Shown: piece after piece, positions 1 to 64,000 of the stretch
Position numbering within the stretch: position 1 is the stretch's first letter
How the letters are laid out: each line of letters opens with the position of its first letter
Source of the DNA: Eubacteriales bacterium
Lineage (GTDB): Bacteria > Bacillota > Clostridia > Oscillospirales > CAG-382
Assembly: GCA_045643125.1 (NCBI GenBank)
Contig: JAZUKE010000085.1
Coordinates: 8,992-72,991, forward strand
Length of the DNA: 64,000 bases
Reading direction: 5' to 3'
Program-made: the position numbers and the translations under genes
The notes under the pieces: model-generated
The model's input: only the letters and a program-made list of their open reading frames with translations
Database searches by the model: none
Told to the model about the DNA's origin: nothing

Positions 1-219
1 GAAGTGCAGAAGCGTGAAGCCCCGACGGTGAACGAAATGGATCTCGACTTCACCCTGCACATCCGTCTGCTTTCCGCCGCATACCCCGGGCTTTATTACG
101 AAGTGGTCTTCTGGCGCGACACCAACGGTATGAACTATCTTTACGATATGGAACACGGAAATTCCTATTTCTGTCCGGAGCCGCTCACATACTATTTCTG
201 GGGAGGGCTTACCGAGTGA
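1..219 (+). CDS. 3' end of an unidentified gene entering from the left edge
   Basis: The frame is open from base 1 to TGA at 217-219. The stop overlaps the GTG start of the next gene (GTGA). I recognise no motif. Confidence 0.4.
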   Translation, partial: EVQKREAPTVNEMDLDFTLHIRLLSAAYPGLYYEVVFWRDTNGMNYLYDMEHGNSYFCPEPLTYYFWGGLTE

Positions 220-647
220 CGGTACGCAGAATAAAAGACGACGAAACACTTTCGGCGTCAAAACTCGAAAAAGAATGTCTTTTCTGTCCGTGGAGCAAAA
301 GCGAGATAGATTCATTCATAAAAAACGAACACTCCGTCTATCTTGTCGCCGAAAAGGACGGCGTGATAGCGGGAATATGCAGCGCGACGGTCGGTGCGGG
401 CGAATGCAGCATCGACAATATCGCCGTCGGCAAGGAATACAGACGAAGCGGCATCGCGTCCGCGCTTATCGAATCCCTTTTTGATTTTTCAAGGCGGAAC
501 GGATGCGATGAAGCGTACCTCGAAGTCGCCGAAGACAACGAAAACGCAATAGCTTTATATAAAAAATACGGATTTTTCACGGTAGGCAGGCGACCGCACT
601 TTTACGGCAATACCGACGCCCTGCTTATGAAATCGGAGGAAATATGA
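216..647 (+). CDS. rimI: Ribosomal-protein-alanine N-acetyltransferase (RimI-type GNAT)
   Basis: 143-aa GNAT core (IAVGKEYRRSGIASALI ... AIALYKKYGF). The stop overlaps the tsaD start, which is the classic rimI-tsaD pairing. Confidence 0.8.
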   Translation: MTVRRIKDDETLSASKLEKECLFCPWSKSEIDSFIKNEHSVYLVAEKDGVIAGICSATVGAGECSIDNIAVGKEYRRSGIASALIESLFDFSRRNGCDEAYLEVAEDNENAIALYKKYGFFTVGRRPHFYGNTDALLMKSEEI

Positions 648-1654
648 TAATACTCGGAATAGAATCAAGCTGCGACGAGACCGCGGCTTCAATAGTAAAA
701 GACGGCAGAGAGCTTGTTTCAAGTGTCGTCGCCACGCAGATCGCCGTCCACGCGCTTTACGGCGGTGTCGTCCCGGAGATCGCGTCGAGAGCGCATTGCG
801 AAGCGATAACCGGTGTGGTAAACGAAGCGCTCGCCAAAGCGAATATGACGCTCGGCGACGTCGATGCGATAGCCGTCACCTACGCTCCCGGACTTATCGG
901 AGCGCTGCTCACGGGGCTTTCGTTTGCAAAAGGACTTGCCTATTCTTCGGGCAAGCCGCTCATTCCCGTTCATCACATACGCGGACACGTTGCCGCGAAT
1001 TATCTCGTACATCCCGATCTTGAGCCGCCGTTCTACTGCCTTGTCGTTTCCGGCGGACACACATCGCTTATGAAAGCGGAATCGTACACCGACTACCGCC
1101 TTATCGGTCACGCACGCGACGACGCCGCAGGCGAAGCGTTCGACAAAGCCGCCCGTATGCTCGGGCTTCCCTATCCCGGAGGCGCGGCAATGGACAAACT
1201 GGCATCTATCGGCAACCCCGACGCGATAAAATTCACTCCCGCTACCGTACACGATCACGAATACGACTTCTCTTTTTCGGGGCTGAAAACGGCTGTAATA
1301 AACTACGTTCACACGAACGAAGCGCGCGGCATCACGCTTGACGACACGCAGAAAGCCGACCTTGCCGCGTCGTTCACAAAAACTCTCGTAAACACGATCT
1401 CGTCCCGGCTTGAAAAGCTCATCACGACCGGCGAAAAGCTCCCCGTCGTCCTTGCAGGCGGCGTGGCGGCAAACTCGCATCTCCGCAAAGCGGTTGTCGA
1501 TCTTTGCGAAAAACACGGCGTAAAATCGTACATTCCTCCGCTTTCCCTTTGCGGCGACAACGCCGCGATGATAGCGTCGCAGGGATATTACGAATACCTT
1601 TCCGGCTCTGTCGCGCCGCTTGACCTGAACGCTTACGCCACCAAAGAAGTATAA
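644..1654 (+). CDS. tsaD: tRNA N6-adenosine threonylcarbamoyltransferase TsaD (Gcp/Kae1 family)
   Basis: 336 aa. N-terminus MIILGIESSCDETAASIV, metal site VHHIRGH, and GGVAANS near the C-terminus. Confidence 0.95.
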   Translation: MIILGIESSCDETAASIVKDGRELVSSVVATQIAVHALYGGVVPEIASRAHCEAITGVVNEALAKANMTLGDVDAIAVTYAPGLIGALLTGLSFAKGLAYSSGKPLIPVHHIRGHVAANYLVHPDLEPPFYCLVVSGGHTSLMKAESYTDYRLIGHARDDAAGEAFDKAARMLGLPYPGGAAMDKLASIGNPDAIKFTPATVHDHEYDFSFSGLKTAVINYVHTNEARGITLDDTQKADLAASFTKTLVNTISSRLEKLITTGEKLPVVLAGGVAANSHLRKAVVDLCEKHGVKSYIPPLSLCGDNAAMIASQGYYEYLSGSVAPLDLNAYATKEV

Positions 1655-1664
1655 AAAAATAAAA

Positions 1665-1688
1665 TTTGAGGCGGATCGCCGCCTCAAA
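1665..1688 (+). terminator. Stem-loop after tsaD (weak or bidirectional terminator candidate)
   Basis: TTTGAGGCGG-atcg-CCGCCTCAAA, a 10-bp stem. The A-tract lies upstream rather than a T-tract downstream, so function on the + strand is uncertain. Confidence 0.35.
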
Positions 1689-1718
1689 ATACGATGATTC
1701 TTATATAGCCGTCCGCAC

Positions 1719-1875
1719 AGTGGACAACTCACGGGAGTTTTACACAATTTACATAATCTGCCCCTCTGCTATGTGGATAACCGTGTGGATTTGTGGAAAA
1801 CCGAGTCGAATTTTGCCGAAAAGCCTTGAAATCACGTCATCGGGGTGTGGATAACTATGTGGAAAGTGTGGATAA
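1719..1875 (+). promoter_or_regulatory. DnaA-box cluster (3 perfect plus 4 degenerate boxes, all in the same orientation)
   Basis: TGTGGATAA (reverse complement of TTATCCACA) is perfect at 1772-1780, 1846-1854 and 1867-1875. There is a 1-mismatch box at 1792-1800. There are 2-mismatch boxes at 1719-1727, 1784-1792 and 1858-1866. Confidence 0.65.
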
Positions 1876-1929
1876 AATAATTTCGATAATGCGGATTATC
1901 GGTGCGATTATGTAAACCGGAGGGTAAGA

Positions 1930-2192
1930 GTTTTCAGTTTTCAGTCTTCAGTTTTCAGTAGGGGACGGCGTCCTCGACGTCCCGATTACTAATTCACGAA
2001 ACAAATTTCAAATTATCGAAATTATTTCACGCTTTCGCGTGAAATAATCACCTCAATGTGCGAAGCACATATCATATCGCGCAAGCGATATATCATACGC
2101 CTCAAGGCGTATATCATATTGCCATAAGGCAATATATCATTTCGCGTAAGCGATAAGGGCGTATATCATATTGCCATAAGGCAATATATCAT
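1930..2192. repeat. Composite intergenic repeat: (GTTTTCA)x4 array plus a train of short hairpins separated by ATATCAT
   Basis: The heptamer array is at 1930-1957. It is followed by the hairpins TTATTTCACGC/GCGTGAAATAA, TGTGC-gaa-GCACA, ATATCGC-gcaa-GCGATAT, ATACGCC-tcaa-GGCGTAT and ATATTGCC-ataa-GGCAATAT (the last occurs twice). The same architecture recurs at 56550-56780 and partly at 4876-4979. Confidence 0.8.
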
Positions 2193-2194
2193 TT

Positions 2195-2881
2195 TTAAAT
2201 CTCATCGCCCGCAATGAATCTGATCGCCCTTTCTACCGAGTCTTTCGAGTTTCCCCAAGGGACGTCGTGATAGTTATAGTCGAACTTTTTGCAGAACAGA
2301 CTGATATCGTCGTAAAGCGAATTTATATACTCTGTCACGATACCTTCGGCTGCCTTGCAAAGCTCGGGATACCAGCGCTTTGAATTGACCTTTTTGGAAA
2401 ACAGAAGCAGTTTTTTATAGTGCGGCAGGCAGAAATATTTTTGCGACGCGAACTTGTTCCGGAACTCGTTTTCTTCTTCAAAAAGACCGCAGGCGGTCTC
2501 GAACATTTTGTCGTAATGACCTTCGATGCGTCCGCAGACGTAGCAGTCGTGTTCGAGCTTTTCTATCCGTTTTACCGGCTTCGCCGCGGGATCGCCCGAA
2601 AGAAAGCCGCCCGGCTTTATATCCTTGCGAAGCTCGTCAAGGTGCGTCTGTATCGTCAGCGCAAGCGGAAGCCGCGTTTTGGACTCGAACATCATATCAA
2701 AGTGCCTGCGGCAGAATCCAAGCTCGTTGGTCTTTATCCTTACGTCCGGCTCCATCATCGAAGCGCCGGTGATAAGGTCTATCTCGTTTTTTTCGAGCTG
2801 TTTATAAAGCAGGCAGAACGGACATTCGTCATTCTGCTCGAACGCCTGATTCACGGGAATGGTATATATCCTTTCGTGCAT
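2195..2881 (-). CDS. Cys-motif protein of unknown function (possibly DUF6062-like)
   Basis: 228 aa with CPFC, CYVCG and further Cys/His motifs. Clean ORF with coding-like composition. The family assignment is from memory only. Confidence 0.6.
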   Translation of the reverse strand: MHERIYTIPVNQAFEQNDECPFCLLYKQLEKNEIDLITGASMMEPDVRIKTNELGFCRRHFDMMFESKTRLPLALTIQTHLDELRKDIKPGGFLSGDPAAKPVKRIEKLEHDCYVCGRIEGHYDKMFETACGLFEEENEFRNKFASQKYFCLPHYKKLLLFSKKVNSKRWYPELCKAAEGIVTEYINSLYDDISLFCKKFDYNYHDVPWGNSKDSVERAIRFIAGDEI

Positions 2882-2928
2882 TTTTCTTCACCTCGGTGAC
2901 ATTATAACACAAACAAGGTAAAATTACA

Positions 2929-3795
2929 ATGGTATTTTTTGAAGGCAGCAACACATACATAGAAAAAGACGGTCTTTTTGACATAACGAAGACCTTTGAC
3001 TGCGGTCAGTGCTTCCGCTTTGAAAACGAAAACGGCGTCATCACCGGCATCGCCCACGGCAGAAAGCTCTGCGTGAGGGAGGACGAAAAGTACGTCATCC
3101 TCGAAAACGTGAGTGAAGACGAATTTGATTCCGTGTGGAAGACCTATTTTGACCTCGACCGCGACTACGGCGGCATCAACTCGTTTCTGAGCCGCGACAG
3201 CGAAGTGAAAGACTGTCTGAACTACGCAAAAGGCATACGCATACTCCGTCAGGACAAATGGGAAACGCTCTGCTCGTTCATCATATCGCAGAACAACAAC
3301 ATCCCGAGGATAAAAAAGATAGTGTCGTCTCTCTGCACCAACTTCGGCGCTCCGACCGACGGCGGCTTCGCCTTCCCCGACGCAAAGACGGTGCTTGACG
3401 CCGGCGTTGACGGTCTTGCCGTGATACGCAGCGGTTTTCGGGCAAAGTACATCATCGACGCCGCCGAAAAGGTCGTGTCGGGGGACGTTGACCTCGAAAA
3501 GCTCGCGGCTTTGTCCTACGACGAAGCAAAAGAGATACTTATGACGATAAAAGGCGTCGGAAACAAGGTCGCCGACTGCGTGCTTCTGTTCGGCTACGGA
3601 TTTTTCGATGCGTTCCCCAAAGACGTATGGATAAAGCGCGTGATACAGAAATATTACGGCGACGGCTTCGACGAATCGGTCTTCAAGCCCTACGGCGGCA
3701 TCGCGCAGCAGTATCTGTTTTACCGCGAAAGATGGATAGAAAAAGACTCCGCACCTTTCGGCACGGAGTCCCCGACAGTGAATAACCGTCCTTAA
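2929..3795 (+). CDS. ogg: 8-oxoguanine DNA glycosylase / HhH-GPD family N-glycosylase-DNA lyase
   Basis: 288 aa. OGG-type N-terminal domain (FDCGQCFRF) and an HhH-GPD motif (LMTIKGVGNKVADCVLLFG...FPKDVWIKR). Confidence 0.85.
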   Translation: MVFFEGSNTYIEKDGLFDITKTFDCGQCFRFENENGVITGIAHGRKLCVREDEKYVILENVSEDEFDSVWKTYFDLDRDYGGINSFLSRDSEVKDCLNYAKGIRILRQDKWETLCSFIISQNNNIPRIKKIVSSLCTNFGAPTDGGFAFPDAKTVLDAGVDGLAVIRSGFRAKYIIDAAEKVVSGDVDLEKLAALSYDEAKEILMTIKGVGNKVADCVLLFGYGFFDAFPKDVWIKRVIQKYYGDGFDESVFKPYGGIAQQYLFYRERWIEKDSAPFGTESPTVNNRP

Positions 3796-3884
3796 CCGCC
3801 GCAGCAGCAAAGGATGATTATTGCGATAAGAATGATTACCCAGCAGTTATTCTGGCCTCCGAAGAACGAATCGAAGCATCCCAT
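3792..3884 (-). CDS. 30-aa Cys-rich hydrophobic micropeptide (below the ORF-track threshold)
   Basis: Hand translation gives MGCFDSFFGGQNNCWVIILIAIIILCCCGG*. A GGAGGGA Shine-Dalgarno sits 6 nt upstream of the ATG (3891-3897 on the minus strand). The sequence contains one predicted TM helix. Confidence 0.5.
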   Translation of the reverse strand: MGCFDSFFGGQNNCWVIILIAIIILCCCGG

Positions 3885-3990
3885 GTAAATTCCCTCCTTC
3901 TGTCCGGAGTATCAACCGGTTCTCTACATACTATGCAGAAACGTTATTCTGCGTCAAAACAAAAAGAAAACCAAAAAAGGAGAAAATCCA

Positions 3991-4572
3991 ATAAAACGCA
4001 TTTTAATTCTGCTGCTTGCCCTTTCCCTTGTCTTCTCGTGCGTGGCGTGCGATATAGGCAGCTTCATAGAAGTCGTCACGTCGGAGCCGGAGGACGTATC
4101 GTTTGAGCCGGTCTCGATCATAACCTATGTATCGCTTCCCGAAGAATCAAGCATTTACGAGGAATCAAGTCTTCCCGAAGAATCGGAGGAAGAGCCGGGG
4201 ATCACCGTTGACAAAGACGGAGCTTATTACGATCTTGAACACGTCGTCGCGTATCTTGCGACATACAAAAAACTGCCGTCGAACTACATCACCAAAGCCG
4301 AAGCACAGAAGCTCGGATGGTCGGGCGGCACAGTGGAAAGATACAAAAACGGTGCCGCGATCGGCGGAGACTATTACGGCAACTACGAAAAACGGCTTCC
4401 CACAACGAAAGGCATCAAATACACTGAATGTGACCTCGATACGAACGGCAGCAAGCCGAGAGGCGAAAAGCGGCTCATCTACTCGACGGATTGGCATTTT
4501 TATTACACCGAGGATCATTACGAAACGTTCCGTGAAGTCGTATACGAGAACGGAAAGGTGGTATTCAAATGA
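3991..4572 (+). CDS. Secreted guanyl-specific ribonuclease, barnase family
   Basis: The C-terminal 110 aa align by eye with barnase (ITKAEAQKLGWSGG..., GGDYYGNYEKRLP, RLIYSTDWHFYYTEDHYETF). The in-frame upstream sequence encodes a signal peptide (KRILILLLALSLVFSCVAC) preceded by AAGGAGA. The start codon is uncertain: ATA at 3991, whereas the track calls GTG at 4042. Confidence 0.85.
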   Translation: MKRILILLLALSLVFSCVACDIGSFIEVVTSEPEDVSFEPVSIITYVSLPEESSIYEESSLPEESEEEPGITVDKDGAYYDLEHVVAYLATYKKLPSNYITKAEAQKLGWSGGTVERYKNGAAIGGDYYGNYEKRLPTTKGIKYTECDLDTNGSKPRGEKRLIYSTDWHFYYTEDHYETFREVVYENGKVVFK

Positions 4573-4835
4573 AAAATATACTGCTCGATTTTTCGCTCGT
4601 TTTCAATAAAGCCTCCGCCCACTCCTACGTCGCGTCCAAGCTCTCGTTTCCCCGTTGGTACGGCAGGAATTTCGACGCGCTGAACGACTGTCTCTGGGAG
4701 ATCGGCGAATGTACGCTTGTGCTGCGAAACGTCGAAAAGCTGAACGAGATCGACAAAACTTTCCTTGAAGTTTTCAAGCGCAACGAAAAAGAAAATAAAA
4801 ATCTGTCCCTTGTCATACTCGACGAAGGACAGTGA
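4569..4835 (+). CDS. Barstar (barnase inhibitor)
   Basis: 88 aa. WYGRNFDALNDCLWE matches the barstar YYGENLDALWDCLTG helix. The start overlaps the RNase stop (ATGA). Confidence 0.9.
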   Translation: MKNILLDFSLVFNKASAHSYVASKLSFPRWYGRNFDALNDCLWEIGECTLVLRNVEKLNEIDKTFLEVFKRNEKENKNLSLVILDEGQ

Positions 4836-4873
4836 AAAAAGGATTTCCGTGATGTGAGCGGAAATCCTTTTTT
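4835..4873 (+). terminator. Rho-independent (bidirectional) terminator after barstar
   Basis: AAAAAAGGATTTCCG-(9 nt)-CGGAAATCCTTTTTT. Confidence 0.8.
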
Positions 4874-4875
4874 GA

Positions 4876-4979
4876 GTTTTCGGTTTTCAGTTTTCAGTTT
4901 TCAGTTTTCACCTGCAAATTATTTCACGGCTTGCCGTGAAAATAATTACCTTAATTTGTCATTTGCAATTTGTCATTTG
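4876..4979. repeat. Truncated copy of the heptamer/hairpin repeat family
   Basis: GTTTTCG plus (GTTTTCA)x4 at 4876-4910, then the hairpin ATTATTTCACGG-cttg-CCGTGAAAATAAT, then the CCTTAATTTGTC ATTTGCA ATTTGTC ATTTGTC heptamers. Confidence 0.75.
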
Positions 4980-5675
4980 TCATTCGTTTGTCCGCTTTTT
5001 CTTTGCAAATATTATTCTCACCGAGTCGTAAAGGGGTTCGTGCGTTATCTTATCCGCGTCGAAGCGCATCGTGCGGAACGCAAACTGCATAACCGGCCCC
5101 GCGCCGAACGCGCAGACGAGCGTGCCGACACCGACTTTGCCGCCGAGCAGCCATCCGATGAACGTGGCAAGGCTGAGCAGTCCTATGCTGATAACGCCTA
5201 TGGGAATCTTTGAAAGTCTCTTTTTAAGCCCGACAAGCAGCGTGTCACGCGGGCCGCAGCCGAGAGCGGCATTCATATAGAAATACTGCGTGTAGCCGAG
5301 TATGAACAACCCTACGACGAGCATAACGATACTTCCCGCCATATTCTTCGGCACCGGGACGACGTTCAGCCACTCGAAGAAATCCACCGCTTTGCCGACG
5401 GTCACCGCGTCGATGAACATAGCGATGCCGATGGGCTCGCGCATAATCACGTCGATAAGAACTATCAGCGCCGAAACGGCTATCGAAGCGTTGCCGTAGA
5501 CGATGCCGAGCGTCTTGGAAAGACCGAGGTTGAATACGTCCCACGGAGCGGCGCCGACCGACGCGTGTATCGTGAGGTAAACGCCGAAGCCGTTGACGAA
5601 AAGCGAAATGAACGCTATGCACATATTCGTGAAGATACCCCGACGGGTATCGTTTTTTATTGCTTTTATTCTCAT
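4980..5675 (-). CDS. YczE/YitT-like integral membrane protein
   Basis: About 231 aa and polytopic (GFGVYLTIHASVGAAPWDVFNLGLS, GCGPRDTLLVGL). I take the start at the second Met (MRIKAIK). Confidence 0.7.
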   Translation of the reverse strand: MRIKAIKNDTRRGIFTNMCIAFISLFVNGFGVYLTIHASVGAAPWDVFNLGLSKTLGIVYGNASIAVSALIVLIDVIMREPIGIAMFIDAVTVGKAVDFFEWLNVVPVPKNMAGSIVMLVVGLFILGYTQYFYMNAALGCGPRDTLLVGLKKRLSKIPIGVISIGLLSLATFIGWLLGGKVGVGTLVCAFGAGPVMQFAFRTMRFDADKITHEPLYDSVRIIFAKKKRTNE

Positions 5676-5836
5676 AAACAAACCGTCCGACAATATTCTT
5701 ACAACGATTATTTGTAGCAGATGCGAACGGTTTTGTCAATAGAAAAAGAAAGGAAAAATATAATAAAAATATCTTGATTTTCTTTTTTCGGTGTGATATA
5801 ACACTCTCGAAAATCCAATATAAAGAAGGAATATTA

Positions 5837-6919
5837 ATGAGCAGAGTGCTTGTACCCGATTATTTTGAGCGGTTCGTATGCAAATGCGGCATCTGCCGTC
5901 ACCCGTGCTGCGACGGCTGGGGCATCAACGTGAGCAAAGCGGAATATTTTTCGCTCATCGGTCTTGACTGCACCGAAAAACTGCGTCACCGCATAGACGA
6001 CGCCTTTGTGGTGTCGGACTTCCCCACCGATGAATCCTACGCTTCGATACAGCCGAATTTTCTTGAACAATGTCCGATGCTCGACGAAGACGGACTTTGT
6101 ATGCTTCAAAAGGAAAAGGGTGAGCATCTGCTGCCGCTTATATGCCGCGTATATCCGCGAGGCGTGAAAAAGTACGGCGAAAATCACGAGATATGTATGT
6201 CGTGCAGCTGCGAAGAGACGGTGGAACTGCTTATGCAAAGCACGAAGCCGCTGCTCCCGCACGAAACGACGGTGGATCTGCCGTTTGATGGGCTTGAAGT
6301 CTACGGCGACGAGCCGGAAAAAGACGCTCTTCGCCACAAATGCGTGTTAATAATGTCCGAGCCGGGCGAAAGCATAACGGAACGCCTTGAAAAGATCGGG
6401 TTGCTTTGCGGCGGCAATCCGCAGGAAGAAGCGGAAAGCCGAAAGCAGTCGCTTGTTTCGGTAAAGCATTTTATCGAAATACTTTGCAGACGCAGCAAGA
6501 GCATAAGAGAATACGGTGAAAAAGTGCTGTCCTTCCTCGACTGCGGCGAAGACGAGATGATGCTCCGTTTCGACGAAGCGGAAGAGCATCTTTACAAAGT
6601 GATCCCGAAGGTCGAAGCCTACGCGGGCAGGATAATCGCCAATCATCTGATATACGAGAGTTTCCCCTACGTTGACGGCTGTGAAACGCCCGATTCGGCG
6701 TTTGCCGCGTTCTGCACGGCGGTCGCCCTGCTCAAGGTGATGTGCGTCTGCGGTATGGCGGACACCGACGACATCGACGTTTTTACGGATATCCTGTCAT
6801 TTGCCAACAGATTTATCGAACATTCCGACTATTACAGAACGTGCAGCCGCCTCTCGCACCCCGAAGGGATGAAGACGTTTGCGCTTTTTAAGCCGATACT
6901 TGAAAAGAATGACAAATGA
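5837..6919 (+). CDS. FliB-family Cys-rich protein (flagellin lysine-N-methylase-like)
   Basis: The N-terminus PDYFERFVCKCGICRHPCCDGWGINV fits the CxxxCxxxCC-GW signature. I take the start at ATG 5837 (after AAGAAGGA), not at 5774. No flagellar genes are nearby. Confidence 0.55.
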   Translation: MSRVLVPDYFERFVCKCGICRHPCCDGWGINVSKAEYFSLIGLDCTEKLRHRIDDAFVVSDFPTDESYASIQPNFLEQCPMLDEDGLCMLQKEKGEHLLPLICRVYPRGVKKYGENHEICMSCSCEETVELLMQSTKPLLPHETTVDLPFDGLEVYGDEPEKDALRHKCVLIMSEPGESITERLEKIGLLCGGNPQEEAESRKQSLVSVKHFIEILCRRSKSIREYGEKVLSFLDCGEDEMMLRFDEAEEHLYKVIPKVEAYAGRIIANHLIYESFPYVDGCETPDSAFAAFCTAVALLKVMCVCGMADTDDIDVFTDILSFANRFIEHSDYYRTCSRLSHPEGMKTFALFKPILEKNDK

Positions 6920-7072
6920 CAAATTACAAATGATAAATTGCAAATAGAGATGGGATTTTTGCGCAAAAACGCCAAAATCCTTCTTAATTTATAATAATAA
7001 TTGAAAAGGATTTTCGGGTTTTTGCCCCGAAAATCCTTTCCTTAATTTGGCATTTGCAATTTGCAATTTATC
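6910..7072. repeat. Inverted heptamer arrays flanking a strong bidirectional terminator hairpin
   Basis: Left array, 6910-6944: TGACAAA TGACAAA TTACAAA TGATAAA TTGCAAA. Central hairpin, 7003-7040: GAAAAGGATTTTCGGG-tttttgc-CCCGAAAATCCTTTC. Right array in inverted orientation, 7045-7072: ATTTGGC ATTTGCA ATTTGCA ATTTATC. Confidence 0.8.
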
Positions 7073-8366
7073 TGTGTCTTTCGTCGGTATGGTATTCCGG
7101 CGTGACCTTATACGAAAATCCGCCTTTTCCGTTCACGGACAGAATTTCCGGAGGACAGGTATTCCCGGGAGTAACGCAGTTGATACTAACGCTTCCGTCA
7201 TCGTTTGCAGCAAGCTCAAACAAAAAATCCGTGCAGTTTATGTCGCTCGCCAAAACGGTCACATGGGATTTTTCATCTGTCACGGCAACTGTTGCAAGAC
7301 CGTTTTTGTTGACATACATAACGGCAAGCTTGTTCCCGTCGAGTACGGCAGCATCGATGACCGCGCTTTCGATATTTCGCGCAGGGCATTTTGCGGACGG
7401 AGTGATACATTGGGGGATAACGTACGCGGAAGAAGGTGTCTGTGTCTCATTCACCGACCATATTTCCAATCTTTCTCCGTTCGGTACAATATACAGCTTT
7501 ATGAGGCTTTCTTCCGAACCGTCGTATTTGTACTCGTGCGAAAGGTCCACCCAGCCGAATAAATTGTTTTTGCATGTCAGCTCTTTGCCGTCAATATAAA
7601 TTACGCCGTCTCTTATTTCAAAGTCGAAAGCGTCGCCCGGAACCGTGACTTCTCTGTCGATCAATGTGAAAGCCGACATAAATGTGAGATCCATAACGGA
7701 AACCGATTCGTAAGCCAAGCCGGAACCCCACGAATGATATGAAACAAGGTCTTTTGTGCCGTTTCCGTCATAGTCCCACAGACACAGTTGAAAATGATAA
7801 CCGCCGACGGTGTCATAACGGTAAATCTTTCCGTCATACATCATAAAGCAGTGATAGCCGTCCTTGACAAGAAACAGCTCCAAGCCCTCGATTTCATCGG
7901 AAATGCTCTTGGGCGTGATATTGACAATGCCGGTTATGTTGCTTGTGTTGTAATTGCGATAATTCGCACCGCCCGAATAATAGCCGTCGCGCTTCAGTGT
8001 TTCGAGAAATACATCAGCATGGAGCGTGCTCGTGCTTTCGTAATCGGGCTTGTAATAATCGTCGATGACTATTACCGGAGTGCTTGTTTCCTCGCTTGCT
8101 TCTTTGCTTGCTTCTTTGCTTGCTTCAACGCTGTTTGTTCCGTATTCGCCCGGAACGGTACTGTTGTCTATCGGATTCTTTTCTTCTCTGAAAATGAACG
8201 GTGCCACCGCAAGAGCAAGCACCGTCACCGCTATGACCGCGTAGGAAGCGGCGACAAGAATTCCGTTGAATATTCTCTTTTTCGGTTTTTCTTCCATAAA
8301 TACATTCCTTTCACATTTGCTGCGTCTGTTTATGACACTGTCGAAAACCTGATTTGTTGTTTTCAT
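7068..8366 (-). CDS. Single-pass membrane protein co-transcribed with an ECF sigma factor (putative anti-sigma or sensor)
   Basis: 432 aa. A short cytoplasmic N-terminus, a TM helix (ILVAASYAVIAVTVLALAVAPFIF), and a large extracytoplasmic part with an FG-GAP-like DYDGNGTKD motif. The ATG lies 3 nt after the sigma stop. Confidence 0.5.
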   Translation of the reverse strand: MKTTNQVFDSVINRRSKCERNVFMEEKPKKRIFNGILVAASYAVIAVTVLALAVAPFIFREEKNPIDNSTVPGEYGTNSVEASKEASKEASEETSTPVIVIDDYYKPDYESTSTLHADVFLETLKRDGYYSGGANYRNYNTSNITGIVNITPKSISDEIEGLELFLVKDGYHCFMMYDGKIYRYDTVGGYHFQLCLWDYDGNGTKDLVSYHSWGSGLAYESVSVMDLTFMSAFTLIDREVTVPGDAFDFEIRDGVIYIDGKELTCKNNLFGWVDLSHEYKYDGSEESLIKLYIVPNGERLEIWSVNETQTPSSAYVIPQCITPSAKCPARNIESAVIDAAVLDGNKLAVMYVNKNGLATVAVTDEKSHVTVLASDINCTDFLFELAANDDGSVSINCVTPGNTCPPEILSVNGKGGFSYKVTPEYHTDERHR

Positions 8367-8369
8367 AAA

Positions 8370-8909
8370 TCAAAAGTCCTCCTTTTCGAGTTCTTTTTTC
8401 AGCGAAGCTTTCGCGCGTTCGAGTGTATGGTAAGCACCGCTTCTCGTCATTCCCATTGCGGAAGCGATACCGCTGCAGTCCATATCCTCAAAATAGGCGA
8501 GCCACAGTATGCGGCGGTACTTGGGTTTGAGCTTTTCCATTGCCTCCCGCACGGCTTTTTTGTCTTCGGTGAGCGTGTACGAATCCTCGACGTATTCGAG
8601 CGACGGCAGATCGGAACATTCGTCAATGCTGATATGCGCGTGCTTCGGCTTTTTTCTGAGCCGGTCTACGGCGAGATTTTTACCGATGGAAAAAAGAAAT
8701 GTCTTGAACCCCGACTTACCGTTAAATACCGGTCGTTTAATGGCAATTATCGCAAAAGTGTTCTCGGCTTCTTCCTCCGCGTCGTCCATATTGCGAAGAT
8801 ATGTGTTGAGGTAAAACACAAGCGGCTTGTAGAATTCGTCTATAAGACTTCGAAGCCCCTCGTCGTTGCCCGCGAGATATCTTTCGTAATTTTCTTTTCC
8901 GCTGTCCAT
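8370..8909 (-). CDS. RNA polymerase ECF-type sigma-70 family factor
   Basis: Region 2 (FYKPLVFYLNTYLRNMDDAEE) and region 4 HTH (ILWLAYFEDMDCSGIASAMGMTRSGAYHTLERAKASL). I take the start at Met13, preceded by GGAGGTGA. Confidence 0.85.
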   Translation of the reverse strand: MDSGKENYERYLAGNDEGLRSLIDEFYKPLVFYLNTYLRNMDDAEEEAENTFAIIAIKRPVFNGKSGFKTFLFSIGKNLAVDRLRKKPKHAHISIDECSDLPSLEYVEDSYTLTEDKKAVREAMEKLKPKYRRILWLAYFEDMDCSGIASAMGMTRSGAYHTLERAKASLKKELEKEDF

Positions 8910-9055
8910 CGGCTCACCTCCGTTCAAGTTCGCTTCGCCTTTCATTTGTTTGTCGTAAAAGAAACGTATTTGTGCCGTTTTTTTATAAATTTTTTCTTGT
9001 GTTTCAAACTTTTCAGCAGTGTATCACACTTTTTCCGCTTTTTCAAGCATAATTA

Positions 9056-9084
9056 TTGACAGAAATCCCAAACGAGTGTATACT
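9056..9084 (+). promoter_or_regulatory. Sigma-A-type promoter candidate
   Basis: TTGACA (9056-9061), 17 nt, TATACT (9079-9084), about 50 nt upstream of the 9134 ATG. Confidence 0.5.
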
Positions 9085-9133
9085 TGTTTCAAGGCGTAAG
9101 CCTTAGAAAACAAAATAATGGGAGAAAAACATT

Positions 9134-11539
9134 ATGAGTATTTCGGAAAATTACTTCAACGAAACAAGATGCGAAATGTGCAAGAAAAAATCCCGTGCGG
9201 AAGCCTCAAGCGGCAGAGCGTATGGCAAAGAAAACGGTTTTACCGTCGTTTCATTAAGATGCCCCTACGTTATCGAGGGCGTTCTTGACGAAAGAGCCAA
9301 GAACGCGGACGGCATACTTACCGACGGCGACGACATCGGCGGCTCGATCGCCGAAGACAAGATCTGGGCAGGCGTCAAAGCCGACGACGGCGCAAAGATC
9401 ACGATAAGCCTCAAAAAGAAGCTCGATTCTGTCTGCGGCTTTGAATTTTCCTGCGTCAGAAGCGACGAAAACAACATCGTCTTCCCCGAATATATCGAAG
9501 TATTTGCCGACGGAATTGACGTTGGCAGAATGTACGCGCCGAAAGACGAAAGTATTATAAACCATAATTTCGTGCTTTCTCTCGATTACTGCGTGAACGC
9601 GGCTGAAGTATCGTTTGTACTTCCCGCAAAGAAGGATGTTTTCTACCGTTTTGAAGAAGCGACCGTCATCGCCAACGAAAAAATCGCGGCAGGCGATTTT
9701 TACGGCGGATTTGAAGTTGCCGAAGTGGAAGAAGAACTTTGGGTTGATCAGTCCGAAGAACTCGAAAACCTCGCCGCCCATAAAAAACTTATGGCAAAAG
9801 CAGGCGCCGGCGGAGTCAATTCCGGAACGAACCATTCAAATATCGAGATCCTCAACGACGGCGTATCGAGCGAAAGCGTATATTGCTACGACGGAAAATG
9901 GGTGCGCTTCAACGGTGCCGCCGACAGACTCATCGTCATCGACCTCGGCAAAACGAGCGCCGTCAAGTCGTTTGAAACTCACTTCCTGTTCAGCAAGAGT
10001 ATGTGGATCAACATTCCCCACGTCATAAAATTTTCGCTTTCCGAAGACGGAAAAACGTGGTACGACGCGGCAAAATTCGAGGAGCTGAAGCACGTCGGCG
10101 ACGAGTCGATGCTTCCCGTAAAATTCGAGCTTGGAAAAGCCGTAAAAGCGCGTTACGCTTCGCTTTTCTTCACCTGCGACCAGAACTTCGTTGACGAGAT
10201 CATCGTAAACGGAACTAAGAGCATAAAGGACGCTCTGCCCGCATCGTCGCTCGGAAACGGCTACTCGCTCGACGCAGCGCAGGACGACAAAGGCTATCTC
10301 AAGCCCTCTCCTTCGCTTCTCGGCGGTGTCAACGACGTGATGCTTGTTTACCACAACACCGATTACCTTGTAAACGAAGAAATGCTGCTTCCTTACGTTG
10401 CATATCTCGACAAAGACGGAAACATAAAAGACACTATGTTCGACGGCTACCTGTTCCTGCCCGCAGTACGCGCACTCCCCGGCGGCGGCTGCCCCGACGG
10501 CGGAAAGACCTACAAGACCGACTGGGAAAGTCTGTTCGATTCCATTTTCGGTGACGGCATCTGTATGGATGCGCTCGAAAAGACCGCGGATAAGGTGGAA
10601 AAAGCACTCGGGCTCAATAATTACAAGGTAAAAGCATACGTCACCATAGTGAACGTACACCCCGAAGTAAACAATTTCGGTGAAGTTGACGGAAAGATGC
10701 TCGATTTCTCGTCGCTCGACGACTGCAAGAAAGCCGCCGAATGGTATGTGAACAAGGTACGCACCAAGTTCGATTCGATGAACTACAAGCACATCGACCT
10801 TTGCGGCTTCTATTGGTTCTCGGAACAGCTCAGCGGAAAATACGCTTCCATCGTCAGAGCGATCGCCGATCAGATCCATTCGATGGGCGAACAGTTCTTC
10901 TGGATCCCCTGGCACTGCGCTCCCGGTTACGCTTCGTGGCAGGACTACGGCTTCGACGTCTGCTGTATGCAGCCGAACTATGCGTTCAACGTCGGTATTC
11001 CCGAAAAGCGTCTGCTCGACAACGATGCTCTCGTCCGCCGTTACGGACTTTGCTACGAAATGGAATGTTGGGGCAAGCTCTTCAAGGACAGACTTTTCTT
11101 GCGCAAGTATATGAACTATATGAAGCAGGGCGTACTTTGCGGATACGCGGACGCGATAAATATGTATTACCAGGATTACGGCGATTTCAAATCCTGCTGC
11201 TATTCCAAGGATGCACCCGTGCGCCTTATGTACGACTATCAGTACAGCTATATGAAGAACGGTCTTGCTGCCAGACTTTATCCCGCAAAGCAGGATGACG
11301 TTTCGTTCGTATGCAAAAAGGACGCTCCGTTTGACGGAAGCGTGAGCAATTCTTCGGACATCCGCGTGTATAAGCTCTCGCGTTCTCCGTCGCACGGCAC
11401 CGTGACGCTCGACGAAAAGGGCGGATTTACCTATTACCCCAACAAGGGCTATACCGGCGACGACTCGTTCGCTTTCAGAGTAAACGAATACCTCTGCGAC
11501 AGCGAAGAAACAACGGTCACGCTTAAAGTCGAAGCATAG
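9134..11539 (+). CDS. Large protein of unknown function with a C-terminal Ig/cadherin-like domain (possibly DUF4855-containing)
   Basis: 801 aa with no obvious signal peptide. The C-terminus GTVTLDEKGGFTYYPNKGYTGDDSFAFRV is typical of bacterial Ig-like repeat domains. The central region is unassigned. Confidence 0.6.
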   Translation: MSISENYFNETRCEMCKKKSRAEASSGRAYGKENGFTVVSLRCPYVIEGVLDERAKNADGILTDGDDIGGSIAEDKIWAGVKADDGAKITISLKKKLDSVCGFEFSCVRSDENNIVFPEYIEVFADGIDVGRMYAPKDESIINHNFVLSLDYCVNAAEVSFVLPAKKDVFYRFEEATVIANEKIAAGDFYGGFEVAEVEEELWVDQSEELENLAAHKKLMAKAGAGGVNSGTNHSNIEILNDGVSSESVYCYDGKWVRFNGAADRLIVIDLGKTSAVKSFETHFLFSKSMWINIPHVIKFSLSEDGKTWYDAAKFEELKHVGDESMLPVKFELGKAVKARYASLFFTCDQNFVDEIIVNGTKSIKDALPASSLGNGYSLDAAQDDKGYLKPSPSLLGGVNDVMLVYHNTDYLVNEEMLLPYVAYLDKDGNIKDTMFDGYLFLPAVRALPGGGCPDGGKTYKTDWESLFDSIFGDGICMDALEKTADKVEKALGLNNYKVKAYVTIVNVHPEVNNFGEVDGKMLDFSSLDDCKKAAEWYVNKVRTKFDSMNYKHIDLCGFYWFSEQLSGKYASIVRAIADQIHSMGEQFFWIPWHCAPGYASWQDYGFDVCCMQPNYAFNVGIPEKRLLDNDALVRRYGLCYEMECWGKLFKDRLFLRKYMNYMKQGVLCGYADAINMYYQDYGDFKSCCYSKDAPVRLMYDYQYSYMKNGLAARLYPAKQDDVSFVCKKDAPFDGSVSNSSDIRVYKLSRSPSHGTVTLDEKGGFTYYPNKGYTGDDSFAFRVNEYLCDSEETTVTLKVEA

Positions 11540-11582
11540 CATCGACTTTCGGGATCGACGGCAGATCAAGAATAGATTTAAG

Positions 11583-11625
11583 GAAGGCTTTCCGCGAAAA
11601 AACGCGGAAAGCCTTCTCTTTTTTT
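11583..11625 (+). terminator. Rho-independent bidirectional terminator
   Basis: GAAGGCTTTCCGCG-aaaaaa-CGCGGAAAGCCTTC followed by TCTTTTTTT. Confidence 0.8.
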
Positions 11626-12370
11626 ATTTCTTGATTACGCTGATTTCCAGTTCTTTCTCGCAGTCGATGGTTTTTCCGTCGAGGAGAAGCTCAAAATGGA
11701 GGTGCGGCTCGTCGGCGGATTCCATTATCGCGCTTTCGCCGACCGCGCCGATGATATCGCCCGCTTTGACCGAACTGCCGACCCTGACCGTATCGGGAAG
11801 CTCGTCCATAAGGTTCTGATAAACGGATACCAAGCCGTATTCGTGCGTGACCTTGACCGTTTTGCCCATAAACGGATCGTCGGCGACCTCGCTCACCACG
11901 CCGTCGGCGTAGCATCTGACCTCGCTCCCCACGGAAGCGGAAATGTCGATACCGGAATGCGTGCGATAGTCCTTCATCGTTTTGGAATAGATGAGCGAAT
12001 TCATCCTGTAACCTTTAAGCGTTTCGCCGTCCGACGGACGGTAATACACTTCTTCGTCCTCCGTAGGTTCCTCGGTATCGGACGGGACGTTGCTTTCCTC
12101 TTTCTGCACCGGCTTTTCGTTGTCTCTCGGCTGATAGTCGATGACAGACGGCACCGATATTTCCGGTAGGCTCACGTCTATGTCAACGCTCGGGCTGCCC
12201 GTTATCGAGGTGACGGAAAGTATCATCACCGTCACGACGCATATCGCAAGAAACGCATAGACCGCTCCGGCGATCCTTACGCGGTTCTTTGCAGAGCCGA
12301 ACACCTTCTTGAAAAAGCCCTCTTTTTCTTCGTTTTCTTCGTTTCCGTTCTTTTTGCTTTCGTCATCCAT
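11624..12370 (-). CDS. Membrane-anchored M23/LytM metallopeptidase (SpoIIQ-like by position)
   Basis: An N-terminal TM helix and a LytM domain with intact HxxxD (HSGID) and HxH (HLHFE) motifs. It lies directly downstream of spoIID and the spoIIIA operon. Confidence 0.8.
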   Translation of the reverse strand: MDDESKKNGNEENEEKEGFFKKVFGSAKNRVRIAGAVYAFLAICVVTVMILSVTSITGSPSVDIDVSLPEISVPSVIDYQPRDNEKPVQKEESNVPSDTEEPTEDEEVYYRPSDGETLKGYRMNSLIYSKTMKDYRTHSGIDISASVGSEVRCYADGVVSEVADDPFMGKTVKVTHEYGLVSVYQNLMDELPDTVRVGSSVKAGDIIGAVGESAIMESADEPHLHFELLLDGKTIDCEKELEISVIKK

Positions 12371-12460
12371 AATATGAATATCCCCTTTGTGATTTGTTTT
12401 GTCACGGATATTCTTTCCCGAAAATGACGCGATTATTCATTTTTGTTCAAACGAAGATAT

Positions 12461-13312
12461 TTATTTGCGTTCTATTCTGACGTTTTTGTAATAGTGCTTT
12501 ATTATTTCATCGCAGCTGTATCCGTCGTTCGCCATTTTCACGGCGCCGCAAAGCGAAAGTCCCACTCCGTCGCCGCTGCCTGCGGACGTGAAGACAAAGC
12601 CTTTTTCGGTGGTGTCGATCAGTATGTACGTTGACTCAAAGCCGAAAAGAGCGGCAAAAGCGGCTCCCGAAAGCTCGGTATCGCCGACGAAAACGCGCTT
12701 TATCCTGCCGGAAGCCGTGCGCGAAACGTAGGTAAGCCACGATCTGTGGCTTATCGACTCGTCGACGCTTATTCCGTTTTCACCGAGAAAAAGCCGGAAT
12801 TCCTCGGCGGTATAGGACTTTGACGAAGACGCGGCGTCCTCCGGCGACGTGACGGAAACAAGGTACGGGATATCGTTTCCTTTTCCGTCAAGCGCGCTTT
12901 CGGTCATTTTGTATGACGAAACGTGATACGCGGCGTCGATAAGCGAACCGTCGCAGCTTATCACCATTCCCGCCGTAGCGTCCGCCGCATTCGTGTACCC
13001 GGCGCAGACGTCGTAACGCGACAGCCGGATATCGTCATCGCCGGAAGCGAGCCGCGTGCGCAGAACTATCGCCGCGGCTTTCAGCGCCTCCGTCGGAGCG
13101 TCTTCACCGAGAACGGACGCAAGAAGACAGGCGACCTTCTTCTCGTCGATACCGACGTTTTCTTCCGACGTTTCGGGGTAGAAAACGCTGTATTCTTCCT
13201 CCGTCACCTTCTGCGTCACCGGCTTCAGCCCCGACGGGAGAAGACCGTAGACGCACGGCGTGACGAGAACGAACGCAAGAAAAAACGCAAAAAGGAGCAG
13301 GTAATACTTCAT
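12461..13312 (-). CDS. spoIID: Stage II sporulation protein D (SpoIID/LytB lytic transglycosylase domain)
   Basis: 283 aa, signal/anchor sequence, and a C-terminal GVGLSLCGAVKMANDGYSCDEIIKHYY typical of SpoIID. Confidence 0.85.
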   Translation of the reverse strand: MKYYLLLFAFFLAFVLVTPCVYGLLPSGLKPVTQKVTEEEYSVFYPETSEENVGIDEKKVACLLASVLGEDAPTEALKAAAIVLRTRLASGDDDIRLSRYDVCAGYTNAADATAGMVISCDGSLIDAAYHVSSYKMTESALDGKGNDIPYLVSVTSPEDAASSSKSYTAEEFRLFLGENGISVDESISHRSWLTYVSRTASGRIKRVFVGDTELSGAAFAALFGFESTYILIDTTEKGFVFTSAGSGDGVGLSLCGAVKMANDGYSCDEIIKHYYKNVRIERK

Positions 13313-13347
13313 TTGTTTTTATCCTCCGGAACGAATTTGAAATTTCG

Positions 13348-13926
13348 TTAATTTTTCTCGATTATATTTATCCCCGACGGTGAAAGCCCCGTCTGCTCAA
13401 CGGCTATCGAGAGTATCTGCGCCACGTCGTCCTCGAGCAGTCCGCTGCATTTTACGATGACGGAGCATCTGCCCTCGGAAAAGACCGCAACGCAGTCGTC
13501 AAAGCCCTTTGATCTGACAAGCATTTCGATATTGGCTTCGGCGTTCATTTCGTCAACGAGAGAAGCGATCGCGCGGAGCGCATCCTCTTTTGCGTTCGGA
13601 AGCGAATCGGGGGAATCGGCTATCGTCTGCAAAACGTCCATCGCGTCGCATCTCGTCTTTTCGCGGTTGATGACCGCGGAAGCGAAAAACATATCCGCGT
13701 CCGTGTCTTCAGCCGACGTTTCGCTGCCGACAAGCACGGCGTTGCCGAGGACTTTGGTGCCGCTTTGGGTTTCGGGCAGTTCGGGCGACGAAGATGCCAC
13801 CGATTTCCACACGATGACGCCCGACGCGGCGATGAGTACGCAGCAGACGATTATGAAGCTGCGGCTCTTGAAGAACGATTTCCATTCGATTTCCTTCATC
13901 TTTTCTTTCAATTTTTCAAAACTCAT
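13348..13926 (-). CDS. spoIIIAH: Stage III sporulation protein AH
   Basis: It is the last gene of the 8-gene array. It has an N-terminal TM helix and a YscJ/FliF-like C-terminal domain (VRSKGFDDCVAVFSEGRCSVIVK). Confidence 0.8.
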   Translation of the reverse strand: MSFEKLKEKMKEIEWKSFFKSRSFIIVCCVLIAASGVIVWKSVASSSPELPETQSGTKVLGNAVLVGSETSAEDTDADMFFASAVINREKTRCDAMDVLQTIADSPDSLPNAKEDALRAIASLVDEMNAEANIEMLVRSKGFDDCVAVFSEGRCSVIVKCSGLLEDDVAQILSIAVEQTGLSPSGINIIEKN

Positions 13927-13947
13927 CGGAGTTCCTCCCTATAATAT

Positions 13948-14427
13948 TTATTTTGTTACATAAATTCTGTTTGACTGTATATTGAAAAGCGCCGAAAGCA
14001 CGTTGATTATGCGGTATTCCGCGGAAGCGTCGATACCCGGGCAGACGACCGCCACTCCGGCGACTTCGGGCATCCGTTCTTCTATCAGCACCGGCTGTTC
14101 TACGGAGCCGAAATCGGCAAGCAGATACTCTTTTCGGGAGTCAACGCCGTTTTCGGTCTCGGAAAGCTGCTGATTGGATGCGTAATAGTATTCGTACCCG
14201 CTTTTGAGCGTTATCATAACGTGGCAGTCATCGACGCCGGTCATACTGCCGATGATGCGCTTCACCTCGTTTTCAAGGGAAGCGCGGTAGTCCTCGGACG
14301 ACGAATAGGCAAATCCGTCCGACGCCGTGTTTTCCCTGCTTCCGCCCGGATAAAGCAGCAGAAAAAGTCCCGCCGCAAGCGCAAGGACAACGAGAAGCAG
14401 CCCTTTCGGATATTTTTCTTTATTCAT
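13948..14427 (-). CDS. spoIIIAG: Stage III sporulation protein AG
   Basis: Assigned by its position in the operon. I take the start at MNKEKYPKGLLLVVLALAAG (Met21 of the track ORF). The C-terminus is AGVAVVCPG...NRIYV. Confidence 0.8.
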   Translation of the reverse strand: MNKEKYPKGLLLVVLALAAGLFLLLYPGGSRENTASDGFAYSSSEDYRASLENEVKRIIGSMTGVDDCHVMITLKSGYEYYYASNQQLSETENGVDSRKEYLLADFGSVEQPVLIEERMPEVAGVAVVCPGIDASAEYRIINVLSALFNIQSNRIYVTK

Positions 14428-14869
14428 CCGTGACCACCCGTATTCCGTATCCGAGAGATGAAAGGAGAAAATCTCCCACCTCACCACGGATGCTTTCGTC
14501 TTTGCTTTCGAGTACCACGGTGACGTCTTCGACCGTGATATCGTCTCCGATATCTATTTCTATGCGGACGTCAGCCGGAATTATTCCGAATTTTTCGCAA
14601 ACCATATTCTTTATGTAATCCGCCGCGCTTTCGGAAGCGAACGCCGAAACTATGACGTTTTCGCTCTCCGGTGTCTCCGCTTTCAGCGCGGGAACGTCCT
14701 TGAAGTCGGATATGTCGATAACGCCCGCAAGCGGAAAGACGATGACCGAAGCGCAGATAAGGGCGCAGACGTAGCGCATATATTTTTCAAACTGTGTGCC
14801 GGAAGCGAGCGAAACGCAGACAGCCGACACGACGGATGACGTCATTATGGCGATAAAATACTCTTTCAA
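14420..14869 (-). CDS. spoIIIAF: Stage III sporulation protein AF
   Basis: 149 aa, two N-terminal TM helices, consistent position in the operon. Confidence 0.75.
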   Translation of the reverse strand: MKEYFIAIMTSSVVSAVCVSLASGTQFEKYMRYVCALICASVIVFPLAGVIDISDFKDVPALKAETPESENVIVSAFASESAADYIKNMVCEKFGIIPADVRIEIDIGDDITVEDVTVVLESKDESIRGEVGDFLLSSLGYGIRVVTDE

Positions 14870-15936
14870 TCCCCCACTCCTATCCTTATGAACATTGCAA
14901 CCGCTATTATGAATATCACCGACGTGCCGACGAGCAGCGACGCGAGAACGCTCAGAAAGCCGTTCACGTCGTACAGCAGATTGGATTCTTTTTCAAGTCC
15001 GAGAAGCCGCGACGTCATCGCGCCGAGAAGCGTGCAGAACTTATACATAAAAACGTATATCACCGCGGGAAGCGTAAGCGACAGTATGGCGGCTATCCCC
15101 GCACCGCCGACGGAAGACTTCACCACCGACACCGACGCCGTGACGGTGCGCGCCGCTTCGCCGACGATGTTGCCTATGACGGGGATGAAAACGCCCGACG
15201 CGAATTTTACGGTGCGGAAAGCATAGTTGTCGGCGGACGCGGTTATCACCGTCTGAAAATACATAACCACGCCGAACGTGGTGAACACGAACGCGAGCAG
15301 CGTGGTAAGGGAATTTTTGAGGAACCCCGAAACGGACCGCATATCGCCGCTCCCCGGCAGCGACGGTATCACCGACGCGGCAAAGCCCGCTTTGAGAAGC
15401 GGCATAAGAAACGAAGACGAAAACTTTTCCGACACAGTGAGAAAAAGTATAAGCGCCGATGACGACGCGACTCCCGTCGATACGCTGCCGCCGAGCGTAT
15501 AGAGCGACGCCGTAACGGGGATGAGCGACGACATATACAGACAAAGGCGTTCGAGGGATTCGGAAGCGAAGACGAAAACCTTTGAAAGCGACGAAAACAG
15601 AAACGCCGCAAGCGTAAGAACGGATATGTATTCGTAAAGATTTGCAAGCACCTTGCTTTCGCTTGTCCACCTGAACGCGGAAAAAACGGAAAACACCACC
15701 GTGAGAGCCAGCAGACAGCAGTAATATTCAAGCCCGTCACGCACAAAAGACGAAAGGGCGCTTTTTATGACCGAAAAAGCCGTGTCTGCGATATTTGTTT
15801 TGCCGTTTTCACCGATTATCACGTCGGCTCCCGTTTCGGAAGCGATTTTGTCTTCAAGCGACGTGTCGGAGGCAAAGGCGCAAAGCGGAAGAAAAAGCAC
15901 AAGTGCAAGACTCGCGATGATCGCCGATATTTTCAA
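14866..15936 (-). CDS. spoIIIAE: Stage III sporulation protein AE
   Basis: 356 aa, signal peptide plus a polytopic membrane protein, at the correct position. Confidence 0.85.
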   Translation of the reverse strand: MKISAIIASLALVLFLPLCAFASDTSLEDKIASETGADVIIGENGKTNIADTAFSVIKSALSSFVRDGLEYYCCLLALTVVFSVFSAFRWTSESKVLANLYEYISVLTLAAFLFSSLSKVFVFASESLERLCLYMSSLIPVTASLYTLGGSVSTGVASSSALILFLTVSEKFSSSFLMPLLKAGFAASVIPSLPGSGDMRSVSGFLKNSLTTLLAFVFTTFGVVMYFQTVITASADNYAFRTVKFASGVFIPVIGNIVGEAARTVTASVSVVKSSVGGAGIAAILSLTLPAVIYVFMYKFCTLLGAMTSRLLGLEKESNLLYDVNGFLSVLASLLVGTSVIFIIAVAMFIRIGVGD

Positions 15937-16313
15937 AGCAGCTCCTTTGCAAATTCAAGCAGTTTGCCCACAAGCGGCAGCGACATTATGATTATGGCGG
16001 TCTTCCCCGCAAGCTCTATTCGTCCGCCTATGGAATTTTCACCGAGGTCGCGGCATATTTCGGACGAAAGCTGACACACGAGCGAGATACCAAGCGATCT
16101 CAGCGCCACCGAAAAATACTCGTCCGCTCCGCTCTCCCTCACGAGGGTACGGATAGTGCCGAACGCAGGAAAGACGTTGACGGTAATATATCCGAGCATC
16201 ACCGCGCCCGATGCCGCCGCAAGAACGGGCGAAAAACGGTTGTCCGTCTGTTTTACCACCGCCGAGATCACTGCCGCGCATATTCCGAAGCCGCAGACGG
16301 AAAAGACGTTCAC
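15933..16313 (-). CDS. spoIIIAD: Stage III sporulation protein AD
   Basis: 126-aa hydrophobic protein at the correct position. Confidence 0.85.
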   Translation of the reverse strand: MNVFSVCGFGICAAVISAVVKQTDNRFSPVLAAASGAVMLGYITVNVFPAFGTIRTLVRESGADEYFSVALRSLGISLVCQLSSEICRDLGENSIGGRIELAGKTAIIIMSLPLVGKLLEFAKELL

Positions 16314-16504
16314 AGCCCAAACACGCTCCGTATCGACGAAAACAGCTTGCCGATCTCCGAAACGAGAAGCAGCATAACTATCACCATTCCCGCTACGGCG
16401 ACAAGTGTCGCCTGCTCGTCGCGCCCCGTTTTCTGAAGTATCTGACTTGCGAGCGCGACCGTCAGCCCGACACCGGCTATTTTCAATACCAATGATATAT
16501 TCAT
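16310..16504 (-). CDS. spoIIIAC: Stage III sporulation protein AC
   Basis: Only the last 64 codons of the 182-aa track ORF are taken (MNISLVLKIAGVGLTV...SVFGL). They are preceded by GAGGGAA. The size and two TM helices match SpoIIIAC. Confidence 0.85.
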   Translation of the reverse strand: MNISLVLKIAGVGLTVALASQILQKTGRDEQATLVAVAGMVIVMLLLVSEIGKLFSSIRSVFGL

Positions 16505-16529
16505 AATTCCCTCGTAAAAATCGTTGTTA

Positions 16530-17018
16530 TCAATACAGAACGATAGCCGCGGCGAGCGACGCGAGAAGCCCGAGAGCGCGGAACGACCTGACCTTTTTCG
16601 CAAGATCGTTTCCCGCTTCGTCGCAAAGGCGCGAAAGACGCGATATGCAAAGCTCCGTCTGTTCGGTCTGCGTCGCAAGGTCGGTCTTGCCGAGGTCTTC
16701 ACCGAAATCGAGCAGTATCGTTTTTGCTTCGCCGCCCGCGTCAAGACATTCCACGGCGTTCTTCCACGAAACGTCGAGCGGCAGTGCGGAAGCAAGACAA
16801 CCGAGGAAGCCGCATTTTTCAAGAGCGTCGTCGTGAAACGACGAAAATATCTCCCCAAGCTCCGTCCGTGTGAAACGGATGCCGTCGTTTACCCGTCTGA
16901 CGAGCGTCAGCACTCCGCAAAGACGTTTGTATCTTTCGGTCTGTATTCTTGCGGCGTCGCCTCCCGCCGTCCAGCCGACGAAGGCAAGCACGGCGACCGC
17001 AAGGAGCTTTACAGGCAA
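16530..17018 (-). CDS. spoIIIAB: Stage III sporulation protein AB
   Basis: 162 aa with N- and C-terminal TM helices, at the correct position. Confidence 0.8.
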   Translation of the reverse strand: MPVKLLAVAVLAFVGWTAGGDAARIQTERYKRLCGVLTLVRRVNDGIRFTRTELGEIFSSFHDDALEKCGFLGCLASALPLDVSWKNAVECLDAGGEAKTILLDFGEDLGKTDLATQTEQTELCISRLSRLCDEAGNDLAKKVRSFRALGLLASLAAAIVLY

Positions 17019-17893
17019 GTGACCTCGCTCGTATATTCGCCGTCGTAATTCAGTTTCACGAGCATTTCAAACACTCCCTTGTTTATCAGCGAATTTATGT
17101 GCGGTCTTTTCATTATGCCGTCGATACTGCTCCCGTGGCACGACGCGATAAGGCAGACACCGCTGTTCTGGGACGCGATAAGACCGTCCGTCTCGGCATC
17201 GCTTATTTCGTCGCACACTATCACCTCGGGCGACATAGTGCGCGTAAGAATATCTATCGCCTGCTTTTTCGGACATTCGCGCACGGTGTCGATAAGGCAG
17301 TCGGTCATTTCCGGCACGAAAAGCTCGCTCCGTTCGTCGGCTAACCCCACGCGGAGCGGCTTTTTGCCCGACGAAAGCAGATAGGCGCACGACCGCAGAT
17401 AGGTGGTCTTTCCCATTCCGGGAGGCGAAAACACCATCACGCCGCGCAGTCCGTCGTCACGCAGGATGCGGCAGAGCCGCGACGCGATATCGGGGAAAAA
17501 TCTGCTCACCCTGAGGCAGACGGAGGTTATGCGCGAAAAAGTCTTTATCTCTTTTCCGTCGAATACCGCGTTTCCGCAGACGCCGGCGCGCCATCCGTCG
17601 GGAAGCGGGATGTAGCCGCGGCGTATGGTTTCCTCATAGGTGTAAAACGACGAGCCGGTAAGGCGTGACACGCACTCGCTCATTTCGGCTTCCGTCGTCC
17701 TCACTCCGTCGGAAACGAAACAGGGCAGCCCGTCGCCGTTTATGAAAACGTTGTTTTTTCCGCAAGTGAGCGACAAAGGAAGCGACGTGCGCAGCCTTAT
17801 CTCCGTCGCGTTTGCAGTGATCGTTTTCGGAACTTTGAGAAGGATGAGCCGGATACGGTGCGGCAGATATTTATACAGCTTTTCGATCTGCAT
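17009..17893 (-). CDS. spoIIIAA: Stage III sporulation protein AA (secretion-type ATPase)
   Basis: 294 aa. Walker A VFSPPGMGKTT and Walker B VIVCDEI. First gene of the operon. Confidence 0.9.
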   Translation of the reverse strand: MQIEKLYKYLPHRIRLILLKVPKTITANATEIRLRTSLPLSLTCGKNNVFINGDGLPCFVSDGVRTTEAEMSECVSRLTGSSFYTYEETIRRGYIPLPDGWRAGVCGNAVFDGKEIKTFSRITSVCLRVSRFFPDIASRLCRILRDDGLRGVMVFSPPGMGKTTYLRSCAYLLSSGKKPLRVGLADERSELFVPEMTDCLIDTVRECPKKQAIDILTRTMSPEVIVCDEISDAETDGLIASQNSGVCLIASCHGSSIDGIMKRPHINSLINKGVFEMLVKLNYDGEYTSEVTCL

Positions 17894-19439
17894 ATTTCAA
17901 AAACACGATGCAGAGCAGCGCGTAAGGAACAAGGAACAGCGCGCACCCCATAATCGCCGGCAGTGCTTTGCCGTGAAGCGAAAAATACGGCAGTATCCTT
18001 GACGCAAGACACCCCGAAAGCACGGAAAATACCGCAGGAAAGGCAAAATAACCGATAAGCGCGTGCCTCTGACGTGTCTTTTTCACCGTCTTTATGTAGC
18101 ACATAAGGAACGAAAACGTATTCGACACGACGAGCAGCCAAAGATACCCCGTCGCCCCGGTACGCGGAATGAGGAAAATTATTATAAGTATGCGCGACAC
18201 GCAGTTGTAAAGCGTCACCCTCATAGTGTACGCCTGCTCGCCTATGCCCTTGAGAAGCCCGTCGCATATCGTTTCGATATACATAAACGGCGTAACGAGG
18301 GACAGTATTTTAAGCGGCACGGAAGCGGACGTGTCGCCGTAAAAGCAGAAGCTTATCTCGTTCGGGAAGAAAAAGAACAAACTCCCTGCGGCGATGCTGA
18401 ATATTATCGTCATTTTCAGCGTGGACGTGACCTTGGCGTTGCGTTCGCTTTTGTCGCCGTCCACGTTCAGGCGCGACAGCGCGGGTATGAGTATGCTCAC
18501 CACCGCCGTGAGAAACGCGAACGGAAAGAAAAGCACGGGTATGACCATTCCGCGTATCAGCCCGAAATCCGAAAGCGACTTTGCCGTGTTTCCGCCGTAA
18601 AGCGTGAAGCAGTACGGGATAAGCACGTTTTCGACGGTGTGCAGCCCGCTGTTCAGCCAGCCGCCGGCAGACACTGGCAGCGCCACCTTCGCCGCGCTGC
18701 CGATAGTGTAAACACGTTTTTCACCCGACGAAAACCTGTATCTGCGTGAAAACGCGAAAAAGAGCGAAACATACAGGCAGGAGAATATTTCACCGGCACA
18801 CAGCCCCGCGCAAAGAAACGCGCAGAGCTTTCCCGTGTCGGCAGTGTCACCGAGGAACAAAGTGAAAACGCCGACCGTTATACCGATCTTGCACAAGTCC
18901 TCAAAAAGCTGTGCCGACGACGGGATGATATAGCGTTCCTTTGCCATAAACCAGCCCTTGAAGCACGAGGAAAGCGCCATAAACGGCATCGAAAACGCAA
19001 GAAGTCTTAACGGCAGCACCGTCCTTGCGTCGCCGAGCAGGACTTTTGAAAGCGGCAGCGACAAAAGCAGAAGCAGCAGAAGCGACGACGTACCCATTAT
19101 CAGCGCAAGGCGGAACGACGCCGACAGCGCGTGACGGGCTGTTCTGCCGCCGTCGGGCTTTTCGCTTTCCTCGGCGATGATGCGCGATACGCTGAGCGTC
19201 AGCCCCGAATTTGCAAAGGCGGCAAACAGCGAATAGACCGAAAGCACGAGCTGATAAAGTCCTATCCCCTCGCTTCCCATACGCGACGCCAGATACAGAC
19301 GGAAAAGCATTCCGCTTCCCCTGCACATAAACGAGAAGGCGCATATCACCGCCGACGAAACAAATATGTTCTTTCTTCTGCTCAATAGACCGTCTCCCCG
19401 TATTTCCTGATGCGATAACATTATATTTTTATGTATCAA
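17871..19439 (-). CDS. spoVB: MOP-superfamily flippase, SpoVB-like
   Basis: 522 aa, about 14 TM segments, a polysaccharide-biosynthesis/MurJ-like pattern. It sits just upstream of spoIIIA. Orthology to SpoVB is inferred. Confidence 0.7.
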   Translation of the reverse strand: MIHKNIMLSHQEIRGDGLLSRRKNIFVSSAVICAFSFMCRGSGMLFRLYLASRMGSEGIGLYQLVLSVYSLFAAFANSGLTLSVSRIIAEESEKPDGGRTARHALSASFRLALIMGTSSLLLLLLLSLPLSKVLLGDARTVLPLRLLAFSMPFMALSSCFKGWFMAKERYIIPSSAQLFEDLCKIGITVGVFTLFLGDTADTGKLCAFLCAGLCAGEIFSCLYVSLFFAFSRRYRFSSGEKRVYTIGSAAKVALPVSAGGWLNSGLHTVENVLIPYCFTLYGGNTAKSLSDFGLIRGMVIPVLFFPFAFLTAVVSILIPALSRLNVDGDKSERNAKVTSTLKMTIIFSIAAGSLFFFFPNEISFCFYGDTSASVPLKILSLVTPFMYIETICDGLLKGIGEQAYTMRVTLYNCVSRILIIIFLIPRTGATGYLWLLVVSNTFSFLMCYIKTVKKTRQRHALIGYFAFPAVFSVLSGCLASRILPYFSLHGKALPAIMGCALFLVPYALLCIVFLKYADRKAV

Positions 19440-19536
19440 TTCACAAAAAAAGACTTGTTATTTTTTGTCGAAGGTGATATACTTAAACAAACGATAAAAG
19501 TATCATAATATATTTATATACGGCGGATCAGACGAT

Positions 19537-19968
19537 ATGATTGAAGAATATATTTCCGGTTGTCCGGAAGACACAAAAAAAATAGCAGCCTCTCTGGCTC
19601 CCCTTGCGCTGAAACGCGGATGTATCTGCCTTACGGGTACGCTCGGCGCAGGCAAGACTATGTTCACGTCGGGACTTGTCGATGCTCTCTGCCCCGAATG
19701 TGCGTCGCTCGTACATTCGCCGACGTTTGCGATAGTCAACGAATACATCGGAAATTCTCACAGCATTTTCCACTTTGACCTTTACCGCATAAAAGATCCC
19801 GAAGACCTCTATTCGACCGGCTTTTACGACTACGAGGACAGAAACGGCGTCATAGTGGCAGAATGGAGCGATCTGTTTTACGACTGCTTCCCCGATGACG
19901 CGATACACGTCACGATAGTGCCGCAGGACGAAAATACAAGAAAAATTACGATAGAATATAAGGACTGA
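19537..19968 (+). CDS. tsaE: tRNA t6A37 biosynthesis ATPase TsaE
   Basis: 143 aa with P-loop LTGTLGAGKTMFTSG, immediately followed by tsaB. Confidence 0.9.
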   Translation: MIEEYISGCPEDTKKIAASLAPLALKRGCICLTGTLGAGKTMFTSGLVDALCPECASLVHSPTFAIVNEYIGNSHSIFHFDLYRIKDPEDLYSTGFYDYEDRNGVIVAEWSDLFYDCFPDDAIHVTIVPQDENTRKITIEYKD

Positions 19969-19973
19969 AAAAT

Positions 19974-20666
19974 ATGATAATTCTCGGTATTGATACCACC
20001 GCCGTCACCGCGACTGCGGCTGTCTGCGAAGCCGAAAACGGAGTGATGACCAATCATTCGCTGTCGCTGCTCAAAAACGGGCTGACACATTCCGAAAATC
20101 TGCTTCCGATAATAGATTCCGCGCTTCACTCAATGGGAAAAACTCCCGCCGATATCGACCTTGTTGCGGTCTCCGTCGGGCCCGGCTCGTTCACGGGCGT
20201 GCGCATCGGCGTCGCCACCGCAAAAGGGATAGCCTTTGCAGGCGACAAGGCTGTCTGCGGAGTTTCCACGCTCGACGCTCTTGCCGAAAACTGTATGTCC
20301 TTCGGCGGCATAATCTGCCCCGTGATGGACGCAAGACGGCATCAGTTCTATAACGCGCTGTTCGAAGACGGAAAAAGGCTCTGCGAAGACAGATGCGTTT
20401 CGTTTGAAGAAATTTATGCCGATGCGCTGAAATACGGAAAACGTGTCATCCTCTGCGGCGACGGCGCAAGACTTTTCTATTCGCTCTGCGAAGACAAAAG
20501 CGCTTTCACTCTTGCTCCGCTCTGTGCCGAAGATCAGAACGGTCTTTCGGTCTGCGTTTCGGCATACAAAAAATACCTCAAAGGCGAGATAACAACACAC
20601 GCCGAGCTGCGTCCGGTTTATCTGCGACCGTCTCAGGCTGAAAGAGAAAGGAATTCAAAATTATGA
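19974..20666 (+). CDS. tsaB: tRNA t6A37 biosynthesis protein TsaB
   Basis: 230 aa. N-terminus MIILGIDTTAVTATAAV and the segment SVGPGSFTGVRIG. Confidence 0.9.
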   Translation: MIILGIDTTAVTATAAVCEAENGVMTNHSLSLLKNGLTHSENLLPIIDSALHSMGKTPADIDLVAVSVGPGSFTGVRIGVATAKGIAFAGDKAVCGVSTLDALAENCMSFGGIICPVMDARRHQFYNALFEDGKRLCEDRCVSFEEIYADALKYGKRVILCGDGARLFYSLCEDKSAFTLAPLCAEDQNGLSVCVSAYKKYLKGEITTHAELRPVYLRPSQAERERNSKL

Positions 20667-21091
20667 AAATTGCAATAGGCTGCGACCACGGCGGACTTGA
20701 ACTCAAAAACGCGATCATCGAACATCTCAAAAACGAAGGTCACGACGTAAACGACAACGGCACTTACACCAAAGACAGCTGCGACTACCCCGTTTTCGCC
20801 AAAAAGACGGCAAAAGACGTTGCTTCCGGTTCCGCCGACTTCGGCGTTCTCGTCTGCACGACGGGCATCGGTATGTCGATATGCGCGAACAAGGTCAAGG
20901 GCGCACGCGCCGCTCTGATACACGAAGCAAGAGGCGCCGAAATGTGCCGCCGCCACAACAACGCCAACGTGATCTGCTTCGGACAAGCCGTTACCGACGC
21001 CGAGACCGCCTGCAAATGCGTGGATATTTTCCTTGCGACCGAATTTGAGGGAGGAAGGCACGAACGCCGCGTTTCGATGTTCGAGGACTGA
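20663..21091 (+). CDS. rpiB: Ribose-5-phosphate isomerase B
   Basis: 142 aa. MKIAIGCDHGGLELKN and CTTGIGMSICANK. Confidence 0.9.
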   Translation: MKIAIGCDHGGLELKNAIIEHLKNEGHDVNDNGTYTKDSCDYPVFAKKTAKDVASGSADFGVLVCTTGIGMSICANKVKGARAALIHEARGAEMCRRHNNANVICFGQAVTDAETACKCVDIFLATEFEGGRHERRVSMFED

Positions 21092-21098
21092 AGACAGA

Positions 21099-22322
21099 AT
21101 GAAATACGTTATTGTCATCGGCGACGGAATGGCGGATTACCCGATCGCTTCCCTCGGTGGGAAAACACCGCTCGAAGCCGCCGACACCCCGAATTTTGAT
21201 TTCATCGCAAGCCACGGCATAACCGGCACGATGCAGACCGTCCCCGACGGTATGGTGCCGGAAAGCGATACCGCAAACCTTGCGATTATGGGATACGATC
21301 CCAAAATATATTCCCACGGACGTTCTCCGCTCGAAGCCGCAAGTATGGGGATCGACCTGAAACCACATCAGACCGCCATACGCGCCAACCTCGTTGCCCT
21401 TTCGGACGACGGAAAGCCCTACGACGAAAAAATAATGCTCGATCATTCTTCGTCGGAGATACCGACAGAAGAAGCGCGCGTCCTTATCGAATACTGCGAC
21501 GAAAAGCTGTGCGGTGTCGGGCAGAAGCTCTATACCGGCGTCAGTTACCGCCACTGCTTCGTTTATGACAACGCTCCCGAATTCACCGATTTTTCACGTC
21601 CGCACGATATACTCGGAAGACAGATAACCGACTATCTGCCGCGTTCGGAAAGCAGCGCGCCTTTCCTTGAACTTATGAGAAAGTCGTTCGATATCCTGAA
21701 CGATCATCCCCTGAATATCGAAAGAGCGCAAAAAGGGTTGAAAAAGGCAAATTCGCTCTGGTTCTGGTCACCCGGGAAAAAGCCGCTTCTCCCGTCGTTC
21801 AAAGAGAAGACCGGTCTTGACGGCTCGGTGATATGCGCCGTTGACCTTATCAAGGGCATCGGCAAATGCGCCTGCCTCGACACGCCTTACGTCGAGGGCG
21901 CGACCGGCGGCTGCGTCACCGACTACACCGCCAAAGTGAACGCCGCGATAAGAGAACTTGAAAGCGGCAAGGATTTCGTCTATATCCACGTTGAAGCGCC
22001 CGACGAATGCGGTCACAAGGGCGACGTTGACGCCAAGATCGCCGCGATAGAGAACATCGACAAAAAGATCGTCGGCGTTCTGCTTGAAAAACTGTCCCGT
22101 TCCGGCGAGCCGTTCCGCATAGCCGTGCTGCCCGACCACCCGACGCCGATATCGCTCCGCACGCACGCAAGAGACCCGATCCCGTTTGCCGTCTATTCGT
22201 CGGAAAAGGACGTCGCTTCACCCGTCGGAAACTACTCCGAAGCCTCCGCAAGGACGAGCGGGATCCATATTTGCGACGGAAGCACCTTTATCGAGCGTTT
22301 TATCAACGACAATTTCGCTTAA
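21099..22322 (+). CDS. apgM: Cofactor-independent phosphoglycerate mutase, ApgM type (alkaline-phosphatase superfamily)
   Basis: I take the start at MKYVIVIGDGMADYP (Met23 of the track ORF). Motifs HVEAPDECGHKGD and VLPDHPTP are present. Confidence 0.85.
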   Translation: MKYVIVIGDGMADYPIASLGGKTPLEAADTPNFDFIASHGITGTMQTVPDGMVPESDTANLAIMGYDPKIYSHGRSPLEAASMGIDLKPHQTAIRANLVALSDDGKPYDEKIMLDHSSSEIPTEEARVLIEYCDEKLCGVGQKLYTGVSYRHCFVYDNAPEFTDFSRPHDILGRQITDYLPRSESSAPFLELMRKSFDILNDHPLNIERAQKGLKKANSLWFWSPGKKPLLPSFKEKTGLDGSVICAVDLIKGIGKCACLDTPYVEGATGGCVTDYTAKVNAAIRELESGKDFVYIHVEAPDECGHKGDVDAKIAAIENIDKKIVGVLLEKLSRSGEPFRIAVLPDHPTPISLRTHARDPIPFAVYSSEKDVASPVGNYSEASARTSGIHICDGSTFIERFINDNFA

Positions 22323-22409
22323 AACCCTTAATTATTTGTATAAAATATACAATTCCGATGCATCGGTTTTTAGCATCTGCACAAATATATTATTATTGAT
22401 TTTTTATAA

Positions 22410-22438
22410 TTGATATTTCTGTTTGTGAGTGATATAAT
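22410..22438 (+). promoter_or_regulatory. Sigma-A-type promoter candidate
   Basis: TTGATA (22410-22415), 17 nt, TATAAT (22433-22438). Confidence 0.5.
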
Positions 22439-22574
22439 ACAGTTTGTATAGTTATCCGATTGCGGAAAAATGCGTGTATATTTTTGTATATATGCGTTGT
22501 CATACCGTGCGGTCGCTCACGCCGCGTACGGTTTCCGTGATTTTACAAGTGAGCGGAAAGGCATTGGTTCCACT

Positions 22575-24494
22575 ATGAAAAAGATCGTTGTACTCTTCCT
22601 CATCGTATGTATGTGCATACCCGTTTTCGCAGGATGCACCACGCTCCAGGGCGATGACGACAAAGGCGCGAACATTCAGATGTTTCTGACCTCGTTCCCG
22701 CAGTCGCTCGATCCTGCCGCCGTTCAGCTGGACGCCACAACGTCCCTTATTCTCAGCCTTATCTATCAGCCGCTCACCACCATCAACGAAGACGGCAAAG
22801 TAGAAGAAGCCCTTGCAAAGAATTGGTACTCCTATTACGACGACCGTGATCAGATATATAAAATGTATTTTGAACTGAACGAAACGTATTGGAGCGACAA
22901 GATACTTGTTCAGGCTCAGCACGTTGCCGACGCGTGGACGCGCATACTTTCCCCGGATTTTGAATCTCCCTACGCTTCTATTCTCTTCCCGATCAGAAAC
23001 GCCAAGGATTACAAAGCCGGCATCAAGACCGCTTCCGACCTCGGCGTATATGCCGAAGGCGACGACCTCCTCTGCGTCGAATTCGAGCAGGAATACGATA
23101 TCGACCTCTTTGCCGAAGCCGTATCCTGCATAGCTCTCGCTCCCGTCCGTTCCGACATCATCGACAAAGCGATGAAGGATAACCCCGTAGGAAGCAAAAA
23201 CTACGACAGACTCCAGGATTGGGACAAGAACGCCGCCATTATGGTCTGCAACGGTCCGTACAGAGTACAGGGTTACGAAGAAGGAACCAAGCTCGTTCTT
23301 GAAAGAAACGCTTATTATTACCGCGACGAAGAAGACGATTACCTTGACGAAAGCGTTATCCCCTACCGTCTCACCTGCATTTATCAGGAAACCACCATTC
23401 ACAGCGATGAAAACGGCGACGGTATCGACAATTACGAATTCGAATACAGAAAATGGAAGAACGATTGGAGCTCTTCCGAAGCCGCAAAAGGCATCAACTA
23501 CTTCCTCGGCGCTTTCTCTGCCGACACTTACGCAAAAGTCAAAGCCGACGGCAGCAAGATGAACACCGCAGATCTCCTTTCGACCTATACATATTTCTTT
23601 AACACCAAGTCCGAGATCACTTCCGATGCGAAAGTAAGAAACGCTCTGTCCGTTGCTCTTGACAGAAACAGGATCGTCGAGATAATGGGCACCGGTATGA
23701 AAGCTTCGACCGGCTTCGTTCCCGACGGCGTGTTCGGTGCAAAATCCGGCTCGAGCTTCAGAGCAGAAGGCAGCGCCATCTACTCCGCATCCGCAAATAT
23801 CGAAAACGCGAAACAGCTTCTCAAAGAAGCAGGCGTTTCCTCCGGAACGATCAGACTCGCATACCTCATTCCGTGGTCCAAACAGCTCTACACTTCAGAA
23901 ACTCTCCATCAGTCGAGAGCCAAGAAGGTCGCCACCTATAACCCCTACGAAAATATCGCCAACTACGCCAAAGAGACTTGGGAATCGCTCGGATTCACCG
24001 TTGAACTCACCGGCTACACCGCCGACGCTTTCCCCGCAGCACTTTCCGCAGGCGAATGGGACGTTATCGGTCTTGACTATGCGATAAACAGCGTTGACGC
24101 GTTCGCTTATCTCGCTCCGTTTGCAAAATGGTACAGCGGCAACATCGTTTCCACCGATATCGACGCCGAAACCTTCACCCCGCATTACACCGGTCTTGAA
24201 AGCGACGAATACGACGCTCTCATCGACGAGATCGTTTATGACTCCAACAGAACGACCAGAGCCGCCAACCTTCACAAAGCAGAAGAACTCTTTGCTTCTC
24301 TCTGCCCCGCGACCGCTCTCTTCCAGTACACCAGAACGTACGTCGTTTCCGGCAAGCTCGACGGCATCAAGTCCGAAAGCTGGTACGGTTACTACGATTT
24401 CAACGAGCTTGAACTTGACGACTACATCAAGGTCAACGCCGCAGAAGCCGAAGAAAGCTTCGCAAGAACCGAAGATACCAACAACGCAAAATAA
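22575..24494 (+). CDS. ABC-transporter substrate-binding lipoprotein, family 5 (peptide/oligosaccharide, OppA-like)
   Basis: I take the start at MKKIVVLFLIVCMCIPVFAGC (lipobox). The body of about 640 aa has an SBP_bac_5-like pattern. No permease or ATPase genes are adjacent. Confidence 0.8.
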   Translation: MKKIVVLFLIVCMCIPVFAGCTTLQGDDDKGANIQMFLTSFPQSLDPAAVQLDATTSLILSLIYQPLTTINEDGKVEEALAKNWYSYYDDRDQIYKMYFELNETYWSDKILVQAQHVADAWTRILSPDFESPYASILFPIRNAKDYKAGIKTASDLGVYAEGDDLLCVEFEQEYDIDLFAEAVSCIALAPVRSDIIDKAMKDNPVGSKNYDRLQDWDKNAAIMVCNGPYRVQGYEEGTKLVLERNAYYYRDEEDDYLDESVIPYRLTCIYQETTIHSDENGDGIDNYEFEYRKWKNDWSSSEAAKGINYFLGAFSADTYAKVKADGSKMNTADLLSTYTYFFNTKSEITSDAKVRNALSVALDRNRIVEIMGTGMKASTGFVPDGVFGAKSGSSFRAEGSAIYSASANIENAKQLLKEAGVSSGTIRLAYLIPWSKQLYTSETLHQSRAKKVATYNPYENIANYAKETWESLGFTVELTGYTADAFPAALSAGEWDVIGLDYAINSVDAFAYLAPFAKWYSGNIVSTDIDAETFTPHYTGLESDEYDALIDEIVYDSNRTTRAANLHKAEELFASLCPATALFQYTRTYVVSGKLDGIKSESWYGYYDFNELELDDYIKVNAAEAEESFARTEDTNNAK

Positions 24495-24516
24495 TTGACA
24501 TCGAATACTAAAAAAT

Positions 24517-24555
24517 CGCCCGACGCATCATTTGATGCGCCGGGCGTCTTCTTTT
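24517..24555 (+). terminator. Rho-independent terminator
   Basis: CGCCCGACGCATCA-ttt-GATGCGCCGGGCG followed by TCTTCTTTT. Confidence 0.75.
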
Positions 24556-24581
24556 GCAAAATTTGCTTGACATTATAACGG

Positions 24582-25058
24582 TTATCCGTTATAGCAACTG
24601 TATTTTTTCAAATTTTCACCGGTGAGGCGGTAAACCGTCCAGCCGTTCATCGGGATCGCGCCCATCGAAAGGTAAAAGTCGATACTCGGCTTGTTCCAGT
24701 CAAGGCAGCTCCATTCAAGCCGTCCGCAGCCCCTTTCGTTGGCAAGGCGTGCAAGGTATGTGAGCAGTCCTTTGCCGTACCCGTTTCCGCGGTATTCAGG
24801 CTTTACATAAAGGTCTTCAAGGTATATTCCGGCTCTGCCGAGGAACGTTGAAAAATTGTGGAAGAAAAGCGCGTAGCCGACCTCTTTTCCGTCTTCGCAA
24901 ACGAACACGACCTCGGCTTTTTCTTTGTCAAAAAGCCATTCTTCGAGGAGTTCGGGGGTTGCGATCATTTCGTTTTCAAGACGTTCGTAAACGGCAAGCT
25001 CCATAATGAAGTCATAAATCAGCTTTCCGTCGCCTTTGTGCGCTTTTCTGAATTCCAT
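24582..25058 (-). CDS. GNAT N-acetyltransferase (diamine/SSAT-like)
   Basis: 158 aa (LEDLYVKPEYRGNGYGKGLL). Its ATG overlaps the stop of the upstream gene (TAATG), so it is the last gene of the long minus-strand array. Confidence 0.85.
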   Translation of the reverse strand: MEFRKAHKGDGKLIYDFIMELAVYERLENEMIATPELLEEWLFDKEKAEVVFVCEDGKEVGYALFFHNFSTFLGRAGIYLEDLYVKPEYRGNGYGKGLLTYLARLANERGCGRLEWSCLDWNKPSIDFYLSMGAIPMNGWTVYRLTGENLKKYSCYNG

Positions 25059-25516
25059 TATTTTCCCTCACTTTTTGCTTTTTTCTCTTCTTCAAAGCCC
25101 GTATACTTTCGGAATTTTGAAAACGCTTTTCGTGCTTTTATGAACGAAAAAAGCGACCTTGCCGTGTAAAAGCACACGTTTACTCTGTCTTCTTCAAATT
25201 TCGCCGTCATAATATAGGGCGAGCAGAAAAACGGAAACGCGATAGTCGCCGCTTCGTCCGGAGATTCCATCAGCATAACTGGACGCCCGATAAAGTCAAA
25301 CGCGCGGACGCTCGTTTCGGGCAGGTCCACGTTTTCACCCTTTGAAACGTAGATCCGTTTTCTTTCGGAAACGCCGAACAGCCTTGCCGACACCTGACCG
25401 GAAGAAACGCCGCGGAAATTCATACCGAATACGCTTTCAGCGGCGGCGATATATGAACCGTTGTCTATCATAACGCCGGCAAGTATGCGTTTTATCTCTT
25501 TTCTGCGCGCATCCAT
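25058..25516 (-). CDS. Hypothetical protein (152 aa)
   Basis: I take the start at MDARRKEIKR, 2 nt after the stop of the upstream gene. The upstream extension in the track ORF overlaps that gene and is rejected. No motif is recognised. Confidence 0.55.
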   Translation of the reverse strand: MDARRKEIKRILAGVMIDNGSYIAAAESVFGMNFRGVSSGQVSARLFGVSERKRIYVSKGENVDLPETSVRAFDFIGRPVMLMESPDEAATIAFPFFCSPYIMTAKFEEDRVNVCFYTARSLFSFIKARKAFSKFRKYTGFEEEKKAKSEGK

Positions 25517-25518
25517 CC

Positions 25519-26676
25519 TTATTTTGCTCCTACCGCGCCAACGAACTGCTCCGCGATCGCTGCTGCATTTTCGGCGTCCGTCGACGCTGACGTGACGGCA
25601 AACACGTTTTTGCCTTCCGACCAGACGACGGTGGTGTAATACTCCGAAACGCAGCATACCGCGTCAAGCCCGAGAAGAGTCACGTCGGTTTTCGTGCTGC
25701 TGTCGGTGTCGTAAAACGCGCAGACGGTATTGCTTTCGGTTTCGGGGAAAATAACGTAATCGAAAACGCCGTCGCTGCCGCTTATTTCGATATCTATACC
25801 GATGAAGCGCTCGCCTTTTGAATTTTCATAACCTTTGATATTGCAGCCCGTACGTTCATAACCTTCGGGTATCGTGATTTTTCCGACTGTTTCTTCTGCG
25901 GAGGCAAAATCCTCGTCTTCGATGACTTTTTTGTAGTCGTAGTCGATGACGGTGTTGGACTTTACGCTTATCTTGCAGTTGTCGTCGATGTCAAGTTCAA
26001 GGCGAAGCGCCTTATTACTTTCGTTTTCGATGATATAGACGGCACATTCGCCGACGTTGACGGGAGTTATGACGAACACGGCGTCTTTCACCGCCTCGTC
26101 GGTATACGACACCGCCTCGGTCGTGACGATCCTGTTATCGACATAGAGTGAGAAAGATTCGGTTTTTCTGTTCCTTATGCAGACGTTCAGCGTGTTTTCG
26201 CTTCCGAAAGCGATGACGTATTCGTAACCGTCCTGCGTGTAAGTCTGCAGCGGATCAAGCTCCTTATGCGAGCTTGACGAAAATTCGATATTCGCGGAAG
26301 CATCAACGGTGAAGTTGAGCTGGATCTCATAAATGCGGTCTTCGGGAATACCGTCTTTTTTGAGGACGAGGAAAAGCGAATACCTGCCTTCCTTCACGGG
26401 AGTGACGGAAAAAGACGCTTTGTTTTTGTCATCCGTTACGGCTTTGGCTTCTGCGGCGCCGTTTTCGGTGTCGTCAATCTTCCATTCATAGCCTTCGGGA
26501 AACTCGCCTTCGACAGTCACGGAAATGCTTTTTCCGTCTTTTTTGCAGTAATACTCGTATTTGCACGTCGGATCATCCGGCGTTATTTTTTTGCTTCCGC
26601 CGAATATCATAAGACATACGATAACGAGGACAAGAAGCAATATCACTGCCGCGGCTATAATATACGGTTTTTTCAT
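25519..26676 (-). CDS. N-terminally membrane-anchored extracytoplasmic protein, unknown function
   Basis: 385 aa. TM helix IIAAAVILLLVLVIVCLMIF followed by a beta-rich sequence. Part of the T4SS-like array. Confidence 0.7.
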   Translation of the reverse strand: MKKPYIIAAAVILLLVLVIVCLMIFGGSKKITPDDPTCKYEYYCKKDGKSISVTVEGEFPEGYEWKIDDTENGAAEAKAVTDDKNKASFSVTPVKEGRYSLFLVLKKDGIPEDRIYEIQLNFTVDASANIEFSSSSHKELDPLQTYTQDGYEYVIAFGSENTLNVCIRNRKTESFSLYVDNRIVTTEAVSYTDEAVKDAVFVITPVNVGECAVYIIENESNKALRLELDIDDNCKISVKSNTVIDYDYKKVIEDEDFASAEETVGKITIPEGYERTGCNIKGYENSKGERFIGIDIEISGSDGVFDYVIFPETESNTVCAFYDTDSSTKTDVTLLGLDAVCCVSEYYTTVVWSEGKNVFAVTSASTDAENAAAIAEQFVGAVGAK

Positions 26677-26733
26677 TTTTTCGTCCTCCGGATTGTACTT
26701 ACAGTTTCTTTTTTGTAAAAATCAATGGATCTA

Positions 26734-29700
26734 TCAGTCAGCGAATTTGAAATTATATGAAACGTCTGGGTTATACGCGGAAATGACCGTGACGGAAAGT
26801 TCAAGGTCGTCAACGTCGTTGAAAGCGATCGTCAAAGTGCCGTTTCTTTCCGACACTCTGTAACCGTTCTTGTTTCCGCTGATAAGCTCAAGCTCATATT
26901 CGGCAAGCGTGCCGTTTGTCGTGCAGACGCAGTTCACGGTATATCCGTTTTCGACGACGATATGACTGCTCTTGTCGGAGTCGATGTCGTAATTTCTGAC
27001 GAGTTTGCCTTCGGCATCGTAAACTTCGACTCTTTCCGTAAATCCTTTGTTCGAGGCGGAAACGGTGTAGCCTGTTTTTCCGATATCGGATCTGACTGCA
27101 TAACCGGCGCTGCCGGAGGAATATCCGCAGTTCCAGCTCGTTTTGATGTACTCAACGTACCATTCGAGCGTGTCTTCGGCATTTTCACCGACGGGGACGA
27201 TGCGGATGCTGCTGACGCGGGCAAGGTTTTCGCCGTTTGCCGAAGTGAACGATATGCGGCACACTCCGCTTCTGAGGTTTCCCTGCGTTATGAACGAAGC
27301 GGCGTTATCGAAGGTGAGCTTTACGTTTTCGCCTTTTTCGTTCATTCCGTTCACGATCACCGAAAGTCCGTTCGGAGCCGACTGATTTATCGCTCCGCTT
27401 TCTATTTCGATATCGAACGAGCAGGTGTTGCCCTCGGTCACGTCGAACGCGGAAAGCGTGTTCGTTATCTCTATGCCCTCGAACGTGTACTGCTTGGTGT
27501 CGATCACGCTGCCGTTGTAGTCGGTGCTTGTCAGCACGATGCTGCCGAGCGGTATCCTTACGGTCGGGATATTTCTGCCGAGTATGTTTATTCCGACTAT
27601 TTCGGACACATAGGATTCGTTGAATTCAAACGTGACAAGCTCGCCCGCTTTGAGGATCGCCCTGCCTTCGTAATCGGTGAGGTACGAATAGGGAGACACA
27701 TATACCGATTCTTCAACGTCTATGCTTGAAGTGTACCTTATCGCAAGCGCGATATCGCCGTCGATATTATCAAGGTTGATCGTGGTCATATCATACGGCA
27801 GTCTGAAGCTGACGGTCTGTGTCTGCTTTTTGAGGCTTCCTGTCTCGGACGGAGACGTGGAGATGCCGCTTGCGCGGTTGGCGTTATGCGAGCTGAGAGA
27901 TGTGTAATCGAAATAATACGTCCCGATCACGACTCCGTCGCGGACGTGCTGTACCACGGCGTAACTGATGTAAAGGTCTGCCATACTCTTGAGCGTCAGT
28001 TTGTTTATGCTGACAAATCCCGAAACGGGGATATCGGGCGCATAAAGCATCTTCTGCGTGCCGTCATAGAGCATATTTTTGGCAACTGCCTGGTATTCGG
28101 ATTCCGAGCTGTGGATGGTGTAGGTGAACGCTGCGTTCACGCCGTGTTCGCCGCCGGTCACGGAATACGATTTGTCGAGGTAAGCGTAAATGTTCACGGT
28201 GTCGTTGTCGCTGCGCGGAGTGCGCTCGACGTGGGATTCGCCGCTTTCGTCATCGACGCTTATGGTGTGTCCGACGAATCTTACCGTTTTTACGAACTGT
28301 TTGCCCTTGTCCAGCGTAAACGTGTACGACGTTTCGTCGCCGCAGGCAAGGTATTCGAGTTTGGCGTCCTGCTGATATTCGCCTCTGGCGTTTACGATGA
28401 GCAGCCCGTCCTCGACGACCTGGTAAAGATCGAAGCCCGAAACAGTCCAGTTGGTGGTATTTTCGGAAGTGATGTTGAATTTGATGGATTTGATCTCGAC
28501 AACGTCGTCAAGCGTGAAATAAAGTCTGTCGGTACGGCCGGCTTTGAACATATAGCTCGTGTCTATCTTGTCGCTGCCGCCTTTTCCGCAGTAATCGGAA
28601 ATAAGAGATACCACGTTGATGTCCCTGGTGTCGCTGCCTTCGGGCGTGACGTAGGATATGCTTGCCTTGACGCTGCCGCCGAACGAGCCCGCGGAATAGT
28701 CCTTGGTCGTGACGGAAAGCATAAATTTCATCGTGTAGCCCTTGCCGGTGCGGTTTGCGACCTGCGCCATTTCGGCTTCGCTTCTGAGCTTCTGCCCTTC
28801 GAGCGTGTCGCGGGCGCCGCTGTCGTGGAAGTTGATGCCTATCCAGCCCACATTGTCGAATTTCCAGCTTCTGTTATAGCCGCCGTCATTCAGCATCGCC
28901 ACGCTTATTCTTTCGATATTCAGTTTATCGTATACGTCGGTCTCCTCGAGCATATCGTCGGCGATGATGTGGATGGCTTTGAGGTCGCCGTAATTGCGGT
29001 TGACTCTGATATAGAACGTCTCGTTCTTTCCGGCTCTGAATCCGTCGGAATAGAGCTGCTGGTTCGCCTGGACGTAAGCGCTCTTGCCGTTCTCGAATAT
29101 GAGCTGGAAATAGAACTGGTTGTTCGATCCGCTGTCTCCGTCGACCTCGTTGGCTTCGGCGTTCGACGCCACCTTGACCGTCACCTCGTACTGTCCCCTC
29201 GTTTTGAGGAAGCCGTGATCTTGCAGCGCTTCGCGGTAGGTCATAGAACGGCTGATATCGTCCCAATCGGAGCTGTCGTCAACGTCGATCGAGCCGCCCT
29301 CTTCAAAATTGACGGTCATCGACAGAGTTTCGCCGCCGAATCTCATACGCTTGCTGACGTAGGCGATACGAGCCGCGTCGGAATAGTCGCGGTAATGATA
29401 CACGTCGGAATACAGATACCGTTCTTCCAAAAACATCATCATATCGTCCGCTTCGACGTTATATTCGCGTCTTTCGGGCGAATGGACGGATCTGTATACG
29501 TTTATCCCTTTGATCTGCCAGTCGTCTTCTTTGCCCTTGTCTTTTACGATACTGATACTGTTGACCTTCTTGACGTTGGGCGCATTCACTCTGAATGAAA
29601 GCGTCTGCCCCGCTTGGGTGTAATAGTAATACCCGAAATGATTGCCGTTCAGATATTGGTTCTCGGAATAGATGTCAGACGCCTGCCATATCCCGTAAAA

Positions 29701-31272
29701 ATCATCGGCTGCGATCCTGAGGTCTATTTCGTCCGTTTCTTTGATAAGACCGTCGTAGGTCTCGTAATTCAGTTTTACTTTTATGAGGTCCTGCGTGCCG
29801 GCGTCTTCGACGTCGTCCGTTTTGAGTTCGATGATAAGGGTATCTTCGGCTTCCGACGGAAGTATGGTGGCGCCGGTGTCCTCCGGCTCGCTCATCTTCT
29901 GCATTTTGTTGAAGATCGAAGTGACGGTGTTCGGCTCAATGGGGTTTCCGTCGTAGGTGTTTTCCTTATAACTGTAAAGCACGGAGTTGCCGCATTTGCA
30001 TTTGAGGGCGGCGTTGTCGGAATAGACGTTGAAATTGTACGGATCGACGTTCTTGTAGATCGTCACGCCGTAGACCGAGAGCGTGTCGGAATCGAATTTT
30101 TTGCGCTGTTTTTCGCGGTCGCCGTAGTTCGAGCCGGTCAGATAATCAAGTTCTCCCTTCGTCTGCGCTTCGCTGCCGTAGTAAAGCGAAAATCCCGTGA
30201 GCTTGTAGAAATTGGGGAAATATCCCTTGATAAGCATAGAATCGTTCTGCTGACCTATGCCGTAATAATTGCCCGAACGCGAAACTCCCGTTGAATAGGC
30301 GTAAAGTACCGCAGAAGTGAAGAACGGCATCGCGGCGCTGTAAACTCCGCCGTGGTTGTCCTCGTAAGTGATGTTCACTATCAGCGATTCGGCTCTCACG
30401 AGTTCTTCAAGCCTTCCGGAGCCCGACATATTGCGAAGATACGCATCTATTCCCGCGTCGTAGGTGTCGGCGATATCGAGACGGATATAAAGCTCGTCAT
30501 TGGGGACAGAGGACACCTTGGCTTCTTCTTCGGTGAAATCCGTCTTTATCTGGCAGGCGTAAGTGTTGTCAACGCCGAATCTTGCGTAAGCGTCGCCGTA
30601 TTCAACGGAAATGTCAAGCCCGCTTCCTCGTCTGGGGACGAATTCGGCGATCAGTTTGCCTTTGAAATCCACATAGTAGTCGTAGGAAAAATAGCCGAGA
30701 GAATCGAGTTTGCCGAGTGAATACACCTCATACACGGCAAAGTCTTTAAGAGTCCATTCGTTTTTATAGCTTCCGCTCGGCTCCTTGTATTTGAGGTAGG
30801 CGTCGACGCTTTCGACTTTTTGTATCGGGAAGATCGTTTTGAAAACGAACTGCTCGGTCGAATTTGCGCGAAGAATGGATCTGCCTTCAAACGAAACGCT
30901 GTCGTTATAGGTCGGGAATTCGTTAAGCTCGAACATTTCGGGGATATTGCTGTCTTTGAGCTTGCTGCTGCGCTGAACGCTTGAATACAACTCCCAGACC
31001 GTTTCATCGTCCGGAACGACGATCTGCGAACGTGTCACGCCGTTCGTATCTATGTAACGGATGTTGAAATAGCTTACGATATCCCCCGGTACGATGCCCG
31101 ATGACACGGTGAGCATATACGTTTTGGACGAAAGCGAGTTTTCGTTCGTGCTTCCGTTATCCGCGCTTATCTGCGGAAGCGGAAAGAGCGGCAGCAGCAT
31201 AAGCAGGCAGACCGCCAGCGCGACAAACCTGGACGCTTTATTTATTCCTTTCACGTTCTTTTTATATGTCAT
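26734..31272 (-). CDS. Giant secreted protein (1512 aa), unknown function
   Basis: Signal peptide (RFVALAVCLLMLLPLFPLPQISA), then a long beta-rich sequence. I can see no LPXTG motif, dockerin or TM anchor. Confidence 0.8.
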   Translation of the reverse strand: MTYKKNVKGINKASRFVALAVCLLMLLPLFPLPQISADNGSTNENSLSSKTYMLTVSSGIVPGDIVSYFNIRYIDTNGVTRSQIVVPDDETVWELYSSVQRSSKLKDSNIPEMFELNEFPTYNDSVSFEGRSILRANSTEQFVFKTIFPIQKVESVDAYLKYKEPSGSYKNEWTLKDFAVYEVYSLGKLDSLGYFSYDYYVDFKGKLIAEFVPRRGSGLDISVEYGDAYARFGVDNTYACQIKTDFTEEEAKVSSVPNDELYIRLDIADTYDAGIDAYLRNMSGSGRLEELVRAESLIVNITYEDNHGGVYSAAMPFFTSAVLYAYSTGVSRSGNYYGIGQQNDSMLIKGYFPNFYKLTGFSLYYGSEAQTKGELDYLTGSNYGDREKQRKKFDSDTLSVYGVTIYKNVDPYNFNVYSDNAALKCKCGNSVLYSYKENTYDGNPIEPNTVTSIFNKMQKMSEPEDTGATILPSEAEDTLIIELKTDDVEDAGTQDLIKVKLNYETYDGLIKETDEIDLRIAADDFYGIWQASDIYSENQYLNGNHFGYYYYTQAGQTLSFRVNAPNVKKVNSISIVKDKGKEDDWQIKGINVYRSVHSPERREYNVEADDMMMFLEERYLYSDVYHYRDYSDAARIAYVSKRMRFGGETLSMTVNFEEGGSIDVDDSSDWDDISRSMTYREALQDHGFLKTRGQYEVTVKVASNAEANEVDGDSGSNNQFYFQLIFENGKSAYVQANQQLYSDGFRAGKNETFYIRVNRNYGDLKAIHIIADDMLEETDVYDKLNIERISVAMLNDGGYNRSWKFDNVGWIGINFHDSGARDTLEGQKLRSEAEMAQVANRTGKGYTMKFMLSVTTKDYSAGSFGGSVKASISYVTPEGSDTRDINVVSLISDYCGKGGSDKIDTSYMFKAGRTDRLYFTLDDVVEIKSIKFNITSENTTNWTVSGFDLYQVVEDGLLIVNARGEYQQDAKLEYLACGDETSYTFTLDKGKQFVKTVRFVGHTISVDDESGESHVERTPRSDNDTVNIYAYLDKSYSVTGGEHGVNAAFTYTIHSSESEYQAVAKNMLYDGTQKMLYAPDIPVSGFVSINKLTLKSMADLYISYAVVQHVRDGVVIGTYYFDYTSLSSHNANRASGISTSPSETGSLKKQTQTVSFRLPYDMTTINLDNIDGDIALAIRYTSSIDVEESVYVSPYSYLTDYEGRAILKAGELVTFEFNESYVSEIVGINILGRNIPTVRIPLGSIVLTSTDYNGSVIDTKQYTFEGIEITNTLSAFDVTEGNTCSFDIEIESGAINQSAPNGLSVIVNGMNEKGENVKLTFDNAASFITQGNLRSGVCRISFTSANGENLARVSSIRIVPVGENAEDTLEWYVEYIKTSWNCGYSSGSAGYAVRSDIGKTGYTVSASNKGFTERVEVYDAEGKLVRNYDIDSDKSSHIVVENGYTVNCVCTTNGTLAEYELELISGNKNGYRVSERNGTLTIAFNDVDDLELSVTVISAYNPDVSYNFKFAD

Positions 31273-31310
31273 CGGTTTCCCCTCCGGAATCAGATTTTTA
31301 TGCCGTAAGA

Positions 31311-31625
31311 TTATTCAAACTTGAAAAGTGCCACGAATCCCGTCATTTCAAAAACTTCCATAACAAGGCGGTTCACATTTCTTATGATAAGCTCGCCGTT
31401 TTTCTTTTTCATTGCGATATGGAGTTTTTTGATAAGTCTGAGCCCTGCCGAGGATATGTAATCCATCGAAGCAAGGTTAAGCACTATGCTCGGGTATTTT
31501 TCCGCAAAGTCCATAATTATCGGCTCCGCGTCTACCGTCGTGAGCGAATCAAGGCGTCCGTCAAGAAGCAGCTCCGCCTGATTTTCGTGTTTTACTATTT
31601 TTACTGTCAGTTTAATATCGTTCAT
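31311..31625 (-). CDS. STAS-domain protein (SpoIIAA/RsbV-type anti-sigma-factor antagonist)
   Basis: 104 aa. It aligns by eye with SpoIIAA across VLNL..MDYISSAGLRLI...VFEMTGF. The conserved phosphorylatable Ser is present (S58/S59). Confidence 0.85.
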   Translation of the reverse strand: MNDIKLTVKIVKHENQAELLLDGRLDSLTTVDAEPIIMDFAEKYPSIVLNLASMDYISSAGLRLIKKLHIAMKKKNGELIIRNVNRLVMEVFEMTGFVALFKFE

Positions 31626-31644
31626 CGTTTACTCCTAATGCCGT

Positions 31645-34600
31645 TCAGCCGTGTCTGGTGTTATACTGCACAAGCTCCTCAAGCTTGATTTCAAGCACGT
31701 CTTCGCCGTATTCCTCCATAAGGTCTATCGGCGACATATTCTTCATATTCTCCGCTTCGAGAGCCAGCAGCTTCATAATGTCGAATCCGCCGTCGTCTTC
31801 GGTGTCGCTTGATGTGCTTGTCTCCGGCTCTTCCGCCTTGCTTTCGGTCTTTTCTTCGGCTTTTTCCGCATTGTCGGCGTTCTGTACGGCGGGAACGGAG
31901 GACGCGGAAAGCTCCGCTTTCTTGCTTTCCATTTCCTTTTCCAATTCTTCCCTTACGGAACGGCGGATCTCCTGCATCATCGTGTCGTAGCTGAATCTTC
32001 CGAGCAGTTCGCCGAGCATTTTTTCGGTCTCGTTAGATACGGGGGCGGTCTGAACGACGACTGTCGGCGAAACGTCAGCCGGACGGTTAGTCTTTTCAGT
32101 CACGTCTTCGACAGATACCTTCTTTGATGCGGAACGCATTTTCCCGAACTCTGCGGGATCGTCCGGGATATCGGGGATATCAAGGTCGTCCGCTTCGTCT
32201 TCGATGACAACGGGTGCGGAGACGGCTTCCGTCTTTGCCTTTTGCGGCGTCACGGCAACGGACGCGGCTTCGTCTTCGCTTATTTCTATGAAGCTGACGC
32301 TGCCCGACGTGTTCTTTTTGCGGAACAGTCCGTTGTCGGAGACGGTCTCGCTCTTTTTCTTCTTTATTTCATTTACGCTGTTTTCGTGTTTTTCACGGCT
32401 GCCGCCGATGAATTCTTCCCATTTTGCTTCTCCGCTTTCGCCTGCGAAATAGCGGGTGCCGTAGTCTTCCTCGGAGAACATCGCAACGACGTCGTCGGGG
32501 ACTTCGACCTTGAACGTGGAGCGGCTCTGCGGCGACATAATGGTGAACGCCTGACCGCGAGGTGCGGAAACGATCTGTTCCTGCTCGCTTTCGTTGATGC
32601 CGCCCGCTTTTTCATAAAGCGTGCAGAGGTCGCCGATATCGTTGGGTGAAAGCGAGAAGATAAAGCTGTATTGGCAGGCGTTGATTATCGCGGTGGATTT
32701 TCTTGCGATCTCTTCGCTGCCGACAAAGTCCTTTATGTTCTGCGTAATGACTATCTGCATACCGTTGTATTTTCTGATACGCTTTGCGAGCTGGAACATA
32801 AAGTCAAGCGCCACGGGGAATTTGGTGTCGATGAAGACGTGCGCTTCGTCGATGACGACGACGATCTTTCTGTTCAGCTTGTGGCGCGTGTTGTAATCGC
32901 GGTTTTTGATGATCTCGTTGTCGATATATTTGAGGACAAGGAGCATCTGCGCGTTGGCGATGGCGCCGTTGCGGTTTGCGAGCAGGCTTTGGAAATTGAA
33001 AACGGTAAAGTTTTCGTCCGTGGTGACCGTACTCGGGCCGTTCCAGATATTGGCGTTTCTGCCGCCGCTTGAGAATTTTGCGATATAGTTCATAAGCGTG
33101 CGGAGCATAGTGCGGATATATTCATTATCCGTTGACTGAAATTCCGAAAGGATAGCGTCGTACAGATCGTCGAACGTCGGGTAGTCCTCGGGTGTGAGAA
33201 CGGAAAGGTCGGTCTCTCCGCTTATTCCCATATTGGTATACATACGGTCGATAAGCGAATTGAGGTATTCCATCGCGTCCTTGTCGCAGTCGGGGAGTAT
33301 CTGACGGAAGAATTCTTCGAGGAATTGCAGATGCGTTGCGTAAGTGCCCGAAACGGAGGAGCCGTCGGCTTCGTCATCGTCGAGCGCGGTGATGATGTGG
33401 AACGGGTTGAGACGTCCGTACTGCGCGTTGCCGACGTTGATGAATTTGCCGTGCAGATTCGCGGCAAGCTCGGTATATTCGTTTTCGGGGTCGAGGATGA
33501 ATATTTTTGCGTCGTCGGCGGCAAGGTTGGAAAGCAGGCTCTTGGCGGCAAACGATTTACCGGAGCCGGATTTGCCGACGATGACCATATTCGAGTTGAC
33601 ACGCTCGCTGTCGCGGCGGAAGAAGTCTATGAACACGGGAACGCCGTCGGACGAGCCGAGTTTGACGCCGTTTTTGTCGGAAATGTGGGCGAATATCCAC
33701 GGATAGCATCCCGCAACGGAGTTGCTCGGTATGCCTCTGCCCTTTTTATACAAAGGATCCCAGCCGCTTATCTGCGACGCGACAAAAGCGTTCACCTGGT
33801 CGAAATCCATAGCGTTCAGGCGCATATTGCTTTCACGGTACACACGTCTTACGGTGCGTTTCATATTGGCGATGACGGAAAGCGAGGAATTGAGGTCTTC
33901 TATCTTTTTGCCGAGCGACGCGGACGTAGCCATAATGTCGTACGCGGTGACGAAAACATTGACTTCAAGCAGCGTCTCGTTGTCGCCCTTGAGGGTGGTA
34001 AGCAAACTGCTCAACGTGTCGATATGGTCCTGCAATTCGATCTTGCGCGAGTCGATGCCCGTACTCATATACATAACACGAAGTTCCTGCAAGGATCTGT
34101 CGATACCTCTGACAGCCTTTTCACGGTCCATCGGTCTGCATTTCACGACGACTTTCGTTGCCGGTATGGACATAACGCTTGCAAGCCACGCGTCATCGAC
34201 GAGCGACGGATAAGACACGATACGCATATTGTGAGTCAAAATGCCGTTTACGTTCACGGTGCGGTATTTCATATTGACGCTTTCGGGCATAGCCCATTCC
34301 GCGTACTTTGACGGATCGACGTGGTCTATATCGCGTTCGTTGAAGTCAAGTCCGTTGGTATATTTGAGGAACACGGCAAGCTGCTTGTCGTCAAGCCGTC
34401 TCACGTTCATTTCGCCGTTTGAAAGCGTATCCAACGCGCTGAAAACCGTATTGTGGAGCTGATTCTTGTCGCTGTCGAACAGCACCATATAATAGAACGG
34501 CTGCACGACTTTTTCGTTGTAGCAGAGATTTTCGAGGTCGTTTATCCTATCGCACAGCACTTCGATGCGGGCTTTGAATTCGTCCTCGGAAAGTACGCCG

Positions 34601-35397
34601 TTTTCATAGGAATTTCTGATGTCTTCGACTTTTTTGTATTCGTTCTGCAGATATTCGTCATAAAGAGTCGGGCGTTCGATCTTGACGATGTTGGCAGCAT
34701 AGTTCGCGGAAAGCGAGCGCAGCACCCTGCCGACGCTGTTGTCTATCGAATTTATGCGTCTGCTCGGAGACAGAAAACGGAATTCGACCGGGTCGATCTC
34801 GATGACCGCGCCGTAGTATTCGCCTCCGTACTCGATAAAGCCGTCCTTTATTCCGGTGAACGGTATGGTCTCTTTCATCGGCTCTGCTTTGAGCTTCTTG
34901 CCGGAACGCTTCTCGGTCTTTCTTGCGGCGCTCTGATTTGCGCGTTTGAGCCAGATGGCGTCCTCTTCCTCTTTGGTCAGCGTTTTGCTCTTTAATTTTT
35001 TGTCGTCGGCTTTGCGCTCGGCTTTTTCGGCTTTGAGCCTTGCCTTGCGCTCGTCGGGCGTTTCCGCCTTTACTTCCGGCTCTTTTTCTTCCGTTTCTCC
35101 GTTTTCGGGGTGCGAAACGAGTTCAGCGTCGGGGACAGAGCGTGTGAAATTGCGTTTATACGCAAAATGGCGCAGAACGTGGAGGACGAAGATATAGTTC
35201 GGCTCCGAATCAAGGCGCACCAAAAGGGCGGCAGTAAGCAGTATTATGCCGAAAATAATATATATCTTTCCCGGGATGGTGGACGTAAGCACGAACACGA
35301 CGAGTATCGCCGCCGCCACGGAAATTATTATATCGCTGAGAGTAACCCCTTTGAAAAGTTCTATCTGAACCTTTGTTTTTCCGGGTATCAGTCTCAC
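31645..35397 (-). CDS. VirB4-family T4SS ATPase with an N-terminal VirB3/PrgI-like two-TM module and a long acidic C-terminal tail
   Basis: 1250 aa. Two TM helices in the first 80 aa, a Lys/Glu-rich linker, Walker A VIVGKSGSGKSF, then FILDPENEY and Walker B VVVIDEAHVF. About 290 C-terminal residues are low-complexity Asp/Glu-rich sequence. Confidence 0.85.
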   Translation of the reverse strand: MRLIPGKTKVQIELFKGVTLSDIIISVAAAILVVFVLTSTIPGKIYIIFGIILLTAALLVRLDSEPNYIFVLHVLRHFAYKRNFTRSVPDAELVSHPENGETEEKEPEVKAETPDERKARLKAEKAERKADDKKLKSKTLTKEEEDAIWLKRANQSAARKTEKRSGKKLKAEPMKETIPFTGIKDGFIEYGGEYYGAVIEIDPVEFRFLSPSRRINSIDNSVGRVLRSLSANYAANIVKIERPTLYDEYLQNEYKKVEDIRNSYENGVLSEDEFKARIEVLCDRINDLENLCYNEKVVQPFYYMVLFDSDKNQLHNTVFSALDTLSNGEMNVRRLDDKQLAVFLKYTNGLDFNERDIDHVDPSKYAEWAMPESVNMKYRTVNVNGILTHNMRIVSYPSLVDDAWLASVMSIPATKVVVKCRPMDREKAVRGIDRSLQELRVMYMSTGIDSRKIELQDHIDTLSSLLTTLKGDNETLLEVNVFVTAYDIMATSASLGKKIEDLNSSLSVIANMKRTVRRVYRESNMRLNAMDFDQVNAFVASQISGWDPLYKKGRGIPSNSVAGCYPWIFAHISDKNGVKLGSSDGVPVFIDFFRRDSERVNSNMVIVGKSGSGKSFAAKSLLSNLAADDAKIFILDPENEYTELAANLHGKFINVGNAQYGRLNPFHIITALDDDEADGSSVSGTYATHLQFLEEFFRQILPDCDKDAMEYLNSLIDRMYTNMGISGETDLSVLTPEDYPTFDDLYDAILSEFQSTDNEYIRTMLRTLMNYIAKFSSGGRNANIWNGPSTVTTDENFTVFNFQSLLANRNGAIANAQMLLVLKYIDNEIIKNRDYNTRHKLNRKIVVVIDEAHVFIDTKFPVALDFMFQLAKRIRKYNGMQIVITQNIKDFVGSEEIARKSTAIINACQYSFIFSLSPNDIGDLCTLYEKAGGINESEQEQIVSAPRGQAFTIMSPQSRSTFKVEVPDDVVAMFSEEDYGTRYFAGESGEAKWEEFIGGSREKHENSVNEIKKKKSETVSDNGLFRKKNTSGSVSFIEISEDEAASVAVTPQKAKTEAVSAPVVIEDEADDLDIPDIPDDPAEFGKMRSASKKVSVEDVTEKTNRPADVSPTVVVQTAPVSNETEKMLGELLGRFSYDTMMQEIRRSVREELEKEMESKKAELSASSVPAVQNADNAEKAEEKTESKAEEPETSTSSDTEDDGGFDIMKLLALEAENMKNMSPIDLMEEYGEDVLEIKLEELVQYNTRHG

Positions 35398-35451
35398 AAG
35401 GGTCCACCGCCTTTCGTCATATCTTGCCCGCTATACGCGGGTGAAGTGTCA

Positions 35452-37416
35452 TTATTTTTTGTCATTTCCGGGCATTATGCCGCTCGGAATGTTCTTGTTG
35501 CCGTTGTTGTCCTGATAAGAAGGATTGTTCTGAACGTGCTGTTTGTACTGTTCGACAAACGGGTTTTCTTCGTTCTTATTCTTTGCCGTGTCCGCTTTTT
35601 GCTTTGATTCGGCTTCCTTCCTTTCGGCTGCGGCTTTCTTGCCGCCGACTCCGACGCCGTACTTTCTTTCGCTTTCTTCAAGCGACTTCATACCGACTTC
35701 CTTCTGACGGCTCTTGATCTGACCTTCGGTCTCGTGCTTGGCGAGGTTGTATATGCCTCTTGCACCGCCGATGAACAGACCGCCCTTCTGCGACATATAG
35801 TTCTTGGCGTCCATCAGCTTGCCGCCGACGTATTTACCTGCGGAAACAACGCCCGTCATATTCGCCGCGGCGCTTACCGTGCTGCCTATCGCACCGGCTG
35901 TCCTGCTGAACGTCCTGCCCGCAAGTCCGCTCATATCGCCTGCGCGTACCGACGCATAGCCTGCGCTGTTGGCAAGTATGCCGGTGACGATCTCGCTGAA
36001 CTTATTTGCGGCTTCGATGGAACCGACAATAAGCAGCGCCTTGGCAAGAATGTTTGCCGTGGGCGATTCCGAAAGCAGTACGAGCTTGGTATCGAGGATC
36101 ACGGGAATGAATATCATAACGAGACGCATCGGGATGATGCACCCGAACACGCCGAACATCTGCACGACGGTGGAGGTTATCCACTGCTTGAATTTTTCGC
36201 CGTTGTCGAGCGGCGACGTTGCGATTATCGGCGGAGCTATGATATACAGACCTATGAGGTTGAACATACGCGCTATGCAGTTGAAAATACATATCGCAAG
36301 GTTTTTCATCGTAAAGTACGCCATAAGCACTATCGTGACGTACGATATGCCCGAAAGCCCTATGTTGAATGCGTCCTTTACCTGGTTTTTGTTATAAATC
36401 GACTGCTTTCCGTAATAGAACGGGCCTCTGACCGCGTCGGTTATCGCGGGGCTTTTGTTGTAGGAATTGTTCTTTGCCGCTTCAAGCGTACCCATAAGGA
36501 AGATCACTCTGTCGAGCGTACATTCATCCGACGCAGTACCCGACGAGGAGCCGTAATGGAGCGATATTTTCTCTATCGGCTTGAACGAAGCGTCCTTGCG
36601 GAGCAGTTCCATAAGCTCGAGCATCTTCGCGGACGTGTCGGTATAGGCGTCTATCTTCTGTTCCCTGTTCGGATCGCAGCTGCGGATGAGCGATTGGAGC
36701 GCCGACTGCCACGTTTCGCCGTTTTCGGTGTCATAATAGAAGTCGAATACTCCGTTTTGCTGAAGATAGAGCAGATCCTCCCTTATTTCGTTATAACAGC
36801 TGTTCAGATTGTATCGGCTGTTGTACGACGAGTTGAGCGAGTAGTTGCCTATCGTATTGTAGATACGCGCCATCGCGGCAAATTCAAGGTTGGTGAATTT
36901 ATGTTCTTTGTCGTATTCAAAGTTTCCGGCATTGTCGAAAATAAAGCTGACCTGCTGGATAAGCACGTTCGTTATGTTTATCGACGCCGCCATTATCGCG
37001 TTCATCAGAAGTATCGTGAGTATGTTCTTACCGGCGCTGACCAGCATCATACCGTAGGACTGCTGCTGTTTTCCGTTGATATCGGCGGCTTTCCGTATGA
37101 CTGCTATTATCAGCATCGCAAACGTAATGACTATCCCGATAAGCGCCATTCCCCAATATATATCGTTGATAAGCGAATTGCCGAAGAAAATATTTATGAG
37201 ATAATCCTTCTGACCGTTATAGGAAACCTTTTTTATACCGGCAAATACCGAAAAGAATTCGTAGACGAGCTTGACGATTTTACACAGTGCCGCAACTATG
37301 TCGTAGAAAAGGCTGCCGAAAAAGTTGCCTATGGCACCGTTTATGGCGCTTCCTATGGCATCGACTACGCCGTCGAGGAAGTCCATTATGCCGTCAAATA
37401 TTCCGCCTAACATCAT
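35452..37416 (-). CDS. Polytopic membrane protein (VirB6/TrbL-like role inferred)
   Basis: 654 aa with at least 6 hydrophobic segments and a Lys/Glu-rich C-terminal tail. It sits directly upstream of the VirB4-like gene, as VirB6 analogues do in Gram-positive T4SSs. Confidence 0.6.
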   Translation of the reverse strand: MMLGGIFDGIMDFLDGVVDAIGSAINGAIGNFFGSLFYDIVAALCKIVKLVYEFFSVFAGIKKVSYNGQKDYLINIFFGNSLINDIYWGMALIGIVITFAMLIIAVIRKAADINGKQQQSYGMMLVSAGKNILTILLMNAIMAASINITNVLIQQVSFIFDNAGNFEYDKEHKFTNLEFAAMARIYNTIGNYSLNSSYNSRYNLNSCYNEIREDLLYLQQNGVFDFYYDTENGETWQSALQSLIRSCDPNREQKIDAYTDTSAKMLELMELLRKDASFKPIEKISLHYGSSSGTASDECTLDRVIFLMGTLEAAKNNSYNKSPAITDAVRGPFYYGKQSIYNKNQVKDAFNIGLSGISYVTIVLMAYFTMKNLAICIFNCIARMFNLIGLYIIAPPIIATSPLDNGEKFKQWITSTVVQMFGVFGCIIPMRLVMIFIPVILDTKLVLLSESPTANILAKALLIVGSIEAANKFSEIVTGILANSAGYASVRAGDMSGLAGRTFSRTAGAIGSTVSAAANMTGVVSAGKYVGGKLMDAKNYMSQKGGLFIGGARGIYNLAKHETEGQIKSRQKEVGMKSLEESERKYGVGVGGKKAAAERKEAESKQKADTAKNKNEENPFVEQYKQHVQNNPSYQDNNGNKNIPSGIMPGNDKK

Positions 37417-37464
37417 TGTTTGTCACCTTGCTTTCTTTTGCAAATCCGCAAAAAAGTCGTTTGC

Positions 37465-38388
37465 TCATCTGATACGGTGTTTTTTTCTTGACATCACGAG
37501 ATACGCGATGAGTGCCGCTATAAGGGCGGCGACTATTACGATAAAAATGATACTGTTGAAATTGAAATAAATATCTATCACGAACGAATACACGGTCAGA
37601 TTTCCCGCGGCGTCGGCAACGGTTATTTCGTAACTGCCGTTCTGGATAAGTTCTTTTGAATACGGGATCTCGTTCCCGTTGAGCTTAATGAGTATCCTTG
37701 CGCCGTCTTCGAGGTCGGAGATATCGACTTTTCCCTTTGCGTGACCGTCGATGACGTTTTCGAGTTTAAGTACGGGCGGCGTATGATCGACCGTAAACTG
37801 CACCGAATAGACCATATCGGTGTTTATACATCTGTACTCGATGGTATAATCGCCCTCTTTTTCGGTCCCTGCCGTTCTGCCGCTGAAAGTGACATATTCG
37901 CCGTTGTAAAGCACGGACGCTATTTCAAATCCGTTCGGCACGGTATAATCGTAAATCAGCCCCGTTCTTTTGCCGAGTATCGTAAAGCGGATCTGCTTCT
38001 GCGCGTCGTCGTTGAACATAATGACGTAGCTGCCCGCCGCGGATATCGACGTCGTGTCGTTGTTGATGAGTTCCTTGCTGTCGCGGTAGATCTTTGCTTT
38101 AAGTCCTTCGTCGAACGAAACGGAAACCGTCTGCGTGGTGGCGATATCAGCCGGCACGTTAAGGTATACCTTTCCTTCGGCGAAGTCGTAAACGTAAGCC
38201 TTTTTAATTCTGTCGTAATAAACGTCCGCGTACACGCGCACAAGCTCGTCGTCGTTCCCGCTTTTTCCTTTCGGCTCTCCCGTTCTGTCGTCAAGCTCGC
38301 CCTCGTAATCCATATCCGCGGCGGAAACGGCAAGCGGAAACGCGAACATCAGCAAAATCAATGCAAACGCGATGATCCTATTTCTCAT
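37465..38388 (-). CDS. Secreted protein with a C-terminal TM anchor, unknown function
   Basis: 307 aa. Signal peptide (IIAFALILLMFAFPLAVSA), a beta-rich ectodomain, and a C-terminal helix IIFIVIVAALIAALIAYLV followed by RKKHRIR. Confidence 0.65.
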   Translation of the reverse strand: MRNRIIAFALILLMFAFPLAVSAADMDYEGELDDRTGEPKGKSGNDDELVRVYADVYYDRIKKAYVYDFAEGKVYLNVPADIATTQTVSVSFDEGLKAKIYRDSKELINNDTTSISAAGSYVIMFNDDAQKQIRFTILGKRTGLIYDYTVPNGFEIASVLYNGEYVTFSGRTAGTEKEGDYTIEYRCINTDMVYSVQFTVDHTPPVLKLENVIDGHAKGKVDISDLEDGARILIKLNGNEIPYSKELIQNGSYEITVADAAGNLTVYSFVIDIYFNFNSIIFIVIVAALIAALIAYLVMSRKKHRIR

Positions 38389-38410
38389 AATATCCGCTCC
38401 TTTCCGTTAT

Positions 38411-40423
38411 TCAGCCGCCGACGACAAGACTGTTTCTCTTGTTGATGTCATAGAACACATCATCCGCGCGGAAAACGTGCGAACGGAATTCTTCCATATC
38501 CATTTTGCCGAATTTATAGTATTTGCATCTGTACGACGGGGTATATTTCGTTTTCAGCGGGTAGTTGCCGAACGTGACTATGATGGCGTTGCCCGTGGAT
38601 TCCTTGTTGTTGAGCTTCTGCAGTTCGGACGGGTAGATGAGCGGACGTGTCTGAAGCTGATTGGAGATATTGACGTCGCCCTCTTTGGAGCCGGTGCTTG
38701 ACGAAGTGCTGGTCGTCCTTACGGTCTTGTTGCCGCAAAGCTCGGAAAACTCCTTGCACGTTCCTATATCGTTGGAGCCGATGAACATTTTCATCGCGCA
38801 GTTGGATTTTACGACGTCAGCCACGCCTTCGCCGTAAATATTGTTGAGCTGCGCGTAGCTTTGTACGACCATATTGAACCATATCTTGCGGCTTCTGCCG
38901 ACGGTTATCATCTTGTCGAATTTTTCGATCTTGGGCATATTGCCGAATTCATCCATTATGAAATAGACGTTGCGCGGAAGCGAAAGATCTTCCCTCGAAG
39001 ACGCGACTTTGATGAGCGCTTTATACATACTCAGAACGAACAGCGACGCGAGTCCGTGACGGGTGTCCTTTTCGTCGGGTATTTTGAGGAAAAGCACGGT
39101 CGGACGGTCGGCAAACTGTTCGGCGTGGATATCGGTCGCGGAGGTGAGCCCGCATATACCGCGGTCGTTGAACAGATTCATCTTGTCGAACGTTATCGAC
39201 ATATAGCTCGAAAGCGTCTGCTCGGCAGATGCAAGCACCTGACGCGAAAGCGTGACCGCCTGCGACAGCGGGCTTCTGCCGGCAAAGTAATTTTTGAGGG
39301 CTTTATAGTTGTTTTCGCTGTTGGTAAGTATCTTGTTGAGGTTGAAGAAATTGAATTTTTCCTTTGTCATTTCAAGACGCGGGTCTTCGCTGTCTTCAAG
39401 CATCGCAAGGCAGGTGGCAAGCACGATGGAGCGTGCACCTTTTTCCCAAAGCGGATCTTTTTCGTTGGTTATGGGGCATATACCGGAAACGAGGTCGTTC
39501 AGATCCTCGAACATTTCGTCGTATATCTTCTGTTTTGCAACGGCAACGTCGTCCTGACAATGGTGCAGGTCGGCGTAGGCTTTGCCGTTCCATTCGCACC
39601 AGAGGCTTCCGCTTTCGCACACGCCGTCGACTTTTTTCAGATCGGGATAATTGTCCATAGGATCGCGGTGCGCGACGATGCCGCTGCCCGCTTTGAGGTA
39701 TTCGCGGTACATATCCCATATCGGCTCAAGCGGATTCCAGCGCGAAGACGAATAGGTGTCGCGCAGGTCGAGGACGAGTACGTCGTAGCCGCGTTCCTTG
39801 AGGTATTTGGAGTGCAACTCAAAAAGCTCGCCCTTCGGGTCGGTGATTATCATACTCGATCCGCAGTTGGTGGCAGCGAGAAGCTGTATCATCGGGTTGA
39901 TGAAGGTAGTCGTTTTGCCGGAGCCGGTGGAGCCGATGACGAGCGAATGTGCGCCCGACATAAAGTTGACCTTGAGTTTGCCTTTGTTGTCCACGAGTGC
40001 GCGTACCGGGATGCCGTCCTTTTTCACTCCGGCAAGTCCTTCGTACATTACGGGCGCAAAGTTGGAATCTCTTTCTTTTTCAGTCATAAAACGGCTGTTT
40101 TCGAGCACGCTCGCATCGACGTCGCCGCCCTTATCGCCTCTTGAAAAGATGCCGTCGCCGAAATTGAGGTTCATCCCGGAGCTTATCCAATAAAGGACGA
40201 TTCCGATGATGACCGCGGCAAGTCCGACCAAAAGAGTTCTCGGTTCAAGCAGGTAAGCGGGATTGAGCGCAAAGCCGTTGCCCCTGATTATATCTCCGAC
40301 GCCGGAAAGTATGCTGACTATGAGAAAGCCTATGAGCAGTGAACCGACAAGGATAATGAAGGCATAAAGCACCCAGAGCCATTTTGATTTTCCTTTCATT
40401 TTTCCCGTGAGATGACCGAACAT
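38411..40423 (-). CDS. Type IV coupling protein (VirD4/TraG family)
   Basis: 670 aa. Two N-terminal TM helices, Walker A LVIGSTGSGKTTT, Walker B YFIMDEFGNM, then GRSRKIWFNMVVQSYAQL. Confidence 0.9.
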   Translation of the reverse strand: MFGHLTGKMKGKSKWLWVLYAFIILVGSLLIGFLIVSILSGVGDIIRGNGFALNPAYLLEPRTLLVGLAAVIIGIVLYWISSGMNLNFGDGIFSRGDKGGDVDASVLENSRFMTEKERDSNFAPVMYEGLAGVKKDGIPVRALVDNKGKLKVNFMSGAHSLVIGSTGSGKTTTFINPMIQLLAATNCGSSMIITDPKGELFELHSKYLKERGYDVLVLDLRDTYSSSRWNPLEPIWDMYREYLKAGSGIVAHRDPMDNYPDLKKVDGVCESGSLWCEWNGKAYADLHHCQDDVAVAKQKIYDEMFEDLNDLVSGICPITNEKDPLWEKGARSIVLATCLAMLEDSEDPRLEMTKEKFNFFNLNKILTNSENNYKALKNYFAGRSPLSQAVTLSRQVLASAEQTLSSYMSITFDKMNLFNDRGICGLTSATDIHAEQFADRPTVLFLKIPDEKDTRHGLASLFVLSMYKALIKVASSREDLSLPRNVYFIMDEFGNMPKIEKFDKMITVGRSRKIWFNMVVQSYAQLNNIYGEGVADVVKSNCAMKMFIGSNDIGTCKEFSELCGNKTVRTTSTSSSTGSKEGDVNISNQLQTRPLIYPSELQKLNNKESTGNAIIVTFGNYPLKTKYTPSYRCKYYKFGKMDMEEFRSHVFRADDVFYDINKRNSLVVGG

Positions 40424-40461
40424 ATTGCTCCCTCTCTTTCCTTATATATAAAAAGTCTTTA

Positions 40462-41982
40462 TCAGTTGTCGAAAACGGTTTTTGACGAATTCGTGACCGT
40501 TGTGAAATCGTACCAGTTTTCGCCTTTTTTGACGTAGTTTTCGGTGTTTGAATAGTCGCTTACGGAATTCGGTACCACGGCAAGGTACGGATCCGTTTCG
40601 CTTGCCGTCAGTTTTCCGTAAGACGCGAAAGCCCTCCACGGGATCTCCTGTGCCGTGAAGTTGCCGTCGTACAATTCGCCGTATCCGAGGATGCACGTCC
40701 CGTGATTATCAAATACAGCCGAGCCCATATAAAGTCCGCCGGGTATGAGGATATAACCTTCGTTGTAGCAGGTTGTGCCTTTTTCGAGCTTGAAAACGGC
40801 GTTTTTATCGTGCAGCGCCAGCTTTGCACCGGATTTGACGACGATGCAGCCTTCGCCCTTGAGGGTGACTTTTTTGACCTTCGTGCCGCCTTTGCCGTCG
40901 GAAACGCGCGTTTCCTTTATGTACTCGGAATCGCAGCCCCTGCAGTAGATCGAGCCGCTGCCGGACGTTTTGTATTCCGTCGAAATAACGGAAGCGTTTT
41001 CCTGAAGCAGCAGCGTGCCGTAATTATATATCGTTCCGTTGTTGATAAGACGTCCTTCGACCGAAACGACTGCGCCGGGTTCGATTATGAACTCCGTGCC
41101 TTCAAGTATAACGGAGCCGTCCGGGATGATGAACACGTCGCCGTCCTTTGCGGTGTAACGTTCTCCGGCTCCGCCGTAGGTTTTCCATGTTTCTTCCCTG
41201 CTGTACCAGATACGCGAGGAAAGAGCGTAATCGGCAAGCTTGCCCATATCGTAAAACGACAGCGGTGCAAATATTTTTTTGCCTTCTCCGCTTTCGCCGA
41301 AAGCAAGCGCGGTGTTTTTCGTTTTGAAGCAGAAGCAGAACTCATAAGGACGCATTTTCACTTTTCCTCCGATGTTCTGCGGATACCAATATTCGGTATG
41401 GCCGAAAACCAGCATATTGACGTCGTTTGCGGCGGTTTTTGTAACGGATCCGTAAAACGGAGGATTTGCCGCATCCGCTTTGTCGGTCGAATAAACGTAA
41501 TTCCCCTCGCTGTTTACAAGACGGTATTCGTAAAAGCCGTCGCCGCCCCAATTGTTTTTCGTTTTGGTCGTCTGAAGCGTGAACGACGATATTTTTTCCA
41601 ATGTGCAGAACGGTTCGCGGAGCTGATTTTTTGCGTCATCGCTGCTATTGTAGCATACCTTTGCAAAGTCCCCTCCCAAAGCCACGGTTTCGGCATTGTC
41701 GAGAGCGGAACGGAACGTATAGGGATAATAACTGTCAGCGGTTTTATAAACCGGAATTATGCCGTACGATACACTGTGCCAATTATTATCGCGTGCGACC
41801 GTGTTGAGCTGCATCTCGCGTTTCAGACGATCCCAGCTGTAAACGGTGATCGTTCCTTCGGAATTTTCTCCGCCTTCCGTTCTTGCTTCAAAGCCCGGAA
41901 GCATAATAAAGGACGCAAGAATAAAAACCGTGAGCGTAAGAACACGGATCGTATTGAATATTGCTTTTTTTGACATTTTCAT
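40462..41982 (-). CDS. Secreted protein with a beta-helix-like C-terminal region, unknown function
   Basis: I take the start at MKMSKKAIFNTIRVLTLTVFILASF (after AAGGA). The C-terminal half has repeated xGxIxNxGxL-type motifs. Confidence 0.6.
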   Translation of the reverse strand: MKMSKKAIFNTIRVLTLTVFILASFIMLPGFEARTEGGENSEGTITVYSWDRLKREMQLNTVARDNNWHSVSYGIIPVYKTADSYYPYTFRSALDNAETVALGGDFAKVCYNSSDDAKNQLREPFCTLEKISSFTLQTTKTKNNWGGDGFYEYRLVNSEGNYVYSTDKADAANPPFYGSVTKTAANDVNMLVFGHTEYWYPQNIGGKVKMRPYEFCFCFKTKNTALAFGESGEGKKIFAPLSFYDMGKLADYALSSRIWYSREETWKTYGGAGERYTAKDGDVFIIPDGSVILEGTEFIIEPGAVVSVEGRLINNGTIYNYGTLLLQENASVISTEYKTSGSGSIYCRGCDSEYIKETRVSDGKGGTKVKKVTLKGEGCIVVKSGAKLALHDKNAVFKLEKGTTCYNEGYILIPGGLYMGSAVFDNHGTCILGYGELYDGNFTAQEIPWRAFASYGKLTASETDPYLAVVPNSVSDYSNTENYVKKGENWYDFTTVTNSSKTVFDN

Positions 41983-42109
41983 ATCGGTTTCATCCTTTCG
42001 GCGTAAAATTCCGGGCAATGTATGTTTGCTTTCAAAAACGTTCGCTTATTTCTTCTGCTTTTTCTCCCGTTTTCCGTTTTCCATTTCAACGATTTCCGTT
42101 TTTGAAACG

Positions 42110-42367
42110 GCTCTTCCGCCTGAAAAACTCCTTTAAGTCGAGCGGACGCGAGTCCTCGCGCCGACCAAGCGAGCGTAACGGAATGAAGCGAAGCGCGATA
42201 AGCGCGAGAAAACCACTTACAAAACGCAGTTTTGCAAGTCCATTCTAATAAATCCTGTTTTTCGGGCAGCTCTGCCGCCTGAAAAACTCCTTCAAGACGA
42301 GCGGACGCGAGTCCTCGCGCCGACCAAGCAAGCGGAATGGAATGGAGCGAAGCGCGATAAGCGCGAG
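42110..42367. repeat. Two 99-nt direct repeats (about 90% identity, 159-bp period) inside the 476-bp gap after the pilin-like gene
   Basis: Copy 1 at 42110-42208 and copy 2 at 42269-42367. Each contains the GCGAG-ga-CTCGC and GCGCGATAAGCGCG palindromes. Confidence 0.85.
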
Positions 42368-42494
42368 GAAATCCCAAATCAAGGACTGCGGAACGCTGTC
42401 CTTGATTTGTGTGAAATAAAGCCCATCAGCCCTCACTGAAAACGGATAAATATCCATCGTCATAAGGGCTGACGGAGTTATTGCTTTTTTGTTA

Positions 42495-42875
42495 TCAGAG
42501 TGAAAGATCGGTGGAAACGGTATTCTTGTTTTCGTTGACCCAATCGACCATAGTGGGCATAAGAAGGTCGAGAACGAGGATGAGAACGAAGATAAGTACG
42601 AAACCGATTATGGCGTTTTTAAGGTGAGCTTTTGCTTTTTCACGGTCCTGGGGTTCTTCGGCTTTTGCATACTTAACGCCGAGAAGCACGCAGTAAAGAG
42701 CGCCGGCGGCACCGACGATGGCAAGAAGCGGAGTCATAAGGTCTTCAAGAAGCTCAACAATGGGTTTTACAACGTCATTGAAGCCTGCTGCCGATGCGTT
42801 TACGGACATTGCCGCAGCGATCATCATAACGACCGCGAACACGGAGCAGATTCGTTTTTCATTGATACGTTTCAT
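42495..42875 (-). CDS. VirB2/TrbC-like pilin-type protein
   Basis: 126 aa. Signal peptide ending VNASA, then two hydrophobic helices separated by a charged loop (KYAKAEEPQDREKAKAHLKN). This is the VirB2/TrbC topology and size. Confidence 0.65.
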   Translation of the reverse strand: MKRINEKRICSVFAVVMMIAAAMSVNASAAGFNDVVKPIVELLEDLMTPLLAIVGAAGALYCVLLGVKYAKAEEPQDREKAKAHLKNAIIGFVLIFVLILVLDLLMPTMVDWVNENKNTVSTDLSL

Positions 42876-42929
42876 AATGTTCCTCCAATATGAATAGTTT
42901 TGTTTATTTTCACCTTTTTAGGCTGAAAA

Positions 42930-43400
42930 TCAGATTGATAAACCGGGACGCTTGGCTGTCGGTATCTCGACGGCGGGATCGTCCGGCATAGTTTTTTCGA
43001 CCGAACGTTCGGGCGATCTTTTTTCGTCGATCGACGGAGAAACGCCGAATTTTTTGATGAAATCGCCGTTTTTGAGTTCGTGTACGAGTTCGTCGCCGCT
43101 CTTTTCGACTTCCTCACGGAATTTCGGCACGGAAGAGAGCTGTTTCGTCATTGCCGAAGCGCTGACGCCTTTAGGCGGCTTGGTGTTTATCATCATACGC
43201 CCGACCACGCTTTCCGCCGCAAGCTCTATCTTCTTTGACTGCGTAAGTCCGCCTTCGGAAAGGAGTTTTTCGGCTTCCCTGCCGTTGGTGATGGCGTTCG
43301 CACGCACGACCATCGTTTCGACAAATTCTTCGGATACGTTCGGCTCGTCGAGCGCTTCCGACATTTTCTGCTTTATTTCTGCGTTTGTCAGTTCTCCCAT
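42930..43400 (-). CDS. Soluble hypothetical protein coupled to the ECF sigma gene
   Basis: 156 aa with no TM helix. The ATG lies 2 nt after the sigma stop. An anti-sigma role is possible but unsupported. Confidence 0.55.
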   Translation of the reverse strand: MGELTNAEIKQKMSEALDEPNVSEEFVETMVVRANAITNGREAEKLLSEGGLTQSKKIELAAESVVGRMMINTKPPKGVSASAMTKQLSSVPKFREEVEKSGDELVHELKNGDFIKKFGVSPSIDEKRSPERSVEKTMPDDPAVEIPTAKRPGLSI

Positions 43401-43402
43401 AT

Positions 43403-43870
43403 TCAGTTCTCCAAGTAGCTTTTCAGATTTTCACGCGCACGCGCCAAAGTCACGGCAACGGTACTTTTGTTTTTGCCGAGTACGGACGCTATTTCGTTTA
43501 TCGAAAGCTCCTGCATATAGAAAAGCGTAATGACTTCTTTCTGATGAGCGGGCAGTCTTTTTATCGCCTCGCGGAGATCGAGTATCTCATCGGTATCCGC
43601 TCCCGACGTGTCCTCGCCGAGGATCTCTTCGTTGATCTCTTCGGCGTTGGTCTTGCCGGATAAGATATCCTTTGCCTCGTTCACCGTCACGCGGATGAGC
43701 CACGCACGGCGATGCTCCTCACTCTCGAATTCGCGCTCTTTTTTGAAATATGTAAGGAATGCTTCCGACACCGCATCCTCGGCATCGTACTGATTGCGAA
43801 GATAACGGTATGCGATCTTATACATCATATCGGAGTAAGCGCGCACTGTTTCTTCGCTGTTCATACTCAA
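43403..43870 (-). CDS. RNA polymerase ECF-type sigma-70 family factor (first gene of the T4SS-like array)
   Basis: 155 aa. Region 2 (MYKIAYRYLRNQYDAEDAVSEAF) and region 4 HTH (ITLFYMQELSINEIASVLGKNKSTVAVTLARAR). Confidence 0.85.
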   Translation of the reverse strand: MSMNSEETVRAYSDMMYKIAYRYLRNQYDAEDAVSEAFLTYFKKEREFESEEHRRAWLIRVTVNEAKDILSGKTNAEEINEEILGEDTSGADTDEILDLREAIKRLPAHQKEVITLFYMQELSINEIASVLGKNKSTVAVTLARARENLKSYLEN

Positions 43871-43959
43871 TACCTCTGAAATGTCGGAAATATTACATCG
43901 CGTGGGAAAGTTTTTTCTGATAAAACGCAGAACATAAGCATAGCATTATATTCTGTATT

Positions 43960-43988
43960 ATAATATCACAATATAACTGAATAGTCAA
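43960..43988 (-). promoter_or_regulatory. Sigma-A-type promoter candidate for the sigma/T4SS-like array
   Basis: On the minus strand: TTGACT (43988-43983), 17 nt, TATTAT (43965-43960), about 90 nt upstream of the sigma ATG. Confidence 0.5.
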
Positions 43989-44040
43989 TGATTTTTTTGC
44001 TCAATGCCTTGATTTTATTGACCAAAATGTGGAAAAACGG

Positions 44041-44081
44041 CAAAAGAAGAAATCTGCCGAAAGGCGAAAACCTTTCGGCAG
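44041..44081 (-). terminator. Rho-independent terminator after msrA
   Basis: On the minus strand: CTGCCGAAAGG-ttttcg-CCTTTCGGCAG followed by ATTTCTTCTTTTG. Confidence 0.8.
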
Positions 44082-44093
44082 TTGTCTTTAATA

Positions 44094-44579
44094 TTACCTT
44101 CGTCCGGAATCTTTCAGTTCCTTTTCAAACTCTTCCGGATTTTTGAGATAGTAGTCCTGATGATACTCTTCTGCTTCGTAAAACGAAACGAAATCCTCGA
44201 CCGAAACGAACGCTTCGGCACCGGAAATCTCTTTGATACGGCGCAGTTTTTCGTTCACGGTCATTTTCTCGTCCTCGCTGCCGCAGTACACGGCAAGTGT
44301 GTACGATCTTCCGCGGTCGATATACTGTCCGCCGTCGTCCGTCACGTCTACCGAATCAAGGAACGTATCGACAAGAGAAGCAAAGTCGATTTTGTCTTCG
44401 TCGTACGTCACGCAGATGGTCTCGCGGTGGAGAGTCGATTGCGACTTGACCTTTTCATAGACCGCGTCCTCGCGGCATCCGCCGGAATACCCGCATCTGA
44501 CGGAGACAACTCCGTCTTTTTCGGCAAAGACGGGAGTTATGCACCAGAAGCAGCCGCCTGCGAAATAGGCGTTTTTCAT
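44094..44579 (-). CDS. msrA: Peptide-methionine (S)-S-oxide reductase
   Basis: 161 aa with the AYFAGGCFWC active-site motif. Confidence 0.9.
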   Translation of the reverse strand: MKNAYFAGGCFWCITPVFAEKDGVVSVRCGYSGGCREDAVYEKVKSQSTLHRETICVTYDEDKIDFASLVDTFLDSVDVTDDGGQYIDRGRSYTLAVYCGSEDEKMTVNEKLRRIKEISGAEAFVSVEDFVSFYEAEEYHQDYYLKNPEEFEKELKDSGRR

Positions 44580-45217
44580 TTGTTTGCGTCTGCTTCCTCA
44601 GTTTGAGCGTCAAACCACTGGGTTATGACGGCGGAAACGCACGGAGTGAGTTTTTTGAAATCCCATCCGGAGGAATTGACGATGAGATTATACGCCTTGC
44701 GGTCGCCCCAGGGAGTGTCGGCGATCATTTCTCTTGCCTTGCGGCGGGCTTTGTCGATCTGTTTCATCTTGGTGAACATTTCCTTTGCGGTGATGTTCTC
44801 GCCGTTTGCGGCACGTTCGGCACAGCGGAGAAGCTTGGTGTTGACGTCGGCACAGACAAAGATGTTGAACGGCTTATATTCGGCAAGGAGGATATCGGCG
44901 TTTCTGCCGATGATGACGCAGTCGCGTCCCTTTTTGGCGATGTTCTTGATAACGTCGGTCTGCTCGCGCAGAAGCTGAAGCTGAGACGACTGGATCATTT
45001 CGGGCATATGGAACGACTGACGCATAGTAAGGCTGACCGTGGGCGGGAACGAATGGTTGAGCATATACTTGGCGTAATCGGCGTTGACGCCGCAGTTTTC
45101 CGCGATGGAATTGATGATCTCGCGGTCGTAATAATCGTAACCGAGGTATTCGGCGATACGTTTTCCGAGTTCTCTGCCGCCGCTTCCGAATTCACGGCTT
45201 ATTGTAACTATTCTCAT
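44576..45217 (-). CDS. Cytidylate-kinase-like family protein
   Basis: 213 aa with N-terminus MRIVTISREFGSGGRELGKRIAEYLGYDYYDRE. Confidence 0.8.
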   Translation of the reverse strand: MRIVTISREFGSGGRELGKRIAEYLGYDYYDREIINSIAENCGVNADYAKYMLNHSFPPTVSLTMRQSFHMPEMIQSSQLQLLREQTDVIKNIAKKGRDCVIIGRNADILLAEYKPFNIFVCADVNTKLLRCAERAANGENITAKEMFTKMKQIDKARRKAREMIADTPWGDRKAYNLIVNSSGWDFKKLTPCVSAVITQWFDAQTEEADANK

Positions 45218-45247
45218 AATAAATTGCTCCTTTATAATAAATTATTT

Positions 45248-45724
45248 TTATACCGTAATATCTGCGTAAGTGAATCTGATGGCTTTTGAAACGTCGGACG
45301 GCGAGACTTCGACCTGATATCCGACTTTTCCGGCGCTGAAATATATTTTTTCAAACGCCGAAGCGCTTTCGTGGAACACGGTGGTAAAAAACTTTTTCAT
45401 CCCTATCGGCGAACAGCCGCCGTGGATATAACCCGTAAGGGGCAGCAGCTCCTTCTGCGGCAGCATTTCGACCGCCTTTTCGCCGACAGCCTTTGCCGCC
45501 TTTTTAAGGTCAAGCTCCTTTGCGACAGGAATGACGAAAACGTAATGATCCCCGCTTTTTCCCGTAGTCACGAGAGTTTTGAACACCCTTTCGGGATCTT
45601 CGCCGAGAAGACGGGCGATCTCCGTACCTACCGTGACGGGCGAATCGGTATAGCAAAAGCCGGTGTAAGGTATCTTCTTTTGTTCCAGCACCCGCATAAC
45701 ATTGGTTTTTTCGTCTTTTGACAT
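45248..45724 (-). CDS. ybaK: Cys-tRNA(Pro)/Cys-tRNA(Cys) deacylase YbaK
   Basis: 158 aa (TNVMRVLEQKKIPY..., GYIHGGCSPIGMKK). Confidence 0.85.
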   Translation of the reverse strand: MSKDEKTNVMRVLEQKKIPYTGFCYTDSPVTVGTEIARLLGEDPERVFKTLVTTGKSGDHYVFVIPVAKELDLKKAAKAVGEKAVEMLPQKELLPLTGYIHGGCSPIGMKKFFTTVFHESASAFEKIYFSAGKVGYQVEVSPSDVSKAIRFTYADITV

Positions 45725-45858
45725 TCCGGCATCCTCTGAAAAGCTGTTTTCCGTGTATATCTTGCTTACGGTGTTATTCTATCAAAATTATTGCTTCAAG
45801 TCAATAGTTTCGAAAAAAAATCACTTGCATATCACTTATGTACGGAATATAATATGAA

Positions 45859-47883
45859 TTATTCCACGTCCAGCTCCGCTATCGAGGTAAAATGCACGCT
45901 GCCGCCTGCCGAACCGATGACACGGACACCGTAGCACGCCGTCGGTGTGCCGAGCGTGAAGGTGTACGTTTCATAAGCCGCGCCGAAAGCGGACTGACTG
46001 TCGGAATCCGGGTAGTCGGGGCTGACGGTGCAATCGGCTTTCACCCATTCGCCGTCGATAAGTATTTCAAGGCGGAGACTTCCGTTCTTGAACCATCCGC
46101 CGTTGTCAAAATGTGCGCCCTCGGTGAACGCAACGGAAGAAACCGTTTTTTCTCCGCGGAAGATGTAGCCGAAGTATTCCTCGTGGTCGGTGTAATTGTA
46201 GCAGAACGTGTCGTACTGCACTTTTCCGTAAAATTCGTTCGTTTTCGGAACATATCCGTCCCTGATTATTTCGGAATCGTGGCAGCCTGCGCCCATCGGC
46301 TCGCCGACGGACACGATAAGTATGCTGTTCTGCTCAAGCGTTCTGCTTTCATCGTCGGGATCGACGGGGTTTTCGATGTCCGTTATCTCCACGTCGTATG
46401 TCGCGGACGAGGTTTTGCCGCCGAGGCTCACGGTGTAAGTGATGGTGTATTTTCCGTTTTGGGTGTACTGATACGAGCCGGTGAAGAAAGGCAGCACCGT
46501 GCCGTCGCCCATATCAAGCGTATGCTTGATCTTGCCCGCGTCACCTCCGACGGGAACAGACACGTCGGAAGCAATGTTTATCTTGCCGTCGGAAACGGCT
46601 TCGGCGGTGAAATACGCAACTATCTCGTCGTCGCCCCACTGCTCAAACGTAACGGGAGTATAAGAAATGTCAACGGGTATCTCAAAGATACCCTCCTTTT
46701 CTTCCGCACCGTAAATGGCGAGAGTTTCTTTCATAAGGTCAAAGCTGACGTTCACGCAGTCGTCAAAAGTGAAGTCGGTATATGAAAATTTTGCGGTATT
46801 TCTGTCGAGCGAACGGACGTATATATCGTCGAGCGCGTCATATCCGTACAGAGTGCCGAGTATCGCGGCGGCGCTTGACGGGTTGCAGTCGCTGTCCTGA
46901 CCGCAACGCATAGATATTTCAATGGTTTTTGCCATATCGCCGTCGCCCCAGAGAAGCCCGATAAGCACAAAAGCGGCGTTCAGTTTGGCGTCGATATCGG
47001 CGTCGCCGTCCTTGTAGCGGATACATTTGGCGGTCTTTCTCCAATTACCGTCTATCTGCTTCCAGCAGTCTTCCCAGGTCATACCTTTTTCGTAACATTC
47101 GGTCACTTCGTCGATGACTGAACGGAATTTCGTCCCTTCGGGGATGACGAGACGAGCCGCCTCGGTGACTTCTTCGATGCTTTCCGCAAAGAAAGCCGCC
47201 GAATGGAGGGCTGCAACGTAAACGCCGCCGTAAACGCCGTCGCCGTAGTTGGTGATATGCCCGATATCGAATGCGCGTTTTGCCGCTTCGTTCACAAGTC
47301 CCGGGTAGAAATTGCCGAGGAAATCGGCTTCGATCTGCCAGTCTATGTCGTCGGCGTGGTAGTTATAGAGATAACTTCCGCTGTCGGGTGCGGGAATACC
47401 GCGCTTTAAGTTTTCCCTGCCCTGCAGATTCGCGTGGTCAAGGTCGAAAAGCGTGTTTTTGAAATATTCGGCAATGACCGTGATACCGCAGTCAGAGCCG
47501 TTGTCCTTCATCGCTTCGATGAACGGAATCTCGACGTAAAGGTCGTCCTGCGAAAAAGCCGAATTTATCATTTCGCTTTTCCATTCCGGCACGTTTGCTT
47601 CGGGGACGGTCTTGCCGCAGTACAGAAATTCGGTCGGTGCGCCCCAGGTGACGCCTATCATCTGAGCCGCCCAGGAGCCGGCTATCTTGTCGCGCAGTAC
47701 GTCGGACGAGATCGTCTTCATTTCGGTCGTCGGCACTTCTTCGGCAGACGTATCAGCCGACGTCTCCGCGGAAACTGCTTCCGAGCTTTCGCCAGAAACG
47801 TCCGTTCCGACAGTCGTTCCGCACGCAAAAAGCGAAAAAGCGGCAAGCGCGGCGATAAGTAAAAGGGAGATAAGTTTTTTCAT
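45859..47883 (-). CDS. Lipoprotein with an ADP-ribosylglycohydrolase-like domain and a C-terminal beta-rich domain
   Basis: Lipobox LFAC. CGQDSDCNPSSAAAILG resembles the ARH C-terminal metal-binding motif. 674 aa. Confidence 0.6.
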   Translation of the reverse strand: MKKLISLLLIAALAAFSLFACGTTVGTDVSGESSEAVSAETSADTSAEEVPTTEMKTISSDVLRDKIAGSWAAQMIGVTWGAPTEFLYCGKTVPEANVPEWKSEMINSAFSQDDLYVEIPFIEAMKDNGSDCGITVIAEYFKNTLFDLDHANLQGRENLKRGIPAPDSGSYLYNYHADDIDWQIEADFLGNFYPGLVNEAAKRAFDIGHITNYGDGVYGGVYVAALHSAAFFAESIEEVTEAARLVIPEGTKFRSVIDEVTECYEKGMTWEDCWKQIDGNWRKTAKCIRYKDGDADIDAKLNAAFVLIGLLWGDGDMAKTIEISMRCGQDSDCNPSSAAAILGTLYGYDALDDIYVRSLDRNTAKFSYTDFTFDDCVNVSFDLMKETLAIYGAEEKEGIFEIPVDISYTPVTFEQWGDDEIVAYFTAEAVSDGKINIASDVSVPVGGDAGKIKHTLDMGDGTVLPFFTGSYQYTQNGKYTITYTVSLGGKTSSATYDVEITDIENPVDPDDESRTLEQNSILIVSVGEPMGAGCHDSEIIRDGYVPKTNEFYGKVQYDTFCYNYTDHEEYFGYIFRGEKTVSSVAFTEGAHFDNGGWFKNGSLRLEILIDGEWVKADCTVSPDYPDSDSQSAFGAAYETYTFTLGTPTACYGVRVIGSAGGSVHFTSIAELDVE

Positions 47884-48025
47884 TTCGTTCTTCCTTCCGT
47901 TTTTTTCTTAAATTATAATATCCATTCCGTTCATTGTCAACAAATAGTTATGCGAATTATTTTGCAAAAACTATGGAAAAACGCGATAAACTGTGATAAG
48001 ATAAAAGAAAAAGGAGTGTGGGTTT

Positions 48026-49126
48026 ATGGAAAGAATAAAAAAGAATTTCGGATTCGGCTGTATGCGGCTCCCTATGGACGGTGAAAAGGTCGATCTGCCG
48101 CAGTTTTCCGTTATGGTCGATAAATTCCTCGAAAGCGGATTCAACTATTTCGATACCGCGCACGGATATCTGAGCGGGCAGAGCGAAGTTGCGGTGAGGG
48201 AATGTCTGACAAGCCGTTACCCGCGTGACGCTTACGTTCTCACCGACAAGCTCAGCGGATTTATGTTTGAAAAGGAAGAAGATATCAGACGTGTGTTCGC
48301 CGAACAGCTTGAAATATGCGGAGTCGATTATTTTGATTTTTACCTTATGCACGCGCAGCACGCCGGAAACTATGTGAAATTCTGCGATTGCCGTGCCTAT
48401 GAGACCGCGTATGAACTGAAAAAAGAAGGCAAAATAAGGCATCTCGGTCTTTCGTTCCACGACAGCCCCGAGATGCTCGAAAAAATACTGAGTGAAAAGC
48501 CGTTTGTCGAAGTCGTGCAATTACAGATAAACTATCTCGATTACGACGACAACCGCGTTCAGGGCAGAAAATGCCTTGATATCTGCCGCAAATACGGCAA
48601 AAAAGTCATCGTTATGGAGCCGGTCAAGGGCGGCAGCCTTGTGAATATCCCGGACGACGCGAAGAAAGTATTTGCGTCTCTCGGCAACGACAATGCCGCG
48701 TCCTACGCGCTCCGCTTTGCCGCAGGCTGCGAAAACGTGTTTATGGTGCTTTCGGGAATGAGCGATATCGCGCAGGTAGAAGACAACATAAAAACGATGA
48801 AGGATTACGCTCCGCTGAACGACACGGAAACGGAAGCCGTAAACAAGGTCTGCTCCATAATCAGAGGGCTTGCGATCCCCTGCACCGGCTGCCGCTACTG
48901 CACCGACGGATGCCCGATGAAGATCGCCATTCCGAACATCATTTCGGCTCTCAATGCGGAAAAAATGTTCGGCAAAGACGGAAAAGGGCACTACGATTAC
49001 GTCATAAAAAGCGGATCGGGAAAAGCCGGCGAATGTATAAAATGCGGTCAGTGCGAGGACGTCTGCCCGCAGAAGCTGAATATACGCGATATCCTTGAAA
49101 AAGCCGCCGAAAAATACGAAAAATAA
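48026..49126 (+). CDS. Aldo/keto reductase with a C-terminal 2x[4Fe-4S] ferredoxin-like domain
   Basis: The AKR N-terminus (FGFGCMRLP, FDTAHGY) plus CTGCRYCTDGCP and CIKCGQCEDVCP. Confidence 0.85.
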   Translation: MERIKKNFGFGCMRLPMDGEKVDLPQFSVMVDKFLESGFNYFDTAHGYLSGQSEVAVRECLTSRYPRDAYVLTDKLSGFMFEKEEDIRRVFAEQLEICGVDYFDFYLMHAQHAGNYVKFCDCRAYETAYELKKEGKIRHLGLSFHDSPEMLEKILSEKPFVEVVQLQINYLDYDDNRVQGRKCLDICRKYGKKVIVMEPVKGGSLVNIPDDAKKVFASLGNDNAASYALRFAAGCENVFMVLSGMSDIAQVEDNIKTMKDYAPLNDTETEAVNKVCSIIRGLAIPCTGCRYCTDGCPMKIAIPNIISALNAEKMFGKDGKGHYDYVIKSGSGKAGECIKCGQCEDVCPQKLNIRDILEKAAEKYEK

Positions 49127-49137
49127 GGTCAGTTTTT

Positions 49138-50490
49138 ATGGAAAACAAGCTTGAAAATGTAATTAAAAAGTACGACAGTTACGACTATTACGTCAAAAGC
49201 AAGATCGAGCGCGACACCGAGGAAAACCGCAAAGGTCAGTTTGCGCTCACTTTCACCGACAAAGACGGAAACGCACTCGACAACGTACAATATAAGGTGA
49301 CACAGAAAACGCACGAATTCAACTTCGGCGCGACTACGTTCTGGCTCGGCGGTTTCGGTGACGAGCGCGATGATATCTTTGAAGAAAGATTCACCAAAAT
49401 ATTCAACTACGCCGTACTTCCGATGTATTGGGACACGCTCGAACCGGAAAAAGGAAAGCCGAGATTCGGAAAAGACAGCGTTTCCGTTTACCGCCGTCCG
49501 CCGTTCGACACGTCGGTGGAGTTCTGCGAAAAGAACGGGTTAAGGATGAAAGGTCATTGCCTTGTCTACAACGCTTTTCAGCCGGACTGGATACCCGAAG
49601 ACCCAAGAGAGCTTAAAATACTTATCGAAAAGCGCGTCAAGGAGATCGCCGACCGCTACGGAAACATTTTCGTCGATATGGACGTCATCAACGAGATGAT
49701 AACCGTATACAAGAACGCATACCCCGGCAACGGGTCGAGAAATCTTCCGATCACCGACGAAGACGATCACGAAAAATGGGCGTTTGAGCTTGCAAAAAAG
49801 TATTTCCCTTACACACGTCTTTTCTGGAACGAGGGCGGCTATGAGACCTTCGGTGATCCCGCCTATAAAGGCAACCGCAGTTTTTACTATATGGCTCTGA
49901 AAGACAACATTGCAAAAGGCGCGCCCATCGGCGGCATCGGTATGCAGTATCATTGCTACGCGCACCGCGACAGAGCCGACGCCGAACTCAAAACGCTCTG
50001 CAATCCTCTCCGCCTTCTCGACGTCTTTGAAAGATACGGCGATTTCGGGCTTCCGATACACATTTCGGAAATAAACATTCCTTCGTGGTCGAACGACGAA
50101 TACGACGAGGAACTGCAATCCGAACTGACAAAGCGTCTTTTCACGCTCTGGTTCTCGCAGAAAAACGTGAAAGCGACGGTGTGGTGGAACTTTGCCGACG
50201 GCACCGCCTACGGCAGCGAAAACAAGTATTTCGGCGGACTTATCCGCAACGACTGCACCGTGAAGCCCGCTTACAAAGTCCTCGACGAACTGATAAACAA
50301 AACGTGGAGGACGAATATTGACGGTTTTACCGACAAACGTCTGAATTTCCGCGGCTTTTACGGCGATTATGAGGTCGAAGCGGTCTGCGGCGAGAAGAAA
50401 GCACGCACGACATTACGTCTTTATTCCGACAACACCGGTTACGACAACAGGCTCTGCGATTTCAGAAGCAAAAAGATAGTGCTTGAATAA
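49138..50490 (+). CDS. GH10-like glycoside hydrolase (endo-beta-1,4-xylanase family), cytoplasmic
   Basis: MDVINE (acid/base Glu context) and HISEINIP (nucleophile context) resemble the GH10 WDVVNE and ITELDI motifs. There is no signal peptide. Confidence 0.65.
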   Translation: MENKLENVIKKYDSYDYYVKSKIERDTEENRKGQFALTFTDKDGNALDNVQYKVTQKTHEFNFGATTFWLGGFGDERDDIFEERFTKIFNYAVLPMYWDTLEPEKGKPRFGKDSVSVYRRPPFDTSVEFCEKNGLRMKGHCLVYNAFQPDWIPEDPRELKILIEKRVKEIADRYGNIFVDMDVINEMITVYKNAYPGNGSRNLPITDEDDHEKWAFELAKKYFPYTRLFWNEGGYETFGDPAYKGNRSFYYMALKDNIAKGAPIGGIGMQYHCYAHRDRADAELKTLCNPLRLLDVFERYGDFGLPIHISEINIPSWSNDEYDEELQSELTKRLFTLWFSQKNVKATVWWNFADGTAYGSENKYFGGLIRNDCTVKPAYKVLDELINKTWRTNIDGFTDKRLNFRGFYGDYEVEAVCGEKKARTTLRLYSDNTGYDNRLCDFRSKKIVLE

Positions 50491-50493
50491 AAA

Positions 50494-51849
50494 TCACTTG
50501 TTTTTATCTCTCATCAATCTTTCGAGTATCACGAACGCCGCGATGGCGAGTACGAATTCGGCGACGAGCTGCGCGTAGGCAAGACCGTACATCGGGAAAA
50601 GTCTGTCAAGCACGAAAAGCGCGGGTATTTCAAGCACGACCTTTCGCAGTATCGCAAAGATGAGCGACTGCTTGCCCATTCCGCACGCCTGAAAGATGCC
50701 TACCGCGAGGAAATCGAAGAACAAAAACGGAAGCGCGACAGACGCACCGCGTAAAAACGCTCCGCCGTATTCCACGACTTCGCCGTTTTCCATAAACATT
50801 TTTATTATCGGCGACGGGAAGAAGAACACCACGGCGGTCGCCGCAACGGTGAACGCACCCGCGACAAGCTCGGTAAAGCGGATCGTGTCCTTCATACGCT
50901 TTCGGTCGCCCGACGAGAAATTGTAGCCGACGAGCGGCATTATCCCCTGCCCGATACCCATTGAAACGTAAAGCGGCACCATTGCCACCTTGTGGGTGAT
51001 GCCCATTGCCGAGACCGCGTTGTCGCCGTAGGCGGACATAAAGTTGTTCAGCACCGTCATTCCGGTGACGTTGAGCAGGTTTTGTATCGACGCGGGAACG
51101 CCCACGCCGAACACGCCCGTGAATATCCTTTTGTTGATGCGCAGATTCTTTATCGAAATGCTGACGAAGGTGTCGCCTCTTTTAAGTACGAGATAGACGA
51201 AGAAATAAAGGCAGGCGACGCAGTTGGAGATCAGCGTTGCAAGTCCTGCACCGGACGCGCCCATACCAAGCCCCCAATCCATTATGAAAAACGGATCGAG
51301 CAGCATATTCAGCGCGCAGCCGCTCATAGTGCCTATGCTGGCGTGCAGCGCCGCGCCCTCGGAACGGACGAGGTTTGCCATTACGACGTTAAGCATCGAC
51401 GGTATCGCGCCGAGAGTCACCGTCCAGAACAGATATCCGGCGGTAGATGCGGAGTTGGTCGGGTTTGCGCCGAGGATGTGAAGCAGTCCCGGTCTGAACA
51501 GAGTCGCCGCAAGCGAAAATGCGATGCCGCAGAAAAGCGCACCGTAAAAGCCGAGAGCGGAGCTGCGTTTGACCGAGTCGTAGTCCTTTGCGCCGAGTGA
51601 ACGGCTCATCATACTTGAACATCCCGTGCCGAACAGGTTTGTCACGGCGTTGAACGCGAGAAGCACGGGAGCGGCAAGCGTCACCGCGCTCGTCTCGACG
51701 GGATCGTTGAGTTTGCCGACAAAATATGTATCGGCAAGGTTATACAGCACCATAACGAGGCAAGCCGCCACGGTGGGAATGGCGAGCGACGCGACCGCTT
51801 TGGGTACCGGCGTGCGCTCGAAAAGTTCTTCTTTGGAGTTGTTTTTCAT
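50494..51849 (-). CDS. MATE family efflux transporter
   Basis: 451 aa, 12 TM helices, and a typical MATE N-terminus (PVPKAVASLAIPTVAACLVMVLYNLADTYFVG). Confidence 0.9.
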   Translation of the reverse strand: MKNNSKEELFERTPVPKAVASLAIPTVAACLVMVLYNLADTYFVGKLNDPVETSAVTLAAPVLLAFNAVTNLFGTGCSSMMSRSLGAKDYDSVKRSSALGFYGALFCGIAFSLAATLFRPGLLHILGANPTNSASTAGYLFWTVTLGAIPSMLNVVMANLVRSEGAALHASIGTMSGCALNMLLDPFFIMDWGLGMGASGAGLATLISNCVACLYFFVYLVLKRGDTFVSISIKNLRINKRIFTGVFGVGVPASIQNLLNVTGMTVLNNFMSAYGDNAVSAMGITHKVAMVPLYVSMGIGQGIMPLVGYNFSSGDRKRMKDTIRFTELVAGAFTVAATAVVFFFPSPIIKMFMENGEVVEYGGAFLRGASVALPFLFFDFLAVGIFQACGMGKQSLIFAILRKVVLEIPALFVLDRLFPMYGLAYAQLVAEFVLAIAAFVILERLMRDKNK

Positions 51850-51864
51850 TGCGTGTTTCTTTCT

Positions 51865-52668
51865 TTAATCGAATAGTCTGTACTTGGTATAAGCGAAATA
51901 TTCGCGGACGTAGTAGAACGGGACGAGTAAGAGCTTGCCCGTGCTGCCCATTGTGTATATATCGGAAAATCCGTACTTTTCCGCGATAAGGGAAGCACGG
52001 AAAAGGTGGAACGAGGACGAAACGACGGTTATCTTTGAGTTCTCGCTTCCGCCGTTTTCTTTTATCAGCTCAAGCGAATACTTAAAATTTTCGTCCGTGG
52101 ACGTGCTTTTTTCCTCCGTGAGTATCCGTTCCTCGGCGATCCCGAGTGACAGAAGCATTCTCCGCGCCGCGATCCCTTCGGAGATCTGTTCGTCGTTCCC
52201 CTTTCCGCCCGTCGTTATGACGACGGATGCCGGGTTCTCGGCAAGATAAGACGCGGCAAGCCGTATCCTTTCGGCAAACTCCATTGACGGAGTTTCGCCG
52301 TTCACCTTTGCGCCGAGGATTATGACGTAATCGGAATCGTCGGTTTCTTTTCCCCGGGACGCATAGATTATCCGCGCTTCGCACACGGCGAAGTCGGCAA
52401 AAATGACGGCAAAGAGAGTAAGAAGCACTATTTTCGTGACCATTCCCGTCTTTTTTATCCTTTCCCAAAAATATGAAAGCAGTATGAGTGCGGCACCGAC
52501 GGCAATAAAAACGTAGGCGAACGGTCTGTACAGCCCGACACAGACGCCGTAAAAAGCAATGAGCGAGCCGAGAAGCGCGACTGCCGTGCGGAAAACACCG
52601 TAAGCTCTGATCCTTTTTTTCACTGTTGCTCCTTTCGATATGTATTCGATATTCATATCCGTTTTCAT
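51865..52668 (-). CDS. DUF218/YdcF (ElyC/SanA-like) membrane protein
   Basis: I take the start at MKTDMNIEY (ATGA overlap with the upstream stop). TM helices are followed by a DUF218 core (YVIILGAKVNG..., VVSSSFHLFRA). Confidence 0.8.
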   Translation of the reverse strand: MKTDMNIEYISKGATVKKRIRAYGVFRTAVALLGSLIAFYGVCVGLYRPFAYVFIAVGAALILLSYFWERIKKTGMVTKIVLLTLFAVIFADFAVCEARIIYASRGKETDDSDYVIILGAKVNGETPSMEFAERIRLAASYLAENPASVVITTGGKGNDEQISEGIAARRMLLSLGIAEERILTEEKSTSTDENFKYSLELIKENGGSENSKITVVSSSFHLFRASLIAEKYGFSDIYTMGSTGKLLLVPFYYVREYFAYTKYRLFD

Positions 52669-53402
52669 ATTACCGGACGCTCTTTTCCGAGGGAAACAAG
52701 CCCGCATTTTGCCATAAGGAATTCGGCATCGTCCACAGCCTTGCCGCGGGTGAAAACTGCGGCGAACATATACTTTCCGTCTTCGTTCTTTATTACGCCT
52801 ATCTCGTTCAGCACTCCGTCGATGCTGCCGCCTTTGCCGTAAAATTCGACGTTTTTGTCGTAAACATATTTCATAATGCCGTTGAGTGACTTGTATCTGC
52901 CCATAATTTCGCGTCCCATCGGGTATGAAAGCACATACTTCATCGCTTTGAGGCAGTCGGAAGCGCACGACAGATTGTCGTGCCCTTTCTTTATCGCGTC
53001 GTAGTCGAGCATCTTTCTGCCGACGACGGTGCATTCGGTTTGCAATACGTCACGGCAGAACGTGTTGAGTTCATCAAATCCGGCATCCTCAAAAAGCATA
53101 TTCGTCGCGGTGTTGTCGCTGTTTGCCATCATAAAGATAAGCAGTTCTTTCACCGATGCGTAAGTAAGCCCAAGCTCCGTCACCGTGCTGAATTCGATGT
53201 GCTTTTCCGTGGGGATATCAATCACGCGGTCAAAGTCCTTTTCGTAAGTCAGATAGTACGCCAGCACGAACGTCTTGATGACGCTTGCCGTCATAAAACA
53301 CTTGTGCGCGTTGTGCGAAACGATATCTTCCCCGCCTTCGAGCGGACATATAAGCACGCCGTTGTCGCCGCAGAAATACCCGCTTAAATCTATTTTGCCC
53401 AT
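52665..53402 (-). CDS. Class-A beta-lactamase-related serine hydrolase
   Basis: I take the start at MGKIDLSGYF (after GGAG). SxxK motif TASVIKT. About 245 aa. Confidence 0.65.
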   Translation of the reverse strand: MGKIDLSGYFCGDNGVLICPLEGGEDIVSHNAHKCFMTASVIKTFVLAYYLTYEKDFDRVIDIPTEKHIEFSTVTELGLTYASVKELLIFMMANSDNTATNMLFEDAGFDELNTFCRDVLQTECTVVGRKMLDYDAIKKGHDNLSCASDCLKAMKYVLSYPMGREIMGRYKSLNGIMKYVYDKNVEFYGKGGSIDGVLNEIGVIKNEDGKYMFAAVFTRGKAVDDAEFLMAKCGLVSLGKERPVI

Positions 53403-53421
53403 ACCAAAAACTCCTTTATAA

Positions 53422-55122
53422 TTATTTAATAGGAAACGCAAACTGCGCGGCGGCGCACCATTTTTCGCTTACGAATTCCCTGCCGCGAAGCAGTATGTAG
53501 TCCTCGTATACTTCGATATAATATCCTTCGGAGCCGCCCGTGGAATCGTTGTCGTCCGTCCACAGATAGCCTACCGCACCGCAGTTGACGAACGAAGCGT
53601 CGCTTCCGTTCCCGTAGGACACGGGACCTTCGCTTTCAAACGTCCAATGCGTGTGTCCCGTGAAAAGTATGGCGTTCGGGTATTCCCCGAGTATTTTGCG
53701 CAGTCTTGTGTTTGCGCCCGAAAAGCCGTACCAATACTGAACGTCGGGGTCTTTTGAATAGAACGAGCCCGACACCGTTTCGACAAGCGGCTGATGCATA
53801 AACAGATATACCGGCTTTTCTTTGCCGACGGACGCAAGCTCGTTTTCGAGCCAGTCGAGCTGCGACGTGTGCATCACGCCTTCGCCTACCTGCTCGTCCG
53901 AGCCGAGGACGATGAATTTCGTGCCTTCAAGCTCCACGGAATAATGCACGCCGGGCATACCCGTGTACTTTTTGAACATTTCGACCTGGCTCGTATACGT
54001 TCCGTTGAACACAAGATCGTGATTCCCGACGGTGAAATATATCGGGATTTCCGAATCCTCCATACCCTCGTCAATGGTTTTGAAGAGCAGTTCGTAGTTC
54101 TCGACCGTTCCCTTGTCGGTGTTGTCGCCGACGGTGAAAATGGCGATGCTTTCGGGAGCGAGAGCGTTTATTTCGCGCAGCGCGGTCTTGAGGTGCGATA
54201 TGTGCGCGGCTCTGTCACTTGTGATATGCAGGTCGGTAAGCACCGAGAAACGATAAAGCAGCTTTGAATCTGTCAGCTTGAGCGTGCCGTCGGCGGAAAC
54301 GTAAAGCGGAGCGGATTCGCCCTCTTTGACTTTTATTTCGATCCCATCGGCGTCTTCCGGCATAAACAGGCAGTCGTTGAAGCTGATGACGAATTTTTCG
54401 CCGCCCTTATGCTTCGTTTGCGCTATGGGCGCGTAGGAAGAGACGGCTTTGTTCCCGCTGCTCCAGCTCACGATATAGGTAAGCTCCTTTTCACTCGACG
54501 GAGTTATTTCGACATACGCTTTACCGACGCCGTTATTCTTTTCGGAATGATATACCGCGTCCGACACGCCGTAATCGGTTTTGTCTTCGGAAAGTATTAT
54601 GATGCTCACGCGGTCAAGCACGTCGTAGCCGTCGTTGTCGCAAAGGTAAATGTCATAGCATCCGCCCTCTTTGAGAGCGCCTGCGTTGAATGTCAGCGTG
54701 CCGTTTCCCACCGAATACTGCCACACGAGCGAGTTCATCGAACCCGGCTCGACGAATTCGGGATAGATGCCTACCCAGTCGAGCTTGTCCGTGTTTTTAT
54801 AATAGACCGTGATCTTTTCTTTGAGTGTGTATGTATCTTTATCCGTATAGATATACGGGTAGTCCGGCTCTGTCTCTTCGGAAACGATGCTTTCTTCCGG
54901 CAGGCTTGCTTCTTCTGCGCTTTCCGCGGAACTTTCCGCGGAGCTTTCAGCCGGTATTTCCTCCGACATTGTGACGGATATTTCTTCTGACATTTCCGGA
55001 ACGTAAACAGCGGAGTTTTCGCTTTCGGTTTTTGAGTTTTCGTTTTCGGTCATTGTGCATCCTCCCGCAAACAATATTCCCGCCGCAAGAAGCAGAGAGA
55101 TGAGCCTTTTCTTTTTTACCAA
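53422..55122 (-). CDS. Lipoprotein metallophosphoesterase (calcineurin-like)
   Basis: Lipobox FAGGC. Motifs DLHITSD, GDNTDKG, GNHD and GHTH. Confidence 0.8.
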   Translation of the reverse strand: MVKKKRLISLLLAAGILFAGGCTMTENENSKTESENSAVYVPEMSEEISVTMSEEIPAESSAESSAESAEEASLPEESIVSEETEPDYPYIYTDKDTYTLKEKITVYYKNTDKLDWVGIYPEFVEPGSMNSLVWQYSVGNGTLTFNAGALKEGGCYDIYLCDNDGYDVLDRVSIIILSEDKTDYGVSDAVYHSEKNNGVGKAYVEITPSSEKELTYIVSWSSGNKAVSSYAPIAQTKHKGGEKFVISFNDCLFMPEDADGIEIKVKEGESAPLYVSADGTLKLTDSKLLYRFSVLTDLHITSDRAAHISHLKTALREINALAPESIAIFTVGDNTDKGTVENYELLFKTIDEGMEDSEIPIYFTVGNHDLVFNGTYTSQVEMFKKYTGMPGVHYSVELEGTKFIVLGSDEQVGEGVMHTSQLDWLENELASVGKEKPVYLFMHQPLVETVSGSFYSKDPDVQYWYGFSGANTRLRKILGEYPNAILFTGHTHWTFESEGPVSYGNGSDASFVNCGAVGYLWTDDNDSTGGSEGYYIEVYEDYILLRGREFVSEKWCAAAQFAFPIK

Positions 55123-55271
55123 AACAATACCACCTTTTTTGGGATTTTGTCTATTATATCACAAATAAGTGAAAATAACAACAAAATTATGTTAAATTTC
55201 AGTCTTGGAAAGAAGCGGCGGCGCGTATATAATATTCAATGTAATGTTATGTTTTGTGAAGGTCACTGATT

Positions 55272-56549
55272 ATGGAAATTTTACTCAGTATTTCAATAGC
55301 TTTGATGGCGGGGCTTTTCGTGTCCCGTATAACGAGAAAATTCGGGCTTCCCGACGTTACGGCGTACCTTATCGCGGGTATCCTCGTCGGCCCGTTCTGT
55401 CTCGGACTGTTCGGAGTTGACGGGCTCGGATTCACGTCGCTTGAAAAGGTCGAGTCCCTCGGTCTTATCTCCAACGTGGCGCTCGGCTTCATCGCCTTTG
55501 CGATGGGCAACGAATTCCGCATCAGCCAGCTCAAATCAATAGGCAGGCAGGCGACGGTCGTTGCCGTGTTCCAGGCGCTCACCGCGACGCTGTTCGTCGA
55601 TATCGCGCTCATCGTTCTTCATTTCATAATCCCCGACGAGCTTACGATCGAAGCCGCGATAACGCTCGGCGCGATAGCCACCGCGACCGCTCCGGCGGCG
55701 ACGCTGATGGTAGTGCGTCAGTACAAGGCAAAAGGCCCGCCCACCGACATCCTGCTTCCGATCGTCGCACTTGACGACGCCGTGGGACTTGTGGTGTTCG
55801 CCGTTTCGTTCGGCATCGCGGAATCGCTGACTTCCGGCAGGATAAGCGTCATCGGTACGGTCGTCGAGCCGCTTATCGAAATCGCTTCATCGCTGCTTCT
55901 CGGTTTCGTTATGGGACAGCTTTTCACGTTTTCCGAAAGGTTCTTCCATTCAAATTCAAAGCGTCTTTCGATCTCGATAACCTACGTTTTCCTCACCGTT
56001 GCGCTCTCTATGCTCGAATTTGAGATAGGCAGCGTGAGAATAGGCTTCTCTCCCCTGCTCGTGTGTATGATGCTCGGAACGGTGTTCTGCAACGAATGCG
56101 ACTTTTCCGAGGAGCTTATGGAAAGGTGCGACAAATGGACGCATCCGCTGTTTGCGCTTTTCTTCGTCATAAGCGGTGCCGAGCTTGAGCTGAACGTGCT
56201 TGCGAAAGCCGCGGTAGTGGGCATCGGTTTGGTTTACATAATCTCGCGCTGTGCCGGCAAATATTTTGGTGCGCGTGTTTCGTCCGGCTTTATGGGCTGC
56301 TCGCCTACGATACGCAAGTACCTCGGCATAACGCTTTTCCCGCAGGCAGGCGTTGCGCTCGGTATGACGATAACCGCGCAGAATCTTCCCGGCAGCGGCT
56401 CGCTGATCCGCAACATAGTGCTTTTCTCGGTGCTGGTGTATGAGATCGTCGGCCCCGCGCTCACGAAGATGTCGCTGAAAAAAGCAGGCGAGATCTCTCC
56501 CCGCCCGGAATATGTGCCGAAAAAGGGAAAGACGGAAAAAGGACAGTAA
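55272..56549 (+). CDS. Cation:proton antiporter (CPA2/Kef-type)
   Basis: 425 aa and polytopic. N-terminus KFGLPDVTAYLIAGILVGP. Confidence 0.85.
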   Translation: MEILLSISIALMAGLFVSRITRKFGLPDVTAYLIAGILVGPFCLGLFGVDGLGFTSLEKVESLGLISNVALGFIAFAMGNEFRISQLKSIGRQATVVAVFQALTATLFVDIALIVLHFIIPDELTIEAAITLGAIATATAPAATLMVVRQYKAKGPPTDILLPIVALDDAVGLVVFAVSFGIAESLTSGRISVIGTVVEPLIEIASSLLLGFVMGQLFTFSERFFHSNSKRLSISITYVFLTVALSMLEFEIGSVRIGFSPLLVCMMLGTVFCNECDFSEELMERCDKWTHPLFALFFVISGAELELNVLAKAAVVGIGLVYIISRCAGKYFGARVSSGFMGCSPTIRKYLGITLFPQAGVALGMTITAQNLPGSGSLIRNIVLFSVLVYEIVGPALTKMSLKKAGEISPRPEYVPKKGKTEKGQ

Positions 56550-56780
56550 GTTTTCAGTTTTCAGTTTTCAGTTTTCAGAAGAATGGAAAAATGACAGCTT
56601 TTTGCGGCTGTCATTTTCTTTATATTCTTTCCAATCGAAGAAATTATTTTCACGCTTCCGCGTGAAAATAATCACCTCAATGTTGCGAAGCAACATATCA
56701 TATCGCAGCGCGATATATCATACGCCGCAGGCGTATATCATATTGCCTTAAGGCAATATATCATTTCGCGTCAGCGATAA
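56550..56780. repeat. Second full copy of the heptamer/hairpin-train repeat (includes the antiporter terminator)
   Basis: (GTTTTCA)x4 at 56550-56577. Terminator AAAATGACAGC-(8 nt)-GCTGTCATTTT at 56587-56617. The same ordered hairpins as at 1990-2192 follow. Confidence 0.85.
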
Positions 56781-57872
56781 TCAGTCCGCGAGCGGATATT
56801 TGTCAGGTCTCATCGTATGGCGAAGGAGATGCACCGCATCGTCGGTATCGGTATTGCCGTCGCCGTTCATATCGCCGCTTTGCTCCAAAGGGTACCGCAG
56901 CGGACGCATCGTGTGGCGGAGAAGGTACGCCGCATCGGACGCATTGACGGCTCTGTCGCCGTTGACGTCGCCGCGGATATACAGACGCCTCATATAGGTC
57001 ATCGAAGCGTACCCCTCGATACCGTTATATTCGACGTGCGCCCACTTCCCGTTTGCCTTCGTCACCTTGAAGATCCCGTCCGCGGGAATACTGCCGAGAG
57101 CGGCAAAAGACGTCCCGTGCCCCGAACGTATCGTCAGCGTGCCGGACACGTTGTCGGTGGTGTAAACTCCGGCGTATTTCTCCACACAGCCGCATTTTTC
57201 GCGGTCTGCGTAAGCCGAAATATGTACCGGTGAGTTTCTGACGTCGGAGTCGTTGAAATATATCTTGTGCTTGCGGATGTAATTGTGTCCGTAGGTGCCG
57301 TATTCCCAGTTGGAGTCAAGCACGTTCACGCCGTCCGAATCCACCGAAATTACTATCGCCGAATGGTTGAGCGACGATTTGTAAGCGGTCGTGTCCCACC
57401 TGAGGTTGTCCCCGATATGGGCGTGATCCTTCATTTCCTCATAGTTGAATCTGTACGTCCCGACGGGCTCAAGGGCAACGACGGAATCGACGCTTTCCGC
57501 GAAAATGTACCACGACGCAAACTCCGCGAAAGCGTAGCACGACCATCCGTCGGAATCGAATCCGCTTGTGTGGGGCGGATATTGACGGATATCCGTTTCG
57601 CCGAATTCTTCGATGAACCACGACGATCTGATTACCTTTGAAAGACGGCACTTTTCGCATACGCTGTTCCCGCAGTCGGAGCAGTCGGTGGTGAAGCGTT
57701 TGCCGCGCAGTTTAGAAAACAGCTCGTCGATACGTTCAAGGATCTCGTCGTCGGTGTAAACGTGCGTCTCCTGCGCGTCGTTTTTTGCTTTTTCTTTCGC
57801 CGCCTGCGGCATCAGCACGAAAAGCGGCAGCAGAGAGAGCGCAAGAAAGAACGGCAGTATTTTCTTTTTCAT
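56781..57872 (-). CDS. Secreted dockerin-bearing protein with a papain-like (CHAP/NlpC-type) domain and an SH3b domain
   Basis: Signal peptide. Cys/His candidates (DGWSCYAFAEF, LNHSAIVISV). SH3b-like GTLTIRSGHGTSFAALGSIP...WAHVEYNGIEGYA. Duplicated dockerin F-hand segments (DVNGDRAVNASDAAYLLRH and DMNGDGNTDTDDAVHLLRH). Confidence 0.7.
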   Translation of the reverse strand: MKKKILPFFLALSLLPLFVLMPQAAKEKAKNDAQETHVYTDDEILERIDELFSKLRGKRFTTDCSDCGNSVCEKCRLSKVIRSSWFIEEFGETDIRQYPPHTSGFDSDGWSCYAFAEFASWYIFAESVDSVVALEPVGTYRFNYEEMKDHAHIGDNLRWDTTAYKSSLNHSAIVISVDSDGVNVLDSNWEYGTYGHNYIRKHKIYFNDSDVRNSPVHISAYADREKCGCVEKYAGVYTTDNVSGTLTIRSGHGTSFAALGSIPADGIFKVTKANGKWAHVEYNGIEGYASMTYMRRLYIRGDVNGDRAVNASDAAYLLRHTMRPLRYPLEQSGDMNGDGNTDTDDAVHLLRHTMRPDKYPLAD

Positions 57873-57875
57873 AAT

Positions 57876-58910
57876 TCAGTCAACGTAGCCTTTGAGGACT
57901 TTGAGCGTGTTGAACACGCCGTCGATGTGGCTTCTTTCGTAGCCGTGGCTTGCGTAAACGCCGGAGCCGATAAGCCCGTGGCGGATATCGCTGCCCGCTT
58001 TGAGCGTGGCTTCAACGTCGGAGGAATAGTGCGGGTAAACGTCGAGCGCGTAGTCGGCGCCCTCTTTCTTTGCCGCGTCTATCAGCTTGGTAACGACGTC
58101 GTAGCTGTACGGGCCGCCCGAGTCCTTGACGCAGATGGAGACCTGCTTTTCGGTGCAGTTGAGTCCGTCGCCGACGCAGCCCATATCGACGCTTATCGCC
58201 TCGGTAACGCCGTCCGGCAGAGACGCCGAGCCGCCGTGACCGACTTCCTCGTACACGGTGACGTGGACGTACACCTTTCTTTCGGGGGCGATGCCGTTGT
58301 CGCGCAGATATTTTGCGTAGGCAAGCAGTATGCCGACGGAGAGCTTGTCGTCGAGGAAGCGGCTTTTTATGTAGCCGGACGAGGTGACGCGCGTCCTCGG
58401 CTCGAAGCACACGATGTCGCCGACCTCGATCCCGAGGGAGCGGGTGTCGGAAGCGGACTTCACGTCCTCGTCAAGCACGACCTCGGTGGTACCAAATGTC
58501 CTCTGCGTGGAGGAATAGTCGTCGTTGACGTGAACTGACGCATTCTTTATCTGGAGCGTGCCTTCGTAAACCTTGCCGCCGCGAGTGTAAACGCGGACGT
58601 TTTCGGTCTCGCCGTTTTCGGCTTTCATACCGCCGAGAGGCGTGACGCGGAGCCTGCCGTTTGATTTCACCTCGGCGACCATCGCGCCGAGCGTGTCGGT
58701 GTGGGCTTCGAGAAGCAGACCGTCGTTTTCGTCTTTTCCTCCGAGATATGCGAGAACTCCGCCCTTGCGGGTATATTCCGCTTTGAAGCCGAAGGACTCA
58801 AACTGCGTTTTCACCCATTCGGCAGCGGCAGCGGTGTAGCCCGACGGACTGTCTATGGCGAGCAGCTCCTTTGTTTTCTCGACGGCGTAAAGCGCGTATT
58901 CTTTTTTCAT
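57876..58910 (-). CDS. M42 family metallopeptidase (glutamyl aminopeptidase/FrvX-like)
   Basis: 344 aa (LLAIDSPSGYT..., LEAHTDTLG, YEEVGHGG). Confidence 0.85.
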   Translation of the reverse strand: MKKEYALYAVEKTKELLAIDSPSGYTAAAAEWVKTQFESFGFKAEYTRKGGVLAYLGGKDENDGLLLEAHTDTLGAMVAEVKSNGRLRVTPLGGMKAENGETENVRVYTRGGKVYEGTLQIKNASVHVNDDYSSTQRTFGTTEVVLDEDVKSASDTRSLGIEVGDIVCFEPRTRVTSSGYIKSRFLDDKLSVGILLAYAKYLRDNGIAPERKVYVHVTVYEEVGHGGSASLPDGVTEAISVDMGCVGDGLNCTEKQVSICVKDSGGPYSYDVVTKLIDAAKKEGADYALDVYPHYSSDVEATLKAGSDIRHGLIGSGVYASHGYERSHIDGVFNTLKVLKGYVD

Positions 58911-58995
58911 ATAACATCATTCCTTTGTTTTTTGTCTTTTTTTCATTATATCATCATATATTCTTCAAGTCAATCCGATTTTTGGGAAAAAACGC

Positions 58996-59024
58996 TTGAC
59001 AACGCGGACGGAAAATGCTATACT
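58996..59024 (+). promoter_or_regulatory. Strong sigma-A-type promoter candidate for the tRNA-like gene
   Basis: TTGACA (58996-59001), 17 nt, TATACT (59019-59024). The -10 element ends 24 nt before tRNA position 1. Confidence 0.6.
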
Positions 59025-59048
59025 GCACGCGTTAGATAAAATAACGAT

Positions 59049-59124
59049 GGGGGCGTAGCACAGTTGGGAGAGGGATGGGTCCGCAACGCATAGGTCAAGG
59101 GTTCGAGCCCCTCCGTCTCCACCA
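59049..59124 (+). tRNA. tRNA-Ala-like gene (anticodon CGC by position) with several non-canonical features
   Basis: 76 nt with encoded CCA. Acceptor GGGGGCG/CGTCTCC includes G3:U70. T-loop TTCGAGC and variable loop AGGTC. Against it: the D-stem has 2 mismatches (GCAC/GAGG), the anticodon stem has a G:G, 49:65 is A:C, and position 33 is C rather than U. Confidence 0.6.
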
Positions 59125-59159
59125 AACAAAAACGCCGAAAGGCGTTTTTTGTTTGGTGG
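59119..59159 (+). terminator. Long hairpin/terminator that includes the tRNA 3' CCA end
   Basis: CCACCAAACAAAAACGCC-gaaa-GGCGTTTTTTGTTTGGTGG. This is 18 bp with one bulged T. The core is CGCC-gaaa-GGCG plus a T-run. Confidence 0.6.
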
Positions 59160-59328
59160 AATGAAGTCGCCCTTGCGGGCTAATGAAGGAATGAAGACGC
59201 TTCGCTAATGAAGAAATGAAATGAGAGACCGGGAGAAACGCGGGCGACTTCGCTTCATGCGAACGAAGTGAGCGCTTCATAGAAACCGTAAGGTTTCTGC
59301 TTCATGTTTGCGAAGCAAACGCTTCATT
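59151..59328. repeat. Direct repeat DR1 (GCTTCAT-spaced hairpin train)
   Basis: 178 nt, more than 90% identical by eye to 61515-61694. It begins inside the right arm of the tRNA terminator. Confidence 0.9.
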
Positions 59329-59339
59329 CCCTTTTTCCC

Positions 59340-59368
59340 TTGAAATCCTGCAAAAAATATGCTATACT
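59340..59368 (+). promoter_or_regulatory. Sigma-A-type promoter candidate for the LRR gene
   Basis: TTGAAA (59340-59345), 17 nt, TATACT (59363-59368). Confidence 0.5.
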
Positions 59369-59467
59369 GAAGTATCAAATCAAAAAATCGAAAAAAATCA
59401 CGAAAAACAGTTTACCTTTTTCGTTTTCATTCGTATAAAGAGATAAAGACATATAAAGGAGCGATTT

Positions 59468-61477
59468 ATGATGAAAAAAATTGCAAGTTTGCTCTTAACG
59501 GTGGTTCTGCTTGCCGCCATGCTGACCGTGTTTGCCGTGCCGGCGAGTGCAGAGGAAACGTATGCGGCACAAGGGCTATGCGGTAGTGACGGCGAAGTTC
59601 ACTGGGGGCTGAGCAAGGACTACGAAACCCTGACCATTTGGGGGAACGGCAATATGAAGAATTATGCCAAGGATGAAGCGCCGTGGTATGAATATAACGC
59701 ATACAATACGGTAAAGCATCTCAAGGTGGGTATCAAAGAAACGGACAACATCACCCGAATCGGCAGTTATGCGTTTGCGTACTTTTATTATTTAGAAACG
59801 ATCGAACTCGGCGATGATATCGAAATGATCGAAGATTACGCTTTTTACTATGCAGGCTATTATACCGAAAACGCCAAAATTGATCTTGTAATTCCCTCTA
59901 CGGTTTTTTACATCGGACAATATGCGTTCTCCAAAACGTTTGGTCTGAAAAATGTATATATCAAGTCGGATTATGCAGCCATTCGAGCCTTTGCAAAAAA
60001 TAACAGTTTTCCAACTGTTCAGGGAAAAAATGTTACCGGCAAGGAAATTTATATTGAAAAGGGAGCGTTTTACGACTGCGAAAACATGGAAACACTGGCA
60101 ATCGGCAGCTTCAAAAAGAGTGAGAACAAGAATGTTCACATCGGGATATATGCGTTTGATTACTGCTATAAGTTGAGGACGATCTATTTCTCCGATTCTC
60201 TTGCCTCAATTTCGGAAGACTCATTTTACGATTGCACGGTGTTGGAGACGGTTTACTATTTCGGAGAACAAGACAATTTTCCGAGAGATCAGGTATCGGG
60301 AAAGAACAACCCGCGTCTGGACAGAGCGGTCAACTATCGGATATGTATGCCTTATATCGACACATACAAGCACGATGCCAACTACCATTGGATTAACAAC
60401 ACTGCAGGAATACCGCTGTACTACGATGAAGGAAAAAAACCGCACAACTTTATCGAGGCAGTGGATGATAAATACAAGGTAGAGGGCAGCTATGTGCGGT
60501 ATTACAAGAGCTGTGCTGTCTGCGGAAGGGCAGACAGTGAAACCTTTTCGACGTCGTATTTTGATATTCCCGGAATTATACGTTTGACCACCGAAACGAC
60601 TACTTTGGATACCGGCTGGTATATTGTTGACAGTCAGCTTGATTTCGGCAGTACCCGTTTGCAGATCAACGGGGACGTAAAGATCACGTTGCTTGACGGC
60701 TGCGGCATTACTACGTCCGGCGGTATCCATGTCAAAAATCACACAAAGCTTACCGTGTGCAGTGATTCGATAGACCTGTCAGAGAACAACAACATGGGTT
60801 ATATCAAGGTGACCGGCGCACCTGATGAAAGTGCCGGTATCGGAAGTGACAGCGAGGATGAGACGGACCTTAAAACCGGTGTGTTGGCGGTTCTCGACCT
60901 ATATAGAGGCGCCGGCGAAGTCATTATCTGCGGAGGAAACGTAGATGTGCGCGGTGGTTATAATGGAGCCGGGATCGGCAGCGGAGATATGGCCGGTCTT
61001 TTTGTCACAATTAACAACGGACGTGTGATTGCCCACGGAGGTTTTGACGGAGCCGGGATCGGCAGCGGAAACTGTGCTGTATCATATGTCACGATCAACG
61101 ACGGTTACGTTGAAGCACATGGCGGATATGAAGCTGCCGGTATAGGCTGCGGTGGAACAACTTTCGACATAGGAGGTTCTGCGGTCTATATAAAAGGCGG
61201 CACAGTCAAAGCATGGGGTGGAAATGGTTCTTACGCTATCGGCAACAGCAAAACAAATCATAAGTGTTCAGTTTCCTACAGTGGAAATGCTAAGGTAGAA
61301 GCCTACGACGACAAAAATGCATGGATGTTTGCTTCCGTCCTCTCCGAAGGCTACATTTGGATCGTCATTGCCGTTGCAGTTGTCGCTCTCGGCGGCGTTG
61401 CGGCACTCATTATAGTTAAAAAGAAGAAAAAGAAGCCCGCACTTGCAGGCGGCGCAGACAAAACAGACGGAGAATAA
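59468..61477 (+). CDS. Cell-surface leucine-rich-repeat (BspA-like) protein with a Gly-rich beta-helix-like region and a C-terminal TM anchor
   Basis: 669 aa. Signal peptide. BspA-type LRR motifs (IGSYAFAYFYYLETIELGDDIEMIEDYAF..., IGIYAFDYCYKLRTIYF). Repeats GGYNGAGIGSG / GGFDGAGIGSG / GGYEAAGIGCGG. Anchor IWIVIAVAVVALGGVAALIIV followed by KKKKKK. Confidence 0.8.
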   Translation: MMKKIASLLLTVVLLAAMLTVFAVPASAEETYAAQGLCGSDGEVHWGLSKDYETLTIWGNGNMKNYAKDEAPWYEYNAYNTVKHLKVGIKETDNITRIGSYAFAYFYYLETIELGDDIEMIEDYAFYYAGYYTENAKIDLVIPSTVFYIGQYAFSKTFGLKNVYIKSDYAAIRAFAKNNSFPTVQGKNVTGKEIYIEKGAFYDCENMETLAIGSFKKSENKNVHIGIYAFDYCYKLRTIYFSDSLASISEDSFYDCTVLETVYYFGEQDNFPRDQVSGKNNPRLDRAVNYRICMPYIDTYKHDANYHWINNTAGIPLYYDEGKKPHNFIEAVDDKYKVEGSYVRYYKSCAVCGRADSETFSTSYFDIPGIIRLTTETTTLDTGWYIVDSQLDFGSTRLQINGDVKITLLDGCGITTSGGIHVKNHTKLTVCSDSIDLSENNNMGYIKVTGAPDESAGIGSDSEDETDLKTGVLAVLDLYRGAGEVIICGGNVDVRGGYNGAGIGSGDMAGLFVTINNGRVIAHGGFDGAGIGSGNCAVSYVTINDGYVEAHGGYEAAGIGCGGTTFDIGGSAVYIKGGTVKAWGGNGSYAIGNSKTNHKCSVSYSGNAKVEAYDDKNAWMFASVLSEGYIWIVIAVAVVALGGVAALIIVKKKKKKPALAGGADKTDGE

Positions 61478-61514
61478 AAACGACTTTTTCGATTTCTTAC
61501 CTTGAATATACGAC

Positions 61515-61694
61515 GTTTGGTAGAATGAAGTCGCCCCTATACGGGGCTAATGAAGAATGAAGACGCTTCGCTAATGAAGAAATGAAATGAGAGAACTGGA
61601 GAAACGCGGGCGGCTTCGCTTCATGCGAACGAAGTGAGCGCTTCATAGAAACCGTAAGGTTTCTGCTTCATGTTTGCGAAGCAAACGCTTCATT
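61515..61694. repeat. Direct repeat DR2
   Basis: 180 nt, the partner of DR1. The differences include paired stem changes (GCCC-ttgc-GGGC versus GCCCC-tatac-GGGGC). Confidence 0.9.
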
Positions 61695-61799
61695 TCGCCC
61701 CGAAAAAACTTAAAAAACCGCAAAAAAAAATGCAGCAAAGAATGTAATATTTTCCTTCCTCACGGGGTATTGAAAGCGAAAAGGAAAGGGGCAGAAAAT

Positions 61800-64000: not shown

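Follow-up and report, generated by a model that had tools for sequence, protein, structure and literature searches.

In Bacillus subtilis, the spacer between gcp and ydiF, which lies between the 3' ends of the two genes, is bound by DnaA in vivo, as detected by ChAP-chip, and was described as "uncharacteristic for transcriptional regulation" (Ishikawa et al., PMC2533591). In vitro, the same region is one of eight high-affinity DnaA regions; it contains 10 sites, has a Kd of 0.15 µM with ATP versus 0.33 µM with ADP, and shows a 16-fold preference for ATP at 55 nM DnaA (PMC4447404). Deletion of this region alone gives a relative oriC/terC ratio of 0.99, i.e., unchanged. When it is reinserted at 353 degrees, near oriC, in a strain deleted for six clusters, the ratio is 1.35 versus 1.37 for the deletion strain, and the early initiation of the six-cluster deletion is not rescued (PMC3245932). 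This cluster, DBC[gcp-ydiF], has been among the strongest B. subtilis DnaA sites since 2007 without an assigned role. The first-pass annotation of the DNA analyzed here named it as a precedent for a group of DnaA boxes found immediately downstream of tsaD. The precedent is real, both in vivo (PMC2533591) and in vitro (PMC4447404), and gcp is tsaD.

The box array 3' of tsaD

The window (the whole 64-kb stretch of DNA that was analyzed) carries a rimI-like GNAT acetyltransferase gene (positions 216 to 647, plus strand; Pfam PF00583, E value of 5e-23) that overlaps the start of tsaD (gcp; 644 to 1654, plus strand; Pfam PF00814 TsaD, E value of 4e-89), the gene to which the element is anchored. 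The rimI-tsaD pair is also found in the relatives described below and in B. subtilis. The spacer that follows tsaD is bounded on the right by a convergent DUF6062 gene (2195 to 2881, minus strand; Pfam PF19538, E value of 1e-76), beyond which lies an OGG-type glycosylase gene. The boxes of the window are situated 65 to 245 nt 3' of the tsaD stop codon. A search of both strands of the window finds perfect TGTGGATAA boxes at three places (1772, 1846, and 1867), all of them on the plus strand, compared with an expected mean of 0.23 per window; three or more were found in 0 of 100 dinucleotide shuffles. Four weaker boxes lie on the same strand, namely AGTGGACAA (1719 to 1727, 2 mismatches), TGTGGATTT (1784, 2 mismatches), TGTGGAAAA (1792, 1 mismatch), and TGTGGAAAG (1858, 2 mismatches). 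The first-pass annotation had listed these seven boxes, quoted two triplets, and proposed a local enrichment; on rescanning, the list and the quoted sequences are exact, and the enrichment is borne out across the 64-kb window. To its list we add a weak inverted box, TTTTACACA (1738 to 1746, minus strand), on the tsaD-proximal side.

The array contains two triplets with 45 nt between them. Triple box A (1772 to 1800, plus strand) reads TGTGGATAA-ccg-TGTGGATT fused to TGTGGAAAA, which is a 9-3-8-9 layout and can be written as TGTGGATAAccgTGTGGATT followed directly by TGTGGAAAA. Triple box B (1846 to 1875, plus strand), which is the conserved core of the cluster, reads TGTGGATAA-cta-TGTGGAAAG fused to TGTGGATAA, which is a 9-3-9-9 layout and can be written as TGTGGATAActaTGTGGAAAG followed directly by TGTGGATAA. 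Two abutting degenerate boxes, TTTCGATAA (starting at 1881) and TGCGGATTA (starting at 1890), with 2 mismatches each, prolong the array on the plus strand (1881 to 1898). In B. subtilis, an A value of >0.3 separates the eight regions bound by DnaA in vivo from the remaining genome (Ishikawa et al.). We used this value as the threshold for stable DnaA binding, with at least four closely spaced boxes as the criterion for the class. The A value of positions 1772 to 1875 is 0.55, and that of the second-best place in the window is 0.03. As a control, our script returned 0.94 for B. subtilis gcp-ydiF, equal to the published value.

Several other features share the spacer with the boxes. A G+C-rich, terminator-like hairpin of 10 pairs (1665 to 1688), with its T-run on the minus strand and the tail TTTTATTTTT, separates tsaD from the boxes. 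Both triple boxes are enclosed by a perfect 11-nt inverted repeat, whose left arm is TTTACATAATC (1748 to 1758, plus strand) and whose right arm is GATTATGTAAA (1906 to 1916, plus strand); the right arm lies ~26 to 30 nt past the triple box. Variants of the right-arm motif are found at other loci (GATTATGTAAAC in L168 and GATTATGGAAAC in L029, L038, and L060). The sequence GATTATG(G/T)AAAC was rejected as the start of a small ORF, since the window reads ATG TAA at this point and the frames vary among loci. A 62-amino-acid ORF that covers much of the array (1666 to 1854) was also rejected as a gene: it has no Pfam match and is not preserved in the relatives, in which the spacer is ~100 nt shorter. 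The annotation had likewise judged it unlikely to be a gene. In a scan of positions 1 to 6000 for structured RNAs (Rfam), the sole match was Gut-1 at 2045 to 2119, outside the cluster.

The right part of the spacer (1929 to 2194) is a copy of a dispersed repeat made up of TTTTCAG heptamers and palindromes that match Rfam Gut-1, and a second full, box-free copy is present at 56551 to 56780. The possibility that the cluster is itself a part of this repeat was rejected, because the copy at 56.5 kb is free of boxes and the relatives carry the boxes without the repeat.

Recurrence of the triple box in relatives, other tsaD loci, and phages

The best TsaD identity was 69% in the genome scan and 59% in the metagenome scan; closer relatives, with 74 to 82% TsaD identity, came from a protein search alone (n = 7; L164 to L170). 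Each of the seven has a triple box at +75 to +166 in the orientation of tsaD, and each keeps the order rimI-tsaD, cluster, DUF6062 gene, OGG gene. Two of them (L168 and L169) have two triplets each, as the window does. The 30-mer at 1846 to 1875 is identical in L164 and L167 and nearly identical in L165, while its flanks diverge. In the alignment with the relatives, the invariant parts are the triplet, the single box aligned to 1772, and the ACATAAT and ATTATGT of the left and right arms of the inverted repeat, respectively; about half of the remaining spacer is conserved. Judged by this alignment, the triple box within its diverged flanks is a clear phylogenetic footprint. The inverted box on the tsaD-proximal side recurs as well, in L058, L063, L070, L111, and B. 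subtilis (in the last as TTATCCACA).

For a broader survey, we assembled 80 tsaD loci from species-representative genomes, 80 from metagenomes, and the window, a total of 1.34 Mb. The genome set has TsaD identities of 50 to 69% and comprises Oscillospiraceae, other Clostridia, Negativicutes, and a few others. The chromosomal DNA sampled is centered on tsaD, so the triplet counts apply to tsaD neighborhoods. With a cluster defined as at least 3 boxes with ≤1 mismatch each, 12 of the 15 clusters in the 80 genome loci lie 30 to 520 nt past the tsaD stop codon, and 5 to 6 of the 7 clusters in the 80 metagenome loci lie in the same zone. A stricter search for the layout itself (box, 3 nt, box, 0 nt, box; ≤5 mismatches in total; both strands) found 23 copies in the 1.34 Mb. 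All 23 have the orientation of tsaD and lie at +87 to +289 relative to its stop codon; there were none elsewhere in the 1.34 Mb, so that in the tsaD neighborhoods sampled the triplet is found only 3' of tsaD, and none in 5 shuffles. The post-tsaD position of the boxes is common to the window and 21 other loci in this search. Spacings between adjacent same-strand boxes peak at 9 nt (31 cases), 12 nt (32 cases), and 21 to 22 nt (20 cases), and ACC is the commonest 3-nt spacer among the tsaD triplets.

The triple box is a module of 30 bp that is present in Oscillospiraceae, other Clostridia, and Negativicutes. The first-pass annotation had suggested an ancient, conserved site and a comparison of tsaD-downstream regions across Firmicutes. 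The comparison agrees with the suggestion, in that a fixed layout, place, and orientation recur across these groups and in the seven relatives. The genes downstream of the cluster differ by locus (a 165-amino-acid GNAT-like protein, a histidine kinase, formate-tetrahydrofolate ligase, or convergent genes), which indicates that the element is linked to the 3' end of tsaD. Its distribution is patchy: about 13 to 16% of the 160 sampled loci carry it, no boxes are present in L001, the closest relative in the genome collection (69% TsaD identity), and none was seen in loci labeled Lachnospiraceae. This indicates that the element is dispensable in many lineages and has been lost repeatedly.

The strict triplet also matches 34 viral contigs, one of which is a tsaD flank, while the others look like genuine phage DNA. 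Some of these modules are located beside genes for a DnaC-like loader and a DnaB-like helicase or after those for a replication initiator and loader, as would be expected for a portable DnaA-recruiting site; others are beside terminase or integrase genes, and one is within a scaffolding gene, where it is read as LSTLSTDLST. No flanking gene common to the 34 viral matches was found. Large Vibrio phages and Microviridae contain near-matches, and in Escherichia coli triple-box-like arrays were found on plasmids only, with none on the chromosomes. The triplet is thus predicted to be a portable, strong DnaA-recruiting module, and its presence in phage genomes points to use of host DnaA by phages.

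Alternative explanations of the cluster

We considered whether the cluster is the operator of a DnaA-regulated promoter that fires rightwards, comparable to those of sda and ywlC in B. subtilis, and drives a downstream gene or small RNA. Plus-strand genes start 60 to 240 nt past the triple box in L102, L107, L034, L038, L094, L110, L045, and L123, and the DUF6062 and OGG genes of L168 are co-directional right after the cluster, but the gene that comes next is convergent in the window and most close relatives, where the cluster is followed by no plus-strand ORF. Similarly, a -10-like GATTAT(G) is conserved ~26 to 30 nt past the triple box, but the spacing of the candidate -35 and -10 sequences in the window is poor. 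A search for a gene or RNA transcribed from or just after the window cluster yielded neither a plus-strand ORF nor an Rfam match, and no Rfam family matches the cluster itself. Across loci, it is the tsaD side that is constant, whereas the downstream genes are unrelated, and the description of gcp-ydiF by Ishikawa et al. as uncharacteristic for transcriptional regulation (PMC2533591) also argues against a promoter. Based on these observations, we think it unlikely that the cluster is a promoter operator.

The arrangement of the flanking genes suggests a second alternative, in which DnaA at the cluster acts as a roadblock or insulator between convergent transcription units and stops read-through from tsaD, the DUF6062 gene, or both. 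Convergent genes flank the cluster of the window and also those of close relatives and of B. subtilis. The hairpin that separates tsaD from the boxes carries its T-run on the minus strand, and in relatives this T-run is itself a box (TTTTCCACA), which means that a DUF6062 transcript would cross boxes before terminating. However, many loci have a co-directional gene downstream of the cluster, and as we read the B. subtilis sequence, each of its two convergent genes has a terminator-like hairpin and T-run outside the boxes. We consider a roadblock function very unlikely.

A mobile element or phage is a highly improbable source of the cluster, whether as cargo or as a remnant. In favor of such a source, viral contigs carry the strict triple-box pattern, which in 33 of them is not beside tsaD; the cluster is enclosed by the 11-nt perfect inverted repeat; and a dispersed repeat lies next to it at 1929 to 2194. 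Against this, the seven relatives share a stable gene order without carrying the dispersed repeat, the place and strand of the cluster do not vary from class to class, phage or integrase genes are absent nearby, and the cluster is single copy in the window.

The weakest alternative, which had been named in the first-pass annotation together with the observation that no dnaA is nearby, is that the cluster is oriC or an origin-like unwinding module. DnaA boxes are dense here, and one fused 8+9 pair has the same form as boxes 7/6 of B. subtilis oriC. In one species (L048), tsaD is 2.2 kb from dnaA-dnaN, but dnaA is within the flanks in only this 1 of the 160 tsaD loci, and there the origin-type cluster sits in the dnaA-dnaN spacer rather than after tsaD. 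The 64-kb window, in which 1.7 kb is visible upstream of the site, has no DnaA Walker-A/domain-IV signature. As the criterion for an unwinding module, we required a run of at least 3 DnaA-trios (3'-GAT-5') no more than 16 nt from the boxes and an AT-rich element beyond them; the control, B. subtilis oriC, gives 9 trios. No trio run is found beside any box of the window, where the maximum is 2 to 3 NAN triplets, none of them TAG or TAA. The maximum AT content over any 30-nt stretch is 83%, which is below the 99.9th percentile of the window, and there is no GC-skew switch near 1.7 kb, the site being at the window edge. With no dnaA signature, trios, or AT-rich element, we reject this alternative as scarcely credible.

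Proposed mechanism and comparison with known DnaA systems

We consider it likely that the element is a chromosomal DnaA-box cluster, the counterpart of DBC[gcp-ydiF], that serves as a platform for the head-to-tail assembly of DnaA-ATP. Cooperative DnaA binding and a preference for ATP at this cluster are carried over from the B. subtilis experiments. Clostridial DnaA is expected to recognize TTWTNCACA (PMC7561715), and in our reading of the translated sequence, an Oscillospiraceae DnaA (that of L048) retains 5 of the 6 base-contacting residues. The two modules of ~30 bp, each with three boxes in the same direction (box, 3 nt, box, 0 nt, box), would provide close-packed DnaA sites. Domain IV of successive DnaA protomers would occupy the boxes, and the gaps of 3 and 0 nt would allow the AAA+ domains to touch head to tail. 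From the high-affinity first and third boxes, DnaA would be recruited to the weaker box between them and to the degenerate boxes that follow, and if these weak sites are filled only by ATP-DnaA, the ATP form would be favored. DnaA is predicted to form a stable oligomer here, at a site other than oriC, that may store or sense active DnaA; the copy number of this reservoir or sensor would double upon replication of the locus. By this mechanism, the element would neither unwind DNA, nor act as an origin, nor control the downstream gene in this genome.

The annotation had spoken of a "titration or regulatory site." The broad wording is compatible with our results, but titration itself fares poorly: by analogy, B. 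subtilis genetics (0.99 for the deletion and 1.35 versus 1.37 for the reinsertion) argue against a large titration effect of such a cluster on its own. In addition, the conserved inverted repeat that flanks the boxes (1748 to 1758 and 1906 to 1916) goes beyond what DnaA alone accounts for, and together with the arrangement of the minus-strand terminator, it would be compatible with a further protein that acts together with DnaA or with cross-talk between the cluster and transcription. An ambitious extension of the platform model is that the triple box, rather than being a passive sink, is an ancient element dedicated to regulating the DnaA cycle of Firmicutes. As a functional counterpart of datA or DARS, it would capture or convert DnaA-ATP, and a partner protein might bind the conserved ACATAAT/ATTATGT repeat. 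Its retention next to t6A tRNA-modification genes would then be explained by a tie between replication initiation and translational capacity, and phages would have copied the 30-bp module as a means of recruiting or sensing the DnaA of their hosts. We regard this extension as doubtful in its entirety.

The kind of element is already known from DBC[gcp-ydiF] of B. subtilis (Ishikawa 2007; Okumura 2012; Smith & Grossman 2015). Its reach across classes of Firmicutes, the fixed 30-bp layout, and the phage copies appear to be unreported, and we found no literature that links tsaD with DnaA boxes outside the Bacillaceae. The same place, the same strand, and a precise layout in Clostridia and Negativicutes point to long-term selection and to a function that has been missed so far. 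The 30-bp minimal module and its natural variants offer a tool for probing how spacing drives cooperative, ATP-dependent assembly of DnaA, and the box-3-box-0-box layout can serve as a marker for non-origin DnaA sites in uncultured Firmicutes.

Among known systems, the non-origin cluster datA of E. coli works with IHF, promotes hydrolysis of DnaA-ATP, and has boxes that are more widely spaced than those of the tsaD triplet. E. coli DARS1 and DARS2 resemble the triplet in having a core of three DnaA boxes. Like the tsaD element, datA is a cluster of high-affinity boxes, and in background given in PMC3245932 it is credited with a presumed restraining effect on initiation. To release ADP, DARS needs boxes I and II to be opposed with a 5-bp gap, which forms a head-to-head dimer (PMC6868365). 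A DARS-like core was rejected for the tsaD triplet, whose boxes are all arranged head to tail, 3 and 0 nt apart. Inverted boxes are found 7 nt past the triplet in L164 and L167.

The DnaA-regulated promoters of B. subtilis (sda, ywlC/tsaC, yydA, and dnaA) are also box clusters outside the unwinding region, and one of them controls another t6A gene, ywlC (tsaC). In these promoters the cluster is upstream of its target, whereas the window cluster is at the 3' end of tsaD and its other neighbor is variable or convergent.

In the basal unwinding system (Richardson 2016; Pelliciari 2021), tandem boxes in the same direction are separated by gaps of 0 to 3 nt, as in the window. Boxes 7/6 of B. subtilis oriC, TGTGGATT fused to TGTGGATAA, have the 8+9 form of TGTGGATT fused to TGTGGAAAA at 1784 to 1800 of the window, and the origin pair of R. 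albus, TGTTGAAAA-ACC-TGTTGAAAA, has the ACC spacer that is found in tsaD triplets (Pelliciari Table S1). In contrast to the unwinding module, the window cluster is without the GC spacer, DnaA-trios, and AT-rich element, as well as an adjacent dnaA or dnaN, and the third double-stranded box of its triplet stands where the trios of the unwinding module would be.

The closest match is DBC[gcp-ydiF] itself. The B. subtilis locus has two fused pairs on the tsaD strand, TGTTAATAA joined to AGTGGATAA (+106) and TGTGGATAG joined to TGTGTATAA (+137), along with one further perfect box and the inverted box noted above. A B. pumilus-group locus has TGTGGATAA joined to AGTGGATAA and also TGTGGGTAT-cat-TGTGGATAA, and at both loci the fused pairs are on the plus strand only. 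As in the window, the B. subtilis cluster is in the post-tsaD spacer between convergent genes, where the fused pairs span 106 to 145 nt past the tsaD stop codon. It has boxes mostly on the tsaD strand, abutting pairs, a tsaD-proximal inverted box, and an A value of >0.3. An antisense RNA of B. subtilis near ydiF, ncr394, is 2.2 kb from the cluster and is irrelevant to it. The two clusters differ in that the B. subtilis fused pairs are 13 nt apart and the exact 9-3-9-0-9 triplet is absent, while two triplets and a flanking 11-nt inverted repeat are features of the window. The convergent neighbor also differs, being ydiF (an ABC-F protein) in B. subtilis and a DUF6062 gene in the window; a DUF6062 gene is likewise the neighbor in L164 to L170. 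DnaA binding has been shown experimentally for the B. subtilis cluster only, whereas the window cluster is known from its sequence. Place, strand, and spacing rules are common to Bacilli, Clostridia, and Negativicutes, with a patchy spread and with the exact triplet absent from B. subtilis. By its placement, the window cluster is the positional counterpart of DBC[gcp-ydiF], and common descent, with convergence as the alternative, probably makes it the evolutionary counterpart of the B. subtilis cluster as well.

Elements flanking the boxes

Between tsaD and its two triple boxes (each three same-direction DnaA boxes on the tsaD strand; 1772-1800 and 1846-1875) lies a hairpin (1665-1688) with a T-run on the minus strand, and tsaD has no obvious intrinsic terminator. 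In the close relatives L164, L165, and L167, the minus-strand T-run coincides with the DnaA box TTTTCCACA. Based on the strand of the T-run and its coincidence with a box in these relatives, the transcript of the convergent DUF6062 gene would therefore cross the triple box before terminating.

The box arrays are flanked on both sides by the arms of an 11-nt perfect inverted repeat, TTTACATAATC (1748-1758) and GATTATGTAAA (1906-1916), and ACATAAT...ATTATGT is invariant among the close relatives (L164-L170). Distant tsaD loci (L029, L038, and L060) carry GATTATGGAAAC at a constant 26 nt 3' of the triple box, and the variant of this downstream motif in L102, ATTATGAAAAC, likewise lies 26 nt after it. 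That the GATTATGGAAAC motif is the start of an ORF was ruled out. The motif beside the boxes may be the site of a partner protein or a -10-like element.

A dispersed intergenic repeat, composed of a TTTTCAG heptamer array followed by a series of short palindromes, is present at 1929-2194, 4870-4950, and 56551-56780, and its copies vary in hairpin loop and stem bases. Relatives lack the copy that follows tsaD, so its insertion was recent. On the minus strand, the palindrome part of the repeat matches the Rfam family Gut-1 (RF01706) with 58.2 bits at 56690-56766, which is over the gathering score, and with 41.7 bits at 2045-2119, in the copy after tsaD. The Gut-1 "sRNA" may belong to a palindromic element that is repeated.

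Genes near the cluster in other loci

In one close relative (L168; 1954-2234), DUF6062 and the adjacent OGG-type glycosylase gene are inverted, and hence co-directional with tsaD, and two triple boxes lie immediately upstream of this pair, beside a TATAAT. The cluster could be a regulator of a DNA repair operon in that species. In five unrelated loci (L034, L038, L094, L107, and L110), a gene for a protein family of ~165 amino acids (N terminus MLK..I..L....L..VYEESN) follows the triple box by 60 to 240 nt on the + strand and could be under DnaA control in these lineages.

A gene for a DnaC/DnaI-like ATPase (Walker A G.GKTHLSTAIA) is found 2.5 to 3.8 kb after tsaD in L006, L032, L067, and L095, all four of which also have the DnaA-box cluster; this arrangement may represent shared synteny or a functional neighborhood of replication genes. 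In one Oscillospiraceae MAG (L048; 9216-11943), tsaD is 2.2 kb upstream of dnaA-dnaN, and the box cluster sits in the dnaA-dnaN spacer, with none directly 3' of tsaD. Of the 6 residues through which E. coli DnaA contacts bases, 5 are retained in the L048 DnaA by our own reading, the exception being P423, which is Q.

The triple box in phages and plasmids

Viral sequences were IMG/VR contigs (L171-L204) and INPHARED matches (H1-H30), and the strict search pattern was TGTGGAWAA-N3-TGTGGANAN-TGTGNATAA. This pattern is present in 34 viral contigs, only one of which (L172) has a flanking tsaD. It adjoins a DnaC-like loader and a DnaB-like helicase in phages L180, L183, and L195, is 3' of a replication initiator and loader in L192, precedes an exonuclease V/Dda-like helicase in L171, and adjoins terminase in L175 and L190. 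Two tandem copies are close to an integrase in L197 and L199, and in L176 the pattern is within a head-scaffolding gene, in frame, and is translated LSTLSTDLST. Vibrio schizoT4-like phages and Microviridae contain near-matches to it. In E. coli, the pattern is found on plasmids only.

Non-origin clusters and tRNA modification genes

We found no study in the literature on a link between non-origin DnaA clusters and tRNA modification genes. In B. subtilis, 3 of the 6 non-origin DnaA clusters adjoin such genes, namely, gcp (tsaD), ywlC (tsaC), and thdF (mnmE/trmE), two of which have a role in t6A synthesis (PMC2533591).

Follow-up and report, generated by a model that had tools for sequence, protein, structure and literature searches.

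What kind of element combines tandem GTTTTCA heptamers, a palindrome and a series of short hairpins on a constant seven-nucleotide linker, and recurs at the 3' ends of genes in one clostridial contig? The original prediction, made from the letters of the window (the whole stretch of 64,000 nucleotides analysed here), had proposed a dispersed, non-coding, composite repeat family at five loci, which are referred to as loci 1 to 5 in the order of their position. We re-read these five loci and additionally searched for tandem arrays with TRF. The proposal of such a family at gene 3' ends is supported. We conclude that the repeats are real and non-random, and that they are variants of a catalogued, functionally orphan motif rather than a new kind of element. 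The modules that we distinguish in the window are the following.

1930-1957, plus strand: tandem heptamer array of locus 1 (GTTTTCA four times, one of them GTCTTCA), kept in the near-identical strain L243 and missing at the sister-species loci L242 and L245-L247.
1959-1983, plus strand: GC-rich hairpin TAGGGGACGGCGTCCTCGACGTCCC of locus 1, a separate dispersed module, which recurs in strain L248, inside the heptamer array of locus 3, and in sister species L249, in the 3' spacer of the Na/H exchanger.
2019-2048, no strand assigned: long palindrome AAATTATTTCACGC-TTT-GCGTGAAATAAT of locus 1, with the canonical Gut-1 linker ATTTCAC/GTGAAAT in each arm.
2049-2192, plus strand: CACCTCAATG and a train of seven hairpins with ATATCAT linkers, locus 1 (Gut-1 match of 41.7 bits on the minus strand, 2045-2119).
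4876-4910, plus strand: tandem heptamer array of locus 2 (GTTTTCR five times), beginning at the T-tract of the barstar terminator and missing in strain L243.
4916-4990, plus strand: palindrome variant AAATTATTTCACGG-CTTG-CCGTGAAAATAAT with TACCTTAATT and tandem ATTTGTC/ATTTGCA heptamers, locus 2, without a hairpin train.
6908-7069, no strand assigned: a fourth locus related to these arrays, in which heptamer arrays in inverted orientation flank terminators, lying between two long convergent ORFs.
56550-56577, plus strand: tandem heptamer array of locus 3 (GTTTTCA four times), beginning directly 3' of the TAA stop of an Na/H exchanger gene.
56587-56618, no strand assigned: bidirectional intrinsic terminator of locus 3, between the heptamer array and the palindrome.
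56641-56672, no strand assigned: long palindrome AAATTATTTTCACGC-TTCC-GCGTGAAAATAAT of locus 3.
56673-56766, plus strand: CACCTCAATG and a train of five hairpins with ATATCAT linkers, locus 3 (Rfam Gut-1 match of 58.2 bits on the minus strand, 56690-56766).
59160-59328, plus strand: inverted-pair element of locus 4, with an AATGAAG-linked half (59160-59220) and a GCTTCAT-linked hairpin half (59252-59328), beginning directly 3' of a tRNA-Ala terminator.
61524-61694, plus strand: second copy of the inverted-pair element, locus 5, in direct orientation, downstream of a BspA-like LRR gene.

Indeed, direct reading and TRF both recovered (GTTTTCA)n arrays at all three loci where they had been proposed, i.e. 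at 1930-1957, 4876-4910 and 56550-56577, and dimers of the heptamer occur 10 times in the whole window compared to 0.05 expected, a number as high as this being reached in none of 100 shuffles. The predicted palindrome after the array, AAATTATTTCACGC/GCGTGAAATAAT with arms of 12-13 bp, was also present at the three loci (2019-2048, 4916-4946 and 56641-56672), at a distance from the array that differs among them, and is directly followed on its 3' side by CACCTCAATG at loci 1 and 3 and by the variant TACCTTAATT at locus 2. The claim that all three loci share an order ending in an ATATCAT train holds for loci 1 and 3 only, since locus 2 carries the ATTTGTC/ATTTGCA array instead. The heptamer ATATCAT occurs 23 times in the whole window (4.9 expected; 0 of 100 shuffles as high), and ATATCAT-spaced hairpins span 2056-2192 with six heptamers and 56681-56766 with four. 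Folded as single strands, the trains form hairpins of 7-8 bp separated by 3-nt linkers, with z-scores of -5 to -8. Five hairpins are common to the two trains, in identical order and with stems that are identical save one symmetric 1-bp extension; all their loops differ. The locus-1 train contains an internal 52-nt duplication and ends 2 nt from the stop codon of a minus-strand DUF6062 gene, and the locus-3 train ends 15 nt from the stop codon of a minus-strand SH3/dockerin gene.

The list of loci was incomplete, as the locus at 6908-7069 had been missed. Here an (AAATGAC/AAATTAC)n array is followed by two terminator-like hairpins, CCTTAATTTG and an inverted (GCATTTG/GCAATTT)n array, with 82% identity to 4931-4981 in the right half of locus 2. 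Neither of the two long ORFs converging on it has a Pfam match. The GCTTCAT-spaced elements were found where they had been placed, at 59160-59328 and 61524-61694; they are inverted AATGAAG/GCTTCAT pairs rather than the simple trains that had been described. Since an AATGAAG half precedes a GCTTCAT half, terminal inverted repeats do exist at the level of the heptamer, and the statement that the family has none is wrong for these elements. The inversion is confined to a 7-8-bp heptamer (AATGAAG...CTTCATT), and no target-site duplication is visible in the flanks GGTGG|...|CCCTT and GGTAG|...|TCGCC. The two copies share about 94% identity over about 180 bp according to BLAST and 98% over a 140-nt core, their borders are sharp, with the similarity ending there, and each of them is able to fold as one long hairpin.

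The family had further been regarded as unnamed, which an Rfam scan of the window contradicts for its hairpin-train module. Gut-1 (RF01706) was detected at 56690-56766 on the minus strand with 58.2 bits, at a gathering score of 50, and this part of the family is therefore already catalogued. The hairpin-train core of these repeats is the Rfam motif Gut-1. Matches below the threshold lie at 2045-2119 (41.7 bits) and 2134-2194 (19.3 bits), loci 2, 4 and 5 gave no gathering-score match in the whole-window scan, and a permissive Rfam scan of locus 4 gave no match at E ≤ 1. In related metagenome-assembled genomes (MAGs), the loci L016, L112, L008, L002 and L072 reach Gut-1 scores of 51-60 bits. Gut-1 was described with 43 representatives from human-gut environmental sequence only, none from a sequenced organism (Weinberg et al. 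2010, Genome Biol 11:R31; PMC2864571); it was rated a certain RNA on the basis of covariation, not cis-regulatory, and is without assigned function (PMC2864571). Read together with its flanks, the Rfam seed alignment shows hairpins with GUGAAAU or GUGAUAU between them, on seed contig BAAZ01000095 also an inverted second train whose linkers are AUAUCAC, and on BAAY01013587 an (AUUUUCA)4-5 array some 200 nt farther downstream; the seed contigs place the motif after terminators and between convergent stop codons. As these flanks already contain inverted trains and heptamer arrays, the composite represents an undescribed extension of the known motif. The GCTTCAT subfamily, the heptamer arrays and the long palindrome are outside every Rfam model.

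The census of heptamer-spaced hairpins in relatives was performed on one genome per GTDB species, requiring three ATATCAT heptamers 11-17 nt apart, and at least 120 stretches matched. Genuine hairpin trains were present at at least 85 loci among the matches listed, mostly in Clostridia MAGs from gut or rumen, and the carriers comprise dozens of species-level MAGs of Acutalibacteraceae, Oscillospiraceae, Faecousia and "Eubacteriales bacterium". Two arrangements are recurrent, an A-type (terminator, ATGATAT train, ATATCAT train) and a B-type (CCAAGCC hairpin, ATATCAT train, ATGATAT train, CCAAGCC hairpin). De novo detection of hairpin series revealed the further linkers ATGAAAT, ATGGAAT, ATGTAAT and AATGAAG, with the general form ATGNWAT. 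As an observation in passing, the heptamers resemble the extended -10 element (RTGATATAAT in these MAGs), Fur-type 7-1-7 half-sites and CodY boxes, resemblances that have no tested support. Among viral contigs, one of 119 pattern matches was a real train (L270) and the others were AT-rich tandem repeats, from which we conclude that the train is not a phage feature. A metagenome scan with the 16-mer AATAATCACCTCAATG returned 120 chance matches and the composite in none of them. Recent segmental duplication is rejected, as the similarity is confined within the element borders and the architecture occurs in dozens of species-level genomes.

Orthologous loci, recovered via the DUF6062 and M42 peptidase genes, revealed how the modules differ between strains and sister species. 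At locus 1, the near-identical strain L243 has kept the DnaA boxes and the heptamer array, has one hairpin unit compared to six, and is without the GC hairpin, the palindrome and CACCTCAATG; the sister species (L242, L245-L247) has a plain terminator hairpin only. At locus 2, synteny with strain L243 breaks directly after the terminator stem, where only TTCAG stands in place of the array. In strain L248, an insert of about 125 bp splits the locus-3 array into (GTTTTCA)4, insert and (GTTTTCA)2; the insert contains the GC hairpin module of window locus 1 plus another AT-rich palindrome, and two extra dockerin genes adjoin the train. The locus-4 element is present in the same strain with entirely different stems in two of three hairpins and unchanged GCTTCAT linkers, and sister species L249 has the orthologous tRNA-Ala and terminator and no element. 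The same modules recur in different combinations across loci. From these comparisons we conclude that modules are gained, lost and shuffled on the time-scale of strains, a behaviour that fits a mosaic, recombining repeat and is incompatible with a purely local duplication. In relatives, contigs terminate at these elements, which therefore probably break MAG assemblies.

The genomic position of the trains is similarly distinctive. A tRNA gene lies up to 400 bp upstream in 30 of 75 train clusters among the matches listed, always with its 3' side towards the train and never with its 5' side, and the tRNA identities involved are at least a dozen, locus 4 with its tRNA-Ala being the example in the window. 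Inspected elements start 0-10 nt past terminator T-tracts and stop before the next promoter, the preferred sites being spacers behind tRNA genes and those between convergent genes. Four of the regions had been placed between convergent genes, which applies to three at most: locus 4 is flanked by tRNA-Ala on the plus strand and a co-directional plus-strand gene, and the minus-strand ORF at 61710-63278 that would make locus 5 convergent is spurious, as it has no homologue at E ≤ 1e-60, itself included, and the real gene is on the plus strand, where a frame is open from 61674 through the window end. The putative minus-strand ORF at 4980-5693 next to locus 2 has no Pfam match. A TIGR02436/PF05635 four-helix-bundle gene is located 40-125 bp downstream in 13 of the 75 train clusters among the matches listed (about 325 bp in L104), and the clusters with this gene sit behind at least four tRNA types. 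No other recurrent neighbour family was found at train loci, and no PF05635 gene is present in the window. A tblastn search for an IS200/RAYT-like gene with an approximate query gave no match, neither in the window nor in the roughly 330 further loci retrieved, which cover about 8 kb of each genome, and no integrase or recombinase was found in the window flanks or at the loci of relatives.

Such a position could suggest recombination or attachment sites of small mobile cassettes behind tRNA genes, loosely attC-like, with the repeats marking the junctions of a PF05635 or BspA-like gene. Loci 4 and 5 are direct repeats around one gene just downstream of tRNA-Ala, the 13 train clusters next to the four-helix-bundle gene speak for a cassette behind several kinds of tRNA, and the sister species has the tRNA and terminator alone. 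However, no integrase or recombinase is nearby, most trains are without such a cassette, and we found no genome with the tRNA and a single element minus the gene, L248 being arranged as the window. The attC features, a single hairpin of 60-140 bp with R''/R' cores (GTTRRRY), are missing as well, and we regard this explanation as highly improbable.

Which strand of the trains is the one that matters was addressed with the segments between ATATCAT heptamers that form perfect hairpins of at least 4 bp among the matches listed. These 240 hairpins have 106 distinct stems and a unit period of 18-26 bp; the hairpin units measure 13-17 nt, the variable palindromic parts 11-17 nt, and the 7-nt linker is the constant part. 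The variable unit period, which shows no helical phasing, argues against a helically phased protein binding to duplex DNA. On the ATATCAT strand, the most frequent loops among the matches listed are GAA (52), GCA (22), AAA (20), GTCA (13) and GCAA (11), and their reverse complements are nearly absent there, with TTC found 2 times (GAA 52) and TGC never (GCA 22). A C-G pair closes the loop in 208 of the 240 hairpins and in 163 of the 189 unique ones among the matches listed. Within these unique hairpins, GNA/GNNA loops outnumber TNC/TNNC loops by 97 to 3 on the ATATCAT strand (p = 3e-25), and, counted by locus among the matches listed, by 69 loci to 2. Single stem mismatches on the same strand are G:T in nine cases and A:C in one, and the five Gut-1 seed sequences that we read have a loop and strand pattern matching this bias. 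From the asymmetry of loops and mismatches we conclude that one strand is probably the folded, selected strand, namely the one running against the Rfam orientation. Shared descent or a mutational bias of palindromes may account for part of the loop bias, and nearest-neighbour DNA folding gives nearly equal energies for the two strands and does not separate them.

The sequence counts reveal exactly the combination of a C-G closing pair and a GNA or GNNA loop on one strand that is known from DNA mini-hairpins, and loci 1 and 3 have an exact GCGAAGC in their first hairpin, loci 4 and 5 in their last. The mini-hairpins d(GCGNAGC) and d(GCGNNAGC) are extraordinarily stable and need the C-G closing pair (PMC13037366, PMC3201870). 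Their RNA counterparts are much less stable, with a Tm of 39 °C for r(GCGAAAGC) compared to 76 °C for the heptamer d(GCGAAGC), and natural uses known so far are single-stranded DNA priming signals and N4 vRNAP promoters (PMC13037366, PMC3201870).

The catalogued interpretation of the motif is that of a structured RNA, the Gut-1 sRNA of Rfam, with trains transcribed alone or as 3' trailers of tRNAs and mRNAs, in which the hairpins would present AUGAUAU/GUGAAAU linkers to an RNA-binding protein, as a sponge or platform, or would block 3' exonucleases. It is in line with the Rfam matches that reach the gathering score, with the rating as certain RNA on covariation (Weinberg et al.; PMC2864571), and with the orientation of A-type elements, whose Gut-1 match in several MAGs is co-oriented with the tRNA directly upstream. 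Moreover, the trains of loci 1 and 3 are located between a minus-strand stop codon and the sole terminator available to the minus-strand genes, so that transcription of these genes has to cross the train before it can end, and the trains are probably copied into RNA in the Rfam orientation. However, covariation is predicted equally by DNA hairpins. In the Rfam orientation the loops would be c(UNC)g and c(UNNC)g, which are not the stable RNA classes UNCG and GNRA, and on the ATATCAT strand GNYA loops (28 of the 189 unique hairpins) are at least as frequent as GNRA loops (18); the non-Watson-Crick stem positions would be A:C and not G:U. Furthermore, strong terminators directly precede the elements, which end before a following promoter is reached, and B-type elements behind tRNAs have the opposite polarity. 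The directions of train and flanking ORFs provide no usable orientation bias and appear uncorrelated, as far as the crude gene calls allow, with (-,-) in 18 cases, (+,+) in 14, (+,-) in 11 and (-,+) in 4. Taken together, a reading as RNA alone is rather doubtful. RNA-level roles may nonetheless exist beside a reading as DNA, given the probable transcription of loci 1 and 3 and the co-orientation of A-type elements with the tRNA.

A further possibility is that no selection is involved at all. Slippage-prone heptamers could be seeded by terminator T-tracts (TTTTTCA) and persist as a neutral by-product with no trans-acting factor or function, while quasi-palindromes would be kept perfect by intrastrand templated repair and accumulate in non-transcribed spacers. 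The phase of the locus-2 array with the terminator T-tract, opposite which the strain without the array has just TTCAG, fits this idea, as do the polymorphic unit numbers between strains and the location in spacers after terminators. It is hard to see, however, how ATGNWAT linkers, C-G closing pairs and G..A loops would be kept over many genera and 189 hairpins without selection or a specific enzyme. Copies of about 180 bp with sharp borders at unrelated sites, and what appears to be a very strong enrichment behind tRNA genes (30 of the 75 clusters among the matches listed), likewise speak against a passive origin, which we consider unlikely.

Weighing these alternatives, we see about even chances that the loci represent a lineage-specific, non-coding, mosaic extragenic repeat of gut Oscillospirales-type Clostridia, which is REP/BIME-like and acts through single-stranded DNA. 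As a functional analogue of REP/BIME elements, each locus would be a mix of interchangeable modules, i.e. heptamer arrays, the GC-rich hairpin, the long AT-rich palindrome and hairpin trains. The proposed repeat unit consists of a 7-nt linker (ATATCAT, ATTTCAC or GCTTCAT; ATGNWAT on the other strand) and a short perfect hairpin, whose stem sequence would be free, with C-G as the closing pair and GNA or GNNA as the loop on the linker-forward strand. Slippage or template switching at the repeated heptamers would lengthen and shorten the arrays and let them exchange units. Given the strand-specific c(GNA)g signature, the form in which the element is read or selected is probably folded single-stranded DNA and not RNA in the Rfam orientation. 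Once the hairpins are folded, the linkers would form a quasi-tandem heptamer array similar to the hairpin-free (GTTTTCA)n arrays, so that both may offer a single protein one kind of binding site, and with inverted pairs the element would be functional on exposure of either strand. It may spread selfishly or serve some role in the spacer distal to the terminator.

A more specific version of this REP/BIME-like reading goes further, and we lean against it while putting it forward as a possibility: Gut-1 would be no RNA gene but the hairpin-train part of a REP/BIME counterpart in Firmicutes, composed of ATGNWAT-phased c(GNA)g DNA mini-hairpins that are read by a dedicated, putative single-stranded-DNA-binding or nicking protein and home past the terminators of tRNA genes. 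The PF05635 four-helix-bundle (Avd-like) protein, encoded beside 13 of 75 train clusters among the matches listed, could be a candidate for such a reader.

Gut-1 has been in Rfam since 2010 without organism, context or function, and the present analysis adds named lineages of gut and rumen Clostridia, a larger mosaic, the link to tRNA 3' flanks and a fast turnover between strains. Also new are the DNA mini-hairpin signature on the opposite strand and the link to a four-helix-bundle gene, and it is now open to doubt, in a testable way, whether RNA or single-stranded DNA is the form in which the motif acts. Should the DNA reading be true, abundant uncultured gut Firmicutes would have a REP-like system of their own with a putative protein partner; if it is false, the window simply contains another copy of a catalogued orphan motif.

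Comparison with known element classes delimits the family further. Intrinsic terminators consist of a GC-rich hairpin and a U/T tract. The trains are not tandem terminators, as their hairpins precede ATC/ATATCAT and not T-tracts, and terminator calls within or beside trains comprise the last unit (2168-2187) and genuine flanking terminators only. A CRISPR array alternates direct repeats of 23-50 bp with unique spacers about as long, and cas genes usually accompany it. Here only 7 nt are constant, palindromes of 11-17 nt make up the variable parts, and a Pfam scan of flanking genes detected no cas domain, in agreement with the original prediction that the repeats are not CRISPR-like. Integron attC sites are single imperfect hairpins of 57-141 bp with R''/R' cores (RYYYAAC/GTTRRRY), associated with cassette ORFs and an intI gene nearby; the units described here are perfect hairpins of 13-17 nt with linkers unlike these cores, and no integrase was present in the loci examined. 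Loci 4 and 5 share with MITEs a length of about 170-180 bp, the non-coding nature, near-identity, sharp borders, inverted heptamer ends and folding into one hairpin. They differ in having no target-site duplication and a terminal inverted repeat of just 7-8 bp, on which grounds a classical MITE is rejected, and in that internal units are exchanged between strains. We know of no transposase related to these elements.

The DNA mini-hairpins of Hirao and colleagues (PMC13037366) share with the trains the C-G closing pair and the GNA/GNNA loops that dominate here; their known examples, however, are single (G4 ori, RSF1010 ssiA, N4 vRNAP promoters) and never chromosomal arrays with constant linkers. 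Closer in architecture are the REP/BIME elements of Enterobacteria and Pseudomonads, which lie outside genes, are strand-specific and form hairpins next to which a short conserved motif stays single-stranded; they are also restricted to particular lineages and vary between strains. They are found alone, in clusters, as inverted pairs and as mosaics with other motifs at gene 3' ends and between convergent genes, and the same extragenic locations and arrangements were found here. REP sequences carry an imperfect palindrome of 20-40 bp that is conserved throughout the genome and has a conserved GTAG tetranucleotide, and a RAYT (Y1 HUH transposase) is often flanked by the repeats. In contrast to this conserved palindrome with GTAG, the stem is free here (106 stems in 240 hairpins among the matches listed) and the 7-nt linker is constant; the units are also much shorter (13-17-nt hairpins), the host is a Firmicute, and no RAYT was found in the loci searched. 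The closest relative remains Gut-1 itself, with at least three short hairpins, a constant heptamer (GUGAAAU/GUGAUAU compared to AUGAUAU here), the gut habitat, the post-terminator site between convergent genes, and flanking inverted trains and heptamer arrays. Whereas the Rfam model comprises 77 nt, three hairpins and one strand, as an sRNA of unknown organism, the train is here one module of a larger mosaic and has named MAG lineages as its hosts; that model leaves out the GCTTCAT/AATGAAG subfamily, the tandem heptamers and the long palindrome, and the loop and wobble counts favour the strand opposite to its orientation.

A gene of the PF05635/TIGR02436 family (four-helix-bundle; 23S rRNA IVS protein, Avd-like) follows a hairpin train, i.e. 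short hairpins with a constant 7-nt linker (Rfam Gut-1, RF01706), at a distance of 40-125 bp (about 325 bp in L104) in the loci L003, L008, L012, L031, L036, L040, L041, L050, L059, L063, L065, L093 and L104, which were fetched from other genomes. One such gene and a further train locus next to a tRNA gene are:

L003:3651-3998, PF05635 gene beside a train (example locus)
L083:103-539, three hairpin trains with 193-bp spacing, adjoining tRNA-Leu

The PF05635 loci share the gene order tRNA, terminator, trains, promoter and PF05635 gene, and the combination of train and PF05635 gene follows tRNA genes of four or more types. The gene may represent a mobile module, or its product may be the cognate binding protein. 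The arrangement in L083 is a higher-order tandem repeat of the whole train-containing unit.

At locus 3, L248, from a 98%-identical strain, carries two additional cohesin/dockerin/Flg_new genes (about 5.9 kb), with the SH3-dockerin gene on one side and the Na/H exchanger on the other (region L248:5029-11312). Since the matching junction in the window (56580-56790) contains only the repeat, the latter lies at the boundary of an indel that differs between strains.

Two other composite repeats of the window have the following neighbours:

1772-1875, DnaA boxes clustered in one orientation, three of them perfect (TGTGGATAA), the rest near-matches
4042-4835, PF00545 gene (barnase-like ribonuclease) paired with a PF01337 gene (barstar), directly upstream of locus 2

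The DnaA-box cluster, located between tsaD and the DUF6062 gene directly upstream of locus 1, is kept in all relatives, including repeat-free ones. No dnaA gene adjoins it, and no GC-skew switch was found within the window.

Downstream of locus 5, an element of the GCTTCAT/AATGAAG subfamily, lies the minus-strand ORF 61710-63278 (522 aa). No homologue of it reached E <= 1e-60, and it looks like a shadow ORF. The plus-strand frame 61797-64000, open up to the window end, is probably the real gene instead.

Two features were found near 42 kb:

42065-42086, short CCGTTTT heptamer array
42080-42371, two tandem copies of a 133-nt non-coding unit, 85% identity, 159 bp apart

The unit includes GGAATGAAGCGAAGCGCG, which comprises the AATGAAG heptamer and a GCGAAGC mini-hairpin. 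The heptamer array is located just upstream. The tandem unit could likewise be related to the GCTTCAT/AATGAAG subfamily.

Finally, the linkers resemble a promoter element. As the extended -10 consensus in these genomes is RTGATATAAT (promoter regions of L031, L093, L104 and L008; window 59340-59368), the train linker ATGATAT is identical to its 5' part, and the linker ATATCAT includes TATCAT, which matches the -10 hexamer at five of six positions.

Follow-up and report, generated by a model that had tools for sequence, protein, structure and literature searches.

How did a single gene for an LRR surface protein come to lie between two nearly identical repeats, just downstream of a tRNA gene? 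An earlier account, drawn from the letters alone (the sequence-only reading), took the gene and its repeats to be a low-G+C, horizontally acquired adhesin cassette, inserted by recombination into a repeat or captured between two copies of it. The question is taken up here with the whole stretch of 64,000 nucleotides that contains the gene (the 64-kb window; the parts of the locus lie on its forward strand) and with related loci, which were reached via homologues, no exact-sequence match having been found for the window's LRR and M42 proteins. I propose, with a confidence somewhat better than even, that a variable surface protein is encoded here in a slot prone to recombination, directly 3' of tRNA-Ala(CGC). 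The slot is not a classical integrase-borne island, and most likely it is shuffled by homologous recombination and gene conversion among common modules.

The tRNA-Ala gene upstream of the slot is decaying. ARAGORN identifies it as tRNA-Ala(CGC) (59049..59124), preceded by the promoter TTGACA-17-TATACT with a TG extension (58996..59024; 11/12 match), which is conserved in the conspecific genome L003, the sister species L005, L004, and L127. Its score against the Rfam tRNA model is 31.2 bits, versus 59.2 bits in L003, L005, and L127, and it carries four structure-breaking substitutions (T12A, C25G, C30G, U33C) relative to a sequence that is identical in those three relatives; the label "tRNA-like" given to it earlier was apt. 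A long terminator hairpin follows (59119..59159; CCACCAAACAAAAACGCC-GAAA-GGCGTTTTTTGTTTGGTGG), the left arm of which includes the CCACCA of the tRNA 3' end, and a terminator scan puts the core at 59128-59149. L003 retains the outer stem of this terminator with a different centre.

It is within the right arm of the terminator (GTTTGGTGG) that the first repeat begins. DR1 (59151-59328) consists of 9 nt of terminator arm and a full-length double hairpin-train element (59160-59328), and DR2 (61515-61694) consists of a remnant of the terminator arm, GTTTGGTAG, and a second full-length element (61524-61695). The 5' end of DR2, GTTTGGTAGA, is 9/10 of the terminator right arm, and inspection of the sequence before DR2 reveals no left arm. 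The two repeats are identical at 172/181 positions (95.0%), and they are the sole copies of their subfamily in the 64-kb window, adjacent to each other. The sequence-only reading had seen much of this correctly: repeats more than 90% identical, the start of DR1 inside the arm, and a near-identical decamer at the start of DR2 by which part of the arm is duplicated. Since DR2 has 9/10 nt of the tRNA terminator arm, it was probably copied from a tRNA-adjacent repeat, and the 95% identity of the pair demands that the copying was recent. DR2 could have come from that copy by local duplication or by gene conversion, taking 9 nt of the terminator arm with it, and the two repeats may have been partly homogenised.

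The single orthologous train in L003 adds to this picture. DR1 is 85.6% and DR2 87.1% identical to it, and the alignment of the three is a mosaic: DR2 and L003 agree over the first hairpin and the 3' flank, and DR1 and DR2 agree over the hairpins of the second half, where those of L003 differ. Orthologous trains differ, then, via replacement of hairpins, not by clean insertion. That the second-half hairpins of L003 are unlike those of both DR1 and DR2 requires extra conversion events in one lineage, and this counts against the explanation I prefer. Beyond DR2, the flank (61695..61733) resembles, in the three-way alignment, the -35 region of the promoter of the surface-protein family (ccccgaaaaaacTTAAAAaaccgcaaa), and 61515-61733 is 86.6% identical by BLAST to the L003 train plus promoter. 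At about 61712-61718 the flank merges into what lies upstream of the next gene, and homology to L126 begins at 61712. That gene (61800..64000) continues past the end of the window, is orthologous to the 1065-aa P0241, and has no Pfam domain. The sole terminator-like hairpins 3' of the LRR gene are within DR2 (61646-61665 and 61671-61687), and a terminator scan finds no such site in 61478-61514. DR1 would close the tRNA unit, and DR2 would close the LRR gene, which is otherwise without a terminator.

What are these repeats? They are members of an element of about 165 nt that occurs in many gut Clostridia, in which a 7-nt word (ATGAAG) alternates with short hairpins up to a centre, after which the reverse-complement word (CTTCAT) alternates with hairpins. 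DR1 follows this order, from ATGAAG words with hairpins through the centre to CTTCAT words with hairpins. The left half of DR1 and DR2 holds four to five ATGAAG/ATGAAA words with just one full hairpin and one truncated, and the right half has three full hairpins between CTTCAT words, in antisense orientation. The double hairpin-train family (ATGAAGC/GCTTCAT) was defined in this analysis, and DR1 and DR2 both match its profile over the full length: a profile of 15 elements from other genomes finds by nhmmer DR1 at 59160-59328 (E 1.7e-18) and DR2 at 61524-61695 (E 1.7e-19; profile positions 3-169), and no other full-length match in the window. RNA folding gives z of -5.1 and -3.7 for the two repeats (-5.1 for DR1). 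Among 10 members, RNAalifold finds 31 consensus pairs, 13/31 with compensatory changes on both sides, and the word-word pairs between halves are invariant. The elements thus keep their structure while their hairpin sequences get swapped. The 7-nt words might conceivably be target-site duplications of tiny hairpin insertions, although what separates orthologous trains is the replacement of hairpins.

Each half of the element resembles the Rfam Gut-1 RNA (RF01706), described as a candidate non-coding RNA found only in human-gut metagenomes (Weinberg et al. 2010, PMC2864571). Literature searched by text for a named repeat family yields this 2010 description alone. The Rfam consensus, CAaUGAAAU-hp-GUGAAAU-hp-GUGAAAu-hp-gUGAAAU, has three short hairpins set apart by a repeated 7-nt word, and the first hairpin of DR1 (TCGCCCTTGCGGGC) is the first hairpin of the consensus. 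The left half of DR1 and DR2 differs from it in having lost one hairpin and shortened another, and its word is ATGAAG. A second difference is that the full element here is made up of two half-trains inverted around a centre. Finally, the element lies mostly after a terminator and often after a tRNA, features on which PMC2864571 is silent in its passages on Gut-1. Against the Gut-1 gathering threshold of 50 bits, the train at 56690-56766, directly 3' of a dockerin gene in the window, scores 58.2 bits, L003 10951-11027 scores 54.6 bits, and the equivalent of the DR1 position in L005 (7674-7748) scores 62.9 bits, its inverted partner reaching 41.8 bits. Canonical family members score 32-46 bits. 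DR1 and DR2 fall below Gut-1 membership: the covariance model gives no match on either at E<=10, there is no Gut-1 match in 58800-62000 at E<=1, and Rfam finds nothing on either repeat.

The majority of train copies are downstream of a terminator. Many unrelated transcription units (tRNAs, the dockerin gene, others) have a train at the 3' end, 7/30 strict elements and 6/15 canonical elements lie directly 3' of a co-oriented tRNA, and in 8/15 cases a co-oriented ORF comes after the element. An invariant 30-mer of the repeat gave 0 matches in a metagenome scan. The idea that trains are phage-borne was considered and rejected: a three-word pattern found 120 loci in viral contigs, of which 2/120 passed a filter for hairpin spacers (4-bp stems), with near-identical spacers in both, and the viral loci that remain look like ordinary tandem repeats.

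The gene between the repeats was recognized from the outset as single, with its own promoter, and as encoding an LRR surface protein, and so it is: a 669-aa ORF (59468..61477) behind TTGAAA-17-TATACT with a TG extension (59340..59368; 10/12 match). An identical promoter precedes a different cargo gene in L003. The 5'UTR (59369..59467; ttcgtataaa ... acatataaaggagcgattt) aligns with that of L003 and belongs to the surface-protein family, and L001 has tandem family genes with a similar leader plus the same signal peptide and anchor. The signal peptide (59468-59551; N-terminus MMKKIASLLLTVVLLAAMLTVFAVPASA/EE) has a basic start, a hydrophobic core, and an A-x-A end. Pfam finds LRR_5 (E 1.3e-23; 83.7 bits versus a cutoff of 27.7) and Beta_helix_3 (E 2e-13), and the LRR_5 score above threshold together with the secretion signal makes this a BspA-type surface protein (PF13306). 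The middle part contains Cys, a repeat search detects beta-helix repeats with an 84-nt period (about 60952-61153), and the C-terminus (61334-61477) is a hydrophobic TM helix followed by KKKKKK and a short tail. BspA-like LRR surface proteins form multi-copy, divergent families in gut anaerobes. The present protein is like them in its LRR_5 domain and its secreted or surface location, and it is unlike them in its anchor, a TM helix with a poly-Lys stop-transfer sequence rather than a cell-wall sorting or Por signal, and in the combination of LRR with Beta_helix_3 repeats. The gene belongs to a set of paralogues that encode membrane-anchored surface proteins, which have promoter, 5'UTR, signal peptide, and C-terminal anchor in common and differ in the exposed middle. 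No further member was found in the window.

One might suppose that the gene is a low-G+C adhesin island, acquired from a foreign donor and inserted beside a tRNA gene. Its G+C content is 46.6% (43.4% in the 5' half) and its GC3 51%, set against 51.5 +/- 2.6% and 61.7 +/- 6.3% for genes of the window (z -1.9 and -1.7). Of the 44 ORFs called in the window only one is lower in G+C, and of 41 genes only two have a more atypical codon usage (z -2.1 for this gene). The gene is missing from the conspecific strain L003, its location is tRNA-adjacent, and its closest homologues are at most 44% identical. The gene may have been acquired from outside the species, its codon usage being somewhat atypical (z about -2). 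Nonetheless, a foreign island seems to me quite unlikely. The composition is only mildly atypical, about 2 sd from the mean, and the two halves of the gene have equal GC3, so the low G+C of the 5' half reflects amino-acid composition. The flexible surface genes of relatives are as AT-rich or more so, and the same mild deviation in composition is common to them. The low G+C noted earlier is only partly borne out; the figures then offered for it, 32-40% against 55-68%, were taken from single lines chosen by hand at the extremes. Native family modules make up the promoter, 5'UTR, signal peptide, and anchor, and the alternative allele uses them too. The best homologues come from related MAGs, and blastn of the whole cassette found no match in plasmid and phage collections. 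An integrase had been judged absent, and no integrase or transposase Pfam domain turns up in any of the window's 44 ORFs of 150 aa or more. For a tRNA-targeting integrative island, a candidate I reject, one would need both an integrase and a duplicate of the 3' part of the tRNA. The repeats contain no such duplicate: the decamer they have in common, GTTTGGTGGA, belongs to the terminator arm and is complementary to the tRNA 3' end rather than a second version of it.

What relatives have in the same place shows that the slot is hypervariable. The conspecific comparison is with one genome, L003, a metagenome contig that stops 12 nt into an apparent second train. Its M42 peptidase is 99% identical to that of the window, and its DNA is 94% identical over 56788-59560, train, promoter, 5'UTR, and signal peptide included. 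Similarity is absent after 59560 and resumes at 61334-61477 (79%). The L003 slot has a gene for a protein of 726 aa that combines LRR_5, Flg_new_2, and Cys repeats. Its LRR part shares 36% identity with that of the window protein, and just the two ends of the genes are common. The replaced segment is bounded by signal-peptide codons (to about 59560) and by the anchor (from 61334), and it therefore looks like an exchange within a paralogous surface-protein family rather than a foreign cassette. Insertion or capture at the repeats, as had been imagined, is not what these borders indicate. In L005 the order is tRNA, Gut-1 train, a 124-aa Cys-rich gene, terminator, second train, and the orthologue of the downstream gene; the 124-aa gene is unrelated to the LRR gene, and its flanking trains differ from DR1 and DR2. 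L004 has neither train nor cargo after tRNA-Ala. The cassette of the sequence-only reading thus survives as part of a flexible gene pool, with slot content that differs in L003, L005, and L004, and is weakly supported as a foreign insertion. Of the outcomes that reading had foreseen in related genomes, different cargo appears in L003 and L005; an empty site (tRNA, one train, and downstream gene) was seen at none of the loci compared, which tells against the explanation I prefer. I suggest that the slot content would change via homologous recombination between common modules, coding and non-coding.

In the L003 contig, the downstream gene has its orthologue 14 kb off in a different setting, and the breakpoint coincides with the right edge of DR2. 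Trains may thus have a more direct part in rearrangement than that of plain homology, or the contig may be chimeric. Such a breakpoint also bears on a skeptical view, in which Gut-1-like trains are so common at 3' ends that two of them flank the gene by chance and have no role in its variability. All four strict trains detected in the window are immediately 3' of a gene in sense orientation, neighbouring trains in L005 and L080 carry different words, and allele similarity ends within coding sequence. I find mere coincidence unlikely all the same: it is hard to reconcile with a breakpoint abutting DR2, with a mosaic alignment to L003, with the piece of tRNA terminator arm that DR2 carries, and with a 95% identical pair comprising the only two copies of its subfamily in 64 kb, side by side. 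The importance that had been attached to the bracketing needs qualification. Trains flank many unrelated units, and bracketing is partly a by-product of having one train per unit end; the recent copying needed for the 95% identity still stands.

At the other extreme, trains might be the recombination sites of a cassette system, functionally attC-like, with a recombinase encoded elsewhere and single-gene units inserted, excised, and shuffled at tRNA-proximal hotspots. Several observations favour this idea. Element structure is conserved while hairpins are swapped, and trains are strongly associated with tRNA 3' ends. In L080 two single-gene units come one after the other, each closed by a conserved 3' segment, a terminator, and a train and then followed by a conserved promoter, and in L066 and L124 a 23S_rRNA_IVP gene lies between two trains. 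L066 has a 22-nt duplicate of the tRNA-Leu 3' end on the far side of the train-bounded unit, L127 has a partial tRNA-Ala duplicate, and there is the breakpoint at the edge of DR2. As in attC cassettes and integrase-less attC clusters, single-gene units are parted by imperfect palindromic elements of 60-180 nt, conserved in structure and variable in sequence, and the content of units depends on the strain. Against it, the 64-kb window has no recombinase and the element ends show no conserved core sites. The DR elements end as ...GG/AATGAAG and GCTTCATT/CC and canonical members as CA/ATGAAGC and GCTTCAT/TT (slashes mark the element edge), without anything like the R'' (RYYYAAC) and R' (GTTRRRY) cores of attC. 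Units here carry their own promoters and terminators, ordinary conserved genes also have trains after them, and the sole swap that could be examined, the one with the conspecific strain, ends in signal-peptide and anchor codons, not at trains. I regard a dedicated cassette system as very improbable. An integron cassette proper is rejected, there being no attC cores, no IntI-type integrase in the 44 ORFs, and an LRR gene with its own promoter.

Other known elements offer further comparisons. A MITE is rejected: inversion between the halves is confined to the 7-nt words, the hairpins of one half do not mirror those of the other, and no duplicated flank was seen at DR1, DR2, or canonical copies. 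REP/BIME sequences of Enterobacteria and pseudomonads are high-copy extragenic palindromes tied to a RAYT transposase. Trains are like them in being clusters of short extragenic palindromes with conserved linkers, at the 3' ends of transcription units, modular and mosaic, and potential substrates for recombination and rearrangement. They differ in that a constant linker word separates variable hairpins (the reverse holds in REP), in that the two halves use reverse-complement words with no sequence relation to REP, and in a copy number that seems low (about 4-6 per 64 kb); no Y1 transposase is found among the window's 44 ORFs. There is also a likeness to variable surface-protein loci and tRNA-proximal islets, which have a conserved leader or signal peptide and anchor around a divergent exposed middle, and alternative alleles at one chromosomal slot in conspecifics, beside a tRNA gene. 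Different here is that the window has no silent-copy archive or invertase, and no integrase or att duplication of the tRNA 3' end.

A slot worked by homologous recombination would give trains the role of portable homology, and possibly of 3'-end or terminator structures, rather than that of sites for a dedicated integrase. Such a slot matters in that strains exchange there the exposed part of a BspA-type surface protein, which bears on adhesion, phage or host recognition, and strain typing. The locus points to no new biochemical mechanism yet. Since 2010 Gut-1 has remained an orphan "candidate sRNA", and to it may now be added that its relatives are modular trains of words and hairpins, commonly in inverted pairs, that lie after terminators, very often after tRNA genes, and flank strain-variable genes in uncultured gut Clostridia. 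These properties shift the likely function of Gut-1 relatives towards a 3'-end or DNA-level element. A bolder notion, which I think has little chance of being right, is that Gut-1-like double trains are not small RNAs at all, that they are DNA-level boundary modules setting the limits of exchangeable single-gene units at tRNA-proximal hotspots, in Lentisphaeria as well as gut Clostridia, in an integron-like or REP-like shuffling with a recombinase unlinked or absent. If so, the LRR gene would be one of these units, seen soon after duplication or conversion.

The strain pair of the window and L003 differs in one further way, by a 2-gene cohesin/dockerin indel. Trains were considered as its flanks and rejected; its borders are repeated dockerin-coding sequence, and recombination between coding modules is therefore active in the region.

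The tRNA-Ala(CGC) gene (59049-59124) lies between a strong promoter (58996-59024) and a long terminator hairpin (59119-59159), the left arm of which takes in the CCACCA end of the tRNA. Then come the first repeat, DR1 (59151-59328), a TTGAAA-17-TATACT promoter (59340-59368), a 99-nt leader and the 669-codon LRR gene (59468-61477). A 37-nt spacer leads to the second repeat, DR2 (61515-61694), and about 100 nt past it, from 61800 onward, there is a large gene without a Pfam domain; all these features are on the forward strand. The repeats are identical at 172 of 181 positions and have no further copies in the window. No terminator-like hairpin was found between the LRR stop codon and DR2, so that the only ones 3' of the gene are those within DR2. 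After a signal peptide, the protein has a BspA-type LRR_5 region (E 1.3e-23), Beta_helix_3 repeats with an 84-nt period and, at the C-terminus, a hydrophobic helix followed by KKKKKK and a short tail; this makes it a type-I membrane-anchored surface protein. Variable LRR surface-protein loci beside tRNAs are already familiar. The tRNA itself carries four substitutions (T12A, C25G, C30G, U33C) relative to a sequence identical in three related loci (L003, L005 and L127). All four disrupt D-stem pairs, anticodon-stem pairs or the universal U33, and Rfam gives it 31 bits where the sequence of the relatives gets 59. The tRNA, its promoter and terminator still intact, is probably dispensable and in decay.

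What are the repeats? Each consists of 4-5 ATGAAG words with short G+C-rich hairpins between them, a centre, and four CTTCAT words, the reverse complement of ATGAAG, with other hairpins between. In a single-strand fold, words from one half pair with those from the other, leaving the hairpins as side branches (z -5.1 and -3.7 for the two repeats). Such trains, 7-nt words alternating with short hairpins, are widespread. At least 120 loci in species-representative genomes match GCTTCAT-N(12-20)-GCTTCAT-N(12-20)-GCTTCAT; among the matches listed, 30 have hairpin spacers, nearly all from uncultured Clostridia/Oscillospirales or from Lentisphaeria, Victivallaceae or Kiritimatiellia, and mostly from animal-gut MAGs. 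The clostridial family, about 165 nt, reads, after a terminator, CA-ATGAAGC-hp-ATGAAAAATGAAGC-hp-ATGAAGC-hp-ACGGAGA...GCGCTTC-GCTTCAT-hp-GCTTCAT-hp-GCTTCAT-hp-GCTTCAT (hp, hairpin). A profile of 15 canonical elements, trained with the window and L003 left out, has just two matches in the window, both full-length: DR2 (E 1.7e-19) and DR1 (E 1.7e-18). When 10 members are aligned, compensatory changes are seen at 13 of the 31 consensus pairs. Half-trains with the word GCTTCAT occur in Lentisphaeria and Victivallaceae MAGs from animal guts (L022, L028, L116, L044, L057, L083), directly 3' of tRNA genes and their terminators, as in Clostridia; their presence in a different phylum suggests that the element has spread horizontally or that its use is convergent.

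Gut-1, a candidate non-coding RNA from human-gut metagenomes, was described in 2010, its function given as unknown in that description (PMC2864571). Canonical trains score 32-46 bits against its Rfam model RF01706 (threshold 50 bits), with one match per half, in opposite orientations. Trains that pass the threshold include one in the window and one in L005. The first belongs to a second subfamily (word ATGATAT/ATATCAT), found in the window at 56643-56790 (-), directly 3' of an SH3/dockerin gene, and 54 kb away at 2021-2208 (-), directly 3' of a DUF6062 gene; the train at 56690-56766 scores 58.2 bits, and a common hairpin, AUUGAGGUGAUUAUUUUCACG...CGUGAAAAUAAUU, comes after each. The other is the L005 train directly after tRNA-Ala, the positional equivalent of DR1 in a sister species, at 62.9 bits (41.8 for its inverted partner). 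DR1 and DR2, in contrast, both fall below detection by the model and are therefore filed as diverged relatives, not as Gut-1 members; it is by way of these Rfam matches that their family is linked to the Gut-1 motif. The window also has runs of 7-nt words without hairpins between them, just past stop codons (4873-4985, 7020-7075, 56550-56578): GTTTTCA four to five times, and also ATTTGTC/ATTTGCA. They adjoin the same GAAAATAATYACCTYAAT hairpin module and may be empty or degenerate trains.

With trains oriented Gut-1-like half first, a co-oriented tRNA gene with its terminator lies directly 5' of 6 of the 15 canonical trains and a co-oriented ORF 5' of four; eight have a co-oriented ORF on the 3' side. 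Under a stricter filter, 7 of 30 trains among the matches listed have a tRNA 3' end no more than 300 nt away, where I would expect far less than 1% by chance, a rough estimate with no computed control. All four strict trains in the window are immediately 3' of a gene, in sense orientation. These positions point to trains as 3'-end or spacer modules between co-directional units. With one train per unit end, a lone gene that follows one unit and is closed by its own train appears "bracketed". In L066 (7100-7960) and L124 (5100-6510), unrelated Clostridia MAGs, a 23S_rRNA_IVP (four-helix-bundle) gene is flanked by two trains; the L066 unit lies between tRNA-Leu and a 22-nt duplicate of that tRNA's 3' end, which reads as an att-like signature without an integrase. 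In L080 (5270-6820) there are two successive single-gene units, with genes of 147 and 212 aa whose products have no Pfam match. They have in common about 95 nt of conserved 3' sequence, a terminator, a train (word ATGAAGC in the first, ATGAAATC in the second) and a TTGAAA-17-TATAAT promoter module that is identical in both.

I propose, as a reasonably likely account, that the site after tRNA-Ala is a surface-protein slot, and that homologous recombination and gene conversion between repeated modules change what it contains. These would be the trains, promoter plus leader, signal peptide, anchor and, nearby, dockerin modules, the trains serving as 3'-end structural elements. Loci found through M42 peptidase homologues show that the slot varies. 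L003, a metagenome contig, is conspecific, since its M42 is 99% and its flanking DNA 98.5% identical. It has M42, tRNA-Ala, a terminator, a single ATGAAG train, the same promoter and leader, and a 726-aa gene (LRR_5, Flg_new_2, Cys-rich repeats) whose product shares 26 of 29 signal-peptide residues and the anchor with the LRR protein; next is a terminator, and the last bases of the contig, CAATGAAGCGCA, are where a canonical train begins. In L005 (M42 86% identical) tRNA-Ala is followed by the Gut-1 train (word ATGATAT), a promoter, an unrelated 124-aa Cys-rich gene, a terminator, a second train (word ATGATG) and the orthologue of the window's downstream gene. L127 (87%) has the full tRNA-Ala of the same locus, a train (word GTGATG) and a different gene, and L004 (87%) has neither train nor cargo after its tRNA-Ala(TGC). 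Some 50 nt 5' of the full gene, L127 also has an identical tRNA-Ala 5' fragment of about 47 nt (712-769, 587-662), another sign of a rearrangement-prone site.

L003 DNA is 94% identical to the window over 56788-59560, then not similar until 61334-61477 (79%), and therefore the exchanged segment is the exposed middle of the protein. The exchange is bounded by shared coding modules, not by trains. L003 (5030-11150, against 56583-56788) also has two extra genes, of 867 and 916 aa (Flg_new, cohesin, dockerin; GC3 0.49 and 0.40), which lie between a Na+/H+ exchanger and the SH3/dockerin gene; this indel is bounded by repeated dockerin-coding sequence, again not by trains. L001 encodes the protein closest to the LRR protein (44% identical), in an array of tandem family genes that share its leader, signal peptide and anchor, with no trains between them. 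I regard a dedicated cassette system, with trains as folded recombination sites, as very unlikely.

A foreign island is the view closest to the sequence-only reading, which saw a low-GC gene, 32-40% against 55-68%. That contrast was read off single lines and does not hold, and what survives is mild. The gene has 46.6% G+C and 51% GC3, where window genes average 51.5 +/- 2.6% and 61.7 +/- 6.3% (z -1.9 and -1.7), and codon analysis ranks its synonymous usage third most atypical of 41 genes, at only z -2.1. GC3 is equal in both halves, so the AT-rich LRR half is an effect of amino-acid composition. Flexible surface-protein genes of relatives are as AT-rich or more so (GC3 0.35 for the L005 cargo, 0.40-0.49 for the two L003 cohesin/dockerin genes, 0.41-0.57 for L001 family genes), and searches of plasmid and phage collections with the cassette gave no match. 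In viral contigs, 2 of 120 pattern matches passed the hairpin-spacer filter, both with near-identical spacers. I consider foreign origin improbable.

That repeats and variable gene meet by pure coincidence, as one train per unit end might permit, seems to me rather unlikely; in a three-way alignment, DR1, DR2 and the L003 train form a mosaic. The first hairpin (TCGCCCCTATACGGGGC) and the 3' flank (ccccgaaaaaactt[a/g]aaa[a/g]ccg) are common to DR2 and the L003 train; in L003 the flank is the -35 region of a working promoter. In the second half it is DR1 and DR2 that have the same hairpins, and L003 has others (ACGAGCGAAAGCGAGT, GGCGGCTTTGCCGCC). DR2 starts with 9 of 10 nt of the right arm of the tRNA terminator with no terminator before it, confirming that part of the arm is duplicated. 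Mosaic and remnant together say that DR2 would derive from a tRNA-adjacent copy and that conversion or crossing-over took place among train copies. An ancestor with two tandem units of train, promoter and family gene would fit all the repeat-pair data, though it is not proven by them: the window lineage would have retained the first gene and, from the second unit, the train and promoter stub, and the L003 lineage one hybrid train and the second gene. The L003-strain contig has the downstream-gene orthologue (99% identical) 14 kb from the cargo, beside other genes. In L126, a region of a conspecific contig (7475-9909, against 52643 and 61712), it adjoins Fe-ADH and a 332-aa gene absent from that place in the window, which instead has a DUF218 gene left of 52643; similarity begins at 61712, the right edge of DR2 plus flank. 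Either trains may take part in larger rearrangements (an inversion or rearrangement of about 9 kb between strains) or the metagenome contig is chimeric. The window order, cargo and then downstream gene, matches that of L005, a more distant relative than L003.

Three points have, as far as I know, no earlier description: that the repeats are double, inverted Gut-1-like trains; the strong association of such trains with tRNA 3' ends and terminators; and their presence around strain-variable single-gene units. They make an orphan RNA motif experimentally approachable.

Elsewhere in the window, a 133-nt G+C-rich repeat occurs twice (42080-42371; 85% identical, spacing 159 nt) at the end of a T4SS-like gene block, with GGAATGAAGCGAAGCGCG and short hairpins in its copies and no Rfam match. 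The co-oriented block at 25519-42018 (-), in which no integrase or relaxase was seen, encodes a VirD4/TraG-type coupling protein (38411-40423, -), a VirB4/TraG P-loop ATPase (31645-35397, -), a 1512-aa protein and several ORFs without a Pfam match, and may be the remnant of a conjugative element.
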